Translations under genes and position numbers: made by a program
Notes under the pieces: model-generated
Database searches by the model: none
What the model was told of the DNA's origin: nothing
Seen by the model: only the letters and a program-made list of their open reading frames with translations
In this document: positions 1 through 64,000 of the stretch, piece after piece
Layout: every line of letters begins with the position of its first letter
Position numbering within the stretch: the stretch's first letter is position 1
Origin: the human T2T-CHM13v2.0 reference genome, Homo sapiens
NCBI RefSeq assembly: GCF_009914755.1
Contig: NC_060935.1
DNA: 64,000 nt
Direction: 5' to 3' (one strand)

Positions 1-835
1 ACTTCTGTACACCAAAACTGTCGAAGCTGAGAGCCAAATCAAGAACTCACCTCAATTGCAGTAGCCAAAAAAGGAAAAGAAAATACCCAGGAATATTCCA
101 AAAGATCTCTACAAGGAGAACTACAAAACACTAAAATCAGGTATGACACAAACAAATGGGAAAACATTCCATGCTCACAGAGTAAAAGAATCAATACCAT
201 TAAAATGGCCATCTGCCCAAGGCAATCCACAGATTCAGTGTTATTCCTATCAAATGATTAATGCCATTTTTCACAGAGTGAAAAATAAAAACAATTCTAA
301 AATTCATGTGGAACCAGTGAAGAGCCTGAATAGCCAAAGCCACCCTAAGCAACAAAAACAAAGCTGGAGGCATTACCTTACCTGACTTCAATCTGTACTA
401 TAAGGCTACAGTAACAAAAACAGTGTGGTCCTCGTACAAAAACAGACACATAGACTAATAGACAAAATGAAAAACTTAGAAATAAAGCTGTATGCCATCT
501 TTTCTTTGACAATGTGGACAAAAATAAGCAATGGGGAATGGACTCCCTATTCAATAAATGGTGCTAAGACAGAATGAGAGAACATATTTACAATGTATCC
601 AACAAAGGTCCAATATCCAGAACCTGTAAGTAACTAAACCAACTCAGCAGGAAAAAATAAGTAACCCTATTAAAAAGTAGGTGAAAGACATGAACAAACA
701 TTTCTCAAAACAAGACAAACAAGTAGCAAAAAATGTATGAAAAAATTTTCAACATCACTAATCATCAGAGAAAAACGAACCAAAATCACCATAAAGCACC
801 ATGTCACACCAATCAGAATGGCTATTAATAAAACA
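1..835 (+). mobile_element. LINE-1 ORF2 fragments
   Basis: Degenerate ORF2 motifs (ggcattaccttacctgacttcaa, ccctattcaataaatggtgct). Confidence 0.85.
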
Positions 836-939
836 CCCATAGTATATCATTGGTCATCATGTATAATAGTTTTTATAGTTGCTGGATTCAGTTTTTTAGA
901 ATTTTTGATAATTTTATTTGTGAATTTATTAGATATAAT

Positions 940-1376
940 TTTTTAATTTCTGGGATTAATGTGCAGCATGTGCAGGTTTGTGACTTAGGTAAACGTGTAC
1001 CATGGTGGTTTGCTACACAGACCAATCTATCACCTAGTTATTAAGCCAAGCATGCATTAGATATTTTTCCTAATGCTCTCCCTCCCTTCAAATCCCCCTG
1101 TCAGGCCCCAGTGTGTGTTGTTCTCCTCCATGTGTTCATGTGTTCTCATTGTTCAGCTCCCACTTATAAGTGAGGACATGCAGTGTTTGGTTTTCTGTTT
1201 CTGTGCCAGTTTTCTGAGGATAATTGCTACCAGGTAATTCATGTCTCTGCAAAGGACATGATCTTATCCTTCTTTATGGTTGCATAGTATTAGATGGCAT
1301 ATATGTACCACATTTTCTTTATCCAGTCTATCGCTGATGGGCATTTGGGTTGATTCCAGTCTTTGCTATTGTGAAG
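940..1376 (-). mobile_element. L1PA-type 3' end, antisense
   Basis: gtgcaggtttg...tcccacttataagtgag...gctattgtgaa. Confidence 0.85.
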
Positions 1377-1449
1377 TTCTGATATCAAGTTAATATTGGT
1401 CTCACAGAATAAATTGAGAAGTGTTTTCTCCTTTTATTTTTTGTGTGAA

Positions 1450-2121
1450 AATAAAAGTCAAAAAATAACAGATGCTGGCAACACTGTGAAGAGAAAGCAA
1501 TGCCTGTACAATATTGGTGGAAACCTGAATTAGTTCAGCACTGTGGGAAGTAGATTGGAGATTTTCATACCCAAAAGAATATAAATCATTCTATTACAAA
1601 GATAAATGGAAGCGTATTTTCACTGCAGCACTGTTCACAATAGCAAAGACGTGGAATCAACCTAAATGCCCATCAGTGATAGATAGGAATAAGAAAGGGT
1701 GGTATGTATACATCATGGAATACTGTGCAGCTACATCATGGAACATCATGCTGGAATACTATGCAGCCATAAAAAGAAATCAGATCATGTCCTTCCCAAG
1801 AACATGGATGGAGGTGGAAGCCATTATCCTCAACAAACTAATGCAGGAACAGAAAAGCAAACACCTCATGTTCTCACTTAAAGTGGGAACTGAACAATGA
1901 GAACACATTTACATAGCAAAGAGAACAACACATGCTAGGGCCTATGAGGGGGTCAGGGGAAGGGAGGGCATCAGGAAGAATAGCTGATGGATTCTGGGTT
2001 AATACCTAGATGATTGGTTAATCTGTACAGCAAACCACCAAGACAAACATTTACCTATGTAACAAACCTGCACATCCTACACAAGTACACCACAACTTAA
2101 AATAATTTGAAGGAAAAAAAA
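1450..2121 (+). mobile_element. L1PA-type 3' end with A tail
   Basis: MEYYAAIK-type ORF2 C-terminus; gtaacaaacctgcacatcct; poly(A). Confidence 0.85.
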
Positions 2122-2129
2122 CCTTAGAC

Positions 2130-4300
2130 TAACAGAGGAGGAAGAAATACTTCCAAACTCATTACAAGGACAGCATTACTCTGATACCAAAACCAGACAA
2201 AGGCACATCAAAAAAAAAAAAAAAGAAAGAAAATTTCGGCCAGTATGATTGATGAATATTGATACAAATATCCATAACAAAACACTAGCAAGCCAAATTC
2301 AACAACACATTCAAAAGATCATTCATCATGACCAAGTAAGATTTATCCAAGGGATGCAAGAATTGTTCAACATATGTAAATCAATTAATGTGATACATTG
2401 TATCAACAGAAGAAAGGACAAAAAACATAAAATCATTTAAATTGATGTTGAAAAAGCATTTAATAAAATTCAAAATACCTTCATCATGAAAATCCTCAAA
2501 AAAAAACAACAGGTACTGAAAGAACATACTTCAACATAATAAAAGTCATATACTACAGATCCACAGCTAGTATTATACTGAGTGGGGAAAACTGAACGCC
2601 TCTCCTCTAAGATCAGGATGTCCACTTTCAACACTGTTATCCAACATAGTGTTGCAAGTCCTAGGCAGAGCAATTAGAAAAGATAAAGAAATAAAGGGCA
2701 TCGAGATTGGAAAGGAAGAAGTCAAATTATCCTTGTTTGCAGACTATGTGACCTTATATCTGAAAAATCCTAAAGACTCCACCAAAAAACTCTTAGACCT
2801 GATTCAGAAACATTGCAAGATACAAAAATTAATGTGCAAAATTTAATAGTATTTCTATATGCCAATGGTAAGCAAGCTGAAAAAGAGATCAAGAAAATTA
2901 TTCCATATACAATAGCTAGAATTAAAATTAAATACCTAGGAATTACATTAACCAAAGAAGTAGAAGACCCTTGCCATGAAAACTATAAAACATTAATGAA
3001 AGATATATTAAAGAGGATGCAAAAAATTTTTAAAAATTGTTTATGGATTGGAAGAGTCAATATTGTTAACATGTCTCTACTGCCTAAAGCAATCTATAGA
3101 TTCAATGCAGTCCTTATAAAGATACCATTGGCATTCTTCACAGAAATAATAAAATAAAAAGAAATCCTAAAATGTATATAGAACCACAAAAGATCTAAAA
3201 CAGCCAAAGGTACTCTGAAGAAAAATAACAAAACTGTAAGAATCACATTACCTGACTTTAAGTTACACTGCAGAACTGTAATTATCAAAATGTCATAGTA
3301 CTGGTATAAAAACAGACAAATAAATCAATGGAACAGATTACAAAACCCAGAGATAAATCCACACATCTACAGTGAACTCATTTTTGACAATGGTGAGAGG
3401 ACTGTCTCTTTAATAAATGGTACTGAAAATAAACTGGATATCCACATGCAAAAGAATGAACCTAGACCCCTGACTCCTGCCATATACAAAAATCATACCA
3501 AAATGAATCAAAGACTTAAATCAAAGACCTCAAACTATGGAACTCTTACAAAAAATAGAGAAACTCTCCAGTCCTTTGGACTAAGAAAGATTTTTTGAGT
3601 AACACTCCAGAAGCATGAGCAACCAAAGCAAAAATGGACAAATGGGATTACATCAAGTTAAAAACCTTCTGCACAGCAAAGGAAACAATCAACAAAGTAA
3701 AGAAAAAACTCACAGAATGGGCAAAAAATTGCAAACAATCCATCTGGCAAGGGATTAAAAACCAGAATATATAAGGAGCTCAAACAATTCTGCAGGAGAA
3801 AATTTTAATAATCTGATTTAAAAATGGGCAGAAGATCTAAATAGACATTTCTCAAAAGAGTACATACAAACGCCAAACAGGTATATGAAAAAATGCACAA
3901 CATTATTATTAGTGAAATGCAAATCAAACTTATTTGTGGAAGCTAAAATTTCAAATATTTGAACTCAATGAAACAGAGAGTTGAAGAATTATTTCCAGAG
4001 GCTGGGAAGCATAGTGTGGCGTGGGGGAATTTGGGGAATGTTAATGGGTACAGAAACAAAAGAATAATCACATTGGGTACACATAGAATACAAATGGGCT
4101 CAATGGACACTGGGGTCAATAAGAGGGAGGACGGAGGTAGAGGGTCAAGGGTTGAGAAACTAACTATTATGTACTATGCTAACAACTTGGATGAGAGGAG
4201 CAATTGTCACCAAAACCACAGCATCATGCAATATACCTAGGTCACAAACCTGCACATGTACCCCTTGATGGAAAATAAAAGTTGGAATTATATAAAAAAA
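2130..4300 (+). mobile_element. Older LINE-1 ORF2 (RT region) and 3' fragments
   Basis: [40 protein letters not shown]. Confidence 0.88.
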
Positions 4301-4589
4301 ACAATATCAATAGGAGATACTCTTACAATTTAATGGAATGAAGGCATTTAAACTAGCAATTATTGCAGACTTTTCAGTGTCTCTTTTTGATTAAAAAAAA
4401 GTGGGAGGTAATAGGAAAGAATGTAGATACTGGAGGATTTCAGATTTTGAAATTTTGGATGAAGAGTAACACATTTAGAACTAGACACCTTGACCAGAAT
4501 GGAGCTTCAGTACTCCTCTCCAACTTCTTCAAATCCCCAACACAAACATACAGACATTTGCCCACGGACATTCATACAACCTACTTCTT

Positions 4590-4683
4590 TTAATGTCCTA
4601 GGAAGAGATAGAAACATCTTGTCAATGTCACTCAGTGATGAGCATCTGTGCCCTACCTCTGGAAGCTCAAATGAAAATTGGAC
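4590..4683 (-). pseudogene. Orphan second copy of CASP1-like exon 9, frameshifted
   Basis: cttag|VQFSFELPE/GRAQMLITE/VTLTRCFYLFLGH*. Confidence 0.85.
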
Positions 4684-5794
4684 CTAAGAAGAGAAAGTCT
4701 GTGGACCTTTTGTGATGTAGAATCTTACACCAGAAAAACTGCAACAAATACAGCAACATAAATGACAAAAACAAAAACTATTGGCACCTGCAACCGTTTA
4801 AACTGTGCTGAGGAATCATGACAGTGTCTTCCCCTCCACATCTCCCTGTCATCTTACCCTTTGATTGGAGAGCGCTCTGGAGGAATCCCTTTACTCCCTG
4901 GAATGCTTTCCTTCAACTGCTTAAGATTGCCTTAACAATTAATTTTTACTGAGGGTGACAATTTACTTCTGCTTTTTGATATTCTCTGCGCAAAGACTGA
5001 TCACAGATGTAGTCTTAGGTTGTAGTAGAATATGCACAATAGTACAGAAAAGACGTGCCCAGACAAACAGTTAATAAAAGGCCACACAAAAAAAGGGATT
5101 GTAATGTGCTCAACTACGAAGGTTTTTAAAAGGTCAGATATTCACTTTGAATTAATAGGATAAAGATTAGAAAAGGTTCATATTTGCAGGTGAAAGGGTA
5201 GTTCTTCCAATCCTCCCTAAATCTTAACATCCCTGAGTGAGTGATTTCAGCCCTAACTCATTTTCTTTGCGCCATGCAGGGACTTCACTGTGCACACCAT
5301 GCATCCTAGAGTTTCTTCAGGGTGTCATGCACCATCTGCCAAGCGCTTCATTTTTGATGTCTGTCTTACCTTTTCAAGAAGTCTGTGAACTACTGAAGGT
5401 CTACAGTTAATTCAAAATTTACTTTCTCTCTCTTAAATACCTTAACAAAGGGTAGAAATATGCAGGTTCTGTTGATGGATTTTTGGTAGTAAACTGGGAT
5501 TTGGGAAAAGTCCCTTATCCCACTGCAGTGTCACTGTCATAACTATTCGTCTTCTTTCCATCTCTCCTGCAGAGCTCTAAATTTTTTGAAGTCGGGTACC
5601 TGTGGTAATTTGTATCTGCATCCCTAATTTGTAATTTGTGTCTTCAATCCAGCAGCAAATGGTATTTTGAATGAAAAAATGGTGCCAATAGCCAGTTCAG
5701 GTCTTACGGATTAAGTCTAACATTCTAAATTCAGTACTCCCTCTGATTTCCAACCACTGTTGCTCCAATGTGGAAGAAAACTGAGGACATGTTT

Positions 5795-5890
5795 TTACTT
5801 TTATATCAGATTTATTAAAATGTTCAGAAGTCTATTATTAAACAGATATAATTCCAAAAACCATTACAGAATGAAGAAACTCTAGGTTTC
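5795..5890 (-). other. CASP1-like terminal 3'UTR exon with AATAAA (5811-5816)
   Basis: ttccccatag acceptor; GGTTTTTGGAATTAT...AATAAATCTG resembles the CASP1 3'UTR. Confidence 0.75.
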
Positions 5891-6221
5891 CTATGGGGAA
5901 AAAAAACAAGCATAAAAGAGAATTTTGCTAAAAGTTCTCTTTTAGCAAAGAGTGTAAGTTATAAAGTTATACCACCAATGGGAACATATGCAACCTTAAA
6001 AGGAAAGGCCACATGCTATTTTAAAATGTTACCCTGCTGAGGTGAAGGGGAGAAACATCTAAGAGTCAGCCTTCATAGACTTATGGCCACTTCTAGGTCA
6101 ATATCAGCTGACCCTCAGAAAGGGTCTAAAAGAAAAAAAGAAAAACTTTGGAAGAAGAGCAGCATGCTCTGCAGAGACCAGAAGAAAGGCATTACTTCAG
6201 TATTTTCTGTATATTATGCCA

Positions 6222-6458
6222 CGGCTTGATTATCCCTTATCCAAAATTCATGCTACCTGAAGTATTTTGAAATTCAGATATTTTTGTATATTGGAATATC
6301 TACATTATACTTACTGGTTTAGCATCCTTATTCCAAAAACCTAAAATTTGAAATGCTTCAATAAGCATTTCCTTTGAATATCATGTGGGCGCTCACACAG
6401 TTTTGGATTTTAGAGCATTTCAAAATTTAAATTTTTGGATTAAAAATTCTCAATCGGT
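6222..6458. mobile_element. Tigger4a/MER46-like DNA transposon
   Basis: ttgattatcccttatccaaaa...aagcatttcctttgaatatcatgt...ggattaaaaattctcaatcggta. Confidence 0.7.
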
Positions 6459-6537
6459 AGACCTCGAGTCCTTGACTAAAATGGACTTTCAGTACACTTT
6501 ACTCAACCTTCCCACACTCCTGACCACACACACATAC

Positions 6538-6668
6538 CGGCCCTCAGACATTCATACAGCTTCCTTATTTTAATGTACTGGGAAGAGATAGAAACGTCTT
6601 GTCGAAGTAACTCTTTCAGTGCTGGGCATCTGTGCTTTATCATCTGGCTGCTCAAATGAAAGTTGAAC
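6538..6668 (-). pseudogene. CASP1-like exon 9 (probably used as a non-coding 3' exon of CARD17)
   Basis: tttcag|[32 protein letters not shown] (stop 6570-6572); donor gtatg at 6537. Confidence 0.9.
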
Positions 6669-7139
6669 CTGAAAGAGAAAAGAAAGTCTGGAGACCTGTT
6701 TTTCTGAAAAGATTATTAACTCATGCCAAAAAGGCTAAAACAAATCTAGCAAAGTAAGTGATGAAAACAAAAAGTACTTGTATCTACAACAAGTACAGCC
6801 ATGTGCTTATCTAAGCATTGAATCACTCTCCTCAGGGCGTTTTAAATCTGTGGTTGGATCTAATGTCCATGAGGGACACAGGGAAATTAGAGTCCATTCA
6901 TGTGTCTCTGCAGGGCAGGAGGTGGGTGAAACTAAATGATTATTTTATTGAGGCTGTTGGTCTTAACAGATTGGATCTGGCTCCCAGGCTTGTTCACTCT
7001 CCAAAGAACTTCAAAACTTTTTTGGAAGGAAGGGTGTTATTGGAAGATAAACATGTCTGGATCTGCTTTCTATGCTTCCAATTGCAATAGCCAAGCATTC
7101 GGGGAAGCAGAGTGAAAATAGCATCCACTAGAGCCCTAT

Positions 7140-7245
7140 CTTGTGGAAAATTTCCTCCACATCACAGGAACAGGAATATTCTTGCAGTTGTTCAATGACT
7201 CATAATAAAAAGAGCCCTTTGCAGGATGTCTCCAGCAAACATTAT
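7140..7245 (-). pseudogene. Decayed CASP1-like exon 8
   Basis: NVCWRHPAKGS...[15 protein letters not shown]; 106 nt (frameshifted versus 110); donor GT changed to AT. Confidence 0.9.
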
Positions 7246-9529
7246 CTATTGATAAAGCTTTAAATCTCAAGATTGACTCTTGCCCGAAGAAAGAGAAGAA
7301 ACTCTAGTATTTCTGCTCCAGCTGAGGCATATTTTGGAGTTCATCTATTTTCCATACACTTCACTGTATTTTTTAGTGAATACATTTGAAGTTCAGTGAG
7401 TATATTTTTACTGATACTCTAAATGGTGCTGTATATGGTGCAGGTACTAACGTTGCATAGTCCCAGAGTTACAGTCGTAAATTTAGTAGAGAGTTAGGAA
7501 AAGGCAGAATGTGGTAAAGGGAAGGAATTGGGATTTGAAAAAGAAATATCTAAATGTGCATCCCCAAAGTGCTGTTACTGACTGTGATTTAAGTTAATTG
7601 TCCATGCTGATATGCAATAGACTCAGCTATACAGGGAATGGTAACAATTTCATACACAGGAGATATCTGAGTCTACACTAGTGTCTGAGCTAACAAAGGG
7701 TATGTAATACTCAGTCTATACAGGGTAATTATGTTAATAAATTCTCAATGTATGTACTTCACATAAAATTTTAATGAAAATTTAATAACATTGACTGTAA
7801 GATATTTCCACACGAAGAGTTAACCATAAAAATCATAAAACAGAACAAAAGTAGAAATCTAGGAAAAGTCAATAAAAGGATGTTGACATCATAATGGACA
7901 ATAAGAAGTTCTTATGGAAGAGAAAAATATTAAAGAAAACAATATTTATTACATGGTAGACACGGAAGTAATGAAGACATGTGAAAATTATACAAAGGGA
8001 GGCATAAGAGAAAAGCAGTAGCAATAGCTCTGTGTATAATCACAGACTTCTTTAATGACACATTTCAGCCAATTATAATGGTCATAAAGTGTATATTAAT
8101 AATAAAATTCTATTTAGAACCACAGCTATCTTAGTTGAAGGAAGTAGGTAAGAGATAAGGTGGAAACAGGTGTTTCTGCAAATGTTTTGTGAAATTAAGG
8201 AAGTAGATAGTTACTTTTCCTCAGGAGAGCACTATGAAATAGTTGGGATTTGCACAGCAGAATGTGGAGCTAGGCTTAATATGGGAGTTATAAATAACTA
8301 AATGGAGTTTCTGACAGTCATATGGAAAGGAGGAGTAAGGAAAATGAAAGAAAAGAAAAACACGGAAATCAGCAGGATTGGTGATGAGAAGCCGGGGGCC
8401 TACAAAATGCTATATAGAGGGCCATGAATGTCATGTGGAAGGCTGGGATCAAAGGATATTAAAGAACAGTTCTGTCTAATGTTATAGTCTACTCTATGTA
8501 CTCAGGCTGGAAATGTATTTTTTTTTGTGTTTATCTTGTCATTGGTTTTGATCATTGAAAAAATATTGAGTTCTGCATCAGGGCATGTTCAAGACAATAT
8601 AGAACCAAACTTCTTCTGAAAGAAGATATCTCATTGTACAAATTATTTCAGAAAATTTAACTACTTGAGCAGAGGCAGGGCCTTTGAGCCAGAGGTGACC
8701 AAGACAATGCGAGTCCTCTCAGGAAACTGCCATACAAGGTGGATAAAAGCATTCAAGTCATTTTTATTTAAACCTTGCTAAGAAAAGTAACTGAATGAAG
8801 TTATAAAATAAAAACATTTTAAATAATACCAGTTCTTTAATGTGTACTTCTTTCTGTCATGTGCAATATTTCACATATATTAATTTCTTTAATCCTTAAA
8901 AAATGATATTTATATTCATATATATTAGTGAGTAATTCAAGGAAAGTACAGGGAGGAACTAGTGGAGCTAGTTTACAAAGTACTAAATGACTAGATCTGT
9001 CAATAATAGCAAGATTCTTACTGCAAAGCATACATTTAGAATAATGCGTATATATTCTGCTTTATATACTTGCTTCTAGGTAAAACCCACTTTAATTTAG
9101 GGGCCCAAAGTTCCTCGCTTGCTGTTCTACTTTTCTGAACCCTGCTTCTACTCTTCTCCTATGAATACTTGATGTTAGGCCCAATTGGTCCATTGAATGA
9201 TCTCAACATGGAGGACCTTTTCTATGTAGAGTCAGACTCTAATGTTCTACAGCAGAGATCGTCTTCCATTTCATTCTCTGTTATCTCTCACAGTTCTAAA
9301 ATATTTTGCAACAGAGAGGAGTTCATTAATTACTAAATCAGTGAAAAGAAGTGCTTACTTGCTCTTTGAGGATAAAGGGAATCCTGTGTATAACTTGGAA
9401 CAAAGCTTTAGTTTGTGTTCAAAAATCTTATCTAAAGTTCTGCACAGGTATCTACCCTCTAGTGGGTGGCTGTGAGTTTTTCTATTGATAACACCCACAA
9501 AGATGTTCTGTGTACAAGAAACCTGTTAC

Positions 9530-9673
9530 CTAATGTGGAAGAGCAGAAAGCAATAAAATCCTTCTCTATGTGTACTTGATTAATAGCATCATCCTCAAAA
9601 TCTCCCGGAGTTGGTAAAGATATATTTTCAGAGGCCGGTACTGAATCTTTTACCAACACCACACCATGGTTCT
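9530..9673 (-). pseudogene. Decayed CASP1-like exon 7
   Basis: 144 nt, open frame: [45 protein letters not shown]; AG and GT intact. Confidence 0.92.
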
Positions 9674-10065
9674 CTGGAAAGACAAAATTTGGTTTGTTAC
9701 TACTACCAATGGCTGAGAGGACAACGTTCTCCTCTTAGCGTCTGTTCAATCATATTTATCAATATATTTGCTCTATCATTAATTCACATGCACATACACA
9801 CATACATTCAAGTAACATTCTTTCAACAATTCTTATTTCTTCTAACTCTCAAACTAATTTTAAAAACCACCAAACATCAAAGTCTCAGACTTGAATATAA
9901 AACAAATATCTACCAACCAGTCATACAATTCACAGAAGCCACATCTTGAGTGCTGACAGTGTATGTTCTTTGACACTAAAAAACAGACATAAACTGAAAA
10001 TTCATGATGAATACAGATGAGGACAGTATTTGAATGTCTGGTGTTCTCAAAGACATTAGCCTCAC

Positions 10066-10278
10066 CAACATGGCAGGCCTGGATGATTATCACCTTGGGT
10101 TTGTCCTTCAAACTTGGGCAGTTCTTGCTATTCAACGTTTTAAAGATTCCATTGAGTTGTAATACATCTGGGACTTGCTCAGAGTATTTCTTCCCACAAA
10201 TGCCTTCCCGAATACCATGAGACCAGAGGCCTTGTGCTCTTGGTGCAGAGAAAATACCTCCAACTCTGTAGTCATTTC
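10066..10278 (-). pseudogene. Decayed CASP1-like exon 6 (catalytic exon)
   Basis: EMTTELE..., [29 protein letters not shown]; 22-nt deletion before SHG; QACRG changed to QACHV. Confidence 0.92.
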
Positions 10279-10712
10279 CTGAAAGAGACCATACTGCTGA
10301 TTTTGGACTATGTGATTAACCCTCATGGCACCTTGGAAAGCCAATAAATAAGTACTTAAGGATTTCTTAAGTAATTTCATGACAAACAATGGAGGGCCAA
10401 AAAACCTTTTAGTCTTAATTTCGAGAAAGGTGAAGGAAGGTGTTGTAGGAAGTCATTCAGAGTTATCTGGTAAAGAGAACGTGGCATTACTGAGAAAAAA
10501 AAAAAAAAACCTTCACATTTAAGTTAAACCAGACTCATGCTGAATGACTCTGATGTTTCAAGGGAATATGTAGCATCCAGCACCCTTCCATGGCAAGTTT
10601 ATATTTTAGATTATCAACAGATTACAATTCTTGGTCCTACAACCAAGCTTTCTAATATTATTTAGTTACACAAAGGGCATGACCGTTGTCTCTATGGTAT
10701 AATAGACCTTAC

Positions 10713-10890
10713 CGAAGCAGTGAGATTTCTTTTCTCATCCACCTTGTACCCCAGATTTTGTAGCAGCATCATCATGCCTATGACATCAACCTCAGCTCCC
10801 ACTCTTTTAGAAAGACTGTCAAACTCTTTGTTAAAGATAATGAGAGCAAGCATGATGTGTGCAGCTTGACTTGCCCATTATTGGATAAAT
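10713..10890 (-). pseudogene. Decayed CASP1-like exon 5, frameshifted
   Basis: IYPIMGKSS...[20 protein letters not shown]; 178 nt, a 4-nt insertion versus CASP1's 174; AG and GT intact. Confidence 0.9.
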
Positions 10891-11114
10891 CTGTAGGAAA
10901 TGCAGTTTGGATGAATAGTCTTATTCTCTGTAATTTAATATTCACCTGGTTAATTTATGACCATTTTCCCTTTCTTAGTCCTATCAAGGTACCAAATCCC
11001 TTGGACTACACATTGAAAATGGGGAACGGAATTCAGTGCTACTTCGAGAGTAGGCATAGAAACTGCAAAGGCCCAGATGGCAGGTTAGCTACTGACTTCA
11101 TTTTTCTTGATACG

Positions 11115-11340
11115 TAGGATTTTGAAAAATGCACAAGCTTTGAAGCCAGAATGCCTGAATTCTAAAACTGATTGCTCTAATTTTTTATTGTTTTTCTTTG
11201 GGCAGAATATTTAACAACCCCATGTCTCAGCTTCTAGATCTCTAAAATGGATTATTTTTAAGGTTAAAAATTATGTATTATCATGTACAAAATGCTTAGA
11301 ACAGTGCCCACTCTTAGTGAACATTCAATAGCTGCCATTG
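11115..11340 (+). mobile_element. MIR
   Basis: ctttgaagccaga...gtctcagcttct...aaaatgcttagaacagtgcc. Confidence 0.7.
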
Positions 11341-11552
11341 TTGATGTTATTTATCCAGGAATTGGGTGCAATTAGGAACTGTTTCTATAAACCTGGGATC
11401 CTAGGATGCAGGATTTTTTTTTTTTTTTTAGGTAAAGGAAGCAGAAGTAAGATTCTCCGTTGAGAACAGCTCTAAGAAAAAGCCACTGCATTTCAGAATT
11501 GCCTCAAATGTATCTTTCACCCCACTCTAACCTTGTGTTCTGAGCATGGCAC

Positions 11553-11674
11553 CTCTGTCAACTTTTCTTTCCATATCCTTTTAGCTTCGTCTAGGGAGCA
11601 AAGCTTGATGCTTCCTCCTGAGCCTGAGGATGTAGGCATAGCAGGGCTGTCCCACACTGCCACAGCCTGAGGAG
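11553..11674 (-). pseudogene. Decayed CASP1-like exon 4 (CARD17 locus)
   Basis: Encodes ...[33 protein letters not shown]; acceptor reads GA instead of AG (11675-11676); 122 nt versus 116 in CASP1. Confidence 0.9.
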
Positions 11675-12899
11675 TCGCAAGAGTCAAAGAATATCATGAA
11701 TATTGGCATCCCTCTTTGTTCCGCTTTGTGTTTCTTACAGCCTCACCTAAGGATGAAGCCACAAAAGTGGAAATGCATTCTTAGGAAGACAATCCTGATC
11801 TTTCACCGCTGAATAATTTCACTGCTAATGGAGTACATTTCCAGCCAGAGATTTCCAGGTGTGCAATACAGGGATCTCCTTTCATATTTCAGGATCAGTA
11901 TTTTTACAAGTATTTTAGATAAAAATGTAGAAAGGAAGCTTTTCAAGGCCATGCATGAAAAAATGCTCAGAAAACAATCCAATGTGTGAGATAAAATAGA
12001 ACATAAATTTATTTCAAAAGATTTGAACCATAGAATAAAATTTAATGGGAGGAGGTCTTAACAAAATCTACCAAAAATCTTTAAGAAATATGTTTATCTC
12101 TTTATTTATTTACTGAATAGACATGGTAGTAAGCACTAGGAATACTTTTTTAATGAACTTTGGCCTGTCCTTCAGGATCTCTTCCTACTATGTATACATA
12201 TGGAAGAAGGAGATTATTAAATATATGAACTAGAATGATAAATGCTAAAATCTAAGTGCACACTAGATGGATTTATAGCACTTAACATTGACTGCACAGA
12301 CATATGAGGAAATGTTTTCACAGAGTTTATGTGAAAAAATCCTTGCAGCTTTTATTTCATCACCAGTACAACACCATCCGACAATGTGATATAGTTGTTA
12401 AAAAACTTAATGTAATCTTTGTTTCAAGATAGAAATTAGTTTTCTAGATTTGTGGAGTATCTTTTAGAAACTATTATGTCAAGGAAATAATATTTAATTT
12501 TGAAAACAAGTTTGAGAAACTGTTATACAATTAGTTAGATAAATAAAGGCAGCATGAATTGTGTTGACTTGGGGAAGAACTAATTGGAATGGATATATTG
12601 GAGAAAACTAAAAATTAGTAATTTGATAGAAGAAATGTTTGGTTTCTTCAGAAAGAAGAATGAAAACGACATAAAAAAACTAAATAGAGGTATATGAGTT
12701 ATGTTTGAGGTAATTTTTCTTAGTGAAAATGCAGTATTTGGTTATATAGTGAGTGTCCCATGCTGTAAAACATTTAAGAAAATATTCATGAGTTAATCAA
12801 CCTTAATAAATTCAATAGAGTAAAAACTGAAGTTGATAGAAAAATTTACACTTCTTGCCTCTAAATTGCTTTTAAATATAAGTTTCTTTTATTTTAAGA

Positions 12900-13330
12900 G
12901 GGCCCTTGATGAATAGGGGTTTTTAATGAAATAGAAGAAGAAATAGCGAGACAGTTCCAAATTTGAGAGAAGAATGCATAAAACTTGGCGGTGGCTTGAA
13001 TATTGGAGATGCGTGAGAGGAAAGGGGCCAAGATGCGTTTCAAGTTCCTGGTTTGAACAACTGGTGATGGTGACATCAATAACCGAGTTACACAAAACTG
13101 GAAGAGAAGCAGGGTGGGGAAGAATGGCATGTTCAGCTCTGATATTGTTTAGATAAAGGTGTCTCTAGGAGACGTGAGGGAATATTTCAGTAGGCTTAAA
13201 TGATGAAGTTTGGTACTTATTTGGGTAATCAGGATTTGAGATACTGATTCCAAATTTTAATGTAAACATAGATAGTGAAGCTGTTTTGACAGTTGCTACA
13301 AAAGCAGAATAGATTACAAAAAGAAAATTG
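12900..13330. mobile_element. L2 fragment in CARD17 intron 3
   Basis: Purine-rich, L2-like sequence (ggtttgaacaactggtgatgg...actggaagag). Confidence 0.5.
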
Positions 13331-13445
13331 TATGATCACTCTATGGGAATTCTTCATAGCCCCTTTAACTGTGGTTCATCCTACAACATTAATGTCACGG
13401 GAAGCCACGGTTCAAAGAATGCTCTTTCTTTAAAAACAGCATTAC

Positions 13446-13504
13446 CTAGGAAGGAAGTACTATTTGAGAATCTTGTGTAGTAAGGTGATTTCCAGATGTT
13501 GGAC
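13446..13504 (-). CDS. CARD17: CARD17 exon 3, ending in stop codon TAG
   Basis: tttctctag|GTCCAACATCTGG...CCTTCCTAG|gtaat. Confidence 0.92.
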
Positions 13505-15497
13505 CTAGAGAAAGAAGAAGGACATTGAAATAGTCACTTATCATCTCTGGAAAACTTTACCCTAATGCTTACAACACTCCCCACTAAAGATTCCTCCCAC
13601 AACCCTGACTGAACGACATTAAATAACGTTCAAAATGTTCTTTAATTTAGAGAGTCGTGGGGGTATAAAATGAAAGAGACATTGTCAGAAAAATATGACA
13701 TTTATTACACATAGATGAAAACATAAACTTCTCCCATGTCTGCTTAGACAGGCGTAAGCTTCCTCTAACCCTTAGAAAACAAAACAAAACAAAAAAAGCC
13801 TTTTACTTTGAAAGAACATCTGCCTCTGAAGTGGCATTGGAAAGTACCACAGAGACCAGTAACTAGGAGTCCACCAGAACTCTCATCCTCACCATGTGGT
13901 AGGTCCAAGGGATCACAGGAATGGGCCAACTCATTTCCTGTGCACTGTATCAGGTCACAAGGTGGCCACAAATGGAGGCAGTCCAGGGCTCACAGCATGA
14001 TCCACAGCCTGATAACAGGCAAGTGGGTGATCTTACTCAAAAGAAAATGCAAGGAGGCAACGGGAGGAAAAAGCCAACTTGAAATCCTTACTTTTCTATA
14101 ATCATTCAGTGTATTCTCTGAGTATATCACCACTTTTGAAATATAACTTATTCTTCTTGGAGGGCAATATTTTGGAGAGAAGTTATAAAACGTATTTAAT
14201 TACAGACTTTAAACCTTCATGACAGACAACTACATAAGTGCCTGGGTACACCCTGGACTCAAAAATACTAAATCAATCAATAAATATTGTGCCTCGCCTG
14301 GAACAGTGGAACATATAGTGTGAAGCTTTTTAGATAGTTCTCATAACCTTCAGGAAATCAGCTACCGCTTACTCAGAACAGGAAATGTGCTTTAATCAGA
14401 AGAGGGCCACTGAGGATGAGTAAACAGAAACGAAGGAGAGTCAAGGGACATGCAGTAGGGCCCGTGTTACAGAAATATTGCCTGAAGCCAGAGAGAAGGA
14501 AGTTTTCTGCAACTTAACATGACTAGTAAAGACATCACATGGTAGTCACAATGACAGGCCCTAGGTGAACTTGAGTATGAGTCACTGATCCTTACCTGCT
14601 GAGAGTCCCAGCGTCCCTGCCAGGTGACTGTCTTCTTCACAAATGTATGTGATGCAAATTTGGCATGCTGGAGCCCCTTTCCGAATAACAGAGTCAAGCA
14701 AAGCTCGGGCCTTATCCATAACTGTAGCATTTTCACATTTTACTATCTCTATCTCTTCCTGGCTCAGCACCCTTGTCTCCAATAATTCACCCAGTAAGCC
14801 ATTTATTGTACCTTCGCCCACTGAACGGATAAACTGCTTTCTCTTCTCCTTCAGGACCTTGTCTGTTTGGAGCACAAGGATTTCTCACATCATGAAAACA
14901 GCCTCATATTCCTCTCATGTCATCACCAGAAGGCAACCTCATTTAGATTTCATCAGTGAAATGTCCCCCTCCTCACAGTTGGGTAATCCCTCTTCTTACT
15001 TTATCGCTGTACTACTTATTTCCCTCAATAGTCTCCATACATGTGCATGGAGTGGCCTGAAGACTCAGTTTACCATTTCCACATTAGTCCCTGGAAAGCA
15101 GAAATCATCCTCTTATGTCACATGATTATTTAACTCTGAATAATAAAGTAATGAAACAGAAATAGCCCATTTCATTTAGGAACCACTGCTGCTAGTACTC
15201 CTCCTGTGCCAATTCTGTAGCCTCTGCCACACTTACAACATGTAAGAGTTTAAATAAGATTGCAAAATGACAGCAAGCTGCTCCTAAAGCCTCAGTTCCT
15301 TTCTGGGCTTTCCTTTCCTTTCTAAAGGCTGCAAGAGTCATCTAATTTCTTCTCTCCTCACTCTCCTCCCTGTCCCTCACTTTTGCTCACATAAACCTCC
15401 ACAGATACTGATGATAGCTTCCAGAAGAGCAAGCGCCTTCCACAACTTTTTCCTCCCAGGGGCCTGTTTTTGGGACAGTAAAAGACTCACCGGCCAT
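13446..15497 (-). CDS. CARD17: CARD17 (INCA), CARD-only caspase-1 inhibitor, 110 aa; join(15491..15497,14596..14862,13446..13504)
   Basis: gccATGGCCG|gtgag at 15497; 267-nt CARD exon with cag/gtaag ends; 59-nt exon 3. Spliced product: [110 protein letters not shown]. 7+267+59=333 nt. Matches INCA as I recall it (locus is now often labelled CARD17P). Confidence 0.95.
14596..14862 (-). CDS. CARD17: CARD17 exon 2 (CARD domain)
   Basis: Within ORF 14582..14875; acceptor ccaaacag, donor gtaag; 267 nt. Confidence 0.96.
15491..15497 (-). CDS. CARD17: CARD17 exon 1 coding part (ATGGCCG)
   Basis: Strong Kozak aaaagccATGG followed by donor gtgagt. Confidence 0.93.
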
Positions 15498-15528
15498 GGC
15501 TTTTCTCTCCTCCCTTCTTGTGTAAGCT

Positions 15529-15539
15529 GAAACTGAAAG
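15529..15539. promoter_or_regulatory. ISRE/IRF element upstream of the CARD17 ATG
   Basis: GAAACTGAAAG fits GAAANNGAAA; equivalent to the CASP1 IRF-1 site. Confidence 0.75.
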
Positions 15540-15566
15540 CATGCATCACCTTTCTTTTTACCTTCC

Positions 15567-15573
15567 TTTTATA
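15567..15573 (-). promoter_or_regulatory. TATA-like box of CARD17
   Basis: TATAAAA on the minus strand, ~70 nt upstream of the ATG. Confidence 0.45.
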
Positions 15574-15611
15574 CATTTTGGCAGGGCATGTACACATATT
15601 GGGAAACCACT

Positions 15612-15631
15612 GCACATGCATATGCATGTCT
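15612..15631. promoter_or_regulatory. p53-family response element
   Basis: AGACATGCAT ATGCATGTGC: two abutting RRRCWWGYYY-like half sites containing the palindrome ACATGCATATGCATGT. Confidence 0.6.
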
Positions 15632-16020
15632 TTTTTTATTTTTTCATTTTTTTAATAGAGTAAGATTCAGATTCCTGAACTGTAGGCTGCAACAGAGAGT
15701 GTATCTTTGGGAAATTTTCTTCACCAGCCCTTTGAACAAGTCAGGGTAGGAGGGGAATGGGGCTTGGAGAATAAGACAAGAATGACAAAGTATGTGTACA
15801 ATTAAACTCATAGTGAAGAATTTCTCATTCGTTAGAAAGCTTGATGGAGAAAAGTAACACAACCTTTAGAGAATTTGAACCACTGCTCTCCTGGGCCCAT
15901 TTCACAGTCTAGGTAAAGTCATGGGAAATGTATGTCCCTGTGAAGCAATTTTACTTCAAGAAATGAACACATTTTTCACATAAATTAAAGCTTTTCCTAT
16001 TTAATGTCCTTCCTTTTCAG

Positions 16021-16328
16021 TTGTTTTTTCTTTTTTCTTTTTCTGATACAGAATTTTATTCTGTCACACAGGCTGGAGTGCAGTGGCACTAACAGGGCTC
16101 ACAGCAGCCTCCACCTCCCTAGGCTCAGATGATCCTCTCAGCTCTGCCTCCCAAGTAGCTGGGAACACAAGCACATGCTACCACGGCTGGATAATATTTT
16201 TATGTTTGTAAAGACAAGGTCTCCCTATGTTTCCTAGGCTGTTTTTGATATTCTGCACTCAAGCAATTCACCCACGTTGGCCTCCCAAACTGCTGGGATT
16301 ACAGCTGTGAGCCACCCACCCATCCTGG
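16021..16328 (-). mobile_element. Alu (old, AluJ-like)
   Basis: T-rich head, caggctggagtgcagtggc, gctgggattacag. Confidence 0.9.
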
Positions 16329-16364
16329 ATGGCTTTCTTTTGAGGAACATTACCTCATAGAGGC

Positions 16365-16570
16365 CTGGAGCACAGGCTCTGGACTCAGAATGTTGAACTT
16401 AGCATCTTAAACTTCATTTCTTGGGCAAGAAATTGAACTTCCCTATGCATTAGTTCCTCTGCCTGTGAAATAATTTTAATAATAGTACATACCTACACAT
16501 TGAGCATTAAGTGAGACAAAATGTACAAAATGCATGCAACATTGCCTGGCAAATGGTAAGCAGATAATGA
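16365..16570 (+). mobile_element. MIR
   Basis: gcacaggctctggactcaga...ttgggcaag...attgcctggcaaatggtaag. Confidence 0.7.
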
Positions 16571-17679
16571 GTGATATTACTATAATTAATACAAATATTT
16601 TACATTAGAAAAATCAAGGTTAATTATTTGCAGATTATCCAGCTAAGTTTATCTTTCGTTAGACTCTTCAAGCAGTGCATCTAGTCATTCACTCAACAAA
16701 TATATATGGACGATATGGTTCTAGGAGCCAGGGGTTCAGTCAAAACATATCATGGTCATTTCCCCCTTGCTCTCACATACAAGAGGGGAAGACAAACATG
16801 AAGCCTGGTATGTAGTATGTAACTGGAATATTCAGAATGTGCAAATATGGCAAGTGATGAGAAGAATAAGAAATTAGTTGGAGAAATGGGAGACAAAATA
16901 TTTTAGGACTCATGAAAACTGTAGAATGAGAAGCCAGAGAAGGCCAGAAGAGGTCTCTGTCTTTGCAAGCACATGTTCAATTGATAATTCCAGAAATAAA
17001 CTCAATGCGGCCAATTTATTTTATGAACCTCTTTGATGCAAGTTGGACTAATAAAAAAAATGCAGACAGTACTTCACATTTATCAATTTCTTTAAAAAAA
17101 ACTTTCTTGTGTCATTACCTTGTTATCTTTGGAGAATAAGGACCAGGAGTCACAAAAACATCCACCTTTTGACATGTGGGCCACCAATGTTACTTCCTGT
17201 GCTCTAAGCGATGAGTTAAACGTGTTTAGGTTAGACTAGAATGCACTGTGTAGAAGGAAAATAATGTGGCTTTTAACCTAAGGGCTTTCTCATGATTTTT
17301 TTTTATCTTTACTTTGTCAATGACCTAGTCAGATTGCAGCAAAATCTTGAGCTCCTTGACAGTGGGAGGATTTGGAGCATGGAAGAAAGCAGAAATTACC
17401 TGTGCATCACTTCTCTTCCATTCATTTACTTTTACATTTATGTACTGATTCTTTTATTTTCTCTATTAACTTAAGGATTTCACACATAGTTTTCTCCCCC
17501 AGGCAGAGCCATGAATCAGTGAGTTAAAGTATGACAAAATGGCACCCAGGACACAGAAGCCATGACTAGACCATATATATAGGGATGTAGAACCATGAGC
17601 CATGAGTCTTTTGTCCTGGGAAGCTAAGCATTGAGCCACTAGATTACAAGTGCCCACTGTTTCCTCAAAAATGAAGATG

Positions 17680-18140
17680 TCATAAACTGGCAACAACTCA
17701 ATATCCAATTCAGGAGCATAAATAAACAATTTGTGCTATACACATACACTGAAATGCTATTCAGTCATAAAAAGGAAATATTACCAAAATATGCAATAAC
17801 ATGGATAAAAATATTATGTTTTAAATATGAGTGAAAGAAGCCATGTAGGAAGGAACACATACCCTGTGATTCCAATTATATAAAGTTCTAAATTAGAAAA
17901 CAACTAACGTATAGTGAAATAAATTCAATCACAACTTATCTGAGGAGGAAGTGGAAGGAGATTAAGAAGAAAGGGTATGACAAAACTTTCTGCAGTGACA
18001 TAATTGGTTTGCCTATTCATTAGGAAGTTATTATACTAAATATCCTCTAATCATTAATAACCAACTTGCATTCTTAAAAGGGGTATGTTTTCTTTTATGT
18101 AAATTATACTGAAATAACGTTAAAATTTTGAAATGAAAAA
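17680..18140 (+). mobile_element. Old L1M 3' fragment
   Basis: gaaatgctattcagtcataaaaaggaa...gagtgaaagaagcca. Confidence 0.65.
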
Positions 18141-18189
18141 GGTCAGTGGTAGTAATAATAGACTGCTCAGCAGGCTGGCCAGTTATAAA

Positions 18190-21113
18190 CTTTGCCATGG
18201 GTCCCTGAAACCAATACTCTATGAAATTCCTCTGTCTTGTTTGGTCTCCTTAAGAGCTTAATCTTGTGACCATATGTGGATACTTTCTATTGGTTTACAC
18301 CATCCAGCCCTAAAATTTTTTCTTGAGCAGTTAAAAGCCTTGGCACGGTTAACATTGGCTTCTCTAGGCTCCTTCTGGGACTAGCACTAGAAACTGCTCA
18401 ATGCTGTAATTCAGTAGGTAAGACTTTGCCTTTTGACAATAGTGGCCTAGGCTCTATTCTTGGCTTCTGGAATGATTTCTTTCTGGTTTGCTATTTGCAT
18501 AACTTTGCCATTTAATGAGGTTCCCCCACAACCCCACGGATAGCTTCTGACTTCCTCTCTTGAATTTTCCTTGCTCTGAACTACCTTGGGGAAATTCTAA
18601 ATCTTGTAAAAAGAAACTGCTTACCATGTCTTTGAAGTGCATGGGAGGTTACTTTTGGTAAAGTTCAAAAGCCAGAAATATTGGCTGCTTGGCTAAAGTT
18701 GAGTAATAAGAAATTTAAAATGATTTTTTAAAGAGCACTATGGTTAAAATTCAGCTTAATTAAAAGTGAATAAACAAACTATGGATACACTTAAAAGGCC
18801 TTCATGTTTTTCTCTTCTTGGATCTCGTTTTTCTGTAAAAGGTTTTTTTCTTCTTAGTCAAGTGAATTATTTTTCTCCATTTTTGTCTTGCCACTCTTAA
18901 TGCACACATGAGAGGCCCTAAGATAACTTCTGGTAGCCTGGGACTCCTTGGGAAAAACAGAGGAGGAACCATAGACCTTGTTTTGGAAAACAAACAAACA
19001 ACAAAAAACAAACAAAAAAAACCCCCCTCTGTTTTCTTCCTTAAACCCCAGGAATTCAATGTACATAGATCCCTCTCAAAATCAAAGGCTCTGTTCTGTT
19101 TTGCACTGTGTTATCTGACAGTTTGAGTTTTGGGGGTATCAGAAATTACTTTGTATTATGAAAGAGCTTTGATATGTACTAACTAGGCTGGAAATATATA
19201 TAATGGATGGCTAAGAGTATTTTTGGAGGGATACTTGGCTCTTTGCACACTTGGATTAGAGAAACATGCTCTTGGAAACCTGGAAGATATGGAAATATCC
19301 TCACCTCTGACTGAGAGATGAGACTCCCATGGGCTTGGGCTGATTTCAAAATGGGCTGATTGGTTTTAGGTTGCCTTGCAACAAAATGCAGGGTAGAAGC
19401 ACTTCACTGTCTTCTCCGGTAGTACTTCCATCCTTTTGGGGATCCCAAATCCAGTATAAAATGGCACCCTTAATTTTGGAGATCTGTCTTTCCCTTCACC
19501 TGTGGCTGTGTATTTACTTGGAAAAAAATGCATGCTTTCCTGACCCTGTTTCTCCAAGGGATCCACCCTGAAGCTGGTAATCCAATTAAAAATCTGGCAA
19601 ATAAAAAATCTTACAAGTGCTGAATCTTCTGTCTGTGTATTTATATAAACTTCTATAATTCTGATATTATTTAGTGTATATTATTAGTAATTATCATTGT
19701 TATGTAAAATTGATGGATGCCACAGAAGTAAGCAAAATTTCTAGTCAATTGTAACTTTAATAGTGTCTATAGGCATTTGTCATCCACAGATATTTTATCC
19801 TGCTTTGGTCCTTTTGAAAAGGCAGTTTATAATCAGATATAAGACTCTGAGTGCAGGTATCAGATAACTTTAAAAATTGTCCTATTGGAATAGAAGAAAA
19901 AATGAAACTTCTAGGACTCTCAGGGAGAGCGCATGTGTTAAACATCACTAATCCTTTTGTTTTCAGAGTTAAGATAACTTATTTCTTTAGAGCTATTTGC
20001 AACTTTTAACAAGTGAGTAAAATATGCTCCTGTGAAAAAATTTTGAACCATGTTTGTTTCTCTCTACCTGATTTCTCCAGAATTTGGAAGCTATTTGTAA
20101 GTATTCACAATTTATGGCAGAATAGTTAATTGCATAAGTACAATAAGAATCTGTTTTCTTTTTTAACAGGACACAATTGGAGAAATTGGTTATTTTACCA
20201 AGAATTTGACTGGAATGGCATGCTTCCTTTAAAGAATCAAAGTTGACTTATAGAGACAATAAAACCCCTTGGGGAATCTGGCTTCATACCTTGTCTACAC
20301 AGAGTCCTTGTACAAGTTTCTTGATCTCTGGTAAGTAAGAATATCACTGTCTAACAGGTTCAGGAGCTCCAGTTTATCTTGGAACCTTGAGAGGAGAGGA
20401 ATTTATCCAACTCATAGGTATTTGAGGGTACAAATGCATGGCTGGGCTCGGCTCTTGAAAAGTCTTATCTGAGATTCCTCATGGAACAGAGTTGCATCAA
20501 AGCCAATTTAAACAAAAAACAGCCTAACTGAAAAATAATTATTCTTGTTGCACCTTATGCAAATAATCAGGTCAAGTACAAAAAGACTAAAGCTTATTTT
20601 TGTAAACAAATTATTTCTGTCATAATTTGTTCTTAATAAAAATGAGTCTGGAAAGAGAAAAATTATCCTTCAAAAGAAAACATATAATATACCTGTTGTT
20701 AGTTGTCCTTGAGTTTTTTTTTTTTTCCTGCAGTTTGGAATAAATCCTAAATTCTTTGTAGATTAGAAGTCCCCAAACTAGTGCTTTCAAATCTTTGCTT
20801 TTAAAATTGGGAATTTTACTCCTCATCCTAGGATTTGTTATTTACCTTACAGGAGGCTGTTCACATAAATACTGTAGTAAAACTACAGAGAAGAGTAGTA
20901 ATGTTTTTGCATTGCAAGCATTGGAAGCCCAGTCAGGCCTGCATGAGTATGCTCAGACAGTTGCAAAGTGGTTCCAATCTTCTCAACTTGGGGTTCACTC
21001 CAATTTCCACTATGTCCCAACAGCAGGTAGAAGCCAGTGTGATCAATGGTGTTTTCCCATCTTCGCAGCCTACATCTTAAGACTAAGCTGTTATAAAACC
21101 CAAAGGAATGGAT
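18190..21113 (+). mobile_element. ERV1 internal sequence (HUERS-P1/MER4-group-like), non-coding
   Basis: MER4-group-like internal sequence ending in a purine tract directly before the LTR. Confidence 0.65.
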
Positions 21114-21841
21114 TGACACTACCTTTACAATATTGCAACTGAGGAAATTATGACAGTGAAAGAAATCAGACCTAACCAACTCCATCTTGCTTCTAACACT
21201 TAAGCTGTCCTTCTTCATTCATGGGCATAGGCTGAACTAACTTTGGGAAGGAATTCAGTTCATGGTCTGACTCTGAAACAAAATTGATTACAGTCCTTTC
21301 CCAAAAAGACCCCTTCTTGCCTGGGGTCCAGTCTGCCTTTGCAGGACTAACAAATTAGCTACAAGATTAAAAATTACAATTTAAGTGTCATGCAACCTCT
21401 GGCTCCTAGAGTCTGAACGTCCCCAACATGCTCCGGGGATAATATCACTATTGTGAAACCTAAGATCAGCACTTAAGATATTTTTCAGACACTGCACTCA
21501 GTGGATCAGCTGACACTACCCAGACCCGTAATCTAACCCAACCAGGCTGCCATCGCACCCAGGAAGAGAAGACAGCAAGAAAACCTCACTTTGACACCCT
21601 ATGATTCCATCTCCCACCTAACTAATCAGCACTCCCTACTTCCTAAGCCCCTACCGGCCAAATTATCTTTAAACATTCTGATTTCTGAATGCTCGGGGAG
21701 ACTGATTTAAGTAATAACAAAACTCTCATCACCCACACAGCCGGCTGTGAGTCAATTACTGTTTCCTGATTGCAATTCCCCTACCCTGATAAATCAGCTC
21801 TGTCTAAGCAGTGGACAAGGTGAACCCATTGGATGGCAACA
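21114..21841 (+). mobile_element. LTR8-like 3' LTR
   Basis: TG...CA ends; gaggaaattatgacagtgaaagaaatcagacctaaccaactccatcttgcttctaac. Confidence 0.8.
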
Positions 21842-21954
21842 AATCCTTAATAGCAAACCAGGTAAGTTTGATTTCATTAACAGACGTTAAGTACACAGTG
21901 GGTTTCAAGCAGAAAGAAGCCATGTTCATTCCCCTATCCATTCAGGAATATATA

Positions 21955-22247
<293 letters not shown>

Positions 22248-25194
22248 CCTTTCAGGAATATTTAATGATCATTAATTCTTAACTTATTCTCCTAGTGTTG
22301 GGGGTACCATTTTGGAAACATGTTCGTACACTTTAAAGCTTGCAATCAAGTGGATAGATATGCAAATAAGTAAAATGAAACATAAGAATGTAAATAATGA
22401 GATGCTTAAGAAAACCATAAGTAAACAATGTCTCAGGTGGAAGATAGCTCTCCAGAGAAGAGAGGGCTTGGCACTGAATCTGGAAGGACTAGTAGGAATT
22501 TATCCCTTGGACAACTGGGGGTTGGTCTCCTGGCAGAGAGCAGTGTGGGAAGAAGCACAAAGGCTTGAGAGCGTCTCATGTAACCACAAAACTGGGAGAG
22601 CTGGGCTTTAGAAGGAATAGAAATGTGAAGCCAAGACTGAAGTGGGAGTGATCAGACTCAGGGCAAGTATTTGAAGATGTTTGCAGAAAGGTAGATTAAT
22701 GGCAGAGTTTGAGAAGCATGCCAACCTGAAATCACTCCTCTCAACAGACTTTTGACCTAAAGCATATTTTGAAGGCATTCTCTAAGTTTCCCCTTCAATT
22801 ATAATATGGCAATAATAGCACAACTGTATTGATTGGTTTTAAATATTAAATCAGAGAGAGTGCATGAAATAGCTATCATACGGTAAGTATTTTTCAAAGA
22901 AACCGTTATTATAGATTATTTTTTATTATTATAATAATCACTGAATGAAAGCTGCAGTGTTAATAAAAATGGAAGGAATCAATTAGAGGAAAAAAACTCA
23001 TCAGGACCACAGTTTTGGTTCCACATAAGGTGATGTAATGCTTAAACACATTATAGGATACAATTCCTCAGGAGTTTAAGGTAACAATAGCTGTCTACAC
23101 TTGTTTGTCTATAATTATCAGACCATGACTTGTTTTTGACTAGTGGCTTTCAATTTCTCCTATCTATTATCTAATGATCCCTTGATTCTGAGCTTAAGTT
23201 AAATGTTATGAGGTGAGATATAAAACCCGGATACAATTGGTCTATAGGGAGAATCAAAGGAATAAAGAAACTCAACAACAAGAAAATATGACTGAAGTAA
23301 ATACAGTAATTTTTTATGAAGCTGAAATCATGCTTTACAGGAATTAATGGAAAAAATGAATACACATGTTTCAGAAGGTAGAGAAACTTGTCTGAAAGTT
23401 CAGATTTTTTTTAAGAAAGGCAATAAGGTGCCACTGTATGTCCATGAGCAAAGTTAATTACATTAATAGATCACTAGCAGGTAAGCAGAGAGAGTTAACT
23501 AACTGATCAACCTTCCTAATGACACTAATATGCAGACAAACCTATGCCAGGCCAGTTTCATAAGAATTATCTGCAGATCTTCAAATGGCAATAAATGCCT
23601 GCAGGATATTTAAGATTGAGCTATTCAGGGTGAGGAAGGGGGTAGTCATCAGACATTTTTATATGACTACAGATTACTGTGATATTTTATAAGGTTTAGA
23701 ATCCACTGATCTGGTTCAATTTCTCCCTTTTCCTATGAGGAGAATGAAGCCAAAGAAGCGTTATGACCTGCTGGAATACTAGCTGCCTAAGTAACTCATG
23801 ACTATCTCTTAGGCTTTTTCAGCTTCGTTATATAAGACAGGAGACCCAAAAGTTGTGTGCAGAATGGATCGGAGAGTTAAGTCCTGGAGAGAGGGAGACC
23901 ACTTAAAAACAACAACAGCAACAACCACACAAATGTGATAGTTACCTATGAAATATTGCATTAAAGTAGTCAGTACCTCGACCAGAGAAAGGGGTAAAAA
24001 TGGAATCACTTTAAACAAACCAAGGATATAATTCACAATAAGAGATGGCAAAGAGGTTAACAATTCAGAGGCTCTCAGGTCTGATTCTGGGAGGAATGTT
24101 TATGATCCGGGCAATTAACTTGGAATCAAGAGAAAGATTTCAGAGTGCATTTTGCAACTTCCAGGCTTGTCTCACACAAATAACTTCCTCTACCTTTCTT
24201 TACCCTTCCTTTGATTAACAGAAGCTGAAAGAAAGGAACTAACTTCTTTCTGGCTCGAAGACATCTGGAAAACATAGGATCTCCTTCAGTGTCTTTAGCA
24301 CCAGATCCTGTGATTCAAACTACACACAACCAATAAGAAAAAGAATTCAACATGCGTGCTACCGGTTCACCTCCTTTCTTGTGTTTATTACACATCAATA
24401 AATCAAGTGTTTACTGAGATCCTACTCTCAAGTTCCTAGTCAGAAAAGGAATCACCTGCCGTAGGTAACAGCCTGTGTTCTTTCCTACAGCATTGAAAAG
24501 AGCCTCAGACTAAAAAATGAAAGGAAATTGTGTATTTCTTTATTGTAAAGGGCAGAAACGTGCAATTACAGATTGTGAAACTGCTGCTTAGAATTCCAGG
24601 CTCATTGTAAGGAAGTGCCTTGTCGTCAGCAAGTTGGCATCCAAGTACTGGAACTTAGTTTCTTCCTGTGGGAGGAAAAAAAAAAAAGAAAAAGACAAAA
24701 CATTGTCCTGTGGGTTGACACCTCAGCCTGTTTCTTTTCCTTGTTTCCTGTGGCCCCTCTACTTCTTCTATCCATCTGTCTCTTCTCTTCCTGATCTCTC
24801 AGTTTTTCTTTCTCTGATCACAAAGAACCACAATGACTGAAGGAGTTTAATCTCACAAGTCTTCTTTCATTTCCTCATAAGAATTAACCAAATAGTTCAT
24901 ATTTCCTGCTTAAACTGTCTTAATGTATCATCACGATGTTTTCCCCTCTCTATCTCCCTTTTATTGGAGATAGTGCTGCAAGAACCCTGCGGTCTAATCC
25001 CTGGCATGCTTTCCTTTTACTACCTAAGATGGCCATAACATTTCATTTTTACTGAGGGTGAAATTTCACCTTTGCTTTTTAATATCCCCTGAATGAAAGC
25101 TGATTGTAGAAGGAGTCTCAGGCTGTAGTAGAATTAATGTGTGATTATACAAAAGAAATATGCACAGAAGAACAGTAAGTAAAAGGAGAAAGAA

Positions 25195-28100
25195 AAAGCC
25201 ATGATGGCTGAGTAGAAACAGCTCCAGTCTGCAGCTCCCACAGAGAAAAACACACAGGGCGAGTGATGTTTGCATTTCAAACTGAGGGACCCAAATCCTA
25301 TCACTGGGACTATCTAGGCAGTTGGTGCAACACACAGAAAGCAAGGAAAAGCAGGGTGGGACGGCAGTTCACCCAGGAGCTACACGGGACAAAGGGACCT
25401 CCTTCCCTCAGGCAAGGGAGGCAGTGAGGGACTGTGCTACCCACCCGGGGTACTATTTTTTCCAGGATTTTTGCAGTCCAGGGCTCAGGAGATCCCCTCG
25501 TGAGCATATACCATCAGGGCCTTGGGTCTCAAGCACAAAACTGGGCAGACCCACGGCTGCTTTTCTGGTCGGAGGCTGTTTGGGCAGGCACTGAGCTGCA
25601 GGAGTTTTTACATAGTCCAGCAGCTCTCGGAACTCTAGTGAGGCAGGAGTCCATCCACTCCCATGGAAAGGGGGCTGAAGCCAGCCAGGGAGCAAAATGG
25701 CCTTGTTCAGTAGGTCCACTCTAACAGAAGCCTGCAAGCTTAGATCCACTGGATTAGTACCCCCCACAGGCCAGCATAGCAGCCTGGTGTAGGCCTAAGA
25801 TGACCGACTTCCCCAGGGGAGGGGCGACTGCCATTACTGCAGCTCTAGTCAGCGGTTTTCCCCTACGAGTGCTAGGGAGGCTGGGCAGATTGGACTGGGC
25901 AGCAGTCTTCACAGTGCATCACAGCCGCTGGAACAGATCATGGCCAGAGTGCTCCTTTAGGTGGGACTGGGATCCATCCCTCCCCACTGGGCAAGTCATC
26001 CTTGCAGGAATTCCACCAACACCAGCCAGGAGTTTACAGACAGAGCTCTCATTTCCCTAGGACAGAGCACCTGTGGGGAGGGGCGGCTGTGGTCTCAGGT
26101 TCAACCAACTTAATCTTTCCTACGTGCTGGATCTGAAGAGTCCCAGCAATCCAGACAAGGGGGCTTCCCCAGCACAGTGAACCAGCTCTGCTAACGGATA
26201 GCCAGACTACTTCCTTAAGTGGGTTCTTGATCCCTTTCCTGCTGACTGGGTGAGACCTTTCAACAGGGGTCACCAGACACCTCATGCAGGAGAGTTCCGA
26301 CTGGCATCAGGTCAGTGCTCCTCTGGGATGAAGCTTCCAGAGGAAGGAGCAGGCAGCAACCTTTGCTATTCTACAGCCTCCTTTGATGATACCCAGGTGA
26401 ACAGTGTCTAGAGTGGACCTTGGGCAAACTGCAGCAGATCTGCAGAAGAGGGGACTGATTGTTAGAAGAAAAACAAAAAACAGAAAGCAATAATAACAAC
26501 AGCATTAACAAAAAAGACCCTACAAAAATCCCATCCAAAGGTCAACAGCTTCAGGATTAAAGGTAGATAAATCTGCAAAGATGATGAAAAACCAATGCAA
26601 GACCGCTGAAAATTCCAAAAGCTGGAATGCCTTTTCTCCTTAAATGATTTCAACACTTCTCCAGCAAGGGCACACAACAGGGCTGAAGCTGAGATGGATG
26701 AACTGACAAAAGTAGGTATCAGAAACTGAGTAATGACAAACTTTGCTGAGCTAAAGGATTATGTTCTAACCCAATGCAAATAAGCTGAGAACCATGATAA
26801 AAGATTACAGGAACTGTTAATTAGAATAACCAGTTTAGAGAGGAATACAAATGATCTGATGGAGCTGAGAAACACAGCATGAGAGCTTCATGATGCAAAC
26901 ACAAGTATTAATAGGCGAATCTATCAGGCAGAAGGAAGAATATCAGAGCTTGAACACTATCTTGCTGAAATAAGGCAGGCAGACAAGATTAGAGAAAAAA
27001 AATAAAAAGCAATGAACAATATTCCAGAACTATTAGACTATGTAAAAAGACCAAACCTACGACTGATTGAAGTACCTGAAAGAGATGGGGAGAGTGGAAC
27101 CAAGTTGACAAACATACTTCAGGATGTCATCCAGGAGAACATCCACAACCTAGCAAGACAGACCAACATTCAAATTCAGGAAATTCAGACAACCCCAGTA
27201 AGATACTCCACAAGAAGATCAATCCCAAGACAGATAATCAGCAGATTCTCCAAGGTTGAAATGAAGGAAAAAATGTTAAGGGCAGCCAGAGAGAGAGGCC
27301 AGGTCACCTACAAAGGGAAGCCCATCAGAATAGCAGCGGACTTCTCAGCAGAAACCCTACAAGCCAGAAAATTCTGGGGACCAATAGTCAACATTCATAA
27401 AGAAAATAATTTCCAACCCAGAATTTCATATCTGGCCAAATTAAGCTTCATAAGTGAAGGAGAAATAAAATTCTTTTCAGACAAGCAAATGCTGAAGGAT
27501 TTTGTCACCAGCAGGCTTACCTTGCAAGAGGTCCTGAAGGAAGCACTAGGAATGGAAAGGAAAATCTGTTAGCAGCCACTACAAAAACATACTAAAATAC
27601 ACAGGCAAATGACACTATGAAGCAACTGCATTAACAAGTCTGTGAAATTAACCAGCCAACATCATGATGACAGGATCAAATTCACACATACCAATATTAA
27701 CCTTAAAAGTAAATGGGCTAAATGCCCCAATTAAAAGACACAGAATGGCAAGTTGGATAAAAAGACAGGACCCGTCAGTATGCTGCATTCAACACTGTTG
27801 GTGGAAATGTAAATTTGTTCAACCATTGTGAAAGAGTGTGTGGTGATTCATCAAAGATTTAGAACCAGAAATACCATTTGACACAGAAATACCATTACTG
27901 GGTATATACACAGAGGAGTATAAATCATTCTATTATAAAGATACATTACATGCATGCATATGTTCATTGCAGCACTATTCACAATAGCAAAGACATGAAA
28001 TCAACCCAAATGTCCATCAGTGATAGGCTGGATAGAGAAAATGTTCTACATATACACCATGGAATACTATGCAGCTATAAAAATTGATGAGATCATGTCC

Positions 28101-28430
28101 TTTGCAGGGACAAGGATGAAGCTAGAAGCCATTATCCTCAGCAGACTAATGCAAGAACAGAAAACCAAACACTGCATGTTCTCACTTATAAGTGGGAGCT
28201 GAACAATGAGAACACATGGACACAGGGAAGGGAACAACACACACTGGGGCCAGAGAAGAGGATGGGGAATGGAGGAGGGCATTAGAGAAAAGAGCTAATG
28301 AATGCTTGACCTAATAAAGAGGTGATGGGTTGATCTGTACAGGAAACCACCATGGCACATATTTACCTATGTAACAAACCTGCACATCCTGCACATGTAT
28401 TCCAGAACTTAAAAAAAATAATAAAATAAA
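25195..28430 (+). mobile_element. L1PA element with 5'UTR, ORF1, large internal ORF2 deletion and 3'UTR/poly(A)
   Basis: ORF 27012..27572 is an ORF1p C-terminal part; ORF2 start atgatgacaggatcaaattc ~27663; jump to the ORF2 end at ~27791. Confidence 0.92.
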
Positions 28431-29109
28431 ATGGCATTATGATGTTCGACATTGAAGGATTTCAAGAAATCAGAAATTCACCTTCACTTTTAATGAGTTT
28501 AGGATTAGAAAAAGGCTCATGACTGCAACTGAATTTGTAGTTCTTCCAGTTCTTCAAAATCTTCACATCACTGAGTGACTGATTTAACCCCAAACTATTT
28601 TCCCCTGCACAATGCAGGTGTATAATTTTGCATTCAATGCACTGTAGTGTTTCTTCAGAGTGTCATGCTCTATCTGCTATTGCTTTTATGTTTGTTGAGT
28701 GTTATACATTCTTAAATAGACTGTGAAATCTTAGGGATCTAGGGTTGAATCCAAATTTACTTTGTATTTCTCAAAACTCTTAGCAAATGTTAGATATGTG
28801 CAGTTTCTCTTCATGAATTTGTCAATAGTAAACTCTGGGATTTGGAAAAATGTCCCTTTTCACATCATGCTTTCACTATGATAACTGTCTTTCTTCTCCC
28901 CACCTCTCCTGCTGTATTCTAAATTCTTCAAAGTTACATACTTTCTATAATTTATATCTGTATTCCTAAAGCAGAAAGTCTTGAAAATGGTTTTCTGAAG
29001 GAAAAAATGGTGCTACTAGCCAGTTCATGTCTTAAGAATCAAGTTTAAAGACTCTAAATCCATTACCTGCTCAAAATTTCATCTTCTGTTTTTTTCTAGT
29101 GTGGTTAAA

Positions 29110-29224
29110 AAAATAGGACATTCTTTCATTTTTATATCAGGCTTAATGGAATGCTTATGGAACTGTGTGTTTTTAAACAGACATGACTCAAAAATAGGTG
29201 CATAAAGAGAGAATTCTTGGCTTC
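29110..29224 (-). pseudogene. Diverged copy of the CASP1-like terminal 3'UTR exon
   Basis: tttttcccacag acceptor; flanks align by eye with 5760-5900. Confidence 0.6.
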
Positions 29225-29542
29225 CTGTGGGAAAAAACAAATAAAGCAAACATTTAAAAAACTTCCACCAAAAGATATGCAAGTTATAGTGTCATACCAC
29301 CAATGGGACTATACACATTCTGAAGAGGAAATAGCCCATGCTGTGTCTAAGTATTCCCCTACTGAAATGAGAGAGAAACACCTATAAGTGAGCATTTGTG
29401 ATCTTATTACCACCTCAGAAATCAACATCAACTGACCCTCAAAAGGAGTGGTTTAAGCAAAGAACTTTTAGAGAAGAGCAATGTACTCTGCACTGACCAG
29501 AAGGAAGGTGTTTTTTCAGAATTCCCTGTTTTTTATACTATG

Positions 29543-29730
29543 GGTAGAGTATCTCTTTTCCAAAATGCTGGGGACACAAAATGTTTTGGATTTCGTACTT
29601 TTCTGAATTTTGGAATATCTACGTTATAATTACTAGTTGAGCATTCCTAATCCCATAACCTAAAATCTGAAATACTTCAATAAGCATTTCCTTTGAATAT
29701 CATGTCAACATCCAAAAAGGTTTCGGTTTT
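29543..29730. mobile_element. Tigger4a-like element, first part (remainder at ~34650-34690)
   Basis: Homologous to 6222-6410; interrupted by an L1 block. Confidence 0.65.
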
Positions 29731-32700
29731 GTTCAACAAAATACTAGCAAACTGAATACAGCAGCACATCAAAAAGTTAATTCACCATAATCCAGTGCAC
29801 TTCATTCCCATAATGCAAGATTGATTCAACATACACAAGTCAATAAATGTGATTCACCAAATAAGCAGGATTTAAAATAAAAAAGCAGACACAGAAAAGC
29901 TGTTGATAAAACCCAACATCCCTTTATGATAAAAAACCCTCAACAAATTAGGCAACAAAGGAAACAGACCCCAAAATAATAAGAGTCATCTATGACAAAT
30001 TCATAGCCAAACATCTAAAAGTATTCCCTTTGAAAACCAGCACAAGACAAGGATTCTCTCTCTCAACACAACTGTTCCACATAATCCTGGAAGTCCTAGC
30101 CAGAGTGATCAGACAGCAGAAGGAAATACAGGTTATCCAAATCGGAAAAGAAGAAGTCAAACTGTCCTCCAATGTACAAAATTCAATAACACTTCTGTAC
30201 ACCACAAACGTTGAAGCTGTGAGCCAAATCAAGAACTCATCTCAACTGCAATAACCAAAAAATAAAAATAAAATACCTAGGAAAACATCTAAAAGAGCTC
30301 TACAAGGAGAGCCACAAAACACTAAAATCAGATATGACACAAACAAATGGGAAAATATTCCATGCTCACAGAGTAAAAGAATCAATACCATTAAAATGGC
30401 CATACTGCCTAAGGCAATCCACACATTCAATGTTATTCCTATCAAATGATCAATACCATTTTTCACAGAGTGAAAAATAAAACCAATTCTAAAATTCATA
30501 TGGAACAAGCGAAGAGCCTGAATAGTTAAAGCCACCCTAAGCAACAAAAACAAAGCTGGAAGCGTCCCCTTTCCTGACTTCAAACTGTACTATCAGGCTA
30601 CAGTAACAAAAACAGTGTGGTCCTGGTACAAAAACAGACACATAGACCAATAGACAAAATGAAAAACTTAGAAATAAAGCTGTATGCCATCTGTTCTTTG
30701 ACAAAGTGGGCAAAAATAAGCACTGAGGAATGGACTCTCTATTCAATAAATGGTGCTGAGACAGAATGAGAGAAAACATTTACAAACGATGTATCCAACA
30801 AAAGTCCAATATCCAGAACCTGTAAGTAACTAAAACAACTCAGCAGAAAAAAATAAATAACCCCATTAAAAAGTAGGCGAAAGACATAAACAGACACTTC
30901 TCAAAAGAAGACATACAAGTAGCAAAAAATATATGGAAGTGTTCAGCATCACTAATCATCAGAGAAAAATGAACCGAAAGCACAGTAAGATACCATCTCA
31001 CACCAATCAGAATGGCTATTGACAAAATGTCAAAAGTATATCATTTGGTCATCATGTATAATAATTTTTATATGTTGCTGTATTCAGTTTTTTAGAATTT
31101 TTGATAATTTTAATGTGTGAATTTATTAGATGTAATTTTTTAATTTCTGAGATTAATGTGCAGCATGTGCAGGTTTGTGACTTAGGTAAACCTGTGCCAT
31201 GGTGGTTTGCTGCACAGATCAACCTATCACCTAGCTATTAAGCCAAGCATGCATTAGATATTTTTCCTAATGCCCTCTCTCCCTTCAAATCCCCCTGTCA
31301 GGCCCCAATGTGTATTGTTCTCCTCCATGTGTTCATGTGTTCTCATTGTTCAGCTCCCACTTATAAGTGAGGACATGCAGTGTTTGGTTTTCTGTTTCTG
31401 TGCCAGTTTTCTGAGGATAATTGCTACCAGGTAATTCATGTCTCTGCAAAGGATATGATCTCATCCTTCTTTATGGTTGCATAGTATTAGATGGTGTATA
31501 TGTACCACATTTTCTTTATCCAGTCTATTGCTGATGGGCATTTGGGTTGATTCCAGGTCTTTGCTATTGTGAAGTTCTGATATCAAGTTAATATTGGTCT
31601 CACAGAATAAATTGAGAAGTGTTTTCTCCTTTTATTTTTTGTGTGAAAATAAAAGTCAAAAAATAACTGATGCTGACAACACTGTGAAGAAAAAGCAATG
31701 CCTATACAATATTGGTGGAAACCTGAATTAGTTCAGCACTGTGGGAAGTAGGTTGGAGATTTTCATACCCAAAGGAATATACATCATTCTATTACAAAGA
31801 TACATGGAAGCGTATCTTCATTGCAGCACTATTCACAATAGCAAAGACGTATAATCAACCTAAATACCCATCAGTGATAGATAGGATAAAGAAATGGTTT
31901 TACATACACAGCATGGAATACTGTGCAGCTATATCATGGAATAACATGCTGGAATACTATGCAGCCATAAAAACAAATGAGATCATGTCCTTCACAGGAA
32001 CATGGATGGAGGTGGAAGCCATTATACTCAGCAAACTAATTCAGGAACAAAAAAACGAACACCTCATGTTCTCACTTAAAGTGGGAGCTGAGCAATGAGA
32101 ACACATTTACACAGTGAGGAGAACAACACACGCTTGGGCCTGTGAGGGTGTCAGGGGAAGGAAGGGCATCAGGAGGAATAGCTAATGGATTCTGGGTTAA
32201 TACCTAGATGATTGGTTAATCTGTGCAGCAAACCACGATGGCAAACATTTACCTATGTAACAAACCTGCACATCCTACACAAGTACACCAGAACTAAAAA
32301 TAATTTGAAGGAAAAAAAAAAACCTTAGATTAACAGAGGAAGAAATACTTCCAAACTTATTCTACAAGGACAGCATTACTCTGATACCAAAACCAGACAA
32401 AGGCACATTAAAAAAAAAAAGAAAAATAAAATATCAGCCAATATGATTGATGAATATTGATGCAAATATCCATAACAAAACACTAGCAAGCCAAATTCAA
32501 CAACACATTAAAAAGATCATTCATCATGACCAAGTAGGATTTATCCAAGAGATGTAAGAATTGTTCAACATATGTAAATCAACCAATGTAATACATTGTA
32601 TCAACAGAAGAAAGGACACAAAACATAAAATCATTTCAATTGATGCTGAAAAAGCATTTAATACAATTCAAGATACCTTGCTCATGAAAATTCTAAAAAA

Positions 32701-34520
32701 AAAAGAACAGGTACTGAAAGAACATACTTCAACATAATAAAAGACATATACTAGAAACCCACAGTTAGTTATACTGAGTGGAGAAAAACTGAAAGCCTCT
32801 CATCTAAGATCAGGATGTCCGCTTTCAACACTGTTATCCAACATAGTGTTGCAAGTCCTAGGCAGAGCAATTAGACAAGATAAAGAAATAAAGGGCATCC
32901 AGATTGGAAAGGAAGAAGTCAAATTATCCTTGTTTGCAGATTATGTGAACTTATATCTGAAAAATCCTAAAGACTCCACCAAAAAACTCTTAGACCTGAT
33001 AAACTAATTCAGAAACATTGCAAGATACAGAAATTAATGTACAAAATTTAGTAGCATTTCTATATGCCAATGATAAGCAATCTGAAAAAGAAATCAAGAA
33101 AATAATTCCATATACAATAGCTAGAATTAAAATTAAATATCTAGGAATTACATTAACCAAAGAAGTAGAAGACCCTTGCAATGAAAACTATAAAACATTA
33201 ATGTAAGATATTAAAGAGGATGCAAAAAAATAAAAAGAATTGTTTATGGATTAAAAGAATCAATATTGTTAACACATCTCTACTACCTAAAGCAATCTAT
33301 AGACTCAATGCAGTCCTTATAAAGATACCACTGACATTCTTCACAGAAATAATAAAATAAGAAGAAATCCTAAAATGTATATAGAACCACAAAAGATCTA
33401 AAATAGCCAAAGGTACCCTGAGGAAAAAGAACAAAACTGTAAGAATCCCATTACCTGACTTTTAATTACACTGCAGAGCTGTAGTTATTAAAATGGCATA
33501 GTACTGGTATAAAAACAGACACATAAATCAATGGAACAGATTACAAAATCCAGAGATAAATCCATACATCTATAGTGAACTCATTTTTGACAATGGTGCT
33601 AAGAATATAAATACATTGGTGAGAGGACAGTCTCTTTAATAAACGGTACTGAAAATAAACTGTATATCCATATACAAAAGAATGAACCTAGACCCCTACC
33701 TCCTGCCTTATACAAAAATCATATCAAAATGAATCAAAGACTTAAATCAAAGACCTCAAACTATGGAACTCTTATAAAAAATGGAGAAATTCTCCAGTCC
33801 TTTGAACTGGGCTTAACACTCCATGAGCATGAGCAACCAAAGCAAAAATGGACAAATGGGATTACATAAAGTTAAAAACCTTTTGCACAGCAAAGGAAAC
33901 CATCAACAATGTAAAGACAAAACCCACAGAATGGGCAAAAAATTGCAAACTATCCATTTGAAAAGGGATTAAAAACCAGCATATATAAGGAGCTCAAACA
34001 ACTCTATAGGAGAAAATTTTAATAATCTGATTGAAAAAATGGGCAAAAGATCTAAATAGACATTTCTCAAAAGAGTACATACAAATGCCAAACAGGTATA
34101 TGAAAAGGTGCACAACATTATTATTAGAGAAATGCAAATAAAAACTTATCTGTGGGAGCTAAATTTTCAAATATTTGAACTCAATGAAGCAGAGATTGAA
34201 GAATTATTACCAGAGGATGGGAAGAATAGTGTGGTGTGGGGGAATTTGGGGAATGTTAATGGGTACTGTTTCTGTACCCATTTAATCACATTGGGTACAC
34301 ATAGACATACAAATGGGCACAATGGACACTGGAGTCAATAAGAGGGAGGACAGAGGTAGAGGGTCAAGGGTTGAAAAACTATTATGTACTATGCTCACAA
34401 CTTGGATGCGAGGAACGATTGTCACCAAAACCACAGCACCATGCAGTATACCCAGATCACGAACCTGCACATGTACCCCTTGATGGAAAATAAAGTTGGA
34501 ATTATATTTAAAAAAACACT
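29731..34520 (+). mobile_element. Composite LINE-1 block (includes an antisense 3' end at ~31135-31573)
   Basis: ORF2 motifs; paralogous to 1-4300. Confidence 0.88.
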
Positions 34521-34808
34521 CAATATCAATATGAGATACTCTTATGGTTTTTATGGAATGAAGGCATTTATACTAGCAATTTTTGAGGACTTTTCAATGT
34601 CACTTTTTGATAAAAAATTGTGGGAGGTAATAGGAAAGAATGTAGATATTGGAGGATTTCAGATTTTGAAATTCTGGATGAGGAATAATACATTTAGAAC
34701 TGGAAATCTTGACCAGAACAGAACTTCGTTACTATTCTCCAACGTCTGCAAACCCCCAACACACACATACACACACTTGCTCACAGACATTCATACAACC
34801 TACTTTTT

Positions 34809-34903
34809 TTAATGTCCTAGGAAGAGAAAGAAACATCTTGTCAATGTCACTCAGTGTTGAGCATCTGTGCCCTACCATCTGGAAGCTCAAATGAAAATCA
34901 GAC
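34809..34903 (-). pseudogene. Orphan CASP1-like exon 9 copy with premature stop and frameshift
   Basis: V*FSFELPDGRAQMLNTE/VTLTRCFFLFLGH*; paralogue of 4590-4683. Confidence 0.85.
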
Positions 34904-35989
34904 CTAAAAAGAGAAAGTCTGTGGACCTTTTGTGATGTAGAATCTTACACCAGAAAAACTGCAACAAATACAGCAACATAAATGACAAAAACAAAAAGTA
35001 TTGGCACCTGCGACAGTTTAAACTGTGCTGAGGAATCATGATGCTGCCACCCCTGCACATCTCCCTGTCATCTTATCCTTTGACTGGAGAGTGTTCTGAA
35101 GGAATCCCTTTACTCCCTGGAATGCGTTCCTTCAACTTCTTAAGATTGCCTTAACAGTTAATTTTTACTGAGGGTAACAATTTACTTCTGCTTTTTGATA
35201 TTCTCTGCGCAAAGACTGATCACAGATGGAGTCTCAGGTTGTAGTAGAATATGCACGTTAGTACAGAAAATGTATGCTCAAACAGTTAATAAAGTCCAAA
35301 GAAAAAGGGATCGTAAAGTGTTCAACTATGAAGGTTTTTAAAAGGTCAGACATTCACTTTGATTTAATAGGATAAAGATTAGAAAAGGCTCATATTTGCA
35401 GGTGAAAGGGTAGTTCTTCCAATCCTCCCTAAATCTTAACATCCCTGAGTGAGCGATTTCACCCCAAACTCATTTTCTTTGCACCATGCAGGGACTTCAC
35501 TGTGCACACCATGCACCCTAGAGTTTCTTTAGGGTGTCATGCACCATCTGCCAAGCGCTTCATTTTTGATGGCTGTCTTACCTTTTCAAGAAGTCTGTAA
35601 ACTACTGAAGTTAATTCAAAATTTACTTTCTCTCTCTTAAATACCTTAACAAAGGGTAGAAATATGGAGGTTCTGTTCATGGATTTGTCGGTAGTAAACT
35701 GTGGGATTTGGGAAAAGTCCCTTATCACACTGCACTGTCACTGTCATAACTATCTGTCTTCTCCCCATCTCTCCTGCTGAGCTCTAAATTTTTTGAAGTC
35801 AGGTACCTGTGGTAACTTGTATCTGCATCCCTAAAGCGGAAAGCGTAGCAAATGGTTTTTCAAATGAAAAAATGGTGCCAATAGCCAGTTCAGATCTTAC
35901 TAATTAAGTCTAACATTCTAAATTCATCACTCCCTCTGATTTCCCACCCCTGTTTCTCCAGTGTGGAAGAAAATTGAGGACATGTTTTT

Positions 35990-37415
35990 ACTTTTATATT
36001 AGATTTATTAAAATGTTCAAAAAAGTCTATTATTAAAAAGACATAATTCCAAAAACCATTACAGAATGAAGAAACTCTTGGTTTCCTATGGGGAAAAAAA
36101 TAAAAAACAAACATAAAAGAGAATTTTGCTAAAAGAAATGTAAGTTATAAAGTTATACCACCAATGGGAACATATGCAATCTTAAAAGGAAAGGCCACAT
36201 GCTATTTAAAAATGTTACCCTGCTGAGGTTAAGGGGAGAAACATCTAAAAGTCAGCCTTTATAGACTTATGGCCACTTCTAGGTCCATATCAGCTGACCC
36301 TCAGAAAGGGTCTAAAAGAAAAACTTCGGGAGAAGAGCAATGTGCTCTACACTGACAAGAAGAAAGGCATTACTTCAGTATTTTCTGTATATTGTACTAT
36401 GGCTTGATTATCCGTTATCCAAGTTGCATGCTACCAGAAGTATTTTGAATTACAGATATTTTTGTATATTGGAATATCTGCATTATACTTACTGGTTTAT
36501 TATCCTTAATCCAAAAACCTAAAATTTGAAATGCTTTAATAAGGATTTCCTTTGAATATCATGTGGGCACTCACACAGTTTTGGATTTTAGAGCATTTCA
36601 AAATTTAAATTTTTGGATTATAAAATTCTAGGCCTGTAGACCTAGAGTCCTTTACTAAAATGGACTTTCAGTACACTTTCCTCAAACTTCCCACACACCT
36701 GACATACCTGCCCACAGACATTCATACAGCTTCCTTATTTTAATGTTCTGGGAAGAGGTAGAAGCGTATTGTCAAAGTCATCCTTTCAGTGCTGGGCATC
36801 TGTGCTTTATCATCTGGCTGCTCAAATGAAAGTCGAACCCGAAAGAAAGGAAAGTCTGGAGAACGGTTTTTCTGAAAAGTTTGTTGACTCATGCCAAAAA
36901 GACTACAACAAATATAGCAAAATAAGTGACAAAAACAAAAAGTACTTGTGTCTGCAACAAGTATAGCCATGTGCTTATCTAAGCATTGAATGACCTCCTA
37001 GGGGCTTTTTAAATCTGTGGTTGGATCTAATAGCCATGAGGGACACAGGCAAATTAGAGTCCACTCATTTGTCTCTGCAGGTCAAGGGGAGGGTGAAAAT
37101 AAATGATTGTTTTATTGAGGCTGTGGGTCTTAATAGATTTGATTTGGCCCCCAGGCTTGTTCACTCTCCAAAGAACTTCAAAACTCTTTTGGAAAGAAGG
37201 GCTTTATGGGAAGATAAACATGTCTGGATCTGCTTCCTATGCTTCCAATTGCAATAGCCAAGCATTCAGGGAAGTAGAGTGAAATAGCATCCACTAGAGC
37301 CCTACCTTGCAGAAAATTTCCTCCACATCACAGGAACAGGCATATTCTTGCAGATGTTCAATGAGTCTCATAATAAAAAGAGAGCCCTTTGTGGGGTGTC
37401 TCCAAGAAACATTAT
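35990..37415 (-). pseudogene. CASP1P1: Caspase-1 pseudogene fragment: exon 8 (37306..37415), exon 9 (36708..36838, stop 36740-36742), 3'UTR exon (to 36085, AATAAA 36004-36009)
   Basis: [36 protein letters not shown] and [32 protein letters not shown]; no upstream exons 5-7 seen. Symbol assigned from my memory of gene order. Confidence 0.82.
36401..36638. mobile_element. Tigger4a-like DNA transposon
   Basis: Paralogue of 6222-6458. Confidence 0.7.
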
Positions 37416-38663
37416 CAGTTGATAAAGCACATTTCACATCTCAAGACTGGCTCTTGCCTGAAGAAAGAGAAGAAACTCTAGTATTTCTGCTCCAGCTGAG
37501 GCATGTTTTGGAATTCATCTATTTTCCATACACTTCATTGTAATTTTAGTGAATACATTCGAAGTTCAGCGAGTATATTTTTACTGATACTCTAAAGGGT
37601 GCTGTATATGGTGCAGGTATTAACGTGGCCTAATCCCTGAGTTCAAAAAGTCGTAAATGTAGTAGAGCGTTAGGAAAAGGCAGAATGTGGTAAAGGGAAG
37701 GGATTGCGGTTTGGAAAAGAAATATCTAAATGTGCATCCCCAAAGTGGCGTTACTGACTGTGATTTAAGTTAATTGTCCATTCCGATATGTAATAGACTC
37801 AGCTATACAGGGAACGGTAATAATTTCATGCACAAGAGATATCTGAGGCTACAAAAGTGTCTGAGCTAAGAGAGAATATGTAATATTCAGTCTACACAGG
37901 GAAATTATGTTAATAAATTATCAATTTATGTTCTTCACATTAAATTTTAATTAAAATATAATACATTGACTGTAAGATATTTACACAAAAGAGTTAACTA
38001 TAAAAATGATAAAACAGAACAAAACTAGAAATCTAAGAAGAATCAATAAGAGGATGATCACATCATAATGGAGAATAAGAAGTTGTTATGAAGAAGAGAA
38101 ATATTAAAGAGAAACAATATTAATTTATTACATGGTAGACACAGAAGTAATGAATATGTGAAAATTATACAAAGGAAGGCATAAGAGAAAAGCAGTAGCA
38201 ATAGCTCTGTGTATAATCACAGACACATTCTTTAATGACACATTTCAGCCAATTATAATGGTCATTAAATGTATATTAATAATAAAATTCTATTTAGAAC
38301 GACAGCTATCTTAGTTGAAGGAAGTAGATAAGAGATAGGGTGGAAACAGGTGTCTCTGCAAATGTTTTGTGAAATTAAGGGAGTAGGTAGTTATTTTTCC
38401 TCAGGAGAGCACTATGATATAGTTGGGATTTGCATGGCAGAATGTGGAGCTTGGCTTAATATGGGAGTTATAAATGACTAAACTGGAGTTTTTGACAGTC
38501 ATGTGGAAAGGAGGAGTAAGGAAAATGAAAGAAAAGAAAAACACAGAAATCAGCAAAATTGATGATGAGAAGCCAGGGGCCTACAAAGAGCTACATAGAG
38601 AGCAGTGAATGTCATGTGGAAGGCTGGGATCAAAGGATATTAAAGAACAGTTCTGTCTAATGT

Positions 38664-41600
38664 AACAGAAATCCAGGTTAGTGCAGAAACTTGGATAGCC
38701 ACATAAAGAATGGAAGACAGTGTTAGGCATCTACCACCCCATTCCCAAACCAAGATCTTCTGGGAACCAAGAAACACTTTTTCTTTCAGTGAAGAGGTAA
38801 GCAAAAGGATCCCAGCAACCCTTATCTACATATTATATCTTCAGACTTCACTATTATAATCTCCTACTGCCTGGATTCTACATAGCTGTGTTGCCTCAGA
38901 GAAGGAGCTGACAATCTGTCTCATGCCCTGTGGCCACATAGCTACTGTGCTATGCCATCTTGGTATTGGAATTACAACTGTAGTCTGTCTTGTTCTTGGG
39001 GCAAGTAGCCATGACATCCCTTCAACTTAGAGGTTAAGGCACGGCTGAATCACTCCAGCCTGGTGGCCCAAAATTCTTAAGCCATGCTGGAAGCAGCTGT
39101 TACATCTTACCGTGTGAGGCCAAACAGAGGTGGAGCTTCTATACCTATCCTTCCCTCTAGCACCTTGGGCCAGAACTGAAGCAATCTCCTGGGAAAACAG
39201 TACCTTAACCACTCAGAGCTGTCACACCTCCCAAATACCTATGCCAAAGTGAAAACCTGCATCTCAGGGAAAGAATGTATGGGCTTCTTAGAATAATCAC
39301 ATCCCCCAAGTCTGAACTCTAGCAGCATATTACCCACTTGGGGAATCAATGTCCTGGCTAAACTTGCCAACTGTGCCACGCAAGGCTGAGACGATGCAGT
39401 AGCCCACATCCCAAGGACGCAGACCAGTGGTCAAGCTGAGACACTCTGCCCTACAGGCAAAACAACTCTAGTACCCTGCTTCTCTGCATCTGGACTAGTG
39501 TCCTACAGTATGAGCTGCTGAGATACCCCACTTGCTGGAAAGTAAAATAATCACTGTGCTGCTTCCTGCCTCTTCTCACAGCCCAAGTGGCAGCTGCGCT
39601 CTGCCATTCTGGGCTACTTCCTTCCACTGTACCTGGCCTCACCAAATCTGGGATACTACTGAACCCCAACATCTCAAGGTTTATAGTCACAACTACAAAG
39701 TATCTCATCTCCTGGGACCTGAATTGCCAGAAAGGCTTACTAGTTCAAATTTCAAAATCGTAGATATACCCTGTTTCCTGGACCCAAACCTCCAAAATAT
39801 CTCCTTTTACACAGAGTCAGGGAAGGGCTGTACTCTGTCCATGAGGGGTAAAATTACAGCTAAAAACTAGTCCCCTGGGTCCAAGCTGCTGGTGAGCCTA
39901 GTGGGTGCCTCAGAGTCACATGTCCAGTCTCTGTGGGCAACCTATATGCAGCCCAGCCACAGAGAATGAACAAGGACCTCAAGACCCAGATGCCACAATA
40001 TGTTTGTAGGACCCTAAACTAGGACTCTAGCCACACTTTTGCTCCAACCAAGAACCTGAATTTGGAACTCAACTATTTGTAAGCCACGTCAGCTCTAACA
40101 ACAAAAGGAGTCCCCTTGATTAAGTATCCCCATTGTGGAGAAAATGATAATAAGAGAGATCCAAAACCTCTTGACACTGAGGGCATTAACAACATATGCC
40201 ACTGACACTGCTCCTATAAGCTGCTATAGCTGCTATAGCCTACTGAAGTGTCCATAGTCATTGCCAAAATTGAATGCACCTAAAGAAGTGGCATGGAATC
40301 TATACAACTATACCTACCCCAAAATAGAGCCACCATACTCTTTCCTAATGGCACACTAAAACCCAACTTCAGGTGAAAGTGGAAGAGGCAGTTGTTTCAT
40401 CATATTCACAGATGTCAACACAGGGAAACAAAGAAACATGAAAAACAAGAAAATATGACACCACCAAAAGAACTTTATGACTTTCTTGTATCAAATTCCA
40501 GTGAAAAGAAAATCAATGAAGTGCCAGAAAAAAATTCAAAATAATAATCATAAGGAAACTAAGATAAAAGAAAATATAGATAAGGAATTTAATGAAATCA
40601 AGAAATCAATTCACAATCTGAATGAAAAATTTAACAAAAAATAGAAATTAAAAATAAAAGCAATTCCTGCAGCTGAAGAATCTCATAAATAAAATGAATA
40701 GTCAATATAAAGCTGCAAGCAGAACGTACAATCTCTGAAGTTAAAGGTTATTTCAAATCACCTTCTCATAAAAATTAAAGAAATAAGAATAAAAATGAAA
40801 AAAAGCCTAAGATATATAGGACACCATTAAGTAAACAAATGTTGATATTATGGGAGTTTCAAAAAGAGAAGAAAAAAGGCAGAGGATAAGTTTATGAAAT
40901 GCTGGCTGAAAATTTCCCAAGTCTGTAGAGAGACATGAACATATAGATCCAGGAAGCTCAATGGTTCTCCAAAAGGTTCAACCCTAATAGGTCATTTATG
41001 AGGCATATCATAGTCAAAGTGTTAAGTCAGAGACTAGGAGAGAATTATACAAACACACAGACTAGTATTAAGTCACATAGAAGATAATCCCTATTAGACT
41101 AACAGTACATTTCTTCAAAGAAATCTTCCAGGAGAGGAGAGAATAGGATAATATATTCAAAGTGTTGTAAAAAATAGCAACCAATAATATTACATCCAGT
41201 AAAATTATCTGTCAGAAATGAGGACGAAGTAAAATAAAAAAGTCTTTCCCAGAGAAGCAAAAACCTAAAGAAATTCACCACCACTAGACCAAACCTACAA
41301 GAAATGCTCAAGGGAGTCCTACACCTAGAAGCAAATAGATAATAATAATTATCATCAAAAAACCTCAAAAGTATAAAACTCACTGGGAGTGCAGATATAC
41401 AATAAAGAAAGAGAAAGGGGTCAAACCTTATCACTACAGAAAACCACTCAAACACAATACAAGAGGAATACAATACATAAAACAATACAGAAGGAAGGAA
41501 ACAACAAAGGATACACAAAACAACCAGAAAAAAATAACAAAATAACAGGAATAAGTCTTCACTTATCAACAATACCCTTTAATGTAAACCAATTATATTC

Positions 41601-43622
41601 TTCTCTTAAAAGATATAGACTTGCTAAATAAGTAAATACATGACCCAACTTTATGCTGCCTACAAGACACTCACTTCACTTGTAAAGACACATATAGGCT
41701 AAAAGTGAAGAATTCAAAAAAGATATTCCACAGAAACAGAAACCAAAGCAAACAGGAGCAACTATATTCATATCTAAAAACAGATTTTAAATGAAAAACT
41801 ATAAAGAGACAAAGAAGGTCATTACATTGTATGGGAATCAATTTAGACACAGGAAGATCAATTTCAAATACATACACACCTAACACTGGAGCACATAGAT
41901 ATACAAAGCAAATATTATCAGATCTGAAATGAGAGATAGACTCCTATCCCATAAGAATTGGACCTTCAACAACATACTCTCAATATTTGACAGATCATTT
42001 AAACAGAAAATTAACAAAAATCATTTGATTTAGACTGCACTTCAGTAAAAATGGGCCTAACAGTTATTTACAGAGCATTTCATTGAAAAGATACAGAATG
42101 TGCATTCTTTCATTAACACACAGGACATTCTATAGGCCAGATCATGTGTTAGGACACAAAAAATCGTCTCAAGAAATTGAAAAGAATTGAAATCATATCA
42201 AACATATTTTCTAAACATAGTGGAATAAAACTAGAAATCAATAACCAGAGGAACTTTAAAACTTTTACAAATAAATGGAAATTAAACAGCATACTCCTGA
42301 ATAACCAATGTGTCAATGAAGAAATTACAAGGAAAATTTTAAACATTCTTCAAACAAATAAAAAATAGAAACACAATATACCAAGACCCATGAAATTCAC
42401 AAAGCACCTTAAAAAGAAAACATAGCAATAAGTATCTACATGATACATGTAGAAATAATTCGGTGTGATGGCACACACCTGTAATCATAGCCACTCAGGA
42501 GGCCGAGGTGGAAGGATCAGGCTGCAATGAGCTATGACCACACTACTAAACTCTAGCCTGGGTGACAAAGTGACATATTTTCTCAAAACAAAATGTAGAA
42601 ATATTTCAAATAAACAACATAACGATATATCTAAAGGACAAACTAAAACCAAGATAAAGGACAAACTAAAACAAAGATTAGCTGAAGGAATAAAATAGTA
42701 AAGATCAGAGCCCATAGAAACAAAATTGGTACTAAAACAAATGCAAAAGATCAACAAAATGAAAAGCCAGTTTGTTAAAAAGCTAAGCAAAATTAACAAA
42801 TTATTAAGTAAACAAAGAAAAAAGAGAGAACACCCAAATAAATAAAATCAGAAACAAAAAATGAGACATTACAACTGATATCACAGAAATAAAAGGTATC
42901 ATTAACAACTGTTATTAATACAAACAACTTTACACTGACCAATTAGGAAACCTCATAAAAATAGATAGACTCCTGGACACATATAAGCTGCCAAGATTGA
43001 ACCAAGAAGCAATGGAAAACCAGAACCAATTACAAGTAATGAGATTGAATCTGTGAGGAAAAGTCTCTCACCAAAGCAAAGGCCAAGAACCTAGGGCTTC
43101 ACTGTGGAATTATACTGAACATCTAAAAAAGAACTAGTACAAATTTATCTCAAACTCCTCCATAAAATTGAGGGGGAGAAAATTCTTTCAAACTCATTCT
43201 AAAGACTCACATTAACTTGATACCAAAGTCAGGGAGAAACACACGGAAAAGAAAACTACAGGCCAATATCCCTTATGAATACAGATGCAAAAATCATCAA
43301 TAAAAAACTAAATCCAGCAGCACATTAAAAAAATCATTCACCGTGATAAAGTAGGATTTATACAAAAGATGCAAGAATAGTTTAACATATGAACATCAAT
43401 AAAATATCATACATCACATCCACAGAATAAAGGGCAAAAATCAGATGATTATATAAATGGATGTATGAAAAACATTTGATGAAATTCAACATCCCTTCAT
43501 GATAAAAACTTTCAACAAGCTTTTTATACAAGGAATGTACCTCAATACAATGAATGTCACATGTGACAAATCCAAGCCAACATCATACTGCATAAGGAAA
43601 GCTATTGCTCTAAGATCTGGAA
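38664..43622 (+). mobile_element. Old L1 (L1M/L1PB-type): 5' region, decayed ORF1 and ORF2 N-terminal half
   Basis: ORF1-like and endonuclease-like remnants (FSKHSGIKLEINN, gaaaactacaggccaatatccc). Confidence 0.8.
42460..42592 (+). mobile_element. Alu monomer (FLAM/FAM-like) with TSD atgtagaaata
   Basis: Single arm; TSD at ~42447 and ~42593. Confidence 0.8.
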
Positions 43623-45790
43623 TGTATTAGTCCGTTTTCATGCTGAACTGTCTGAGACTGAGGAATTTATAAAGGAAAAAGGCTTAATTGTCTCATGGTT
43701 TGGCATTGCTGGGGAGTCCTCAAGAAACTTGCAATCATGGAAGAAGGTAAAGGGGAAGCAAGGCATCTTCTTCACAAGGTGGGAGGAAGGAGAAGTTCAA
43801 GAACAGGGGGAATAGCTCATTATAAAATTATGAAATCTCATGAGAACTCATTATCACAAGAACAGCATGGAGGAAAATGCCCCCATGATTCAGTTATCTC
43901 CATCTGTCTCTCCCTTGACACATGGGGATTATGGGAATTACAATTCAAGATGAGATTTGGGTGGGAACACAAGGTCTAACCATATCATTCTGCCCCTGGT
44001 CCCTCCAAAATTTCATGTCCCTTTTACATTTCAAAACCAGTTATGACTTGACAACAGTACCACAGAGTCTTAATTTATTCCAGTCTCATCTGAGAATTTG
44101 GACTTTGATGTCTGGATTAATTCTGAATCAATTAAGACTCTGGAAGACTGTTGAGATGTCCCCCAAAAGGTACAGGTCCCTTCTGCCTGTAAACCTGTAA
44201 AATCAAAAGCAAGTTAGTTATTCCTAAATACAATGGGATACAGGCATTGGGTAAATACCAAGTGGGAGAAATTGGCCAGAACAAAGGGGGAAAGGCCCAA
44301 TGCAAGTCTGAAATCCAGTGGGGAAGTCAAATCTTGAAGTTCCGAAATGATCTCCTCTGACTCCATGTCTTACATTCAGGTCACATGGATGTAAAAGGTG
44401 GGCTCCCATGGTCCTGGGCAGATCTGCCCCCATGGCTTTGCAGGGTACAGCCCCCCCTCCTGGCTGCTTTAATGAGCTGTCATTGAGTGTCTGTTGTTTT
44501 TCCTGGTGAACAGTGTAAGCTGTCAGTGGATCTACCATTCTGGGGTCTGGAGGATGGTGGCCCTCTTCTCATAGCTCCCCTAGGCAGTGACCTAGTGAGG
44601 ACTCCTTGTGAGGGCCCAACCCCACATTTCTCTTCTGTACTTCCCTAGCAGAAGTTCTCCATGAGGGCTCCACCCCTGCAGCAAACATTCCTGTAGATCT
44701 AGTCATTTCCATACATCTTCTGAAATCTAGGTGGAGGTTGCCAAACGTGTTCCTGACTTCTGTGCACCCACAGGCCCAACACCACGTGTAAGCCACCAAT
44801 GCTTGGGGCTTGCACCCTCTGAAGTAATGGCCTGAGCTGTATATTGGCACCTTTTAGTCAAGGCTGGGACACAGGGCACCAAATCCTGAGACTGCACAAA
44901 TCAGCAAAGCCCTGGGCCCAGTCCATGAAACCATTTTTTCTTCCTATGTCTCCTGGCCTGTGATGGGAGGGGCTGCCAATGAAGACCTCTAGCATGCCCT
45001 GGAGACATTTTCCTCATTGTCTTGGAGATTAACATTTGGCTCCTTGTTATTTATGCAAATTTCTTCAGCTGGTTTGAATTTCTCCTCAGAAAATGAGTTT
45101 TTCTTTCCTATCACATCATCAGGTTGCACATTTTTCAAAATTTTATGCTCTGCTTCTCTTTTAATCATAAGTTACAATTCCAAATCATCTCTTTGTGAAT
45201 GCATAAAACTTAATGCTTTTAAGAGCACCCAATTCACCTCTTGAATGCATTGCTGCTTAGAACTTTTTCCTTCCAGACACCCTAAATCATCTCTCTCAAG
45301 TTAAAAGTTCCACAGATCTCTAGGACAGGGGCAAGATGTCACCAACCTGTTTGCTGAAGCATAGCAAGAGTCACCCTTACTACAGTTCCCAAGAAGGTCC
45401 TCATCTTCATCTGAAGTCCATCTTCATCTCAGCCTGGACTTCATTGTCCATATCACTACCAGCATTTTGGTCAAAGCCATTCAACAAGTCTCTAGGAAGT
45501 TTCAAACTTTCCCACATCAGCCTGTATTCTTCTTCTTCTGAGCCCTCCAAACTGTTCCAACCTCTGCCTGATACCCAGTTCCAAAGACACGTCCACATTT
45601 TCAAGTGTCTTTATAGCAGCATCTCACTCCTGGTACCAATTTACTGTATTAGTCATTTTCATACTTCTATAACAACTGCCCAAGACTGGGTAATTATAAA
45701 GGAGAGTTTTAATTAACTATTGGTTCAGCATGGCTTGGGAGGCCTCAGAAAACTTACAATCATATTGGAAGGCAAATGGGAAGCAAGTAA
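43623..45790 (-). mobile_element. MaLR THE1D/MST-like element: LTR 43623-43987, internal region, truncated LTR from 45645
   Basis: tgtattagtc...accatatca termini; typical MaLR internal sequence. Confidence 0.88.
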
Positions 45791-46504
45791 TCTAACTGTT
45801 ATGCATATATTAGAGTTTTGATTAATTCATGTCTTTGCCAGTATTGCTAGCCTTTGAATTTTAGCAATTCTAATATATGCATAACAGTTTTTCATTATGG
45901 TTTTGATTTGCATTTTTCTGATGACCAATGATGTTGATTTTTCTATAATCTTGAAAAATCTTGAGTAAATTATTTTCAATTTTTTAATCTTTCTCTCTAA
46001 TTCTCACTCAATATTCAAGCTCCATATAAAATTTTATAAAAATAGAAAATATTCTCTACTTGTTTCAACCTATCACACTCAAGACTTTCAGGTCCATTTC
46101 AGCATTATTATTTAAATTACATTTTGAACATATCAACATATATTACCTCATAGTATTATTAGTTATTTTGTGCTTGCAGGGCTGAAATTCCCAATTAGAT
46201 TACTTATAAGTATAGCTAGACATTGTAGTATATATATTGAATATATAAATTGCACATTATCCCATCATATAATAAATATTAAATTAGCATAAGGATCAAT
46301 TAATAAATAAAAGTGATTTTAGATTTCTATTTCAGCTTGGGGTGGAAGGTGATATGAATATTGGGTGAGGAACATGACCTCATACTATTGTATGGTAATT
46401 TAGAAAAGTTTTATTTTTGAATCCTCAGAAAAATGTATGTTAAAGGGAAATTTTTCTATCCCCTTCCTCTTCTCTCTCCCAATTTCATGCATTGATCATA
46501 TCAT

Positions 46505-46620
46505 CTTTCCAGACATCTCTTTGCTTAGTATCTGGAAATGTTCTTTGGGGCAAAACTTAAATATATATGTGAATTCTGTTGATACATACACTTTAAATTC
46601 ATCATGGACTTCTCAAAACG
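46505..46620 (-). pseudogene. Vestigial caspase exon-4 homologue downstream of CARD18
   Basis: cccttacag|116 nt: (A)F*EVHDEFKVYVSTEFTYIFKFCPKEHFQILSKEMSGK|atgat; same length and phase as CASP1 exon 4. Confidence 0.7.
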
Positions 46621-46652
46621 CTGTAAGGGATAGGTTATAAAATGAATAATGA

Positions 46653-46910
46653 TTTTTTATTATACTTTAAGTTCTAGGGTACATGTGCACGATGTGCAGG
46701 TTTGTTATATATGTATACATGTGCCATGTTGGTGTGCTGCACCCATTAACTCATCATTTACATTAGGTATATCTCCTAATACTTTCCCTCCCCCCTCCCC
46801 CCACCCCACAACAGGCCCTGGTGTGTGATGTTCCCCTTCCATGTCCAAGTGTTCTCACTGTTCAATTCCCACCTATGAGTGAGAACATGCGGTGTTTGGT
46901 TTTTGTTCTT
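46653..46910 (-). mobile_element. Young L1PA 3' end, antisense
   Basis: ttattatactttaagttctagggtacatgtgcac... Confidence 0.92.
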
Positions 46911-47351
46911 TTAACCTCCCACACTTGACACACCATGCCATATCTCTTTCCATCAACTGGATGAAAGATAACTTTGACGTTGGTAGCAAAGAGTCTAAAT
47001 TCAAAAATGTAAACAGCTTTAGTTCTTGACTCACCTCTTGGAAGAGAGCCATTCACTGTTTAGAAATATTCTTTGTGAATTGCCTTGAGTAAGAAACACA
47101 TGTCTATCATGTTTGAGCCATAACACATTTTTGAATGAATTTATTACAAAATACAGAGAGAATTTTAAGGGTGCTTTCATCTTCAATAAATAATAATTCT
47201 CTTATAAATAATCAATGTATTTAAGATCTAGGTAAGCAAGGAGCTTATTTGTCTTATATATCCAAGTATTCTCAGTCAGTGAAACACTGTCCTGAATATA
47301 GTATATGTGCAGTAAGTTTTTATCTATTGAATAAATATTACTACTTTTTAA

Positions 47352-47497
<146 letters not shown>

Positions 47498-47499
47498 TC

Positions 47500-47960
47500 A
47501 CAGCAGAGGAAATGTATGATACTGTTAAGGCAACGGGTCTAAAATAGAGGTAGCAGGGGGATAAAAAATTGGTATACACTGGACTAAACAATAAGAACAT
47601 TTTCCACTGCTTGAATGCTGGAGTGCAAGAGAAAAAGAGTTCCCATGATTATTTGGAAGATTCTATTTGAAATGCTGAGTAGGTGGTTGTGCGATTTGCA
47701 GAAAGGGTAAATTGGAAGAGGAACATCTTTGGGGGAAGATGATGAGTTTAGCTTCGGGCATAATCAGTTTGAGATAATTAAAGAAGACCAATAGGCAGCT
47801 AAAGAGGGATGTTGGGAAATCAGAAGAGTGGTTTGGACTTGAGAATATGAGGTAGGAAAAGGTAGTCTATAGATGAAACTTAAGCTATGGGAATGGATGA
47901 GATGGTTCAAAGACAGCATCTCTTGAGTAAGGCTGAAAGGCTGAGAATCAATCCCTGAGA
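47500..47960. mobile_element. L2 fragment
   Basis: ggaagatgatgagtttagcttcgggcat...gggaatggatgagat. Confidence 0.55.
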
Positions 47961-48063
47961 AATCTCCATTTTCCTCTCCATCAATTGACTATGTGGATCA
48001 GTGGTTAATACTAAAGGAGATGGGCTCAAGGGGTATACTTGCTCTGAAAATGCCCTTCATTAC

Positions 48064-48125
48064 CGTAAAGAAAGGAACCACTGCTAAGAAGCCTTGCATC
48101 CTGTGTTCATTTATAGAATGAGACT
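48064..48125 (-). pseudogene. Vestigial caspase exon-3 homologue downstream of CARD18
   Basis: ttcctcag|62 nt|gtaatg; (E)SHSINEHRMQGFLAVVPFFT; flank cagtcacttatca matches the CARD17 exon-3 flank tagtcacttatca. Confidence 0.7.
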
Positions 48126-48846
48126 CTGAGGAAAGATGATTGCTATTAAAACAGTCACTTATCAATCCTGAAGATTATTCTCCCAAATACACTGTGTATT
48201 TTTCACTAACAATTCCTTTCATTGTCTAGCCGATTATTCATTTCAAGCTGTAACTATCTGGAAATAATGGGATTTGCTGATTAATGCCTTAAAATGAAAA
48301 TCATCTCTAGAAATAGGTATGTTTTCATAACTCCAAAACTGACCAAAACCACATAAGGAGTATTTTCACCATGGTGCTGTCCATCTCAGAGGTGACTGAG
48401 CTATGAGAAAAAAAAGAAGAAAAAGTGTATGTAGAAGAAAAAGTCATCTCCACTGGGAATCCAGCCTTGCAAAGATTTATTACAGAAGAAAGTAGTTAAG
48501 TGATTCTCTTTCTTTCACCCAAACACAGGGTACCTACCTCCAGCATGAAAACTTAGATAAATGAGTGAACTTACTCAGAAGAACATGTTTAGAGATTAGG
48601 GATGTTTAAAGATCAGGGATTACAGAATTCATACAACTCACAGAAACTTTTGCTCTTCTTTTGGGAAAAGGCAGTTAATAGAAATGTCTCCTTGATCCCT
48701 GAATCACAAATACTTGTGAAAATCAATAATATTTTCCCCTAAGTCTTGAAAATTTTCAAAAAAAAGTCAATAAATATTTGCTAAGATGTCTATGATATGC
48801 CAGGTTCTATGCTTGACACTGAGGCTAAAATAATAAACAAAAATTA

Positions 48847-49213
<367 letters not shown>

Positions 49214-50689
49214 TTAAAATAAAAAATAGAACCTCTTCCAATCTATGATAGGTGTTATGATCAGGAGGTAAGTGACATTATTTATGCCATGTATGGATGT
49301 CTTGAATACACAGCCATTAATGTCACAGCTCCCTCTTAGCTTTGTGGTATTGGGCAAGTTATCTCTGAAAAGTGGGACTAAGTTATACTAATTGTAATAA
49401 TTTAATAAGGCTGTTGTGGAGAATAAATGAGAAGATACTAAGTGCTGACACACAGTAAAGACCTCCTTGAAAGCTAGCTGTTATTAGAAAAGCAAATAAT
49501 CAGAAGAATGCAAGCCAGTCAGTGTCAATAAATGCTTCCATAGGGCAGTGACATCTGACTGCATCATAAAAAGTTAGGCATGGGTTGAAGAGAAGAGCAT
49601 TCTGATAAGAGGAAATAGAGTGAGATGGGAAATGTGCAGACATGGAAATTAGGAAAGAGTCTGCATCAAGAGCTTAGCACTCCACTCCACAATGTTAATG
49701 CACTCCACGAGGAGGCTGGATAGGTAAGGAGGCCACAGAGAATAACATTTGTTGGTCGTGTTAAAGGCCAACACGGGAAAGCTATTGCTTTGTTTTAAAT
49801 AGAGGTGTAACTTACATGCCCCCAGAATTGTCTGGCTCCAACAGTGGTGGCTCCAAAATACTTTTGTGAGAAGAGCTTATGGATGATTATCTGGTTGAGG
49901 TAGGGGAGATTCAAGAGAAGTAAAGGAATTGTTTTGAACTGTGTGTTTTTGTTTTGTTTTGTTTTAGATTCCACTATTTGATCTAGATATACGTTTACTA
50001 GGGTTGACTGAAAACACATTGTGTTTAGCTACTTTTCGGCTTCAGGGGATCAAGTCAGGTTAGGTAGTAAAAAAGACTCACAGATTGAGCTACTCCTTTA
50101 AGTCTTTCGTTTCAGTGACCTCGCAGACATCACTGCTCATTGCCTGTTGCTGTCCAGCATAAATTATCCCAGGTTCTTAGCAGGGGCACTAATTGACTCT
50201 AACAGCTTTACTGAAGGTGAGGATACTCATGAGCTGCCCTAATCCTCACATAAATTATATAGGCTGGACAGACTTTTACAGTCTTGATTTGATTATTTAT
50301 AGGTTTTGTACTTTATATGGAGTTAAAGAAAAATTATATGGGTTATGATTTTTATTCCCTGGACTTTTATCCTTTACTCTGTATCATGATTCTATGTCTC
50401 TATAAAGGAATATACCAATAAAATTATTATACATGCAGGAAAAATGTATTTCTTGCTCATTCATTGGCAAGAACTGGGCTTAGCCCTTTGTAAACCCATT
50501 TCATTCTTTCAAAGACTCTATGTGGATGGTGTTTTTAATTCCTTTTTACATATAAGGAATTTGTGCCACAAAAAGGTTAAGATAATTTCCAAATGATCAC
50601 TGAGCTTATGACAGACCTATCTTCACCTCAAACTTGTTCCCTTGAATACTGAGCATACTGCCAAACTACACTCAAAATGTAAATCCCTG

Positions 50690-51040
50690 TGTATTATTCC
50701 GAGACAATATCTGAAACTGGGCAATTTACAAAAGAAAGAGGTTTAGTGGACTTACAGTTCCACATGGCTGGGGAGGCCTTACAATCATAATAGAAGACAA
50801 GAAGGAGCAAGTCACATTTTACATGGAGGGCAACAGGCAAAGAGAGAGAGCTTGTGTAGGGAAACTCCCATTTTTAAAACCATCAGATTTCATGAGACTT
50901 ATTCATTGTTACAAGAGCAGCATAGGAAAGACCTGTCCCCGTGATTCAGTTATCTCCCGCAGGGTCCCTGCCACAACACGTGGTAATTATGGGAGCTACA
51001 AGATGAGATTTGGGTGGGGACACAGAGACAAACAATATCA
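50690..51040 (-). mobile_element. THE1B/C-like solo LTR
   Basis: tgtatt...aatatca; 5-bp TSD ccctg/ccctc. Confidence 0.88.
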
Positions 51041-52024
51041 CCCTCAAAATGTGTTTTCTCAAATAAACCAGCTGATTGCAAATGAGAATAGCCCTAACCT
51101 TAATCACTTATCTCAAATAAACACTTCCGGTCAGTGGCATATACCTCTTCTGTAGAAGAAAGTAACAAACATTCCCATTTACTGTATTTGGTGTCAACCT
51201 ATAATAATTATTTTCTCCGTAATTTATGGCTGACAAATTCAGAAAGGAGAGGAATCACATTAAGTTTTATTTTAGTTTGCTAAAGAGCTTGGAAAAAGTG
51301 CACAAACCTAAAAAATTCAGGAAATTCTTTTGGCCTTTGTTCCTGGCACCCAATGCTTTGTTAGCACCTATGCCAGAAATTTTAGAAATTGACATGAGCT
51401 AACAAATTAGAAGACATCCTGAGGCATCTAGAAGACAATGCTTCATTATTTAACACTATATACACAGGGAAAAGACAGCTTAAGCATAATTAATAGCCAG
51501 TGTTTTGCTCTGAAGGGTGCAAAGCGATGACATGCCATCACACTATCTTGACTCCACAAATCTCCATTCCTCAGACATTAAGTCATATCTTGTTTCACCC
51601 TGCCCATGTGGACTTGAAATGCTATCAGTGCTTTTATGAACACTTTTTTTGTGGAAGCCTGATGTCTGGCAATGGAGTATCTGCCATGGATTTTTCTCTA
51701 TTATTTTCCCAGAAAGGAAGTTGTGTTTATTTTGTTGAGTAATTGTCATAGACCTGGGTCTGAACAACTAGATAAGAACATTACAAAGAAGCAACGCTAT
51801 TTAAAATTCTGAGCTGGGACTTCATTTTATTCCCATCACAGCAGACTCTCAGTGCTAAAAGCACCAAAGTAAGCTGTACATGTCTCTACAGGATTGCAAA
51901 GGAACTAAACAGAAAGGAAGGGAAAGGGAGGGACTTTCTTAATTACATTACAATCATCATGACCTTCATTATTATTGATGAATTATCCTCTGTTGGTATG
52001 AGGAGAGAAAGAATAAGAAGAAAG

Positions 52025-52184
52025 TAATATGAGAGAATGAAAGATTTATTGGAAATTGATGAAATTAATCAGGTTTGAAAAAAGCACTGTTGTTTTGTTT
52101 TGTTTTTTTCTTTCACGAGAATATCTTCTCCCTTGGAAGAAGCTCTGGGAAGTCTCTGAAGTGCTCCAGAGTTCCATCTTCTCT
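52025..52184 (-). other. CARD18: CARD18 non-coding exon 3 (3'UTR)
   Basis: Acceptor ttttctccctccacag at 52185-52186; AATAAA at 52045-52050, with further AATAAA at 51826-51831 and 51726-51731. Confidence 0.75.
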
Positions 52185-52898
52185 CTGTGGAGGGAGAAAA
52201 GTGGTATTGGAATGGGCCAGCTCAGATACAAGAGCCTGCATCTGGGCTCTTAGGAGGCCTAGAAATACAAAGGGATAGGCTACAGAGAATGGTCTGTAGA
52301 CTAGCCCCATGCAAGTAGACCATATTACACAAAAGAAAAGGCAAAGGAGATGACTTCCAACGAGAATCCATATATAATTTCATGCAAATATAATTATTTA
52401 GTGCATATTTAATTTTATATACACACTCAATTTATTCTTTGACAATTCCATCATCATTGTATATTCTGAAAAGTACTTAATAGGGAGATGGGGTAAGAGC
52501 AGGGTGGTAGGTACAAAAAGAGCTTATACCTTCTCTTCTAATAAATACATGGGCTTCTTAGGCTCAAGAGGGAGTGATATTGTACATTGCTCCCCAGGAC
52601 CATTAAAAGATTCAGGATAAAACATCTAGGCTCTTTAAATGAACTACAGTAATGATCTACCACCTACATAGAATTAGAGATGAGCTGTGGTCAGCAGGGA
52701 GTACTGAGAGAACAGGTACAAGGGACACAAAAACGTAGACAGAAGAGACATAAGCTAGAGCCATGCATAAAGGAATGGAGTCTGAGGCTAAAATGATAGG
52801 AACCCTATTATCAACTGACAAGACAAGTGAAGAAAATCATAACTGAATTCAAGATACAGGGCCTATTTGGACATTAGGTTGAATCATTCCACCTTACC

Positions 52899-53812
52899 TT
52901 AGTGCAAACCCATCTTTGAGGCAAGTTGAGGGTCTTCTTCACAGAGATGCTTGATAAATTTGCAGCAAGACTTGGGTCCTTTTCCAGTAACAAGGTCAAT
53001 CAAGACTCGAGCCTTATCCATGACAGTGTCATTTTCATCTCTCACTTTGTTCATGTCTTCCTGGCTAATAACTTCATCCTCTAATAGGCAATCCAGCAAG
53101 GCATTTATTGTGCCTGCACCCACTGAATGGATAAAAATTCTTCTCTTTTTACGCAAGAGTTGGTCTGTTGGAAGCACAAAGATTCCTCAAATAATGAACA
53201 TGACACAATTTCCCTCTCAATTTACCAACAGGGTAACAATCATTTAAACATTTCTCTCCACAAGTACAGTAATCCCAAGGAACGGTCTTATACCTTTGCA
53301 TTTACTCCACGTACTTCCTTCTGATTCTAGCATTACCTACATATGCTCACTGAGTGACCTGGGAAACTTGACTTCATGATTTTTCTGTGAATCTCCTAAA
53401 AATCAGAAGTCATTCTATTCTGACACATCCCAGTTTCTTGAATTTTGAAGGGAATTGACAGTTTCATGAATTTTGAAGGGAATTGACTGTTTCCTTTGAG
53501 AACAACAGCTACTGATACCCATCCTGTGCCCATTCTCATCCTGAACTACATAACTCTTCAAATGTGGACAACACTAGCAAAATTATAGCAGATACCAGTA
53601 GGATCCCAGATTCTTCCTGGCCTTTATCTGTTCCTTCAAAAACGCTGTGCAAGTCTGGGCATCTTCCCACCCTGCCTCTCCCTTCTTCTTTCTCTCTCCA
53701 CCCCAAGGCTGCCCACACAAACCTTCACAAAGCCTAATGAGAAAGGCAGTCCTTTCCCAAACTAATTCCTCCCTAAGACCTATCCTCTTACTGGGGAAGA
53801 CTCACCAGCCAT
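52899..53812 (-). CDS. CARD18: CARD18 (ICEBERG), CARD-only protein, 90 aa; join(53806..53812,52899..53164)
   Basis: gccATGGCTG|gtgag; caacag|ACCAACTC...; MADQLLRKKRRIFIHSVGAGTINALLDCLLEDEVISQEDMNKVRDENDTVMDKARVLIDLVTGKGPKSCCKFIKHLCEEDPQLASKMGLH*. Confidence 0.97.
53431..53493. repeat. 28-bp tandem duplication in CARD18 intron 1
   Basis: cagtttcttgaattttgaagggaattga / cagtttcatgaattttgaagggaattga / ctgtttc. Confidence 0.9.
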
Positions 53813-54206
53813 GGCTCCTCACGTTGGCACTTGCAATGTGTGTTACACTTGCAATGACAGGCAAGGTAGCTCTATCCTTTTAGGCAGGGCGTGTACACAG
53901 ATCAATGAACAATACTTACACCTACACATGTGTATTTATAATTATTGCCCAAGAAGCTGTTAACTATTGTCATTTCCCAAGGTATTTTTACACAATTGAA
54001 TCTCAGATTGTAGCATGAACTGTGCCCATAAGAAAATTGCTTTACCATTCCTTGGTGGGTGAGAAACAAGAATAGGAGAGAATTGAGAAGGCACATACAG
54101 AGCTAAACACATGCAGTAAACAATCTTTAATTCACTGAGATTTAAATGGAAAGTAAAATCACAGTATAGGGTAGTTGTGCCACCTAAATCAAGTACTAAG
54201 AGTTCC

Positions 54207-54935
54207 TTTTTTAAATTGTGGTAAAATACACATAATATAAAATTTACCATCTTAGCCATTTTACAGTATCCAGTTCAGTGGCATTAAGTACATTCACATT
54301 GCTGTGTAGCCATCAATATCATCCAACTGTAGTTGTTTTCATTTTGGGAAATTGAAACTCTATACTCCTTAAACAGTAACTCTCTATCCTTTCCTTCCAT
54401 CAGTCCCTGGCAACTAACATTGTACTTTCTGTCTTTATGAATTTGACTTCTCTAGGTATCTCATGTAAGTAGAATTATACAGTATTCATTTTTTGATGCC
54501 TGACTTATTTCACTTAGTGTAATGTCCTCGGTGTTTATTCATGTTGTGGCATGGGTCACAATTTCCTTTCTTTCTGAAGTTGAATAATACTCCATTCTAT
54601 GTATGTACCACATTTTAGTTTACCCATTCTTCATTGAGCACAAATTTCTTCCCTTTTGCTATTGTAAATAACACTGCTATGAACATGGTATACAAATATG
54701 TTTTTGAGATTCTGCTGTCAATTATTTGAATATATACCCAGAAGTGGAACTGACAAATCATAGAGTAATTCTATTTCATTTTGTTTTGTGAAATCGGTAT
54801 GCTGTTTTCCATAGCAGCTGCACTGTATTACATTCCCACATATAAAGCAGAAGCGTTCCAGTTTTTCCATGTCCTCACCAATACATATTATTTTTCTGTT
54901 CTTTTGATAATAGCCATCCTAATGGGTGTGAGATG
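54207..54935 (-). mobile_element. L1M 3' end, antisense
   Basis: aaatttaccatcttagccatttt...agccatcctaatgggtgtgagatgg. Confidence 0.85.
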
Positions 54936-55107
54936 GACTAAGACTTCTTACCTTCCTTTCATTGTTTTTTACCTAAGCTCTAGGCAGTCTCCAGACGCAG
55001 AAATGGTGTATGAAGCAGTTTTGCTATTTGGAATAAAAGTGCTTTGTTACGTAAGGCTCTTTTTCTTCAGATGGCACCATTTTAAGTAACACTGTATTAC
55101 AAAGATT

Positions 55108-55300
55108 AAGGGCACAGACTCTGAAGCCAGAATGGTTGGATCCATATTTTAACTGCTGATCTTAGGAAAGGAAATTAACCAAGCTTTAGTCTTCCCATCT
55201 GCCAGATAGGTTTGATGATAATTCCTACCTTGCAGTTTTATTGCAAGTATTTAATGAACAAATATAAGTCATTAAAATAGCCCCTGGCATAAAGGAAGCA
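55108..55300 (+). mobile_element. MIR (followed by an L2 fragment at ~55340-55520)
   Basis: gcacagactctgaagccaga...cctggcata. Confidence 0.65.
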
Positions 55301-58016
55301 CCTCAATTATTATATATGTCCATGTAAAATCCCCTATTCATCTCATCAATTCATTCAACATAAATATTCAGCATAGTTATTTACTGAGACCCAAGTCTAT
55401 GTGCCATACATTATTATAGATGCTGGGGATGTAGTAATGACCAAAAACAGACAAAAATTCCTACCCTATTAGAAGTTGTATGATAGTAGGAGAGACACAT
55501 ATACTCATTAAATGTATACAAAATATTTTAAGAGTTCTTTAAAGAAAAATATTCTCAGAAGATTGGGGGAATCACATCTTTGGTAAAATATTTGTATTAG
55601 CTTATATATGTGACATAATTTGATAAATATTTAAAATCTGGGCAAGGTGCTACAGCTTATGTGCCCATGGGCCCAGGAATACACCAAATGAGGTGAATTG
55701 GAGAGGGGAGGCTGTGCCTATCTGGTAAGGGTAGTCCTCTCTGAAGGGGCAGGGCTCCTCAGACCCAACTAATTTTGGCTAAGAGAATGAAAATTCAGTT
55801 TACTTTTTCATTTTAAGGGTACTTTATCTCTAATTTTAAAAATACTTTCAGTTGGTTTACTATTGTTTTAAAACACTGTGAAAATTAAACAAAGCTTGCC
55901 TGTGGTTCACATTTTACCTGAAGTCTGCCAATTTGCTTTCTGCTTTCTTGGCAAATAATTGCATTTATTTTCTTGGGAATAGACATTTCTATCTTGGTAG
56001 TATATAGTCAAACATTGTGGAGATTTTAATCTTTGACTTCTTTGACTTTTTTTTCTTTTTCTCCCTACTTTTCCAATCTAGCTTATAGCAGGCTCTGTGT
56101 CCTCTTGCTTTAGGGAATATTTATGGCAGGATAGAAATTAGAGATGGTCTGAATGAAACTGGGATCTGGAACAAGAAGAAGACAAATCACAGAAAGAGTG
56201 GAACATCACTGTGGAAATCACAGAGAGAAGAATATTATCCTGGTTCTCCACCAGCCAGGAAAGCACACCATTCTATGGAAGTACAGGAGATGGTGCCTGA
56301 CAATAGCTGGTGGCCAACTGATACCTCTAGAAAGCAAAACTGTAAGCACGAGGATTCCCAAACTCACATATGCTTCCCAGATCTCTCAAAGCTAAGCAGA
56401 GAACTCTTAGATATGCCACTCTATTGCTGACTTCAAAATGAAAGTGCCCATGATTATAATGTTTGAATGGAAAAGGCAGGATTTCCTTTTCCTGTTTTTC
56501 TGGAAAACACTCAAGTATGTGTAAGCCTGGTAAGACTACAAGAAGAGAATAGAGACCTCATAATAACTAAAAGTGGAATTATCTACTACCCTATTTGTAA
56601 AGGCACTTACTCCAGAATATAATTTGAATTGAGATATAATTATCATAAAATAAATAAATTACATGATAAGCAACAGGTAGTGTTTTAAAGGATGAGTGAT
56701 GACTTGAAAATTTAGATCTAGGCTCGTTTCAGATTTCTGGAATTTTATTTGCACTAGCAATTCAGATTTGTCATTAGGAAAAGAGTATTTGTTACTTTTG
56801 TGGGAGTAGGGAGCAGTTATGACATGAAAGCATAAGTTATCTAGTTGCCACCTTTACTTATGTCATTTATAACTCTTTGAAGATACTCAATGTTCCATCT
56901 TTCATTCCTCTGTTCTTGGGTATAAACATTCTGGAACATATCTAGTGACTATACATTAGTGGGAGCACAAATCAAATGTAAGATTTTTTTTTTCAGAAGC
57001 CTTCCCCTCTTCCCAGATTTGGAGTCAAATCACCCATTCAAGTGTACTTTGTTAGTTGCATGAGATGATGAATGACTTAGTTAAAACTATCTAAGCCTCA
57101 GTTTCCCCATTCAGACACTTCCCGCATCTATATCATTACTATTCCTAGATTTATTATGACTATTTAAGATAATGTATATAAAATCATTGCCTGGCCATAT
57201 CTAAAAGAGGCTGCTCTTAAATTAGCAATAGTCTTGAAGGAAGAAGGTACCCTGGTACCTTATATTTCTTTATAAAATGCTTACAGATTTCTCTATAGTA
57301 GACAAGATGAAATATATGTCCATTTTATGAAAAATACTAATTACCAGAGGTTCAGAGATGCACCTGGCACAAGGGGCCTCTCACTCAATCCTAGGCTCTG
57401 TGTGATATGCTACATGTTCCTCATCCTAGCACTGTGGTTGATTACATGAAGAAAATCAGCTGGTAAAATAGGACTCAGTGCCTGCCCTTGAGGAATTTAA
57501 AATAATTTGGCACTGATAAGGCATAAACACAGGAAAATATTGTATGACAATACAGGAGAAAATGGACTAAGATGCTATGAGGTATCAGAGATGGGAGAAT
57601 TAAATATAATCTGAAGCAATCAGGAAGATTTTACATAGGTAACATAAAATCTTCCCAGAATCTGCAGGATAAAAACGTTTAAATAAGCACTGAAAGAGGT
57701 TGCTAATTTGCTGATAGCTTGCCCTCTTCTAGGTAATATAGTAGGCTGTTTAACCAGCCAGACAACACTAGAAAAACAGCATTTGCATCCTAGCTTTGCA
57801 GATGAGGAAATTGACACTTCCAGAAAATGAACCTCTTACTCAAGATAATGAAGTCAAGGGGTGTGAAAAATGTGATTTGATTACTTAAGTTGAAAGACCA
57901 CAACGGTGTATCTGTACAAAGTAGAGCTGAGAGACCTGGACAATTCAGACACTGAGAATAATAGGAACAAAATTAAGAGGAGCAAATCATGGGAATGAAG
58001 GAAAGGACATAAAGCC

Positions 58017-58455
58017 TTTTTATTTATTTATTTTAGATTCAGGGGGTGTATGTGCTTGTTTGTTACATGAGTATTACATGGGTAATGGTGGAGATTGAGC
58101 TTCTAATGTATCACCCTAATAGTAAACATTGTACCTAACAGGTAATTTTTCAACCCTCCCACCCTTTCCTATTTTAGAATCCCCAGAATCTATTTTCTCC
58201 ATCTTTATATCCAAGTGTCCCCATTGTTTAGCTCCCAACCTCTATAGAAAACTCAAATAACTGAAAATAGAACTCTATAGATATCCCAAAGAACTAAAAA
58301 TAGAATGACCATTTCACCCAGCAATTTCACTACTCGGTATCTACTCAAAAGAAATGAAATCATTATATTAAAAAGACACTTGCACATATATGTTTATCCC
58401 TGCACTACTTACAATAGCAACCTAAGTACCCACCAACAGTTGATTGAATAAAAAA

Positions 58456-58505
<50 letters not shown>

Positions 58506-58878
58506 TACTAAATGCTATACAACCATAAAAAAGCATAAAGTCCAGTTCTTTGCAGTAACATCGACGGTCATTATCTTATTATCTTCAGTGAAGTAACTCA
58601 GACACAGGAAGTCAAATACCATGTGTTCTCACTTATAAATGGGACCTAAACAATGGGTACCATCGACATACAGAGTGGTGTAATAGACAGTGGAGACTCC
58701 AAAAGGTGACAGAATGGATGAGGTTTGAAAAAAAATACTTATTGGATACAATTTCACTATTCAGGTGCTGGGTGCACTAAAACCCCAACTTCACCACATT
58801 GCAGTATATTCATGTAAGAAATATCAGTTGTACCCCTAAGTATATAAAAGTAAAAATAAAAAAATTAAAAATAAAAAT
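58017..58878. mobile_element. Two L1 3' ends in opposite orientation (antisense 58017-58240, sense ~58245-58878)
   Basis: T-rich start and A-rich end; L1 3'UTR motifs. Confidence 0.8.
58459..58502. repeat. (AT)n microsatellite
   Basis: About 22 perfect AT units. Confidence 0.97.
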
Positions 58879-60454
58879 CCTATGTTTAGATGATTGGTGG
58901 TGTAGATATGAGGGGAAAGAATTTAGCTGGATTACTAGTTAATGTAATAGTTAAAGTTTATTTTAGAATAAAATTTTGAAACATGTGGTTACATGTAAGC
59001 AAACTAAAATATATCTATGGCACAAGATAATAAATACTACTGGTGTAAATAGAGTGAATTTCTGACTCTAAACTTCTTATGCATATTTGGAAGGATTTTG
59101 AGCAGAGAAAATTTAATTTGTTAGCTTAAGTACTTGAAAGAGTGACTCATCTAAATTCCTATGCATGAAATGTCATTGCCTATGAGTTGCATTGCTCAGT
59201 GTTTGAATGTGGTACAATAAGAGTACTGTCAATTTAAGTGTAGGCTAAACCCTCGTGTACCTCATGCTAATAACAGATCGATCCAAGTTAAAGTAGATGC
59301 ATATAAGTCACTCAAATAACTGGTTTCACCATAGTTAATACTATTTTCTAAATGACAGTCATCTGTAATGATGAATAACCTGCTCATGTGCTTTCTTGGG
59401 TTAGTACATGTAAATTAATAGCTTCTTGAAAGTTGCTATACCAACAGTATTTAAATCCTTACCTCTTGCATTATAGAAACTATACTTTGATTTGCTTACC
59501 TTTTTTTATCTCTAATTCACTTTATTGTGATATAATTTACATGCGCTTATGTAAACCCATTTTTTGTGTAAAGTTCAAAGTGCTTTGCTAAACGTGCACA
59601 TTGCCAAAGTCTACTTATAGAATATTTACGTTATCTTAATAAGTCCAATTTCAGTCAGTTATAGAAAACCTAAGGTCAAGGAAACCACTGATGTGATTAC
59701 TAACTATCACCAGGGATTAGCTTTGCTTGTTCTTTATTTTCATATAAATGGGATCATACGGTATGTACTGTGGGTGTAAGTTTCTCCTCAACTCTGAGTC
59801 TACCAGGTTCTACCTTGCTTCTGCGTCTCTGTGCTGTGCCCTGTAATCCCCCTCAAGATAATTACAGGGCTCACTCATGTTTATTTTCCAGGGATCAGTA
59901 TTCCTCATTGTTAAGCAAATTGGAAGCTGCTGCTTCATATATTTTGTCTGTTTTTGTTTGTTTTAGACAAGAGTGTAAATCCAGTCTCTATTAAGCCATG
60001 TTGACAGAAAGTAGACGTCTCACGTCCTTAATTTTAACTATAAATTTTCACCTCGGGTTTCATGTACTACAGCCTAACTTTAGAGACATTCCTTCTTTCC
60101 ATTCTCATAAAGACCTCTTCCTCTCAGTCCTCTGAAATTTCAGTCTCAAGGTTTTGTTCCATAAAACCTTATTTCAGATTCTTCTTTCACTCACTTGCCA
60201 CTTCCTTCCTTATCTCTTCCATTGGCCAGTAAATATTTCTGTTTTTACGCCAATCAAAAATAGACACAATTTACCCTATTTCATCAAACTTTGACTTTAT
60301 GAACAAACACATCTAACATAGAATTTCTTCTGTGTTCTGTTTTACAGAACCCTGTTATTCTTTTCCCTAGAATTTGGAGATAACCTATTTTTGAGTACTG
60401 CACTTTGTACCATCTATAATTGCTGCTGGAATTTTAGTTATAAAAGCAGGGACT

Positions 60455-60794
<340 letters not shown>

Positions 60795-62124
60795 TTATCT
60801 GGATCAGAACGTTTCAGTTCTTGTTTATACAGGAACTCAGTAAATATTTATCAAAAAATTTTTACACCAAATGTTTTCCACAATCTAAATATATAATCGA
60901 CTATTATTCCACATCACAGGTTATCTTCACAGTTTATTTTTTTCTCTATGAGGAAAAAATATTTGTATCTCTTTTATCTCTCAGATTTTTAATATTTCAA
61001 TACATATATTCAGCATGTATTGACTTTCTTTGCTATCAGAACTTAGTGTTTGGGTATAATTAAAAAGCAAAACATAGCACAATGTGAATAATTTACATAA
61101 AATATGTTTGTGTATCATTTGTGTAAAATATGTAGGTGGCTTATCATATACATTTGTTTTGGCTTGTATGAATAAATAAATGAATGTAACATATAATATG
61201 GGTCTTACAAATATTTCCACAAGGTAACAACAACAAGAATATATTTGGAGTTACTTTATGAGTTGTGTGATGAAGAGCGATCCATGTGCACTTCTCCAGA
61301 AAATGTTATTTTTGAATAAAGGAAATAATAAATCCTAAATAAAGAAAATAATAAATGCTTTATCCTTTTTTTAAAAAAAAGTCGAAGATTGTAAATAACA
61401 AATTAAATCAAGTAGGAAAAATAAAGGCTCAAATTTCTTTGTCCATATAAAAAGAGTAACATGATGGGCTTAGATTATTATAAAAGACACATGCAAAGGT
61501 TGTAGCATCACGGGTGAAGGAATAGGGCTCTAGAATCATAGTTCTGTAATTCAGAAGGCAAAACTATTATTTTATATTTGATACTATGTCATGTTTCCTA
61601 GAAAATATTATTTTATTTGATCTTCAAAATTTACTCAAGGCAGAACAGCTGCAAAGTGATACAGTAGCAACTGAACCCACATTTGTGCTGAAGATTCTTC
61701 TATACCTTCCTACAGATGCCCTTTTCTGATAACAGACCAGCCAGTAGGTAACACTGAGGATGCTTTACCTCAGTTAACATTGACTGGTCCATTTCCCATA
61801 GCAGTCATGGACAGAGACTACATTTGCTAAGGCACATTGGGGCTAAATATTAAATATGTCTACATGTCTAGACAAAATAATTAAATAAATAATATATTAA
61901 ATAAGAATAAGGTTTTGCTTGAGCATTTTAGAAATTCTGTCTGCTCTGCCCAGGCCTTGAACACCACTTGAAATACTCTACTCTCTACTATACTATCTCC
62001 TTTTAAAAATTATATTACCTTAAATAAGATGATTTGGGGAATTGGTCTTTTATATATAGTGCTATGTATATATATATTTCAATTTTTTACCCATTTAATA
62101 CATATGATACTTGTATGATGTGGA

Positions 62125-62260
62125 TAATATTATTAATCTCATTTTACAGATAAGAAAAATGAAGCACAGAGCTTGAACACCTTCCCAATGTCACAAAGCA
62201 AGGAAGTGGCAGAGCCAGAATTCAAATCCAGGTGGCCCAGCTGCAGAATCTGGTTCTTCA
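62125..62260 (-). mobile_element. MIR
   Basis: cattttacagataagaaaaatgaagcacagag...ggcagagccagaattcaaatccagg. Confidence 0.8.
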
Positions 62261-62879
62261 TCATTATTCCAGACCGTCTCTCAGAACCTGGTTGTAGAAA
62301 AGATGACAGGTGTCCGGCAAATTAAACTCTTACTAGAGCTTGATACAGTCTATTGATCGTTAGCGTTAGCTTAGTGTTATTATCTTATACAGCCCTGAAA
62401 ACAGGTTCTGTGCCACATGTTTCCTTTTGTATTTTTTATACTGCACCCTCACAAGTGAGCTAGATAGCAAAGGCAAGTAATAGCTTCTTCACCTCATGAA
62501 TAATGAGCCTGCATACTTGCCAAGAGATGAGATGAATCAGAATGAGAGTCCAGTTTTTCTCATCCCTAGGCCAGCTCTCTCTAGTATCACAAGCCATCTT
62601 TCTTGTGAGCATTGCGCCAAGTCTTCTGAGAAGACAAGAAAGGTAATATTGACGGGAGAGGGAGGTCTGCTTTCAAAACGCTAAGTGTAGACTGAAGGAC
62701 AAAAGCATAAACACAGGGGAAAATATATGACAACAAAAGAGAAGTCGAAAATCCTCTAAAGGGCAAGACAAGCTAAGAGTGCTATAAATGGACTTTAGAA
62801 AAACATGGATTTAAAAGTGCTCAGGGATTTAAAGAATGACAGGGTTTTGAACACACAAATGAAGAACAAAGGGGACTAT

Positions 62880-63110
62880 ATTTAAGGAGAGCCTACTGTG
62901 TGCCAGGCATTGTGGTGAGTGCTTTATGTACAATGGGCATTGTTCACTCAGCACCACAGTGAAGAAGATGTTAGTGCTATATTCCCATTTTACAGATGGC
63001 AAACTGGCCTCACCCACATTAAAACTCCTGCATGAGGTCACATTGTTAATCTCCAGTGGATATCAAACTTAAGTTCACTCTTCCAATTGCAAAACCCAAG
63101 CTATTTCATG
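62880..63110 (-). mobile_element. MIR
   Basis: cctactgtgtgccaggcattg...cccattttacagatg. Confidence 0.75.
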
Positions 63111-64000
63111 TGCAAATACAAGAGACGGAAAGACATTTCATGCCTATAGAATGGCATAAAAATTGAAAGCACAGAAATCGGAATGCAAACCATAAAAACA
63201 AAATTATCTAGATAAATTGGTTTCTTTACAAGGCACTTATCACTAACTGATACTTTCTTTCATTTATTTATTTGTTATCTATCTAGTTCTACAAAATGGG
63301 CTTCTAGAAATAACAACTTGTCCATCTTCTTTGCTTCAATACCCACATCACCTAAAACAATGGTCACATCACATTAAACAAATGTCATCAGTATATATTG
63401 TAAAATATAAATGATTTAGAGTGAAAGGAAGAATATATATCAAATACAGCAAATGTATAAATGAAAATTAATTTAGAAAAATATTTGATAATATAGGACA
63501 ATCAGTTTAAAATGTGAAATTAAATGGAGATAAATGTCAAAGAATATGAATTACTGAGTTAATCATAACACATTTCTTCATTTATTTTCATCCATTAAAT
63601 ACTTATTTATTGAGTATCTAATAAATATCAGGTAACTGAATTAGAATATAAGGATTTATTAGTAAAACAAAAATACAGTATTAACCTTGTCCATAAGGAC
63701 TTTTGCTGACTAATAGAGAATGTGGCCATGTGAGTTAGTAATTAAACCACAATTGAAGTTACAAAATTAAAGTCTGCATGGCTGGGAGGTAATGCATGTA
63801 ATCCATTGCTCCTCTACTAGATGAACAGGTCTGGCAATAGCTTATTTCAGAGAACAAAAGCCTCAGGTTATTTCATTCTTTCATAAGTTTAATGTGGACC
63901 AGAACAATTTTAGATTGTATACATCTTAATTCACTCAAAAATATTTATTTTGACACTACTAATTACATATTATACTCAGTGAGAATAGTATAAGTCAATA

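What the first reader, a model, noticed from the sequence alone, without database searches (positions are those of the whole stretch)
46505..46620. Fossil caspase exon 4 behind CARD18: ICEBERG looks like the head of a lost, divergent caspase
Seen: on the minus strand a good acceptor (tataacctatcccttacag) is followed by exactly 116 nt and then atgat, the position where a gt donor is expected. In phase 1 it reads (A)F*EVHDEFKVYVSTEFTYIFKFCPKEHFQILSKEMSGK. Knowledge: CASP1 exon 4 is 116 nt, phase 1 to 0, [39 protein letters not shown]. The two align without gaps over 39 codons. The prodomain cleavage site AVQD corresponds to EVHD, K-x-C and E/Q/K/S are kept, and KFCP..F..L resembles CASP4/CASP12 (KLCP..F..L). 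Inference: CARD18 was once a longer inflammatory caspase, much more diverged than the CARD17 copy, that may survive intact in other mammals. I know of no annotation of this exon but cannot check.
Basis: partly seen in the sequence, partly recalled or inferred. Interest (0 to 1): 0.85.

Follow-up and report, generated by a model that had tools for sequence, protein, structure and literature searches.

The report
Decayed caspase exon 4 behind CARD18
About 5 kb downstream of the human CARD18 (ICEBERG) gene lies a dead, unannotated remnant of caspase exon 4, next to a remnant of exon 3, which indicates that this small inflammasome inhibitor is the surviving front end of an old full-length caspase gene.

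Summary

- **The sequence.** Window 46505-46620 (minus strand) is 116 nt behind an intact acceptor. It has TGA as its second codon, and A replaces G at donor position +1.
- **Similarity.** A DNA profile of exon 4 from CASP1/4/5/12, built without the candidate, finds it at E=2.6e-6 (23.1 bits). In 100 shuffled windows the best score was 16.0 bits.
- **Flanks.** Similarity continues about 32-34 nt into both flanking introns.
- **Not a repeat.** The stretch is single-copy in the genome.
- **Context.** A second relic, CASP1-type exon 3 (48064-48125), lies collinear between the CARD18 CARD exon and the candidate. CARD18's introns still align to CASP1 introns 1-2. CARD18 is therefore the head of a once longer CASP1-type gene.
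- **What is missing.** No trace of exons 5-7 was found.
- **Unresolved.** The exon 4 block is no closer to CASP1 than to CASP4/5/12, and no placement is rejected.
- **Age.** CARD18-type CARD-only proteins occur in manatee, rhinoceros and bats, so the lineage looks older than the primate origin stated in print.
- **Survivors.** Whether an intact copy survives in another mammal could not be examined.

This is an ordinary decayed pseudo-exon and a modest evolutionary footnote.

The parts
46505..46620 (-). Relic of inflammatory-caspase exon 4 (the CARD-p20 linker exon). It is 116 nt, phase 1 to 0, with an in-frame TGA at 46613-46615.
   Evidence: Sequence. nhmmer exon 4 profile of CASP1/4/5/12 gives E=2.6e-6 and 23.1 bits over 46585-46509. 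0 of 100 shuffled windows reach 23.1 bits; the best is 16.0. blastn to CASP4LP, CASP5 and CASP4 exon 4 gives 65-67% identity over 117-119 nt, E=2.7e-10 to 2.8e-7. The stretch is single-copy in the genome.
46621..46652 (-). Retained 3' end of intron 3, with polypyrimidine tract and acceptor AG (46622-46621). It is cut off upstream by a young repeat insertion.
   Evidence: Alignment with the paralogue flanks. Over the 34-nt flank block 46621-46654, identity to CASP1 is 19/34, to CASP4 20/32 and to CASP5 19/32.
46471..46504 (-). Retained start of intron 4. Donor position +1 is A instead of G (46504). The relic reads atgatatg..tgcatgaaat; CASP12 reads gtgatatg..tgaaat and CASP4 reads gtgctatg..tatatgaaat.
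   Evidence: alignment. Identity to CASP12 is 21/28, to CASP5 20/31, to CASP4 18/31 and to CASP1 only 13/31. The BLAST alignments run on to 46464.
46653..46904 (-). Young high-copy repeat inserted about 32 nt upstream of the acceptor. It ends in an A-run. I take it for a 5'-truncated L1 3' end; that name is from my recall of the consensus, not from a tool.
   Evidence: At least 2,065 first-look candidates genome-wide. All 39 scored copies elsewhere in the genome are 92-96% identical. RefSeq masks 46632-46916.
48064..48125 (-). Relic of CASP1-type exon 3: 62 nt against 63. Acceptor AG and donor GT are kept, and it is open in phase 1. Its homologous flanks extend over 48005-48186.
   Evidence: blastn of CASP1 chr11:105037087-105037266 against 48005-48186 gives 63.8% over 185 columns, E=1e-10; CARD16 and CASP1P2 exon 3 regions also hit, but no CASP4/5/12 sequence does. 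Alignment, sequence. K2P distance to CASP1 is 0.456, n=177.
52898..53164 (-). CARD18 exon 2, the CARD domain. It is the same 267-nt length as CASP1 exon 2. The stop TAA at 52899-52901 sits one base before the exon 2 donor.
   Evidence: RefSeq annotation. Pfam CARD PF00619 at E=2e-27. 171/267 nt identical to CASP1 exon 2 without gaps, against 113/255 for CASP4 and 100/237 for CASP12. Sequence of the exon end.
53806..53855 (-). CARD18 exon 1. With intron 1 it aligns to the CASP1 5' region.
   Evidence: RefSeq annotation. Window 52577-53949 aligns to CASP1 chr11:105037974-105039322; with the exons excluded, 1,004 ungapped sites are 65.6% identical, K2P 0.46.
51800..52184 (-). CARD18 terminal (3' UTR) exon. 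It lies inside what was intron 2 of the ancestral gene.
   Evidence: CASP1 intron 2 positions 1-313, 536-796 and 1021-1075 are collinear with window 52897-52577, 52355-52105 and 48186-48132.

Best explanation
Window 46505-46620 is a non-functional, neutrally decaying remnant of exon 4 of an inflammatory caspase gene. That gene's exons 1-2 survive as CARD18 (ICEBERG).

**Shown here.** A gene with CASP1-type architecture once ran on the minus strand from about 53.9 kb downward. Its parts were exon 1, a 267-nt CARD exon, a 63-nt exon 3 and a 116-nt exon 4 in phase 1 to 0.

**Inferred.**
- The gene became a CARD-only decoy when translation came to end at or just after the end of exon 2 and a new terminal exon inside intron 2 took over.
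- The downstream exons then lost constraint. Exon 3 lost one base. Exon 4 gained a TGA and lost its donor G.
- Repeats inserted: a young L1-like element about 32 nt from the acceptor and an Alu-like piece in intron 3.
- Exons 5-7 were deleted or replaced.

**Age.** CARD18-type CARD-only proteins occur in primates, a rhinoceros, a manatee and two bats, and form a group apart from CASP1-type CARDs of the same orders. Both the duplication and the truncation therefore probably predate the radiation of placental mammals.

The relic itself does nothing today. Its value is as physical evidence of how the inhibitor arose.
For: **Homology of the exon.**
- nhmmer profile built without the candidate: E=2.6e-6, the second-best hit in the window after the true CASP1P3 copy; the next hit has E=0.36.
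- 0 hits at or above 23.1 bits in 6.4 Mb of locally shuffled window.
- Ungapped identity 56/116, with 0 of 20,000 shuffles reaching it.
- The candidate is as close to CASP4, CASP5 and CASP12 (100/173, 102/173, 91/157) as those genes are to each other (CASP4-CASP12 93/152).

**Exon borders are homologous.** The acceptor and the first ~34 nt of intron 4 align to the paralogues.

**Not a repeat.** The only genome match is the stretch itself.

**Same gene as CARD18.**
- Same strand and collinear order: CARD exon, exon 3 relic, exon 4 relic.
- The exon 3 relic region and the CARD18 introns show the same distance to CASP1, K2P 0.456 and 0.46.
- Exon 4 has 20 codons before K-x-C-P, as in CASP1. CASP4 and CASP5 have 18 and CASP12 has 13.

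**Old age.**
- 21 of 21 CARD18-type proteins found are CARD-only. They include Diceros, Trichechus, Rhinolophus and Saccopteryx.
- In a 35-sequence CARD tree rooted on CASP4/5/12 they form one group apart from CASP1-type CARDs of bats, manatee, mole, rodents and primates. Support is SH-aLRT 81.5 and UFboot 90.
Against: - **Excess divergence from CASP1.** The exon 4 block is significantly more diverged from CASP1 (p-distance 0.514, 95% CI 0.448-0.586; JC distance 0.87) than the CARD18 introns and the exon 3 region are (K2P about 0.46). It is nearer to CASP4/5/12 (JC about 0.6). Its start of intron 4 matches CASP4/5/12 but not CASP1. A simple 'old CASP1 duplicate' does not predict this.
- **No link through the introns.** No intron 3 or intron 4 homology beyond the ~35-60 nt exon flanks ties the exon 4 relic to CASP1-type DNA.
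- **Catalytic exons absent.** No relic of exons 5-7 was found (best E 0.76-2; tblastn). That the gene ever had a catalytic half here is inferred, not shown.
- **Ambiguous 3' end.** The older CASP1-type 3' relic (28443-29730 and 34645-35029) is less diverged (K2P 0.26-0.35) than the CARD18 unit. It may belong to a different duplication.
- **Modest tree support.** Placement of Saccopteryx is weak (8/49), and the non-primate proteins are automatic gene predictions.
Confidence: 0.75

Rival explanations
1. The exon 4 relic is genuine but did not belong to the original CASP1-type ancestor of CARD18. It comes from a CASP4/5/12-type neighbour. One route is a deletion that fused a CASP1-type head (exons 1-3) to the body of a CASP4-type gene, as in the carnivoran caspase-1/-4 fusion. 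Another is gene conversion of exon 4 by a CASP4-type paralogue.
For: - The exon 4 block is closer to CASP4/5/12 (JC 0.59-0.62) than to CASP1 (0.87).
- Its intron 4 start matches CASP12, CASP5 and CASP4 (21/28, 20/31, 18/31) but CASP1 only 13/31.
- The ML tree puts it with CASP4/5, though with only 50% support.
- A CASP4-type pseudogene relic lies directly upstream of CARD18, so CASP4-type DNA existed in this neighbourhood.
- Gene conversion is reported as frequent in this locus (passages of PMC11630849).
- A caspase-1/-4 fusion in carnivores is mentioned in PMC13076529.
Against: - The AU test rejects none of the three placements: with CASP1 p=0.31, with CASP4/5 p=0.66, with CASP12 p=0.42.
- Exon length is 116 nt with 20 codons before K-x-C-P, matching CASP1-type rather than CASP4/5 (110 nt) or CASP12 (95 nt).
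- CASP1 exon 4 evolves fast: human and lemur CASP1-type share 24/38 residues. CASP1 may simply be a long branch.
- The order and orientation fit one collinear gene without any rearrangement.
Confidence: 0.18
2. The match is a chance resemblance in AT-rich unique DNA, found because the reader scanned many positions.
For: The protein-level similarity alone is weak: 9/38 identical and BLOSUM62 13, with 6 of 63,887 offsets per strand scoring as well. The 5' half of the stretch matches poorly, 22/58 nt.
Against: - Profile E=2.6e-6 for the whole window on both strands.
- 0 of 100 shuffled windows reach the score, and 0 of 20,000 shuffles reach 56/116.
- Independent blastn hits from three paralogues run across the exon-intron border.
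- Splice-site positions coincide with those of the paralogues.
- It sits in the expected place and orientation behind the CARD exon and the exon 3 relic.
Confidence: 0.02
3. The stretch is part of an old transposable element, or it is a still-used alternative or terminal exon or regulatory element of CARD18 rather than a dead relic.
For: It directly abuts a repeat insertion. The acceptor is intact. Only 10% of the window is masked in the supplied annotation, so the absence of masking says little.
Against: - The only genome match for 46420-46655 is the stretch itself.
- No RefSeq transcript uses it.
- It has TGA at codon 2 and no donor.
- Its 36-codon open part has no Pfam match.
- I had no RNA data and no Dfam library, so neither use nor very old repeat origin is strictly excluded.
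Confidence: 0.04

Closest known systems
CASP1P3 / CARD17P copy of CASP1 exon 4 (window 11553-11668)
   Same: Both are dead copies of the same exon, on the same strand, behind a CARD-only gene in the same tandem cluster.
   Different: The CARD17P-unit copy is young: 96/116 ungapped identity to CASP1. It is followed by recognisable exons 5-9 and is annotated. The CARD18 relic is at 56/116, stands without exons 5-7 and is unannotated.
CARD16 (COP) and CARD17 (INCA): CASP1 duplicates turned CARD-only decoys
   Same: The mechanism of origin is the same: tandem duplication of a CARD-caspase, early termination after the CARD exon, and decay of the rest. CARD16 keeps exon 3, as the CARD18 unit once did.
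   Different: CARD16 and CARD17 are 246-264/267 identical to CASP1 in the CARD exon; CARD18 is 171/267. The literature dates CARD17/18 to the primate ancestor (PMC11630849, passage). My tree suggests CARD18 is much older.
CASP4LP and human CASP12 (decayed inflammatory-caspase genes of the same cluster)
   Same: Both are pseudogenised paralogues. The relic's exon 4 plus flank is 64-67% identical to CASP4LP, CASP4 and CASP5 over about 118 nt.
   Different: Those genes retain most exons in order. Behind CARD18 only exons 3 and 4 are traceable.
Carnivoran caspase-1/-4 fusion gene (mentioned in PMC13076529; details recalled from Eckhart et al. 2008)
   Same: It would be a parallel if the CARD18 ancestor combined a CASP1-type CARD with CASP4-type downstream exons.
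   Different: This is a hypothesis only. The data here cannot tell a hybrid from a long CASP1 branch.

Membership tests
Inflammatory-caspase exon 4 (CARD-p20 linker exon), as a pseudo-exon | Significant nucleotide similarity to exon 4 of CASP1/4/5/12 | tested here: met
   nhmmer E=2.6e-6, 23.1 bits. 0 of 100 shuffled windows reach it. blastn E=2.7e-10 to 2.8e-7 to CASP4LP, CASP5 and CASP4.
Inflammatory-caspase exon 4 (CARD-p20 linker exon), as a pseudo-exon | Exon borders at homologous positions, with similarity running into both introns | tested here: met
   The acceptor AG aligns with the paralogue acceptors. The donor position aligns, with G>A at +1. Flank identities are and the alignment.
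Inflammatory-caspase exon 4 (CARD-p20 linker exon), as a pseudo-exon | Length and phase as in CASP1 exon 4 (116 nt, phase 1 to 0) | tested here: met
   116 nt. CASP1 exon 4 is 116 nt, phase 1 to 0. CASP4 and CASP5 have 110 nt and CASP12 has 95 nt.
Inflammatory-caspase exon 4 (CARD-p20 linker exon), as a pseudo-exon | Collinear and co-oriented with the upstream exons of one gene | tested here: met
   The order on the minus strand is CARD18 exons 1-2, the ex-intron 2 blocks, the exon 3 relic (48064-48125), then the exon 4 relic.
Functional caspase gene (peptidase C14) | Open reading frame and usable splice sites in exon 4 | tested here: not met
   TGA at 46613-46615; donor is AT instead of GT.
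Functional caspase gene (peptidase C14) | Catalytic exons 5-7 (p20) downstream | tested here: not met
   No exon 5, 6 or 7 profile hit between 16 and 64 kb (best E 0.76-2). No tblastn hit with CASP1/4/5 below E=0.5 in 38.7-52.9 kb.
CASP1-type lineage (as opposed to CASP4/5/12-type) | Noncoding (intron) homology to CASP1 and presence of the 63-nt exon 3 | tested here: met
   This holds for the CARD18 unit and the exon 3 relic: 1,004 noncoding sites at K2P 0.46 and the exon 3 region at 0.456. Only CASP1-type loci hit the exon 3 relic; for the CARD18 unit the sole exception is a 65-column CASP4 hit at the CARD-exon acceptor (53164-53224, E=0.014).
CASP1-type lineage (as opposed to CASP4/5/12-type) | Exon 4 block closer to CASP1 than to CASP4/5/12 | tested here: not met
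   Identity to CASP1 is 88/181, to CASP4 100/173, to CASP5 102/173 and to CASP12 91/157. JC distance is 0.87 against about 0.6. The AU test cannot reject any placement, so the lineage of this exon stays open.
CARD domain (Pfam PF00619) | Profile match above the curated cut-off for the upstream CARD18 exon | tested here: met
   E=2e-27, 95.5 bits against a cut-off of 23.9.
Interspersed repeat / transposon | Multiple copies in the genome | tested here: not met
   Window 46420-46655 matches only itself at E<=10. Very old repeat families below BLAST sensitivity were not testable because no Dfam library was available.
Intact CARD18-type full-length caspase in another mammal | A protein of about 400 aa with a CARD18-type CARD | not testable with these tools
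   The protein searches saw only 48-152 aa and 78-248 aa. No mammalian genomes were on hand.

The most novel reading that the evidence does not exclude
CARD18 is not a primate-era copy of CASP1. It is the last working piece of a separate, ancient (pre-placental-radiation) inflammatory caspase lineage. That lineage either combined a CASP1-like CARD and exon 3 with CASP4/12-like downstream exons, or branched off near the CASP1 / CASP4-11 / CASP12 split. A full-length or less decayed version could still exist in some non-primate mammal.
Probability: 0.15. Interest if true: 0.6.

Novelty: new member of a known kind. Interest (0 to 1): 0.4.

Why it matters
CARD18/ICEBERG is a caspase-1 decoy expressed in differentiating keratinocytes. 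Reviews treat it as a primate-specific CASP1 duplicate, and a recent locus study found it too diverged to analyse (PMC11630849 passage).

The relic exons 3 and 4 are direct physical evidence that the duplication carried more than the CARD exon. The inhibitor therefore arose by truncation of a longer gene, not by a CARD-only partial copy.

Two further results argue that the lineage is as old as placental mammals:
- CARD18-type CARD-only genes occur in manatee, rhinoceros and bats.
- Noncoding divergence from CASP1 is about 0.46 substitutions per site.

That would revise the published dating (about 74 Ma, or 'restricted to primates').

It also gives comparative genomicists fixed landmarks for asking whether any mammal keeps the full-length gene: 46505-46620 and 48064-48125.

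The relic has no expected function, so the practical weight is small.

Tried and rejected
- **Chance.** Rejected by sliding-window, shuffle and profile controls.
- **Repeat origin.** Rejected at BLAST sensitivity. The neighbouring repeats were mapped.
- **Relics of exons 5-7 behind the candidate.** None were found with nhmmer profiles or tblastn on either strand.
- **Intron 3 / intron 4 homology.** I looked for homology that would tie the exon to CASP1-type or CASP4-type DNA. Only Alu-like repeats and one weak repeat-overlapping hit (E=0.005) turned up.
- **Phylogenetic placement of the exon 4 block.** Unresolved: 50% support, and the AU test rejects none of three topologies.
- **Longer CARD18 isoforms as carriers of exon 3/4-like sequence.** The 121-154 aa proteins P0003, P0004, P0011, P0013, P0018, P0019 and P0021 have extensions that are N-terminal or read-through. 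None carries a K-x-C-P segment.
- **First CARD tree (26 sequences).** It could not separate CASP1 from the bat CARD18-like proteins because human CASP1-type sequences were the only CASP1-type sequences in it. One search added non-primate CASP1-type CARDs.
  - One search used 14 of the 21 CARD18-type proteins. P0003, P0004, P0006, P0009, P0010, P0017 and P0021 were left out as near-duplicates or partial.
  - It used 14 of the 32 CASP1-type proteins. The other 18, mostly further primate CARD16/17 forms, were left out.
  - It also held 7 human exon 2 translations.
- **Literature.**
  - Searches found no report of relic exons behind CARD18.
  - Search 49 was badly posed (any 2 of 6 terms) and returned nothing relevant.
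  - I read passages only, through 'find', of PMC11630849, PMC3775265, PMC13076529 and PMC5727156.
  - Humke 2000, Druilhe 2001, Lamkanfi 2004, Kersse 2007 and Eckhart 2008 were not read. They are known to me from recall or from citations inside those passages.
  - Supplements are closed. Supplementary table S2 of PMC11630849 (presence/absence calls per species) may bear on the dating of CARD18, and I did not see it.
Full report
**What is there.**
On the minus strand the window reads ...tataacctatcccttacag|CGTTTTGAG... An exon-like stretch runs from 46620 to 46505 and is followed by atgat. It is exactly 116 nt. Read in phase 1 it has TGA as its second full codon (46613-46615) and is otherwise open. 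RefSeq places CASP1 exon 4 at chr11:105035244-105035359.

**Is it more than chance?**
- Without gaps, 56 of 116 nt match CASP1 exon 4.
- On the minus strand 2 of 63,885 offsets reach 56: the candidate and the known CASP1P3 copy (96/116). On the plus strand none of 63,885 do; the maximum is 50. The background is 28-29 with sd 4.8.
- None of 20,000 dinucleotide shuffles of the candidate reaches 56 (maximum 49). Mismatches are 28 transitions to 32 transversions, more transitions than the 1:2 expected of unrelated sequence.
- A DNA profile built from exon 4 of CASP1, CASP4, CASP5 and CASP12, without the candidate, finds 46585-46509 at E=2.6e-6 (23.1 bits). That is second only to the CASP1P3 copy, and the next hit has E=0.36.
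- In 100 versions of the window shuffled in 500-nt blocks (6.4 Mb) the best score was 16.0 bits.
- With +1/-1 scoring, blastn from the paralogue loci hits 46464-46582 from three genes: CASP4LP (66.9% of 118, E=2.7e-10), CASP5 (65.5% of 119, E=3.8e-8) and CASP4 (65.0% of 117, E=2.8e-7). These alignments run about 40 nt past the exon end into intron 4.
- The protein-level match by itself is weak: 9/38 identical and BLOSUM62 13, with 6 of 63,887 offsets per strand doing as well.
- The AVQD/EVHD pairing lies in the poorly matching 5' half (22/58 nt), outside the significant alignment.

**Anatomy of the relic.**
A multiple alignment of exon 4 with 120-nt flanks shows that the acceptor AG and the donor position coincide with those of the paralogues.
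- *Upstream.* About 32-34 nt of intron 3 survive (46621-46652/4). They end at the A-run of a young high-copy repeat at 46653-46904. That repeat has at least 2,065 first-look candidates, and all 39 scored copies elsewhere are 92-96% identical. I take it for a truncated L1 3' end from recall of the consensus.
- *Downstream.* The relic reads Atgatatgatcaatgcatgaaat. CASP12 reads gtgatatgctt..tgaaat and CASP4 reads gtgctatgctatctatatgaaat. The donor G has become A at 46504.
- *Copy number.* The stretch 46420-46655 matches only itself in the whole T2T genome. About 500 nt further downstream are also unique. A high-copy repeat begins near 45787.
- *Masking.* Only 10% of the window is masked in the supplied annotation, so lack of masking is weak evidence.

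**Does it belong to CARD18?**
CARD18 exon 2 (52898-53164) is 267 nt, like CASP1 exon 2. It matches CASP1 at 171/267 without gaps, CASP4 at 113/255 and CASP12 at 100/237. It is a Pfam CARD (E=2e-27).
- Around the CARD exon, 1,004 noncoding sites align to CASP1 intron 1, the 5' region and intron 2 at K2P 0.46.
- CASP1 intron 2 positions 1-313, 536-796 and 1021-1075 are collinear with window 52897-52577, 52355-52105 and 48186-48132. CARD18's terminal exon (51800-52184) therefore sits inside what was intron 2.
- At 48064-48125 lies a relic of the 63-nt CASP1 exon 3. It is 62 nt, with acceptor and donor kept, and its flanks align to CASP1, CARD16 and CARD17P (E=1e-10, K2P 0.456). No CASP4/5/12 sequence hits it.
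- The order on the minus strand is exon 1, CARD exon, exon 3 relic, exon 4 relic. This is the architecture of CASP1.
- No relic of exons 5, 6 or 7 was found anywhere between 16 and 64 kb (best E 0.76-2; tblastn).
- Further down lies a young copy of the CASP1 3' part (35313-38668). It is 91% identical to CASP1P2 and 85% to CASP1, and RefSeq's CASP1P1 is its exon 8. Below that lies an older CASP1-type 3' relic (34645-35029 and 28443-29730, K2P 0.26-0.35). Whether that older relic is the original tail of the CARD18 ancestor is open.

**An unexplained discordance.**
- Over about 180 nt (exon plus flanks) the relic matches CASP1 at 88/181, CASP4 at 100/173, CASP5 at 102/173 and CASP12 at 91/157. 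For comparison, CASP1-CASP4 is 89/173 and CASP4-CASP12 is 93/152.
- The JC distance to CASP1 is 0.87 (0.68-1.14). That excludes the 0.46 seen in the neighbouring CARD18-unit DNA. The distance to CASP4/5/12 is about 0.6.
- The ML tree joins the relic to CASP4/5 with only 50% support. The AU test rejects none of three placements (p=0.31, 0.66, 0.42).
- In favour of CASP1-type affinity are the exon length and the 20 codons before K-x-C-P. CASP4 and CASP5 have 18 and CASP12 has 13.
- CASP1 exon 4 evolves fast: human and a lemur CASP1-type protein (P0052) share 24/38 residues. PMC11630849 reports positively selected sites in the CASP1 linkers (passage).
- BLAST-detected intron blocks are biased towards the best-conserved parts, which understates the neutral distance.
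- A hybrid or gene-converted origin of exon 4 remains possible.

**Age.**
- The CARD18 exon, given by reference, retrieved 17 short proteins. A second search with a lemur protein retrieved 19, of which 4 were new. All 21 are 90-154 aa and CARD-only.
- They come from simians, lemurs, a galago, two bats (Rhinolophus, Saccopteryx), a rhinoceros (Diceros) and a manatee (Trichechus inunguis).
- They end at or a few codons after the exon 2 donor. The human sequence CAC TAA G|GTAAGGTGGAATGA explains the baboon ending HKGKVE as read-through of that donor.
- A search with the CASP1 CARD exon gave 32 short CASP1-type proteins. These include three bats, a mole, Trichechus manatus, rodents and lemurs.
- In a 35-sequence tree rooted on human CASP4/5/12 the CARD18-type sequences form one group (SH-aLRT 81.5, UFboot 90) apart from the CASP1-type group (75/79). 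The position of Saccopteryx within its group is weak (8/49).
- Together with the K2P of 0.46 to CASP1, this points to an origin before the placental radiation. That time frame rests on general knowledge of mammalian divergence times.
- The passages I read say otherwise: CARD17/18 arose in the primate ancestor about 74 Ma (PMC11630849); COPs are restricted to primates (PMC3775265); CARD18 homologues are reported in various primates (PMC13076529).

**What could not be done.**
- No mammalian genomes were available.
- The protein searches could only see proteins up to 152, 248 and 154 aa. A full-length CARD18-type caspase in another mammal can be neither found nor excluded.
- No Dfam library and no RNA data were on hand.

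**Verdict.**
The finding is a genuine, unannotated, decayed exon 4 of an inflammatory caspase. With an exon 3 relic it shows that CARD18 is the head of a once longer gene. The general idea that CARD18 came from a caspase-1-like gene is already accepted. New here are the relics themselves, the evidence for great age, and the odd CASP4/5/12-like look of the exon 4 block. Interest is moderate.

Noticed in passing
window 61203-61310 (-), with 62124-62206, 58271-59028 and 54479-54968: An unannotated, decayed caspase relic lies directly upstream of CARD18. The exon 8-like piece scores nhmmer E=1.7e-13. Its translation is 56-57% identical to CASP4/CASP5 and 43% to CASP1, and it holds a stop. Noncoding pieces match CASP4 intron 7, the CASP12 and CASP4LP 3' regions, and the CASP4, CASP4LP and CASP5 3' flanks at 60-73%. 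It looks like the tail of a lost CASP4/12-type gene.
   Followed up: partly
outside the window: chr11:105166497-105166676 (-), = L014:2497-2676: A further decayed CARD-exon relic of CASP1/CARD18 type, with stops in all three frames. nhmmer gives E=1.8e-7. Identity is 129/241 to CARD18, 119/241 to CASP1 and about 100/240 to CASP4/5/12. It lies about 23 kb upstream of CARD18, with no RefSeq gene at that spot.
   Followed up: partly
window 28443-29730 and 34645-35029 (-): An older relic of the CASP1 3' end: exon 9 at 34794-34898, plus exon 10 and the 3' flank. It is 69-78% identical to CASP1 and CASP1P2 (K2P 0.26-0.35) and is split by a ~4.9 kb insertion. It is unannotated. It may or may not be the original tail of the CARD18 ancestor.
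   Followed up: partly
window 35313-38668 (-): RefSeq's CASP1P1 (37304-37420) is only exon 8 of a 3.4-kb block that also holds copies of exon 9 (36725-36838), exon 10 and part of intron 7. The block is 91% identical to CASP1P2 and about 85% to CASP1, so it is a copy of the CASP1P2 tail.
   Followed up: partly
window 4575-4683 (-) and 6555-6668 (-): Two exon 9 copies lie within the CARD17P span (nhmmer E=1.4e-21 and 2.2e-27). The second is an annotated CARD17P exon and the first is not.
   Followed up: no
proteins P0008, P0016, P0018, P0020 against P0040, P0042, P0044, P0050: CARD18-type CARD-only proteins are predicted in two bats, a rhinoceros and a manatee. They group with primate CARD18, apart from CASP1-type CARDs of bats and manatee. 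This conflicts with statements that CARD18 is primate-specific or about 74 Myr old (passages).
   Followed up: partly
window 51800-52184 (-): CARD18's terminal exon lies in former intron 2. Its upstream end (about 52105-52184) is still alignable to CASP1 intron 2, while the rest lies in DNA with no CASP1 counterpart.
   Followed up: no
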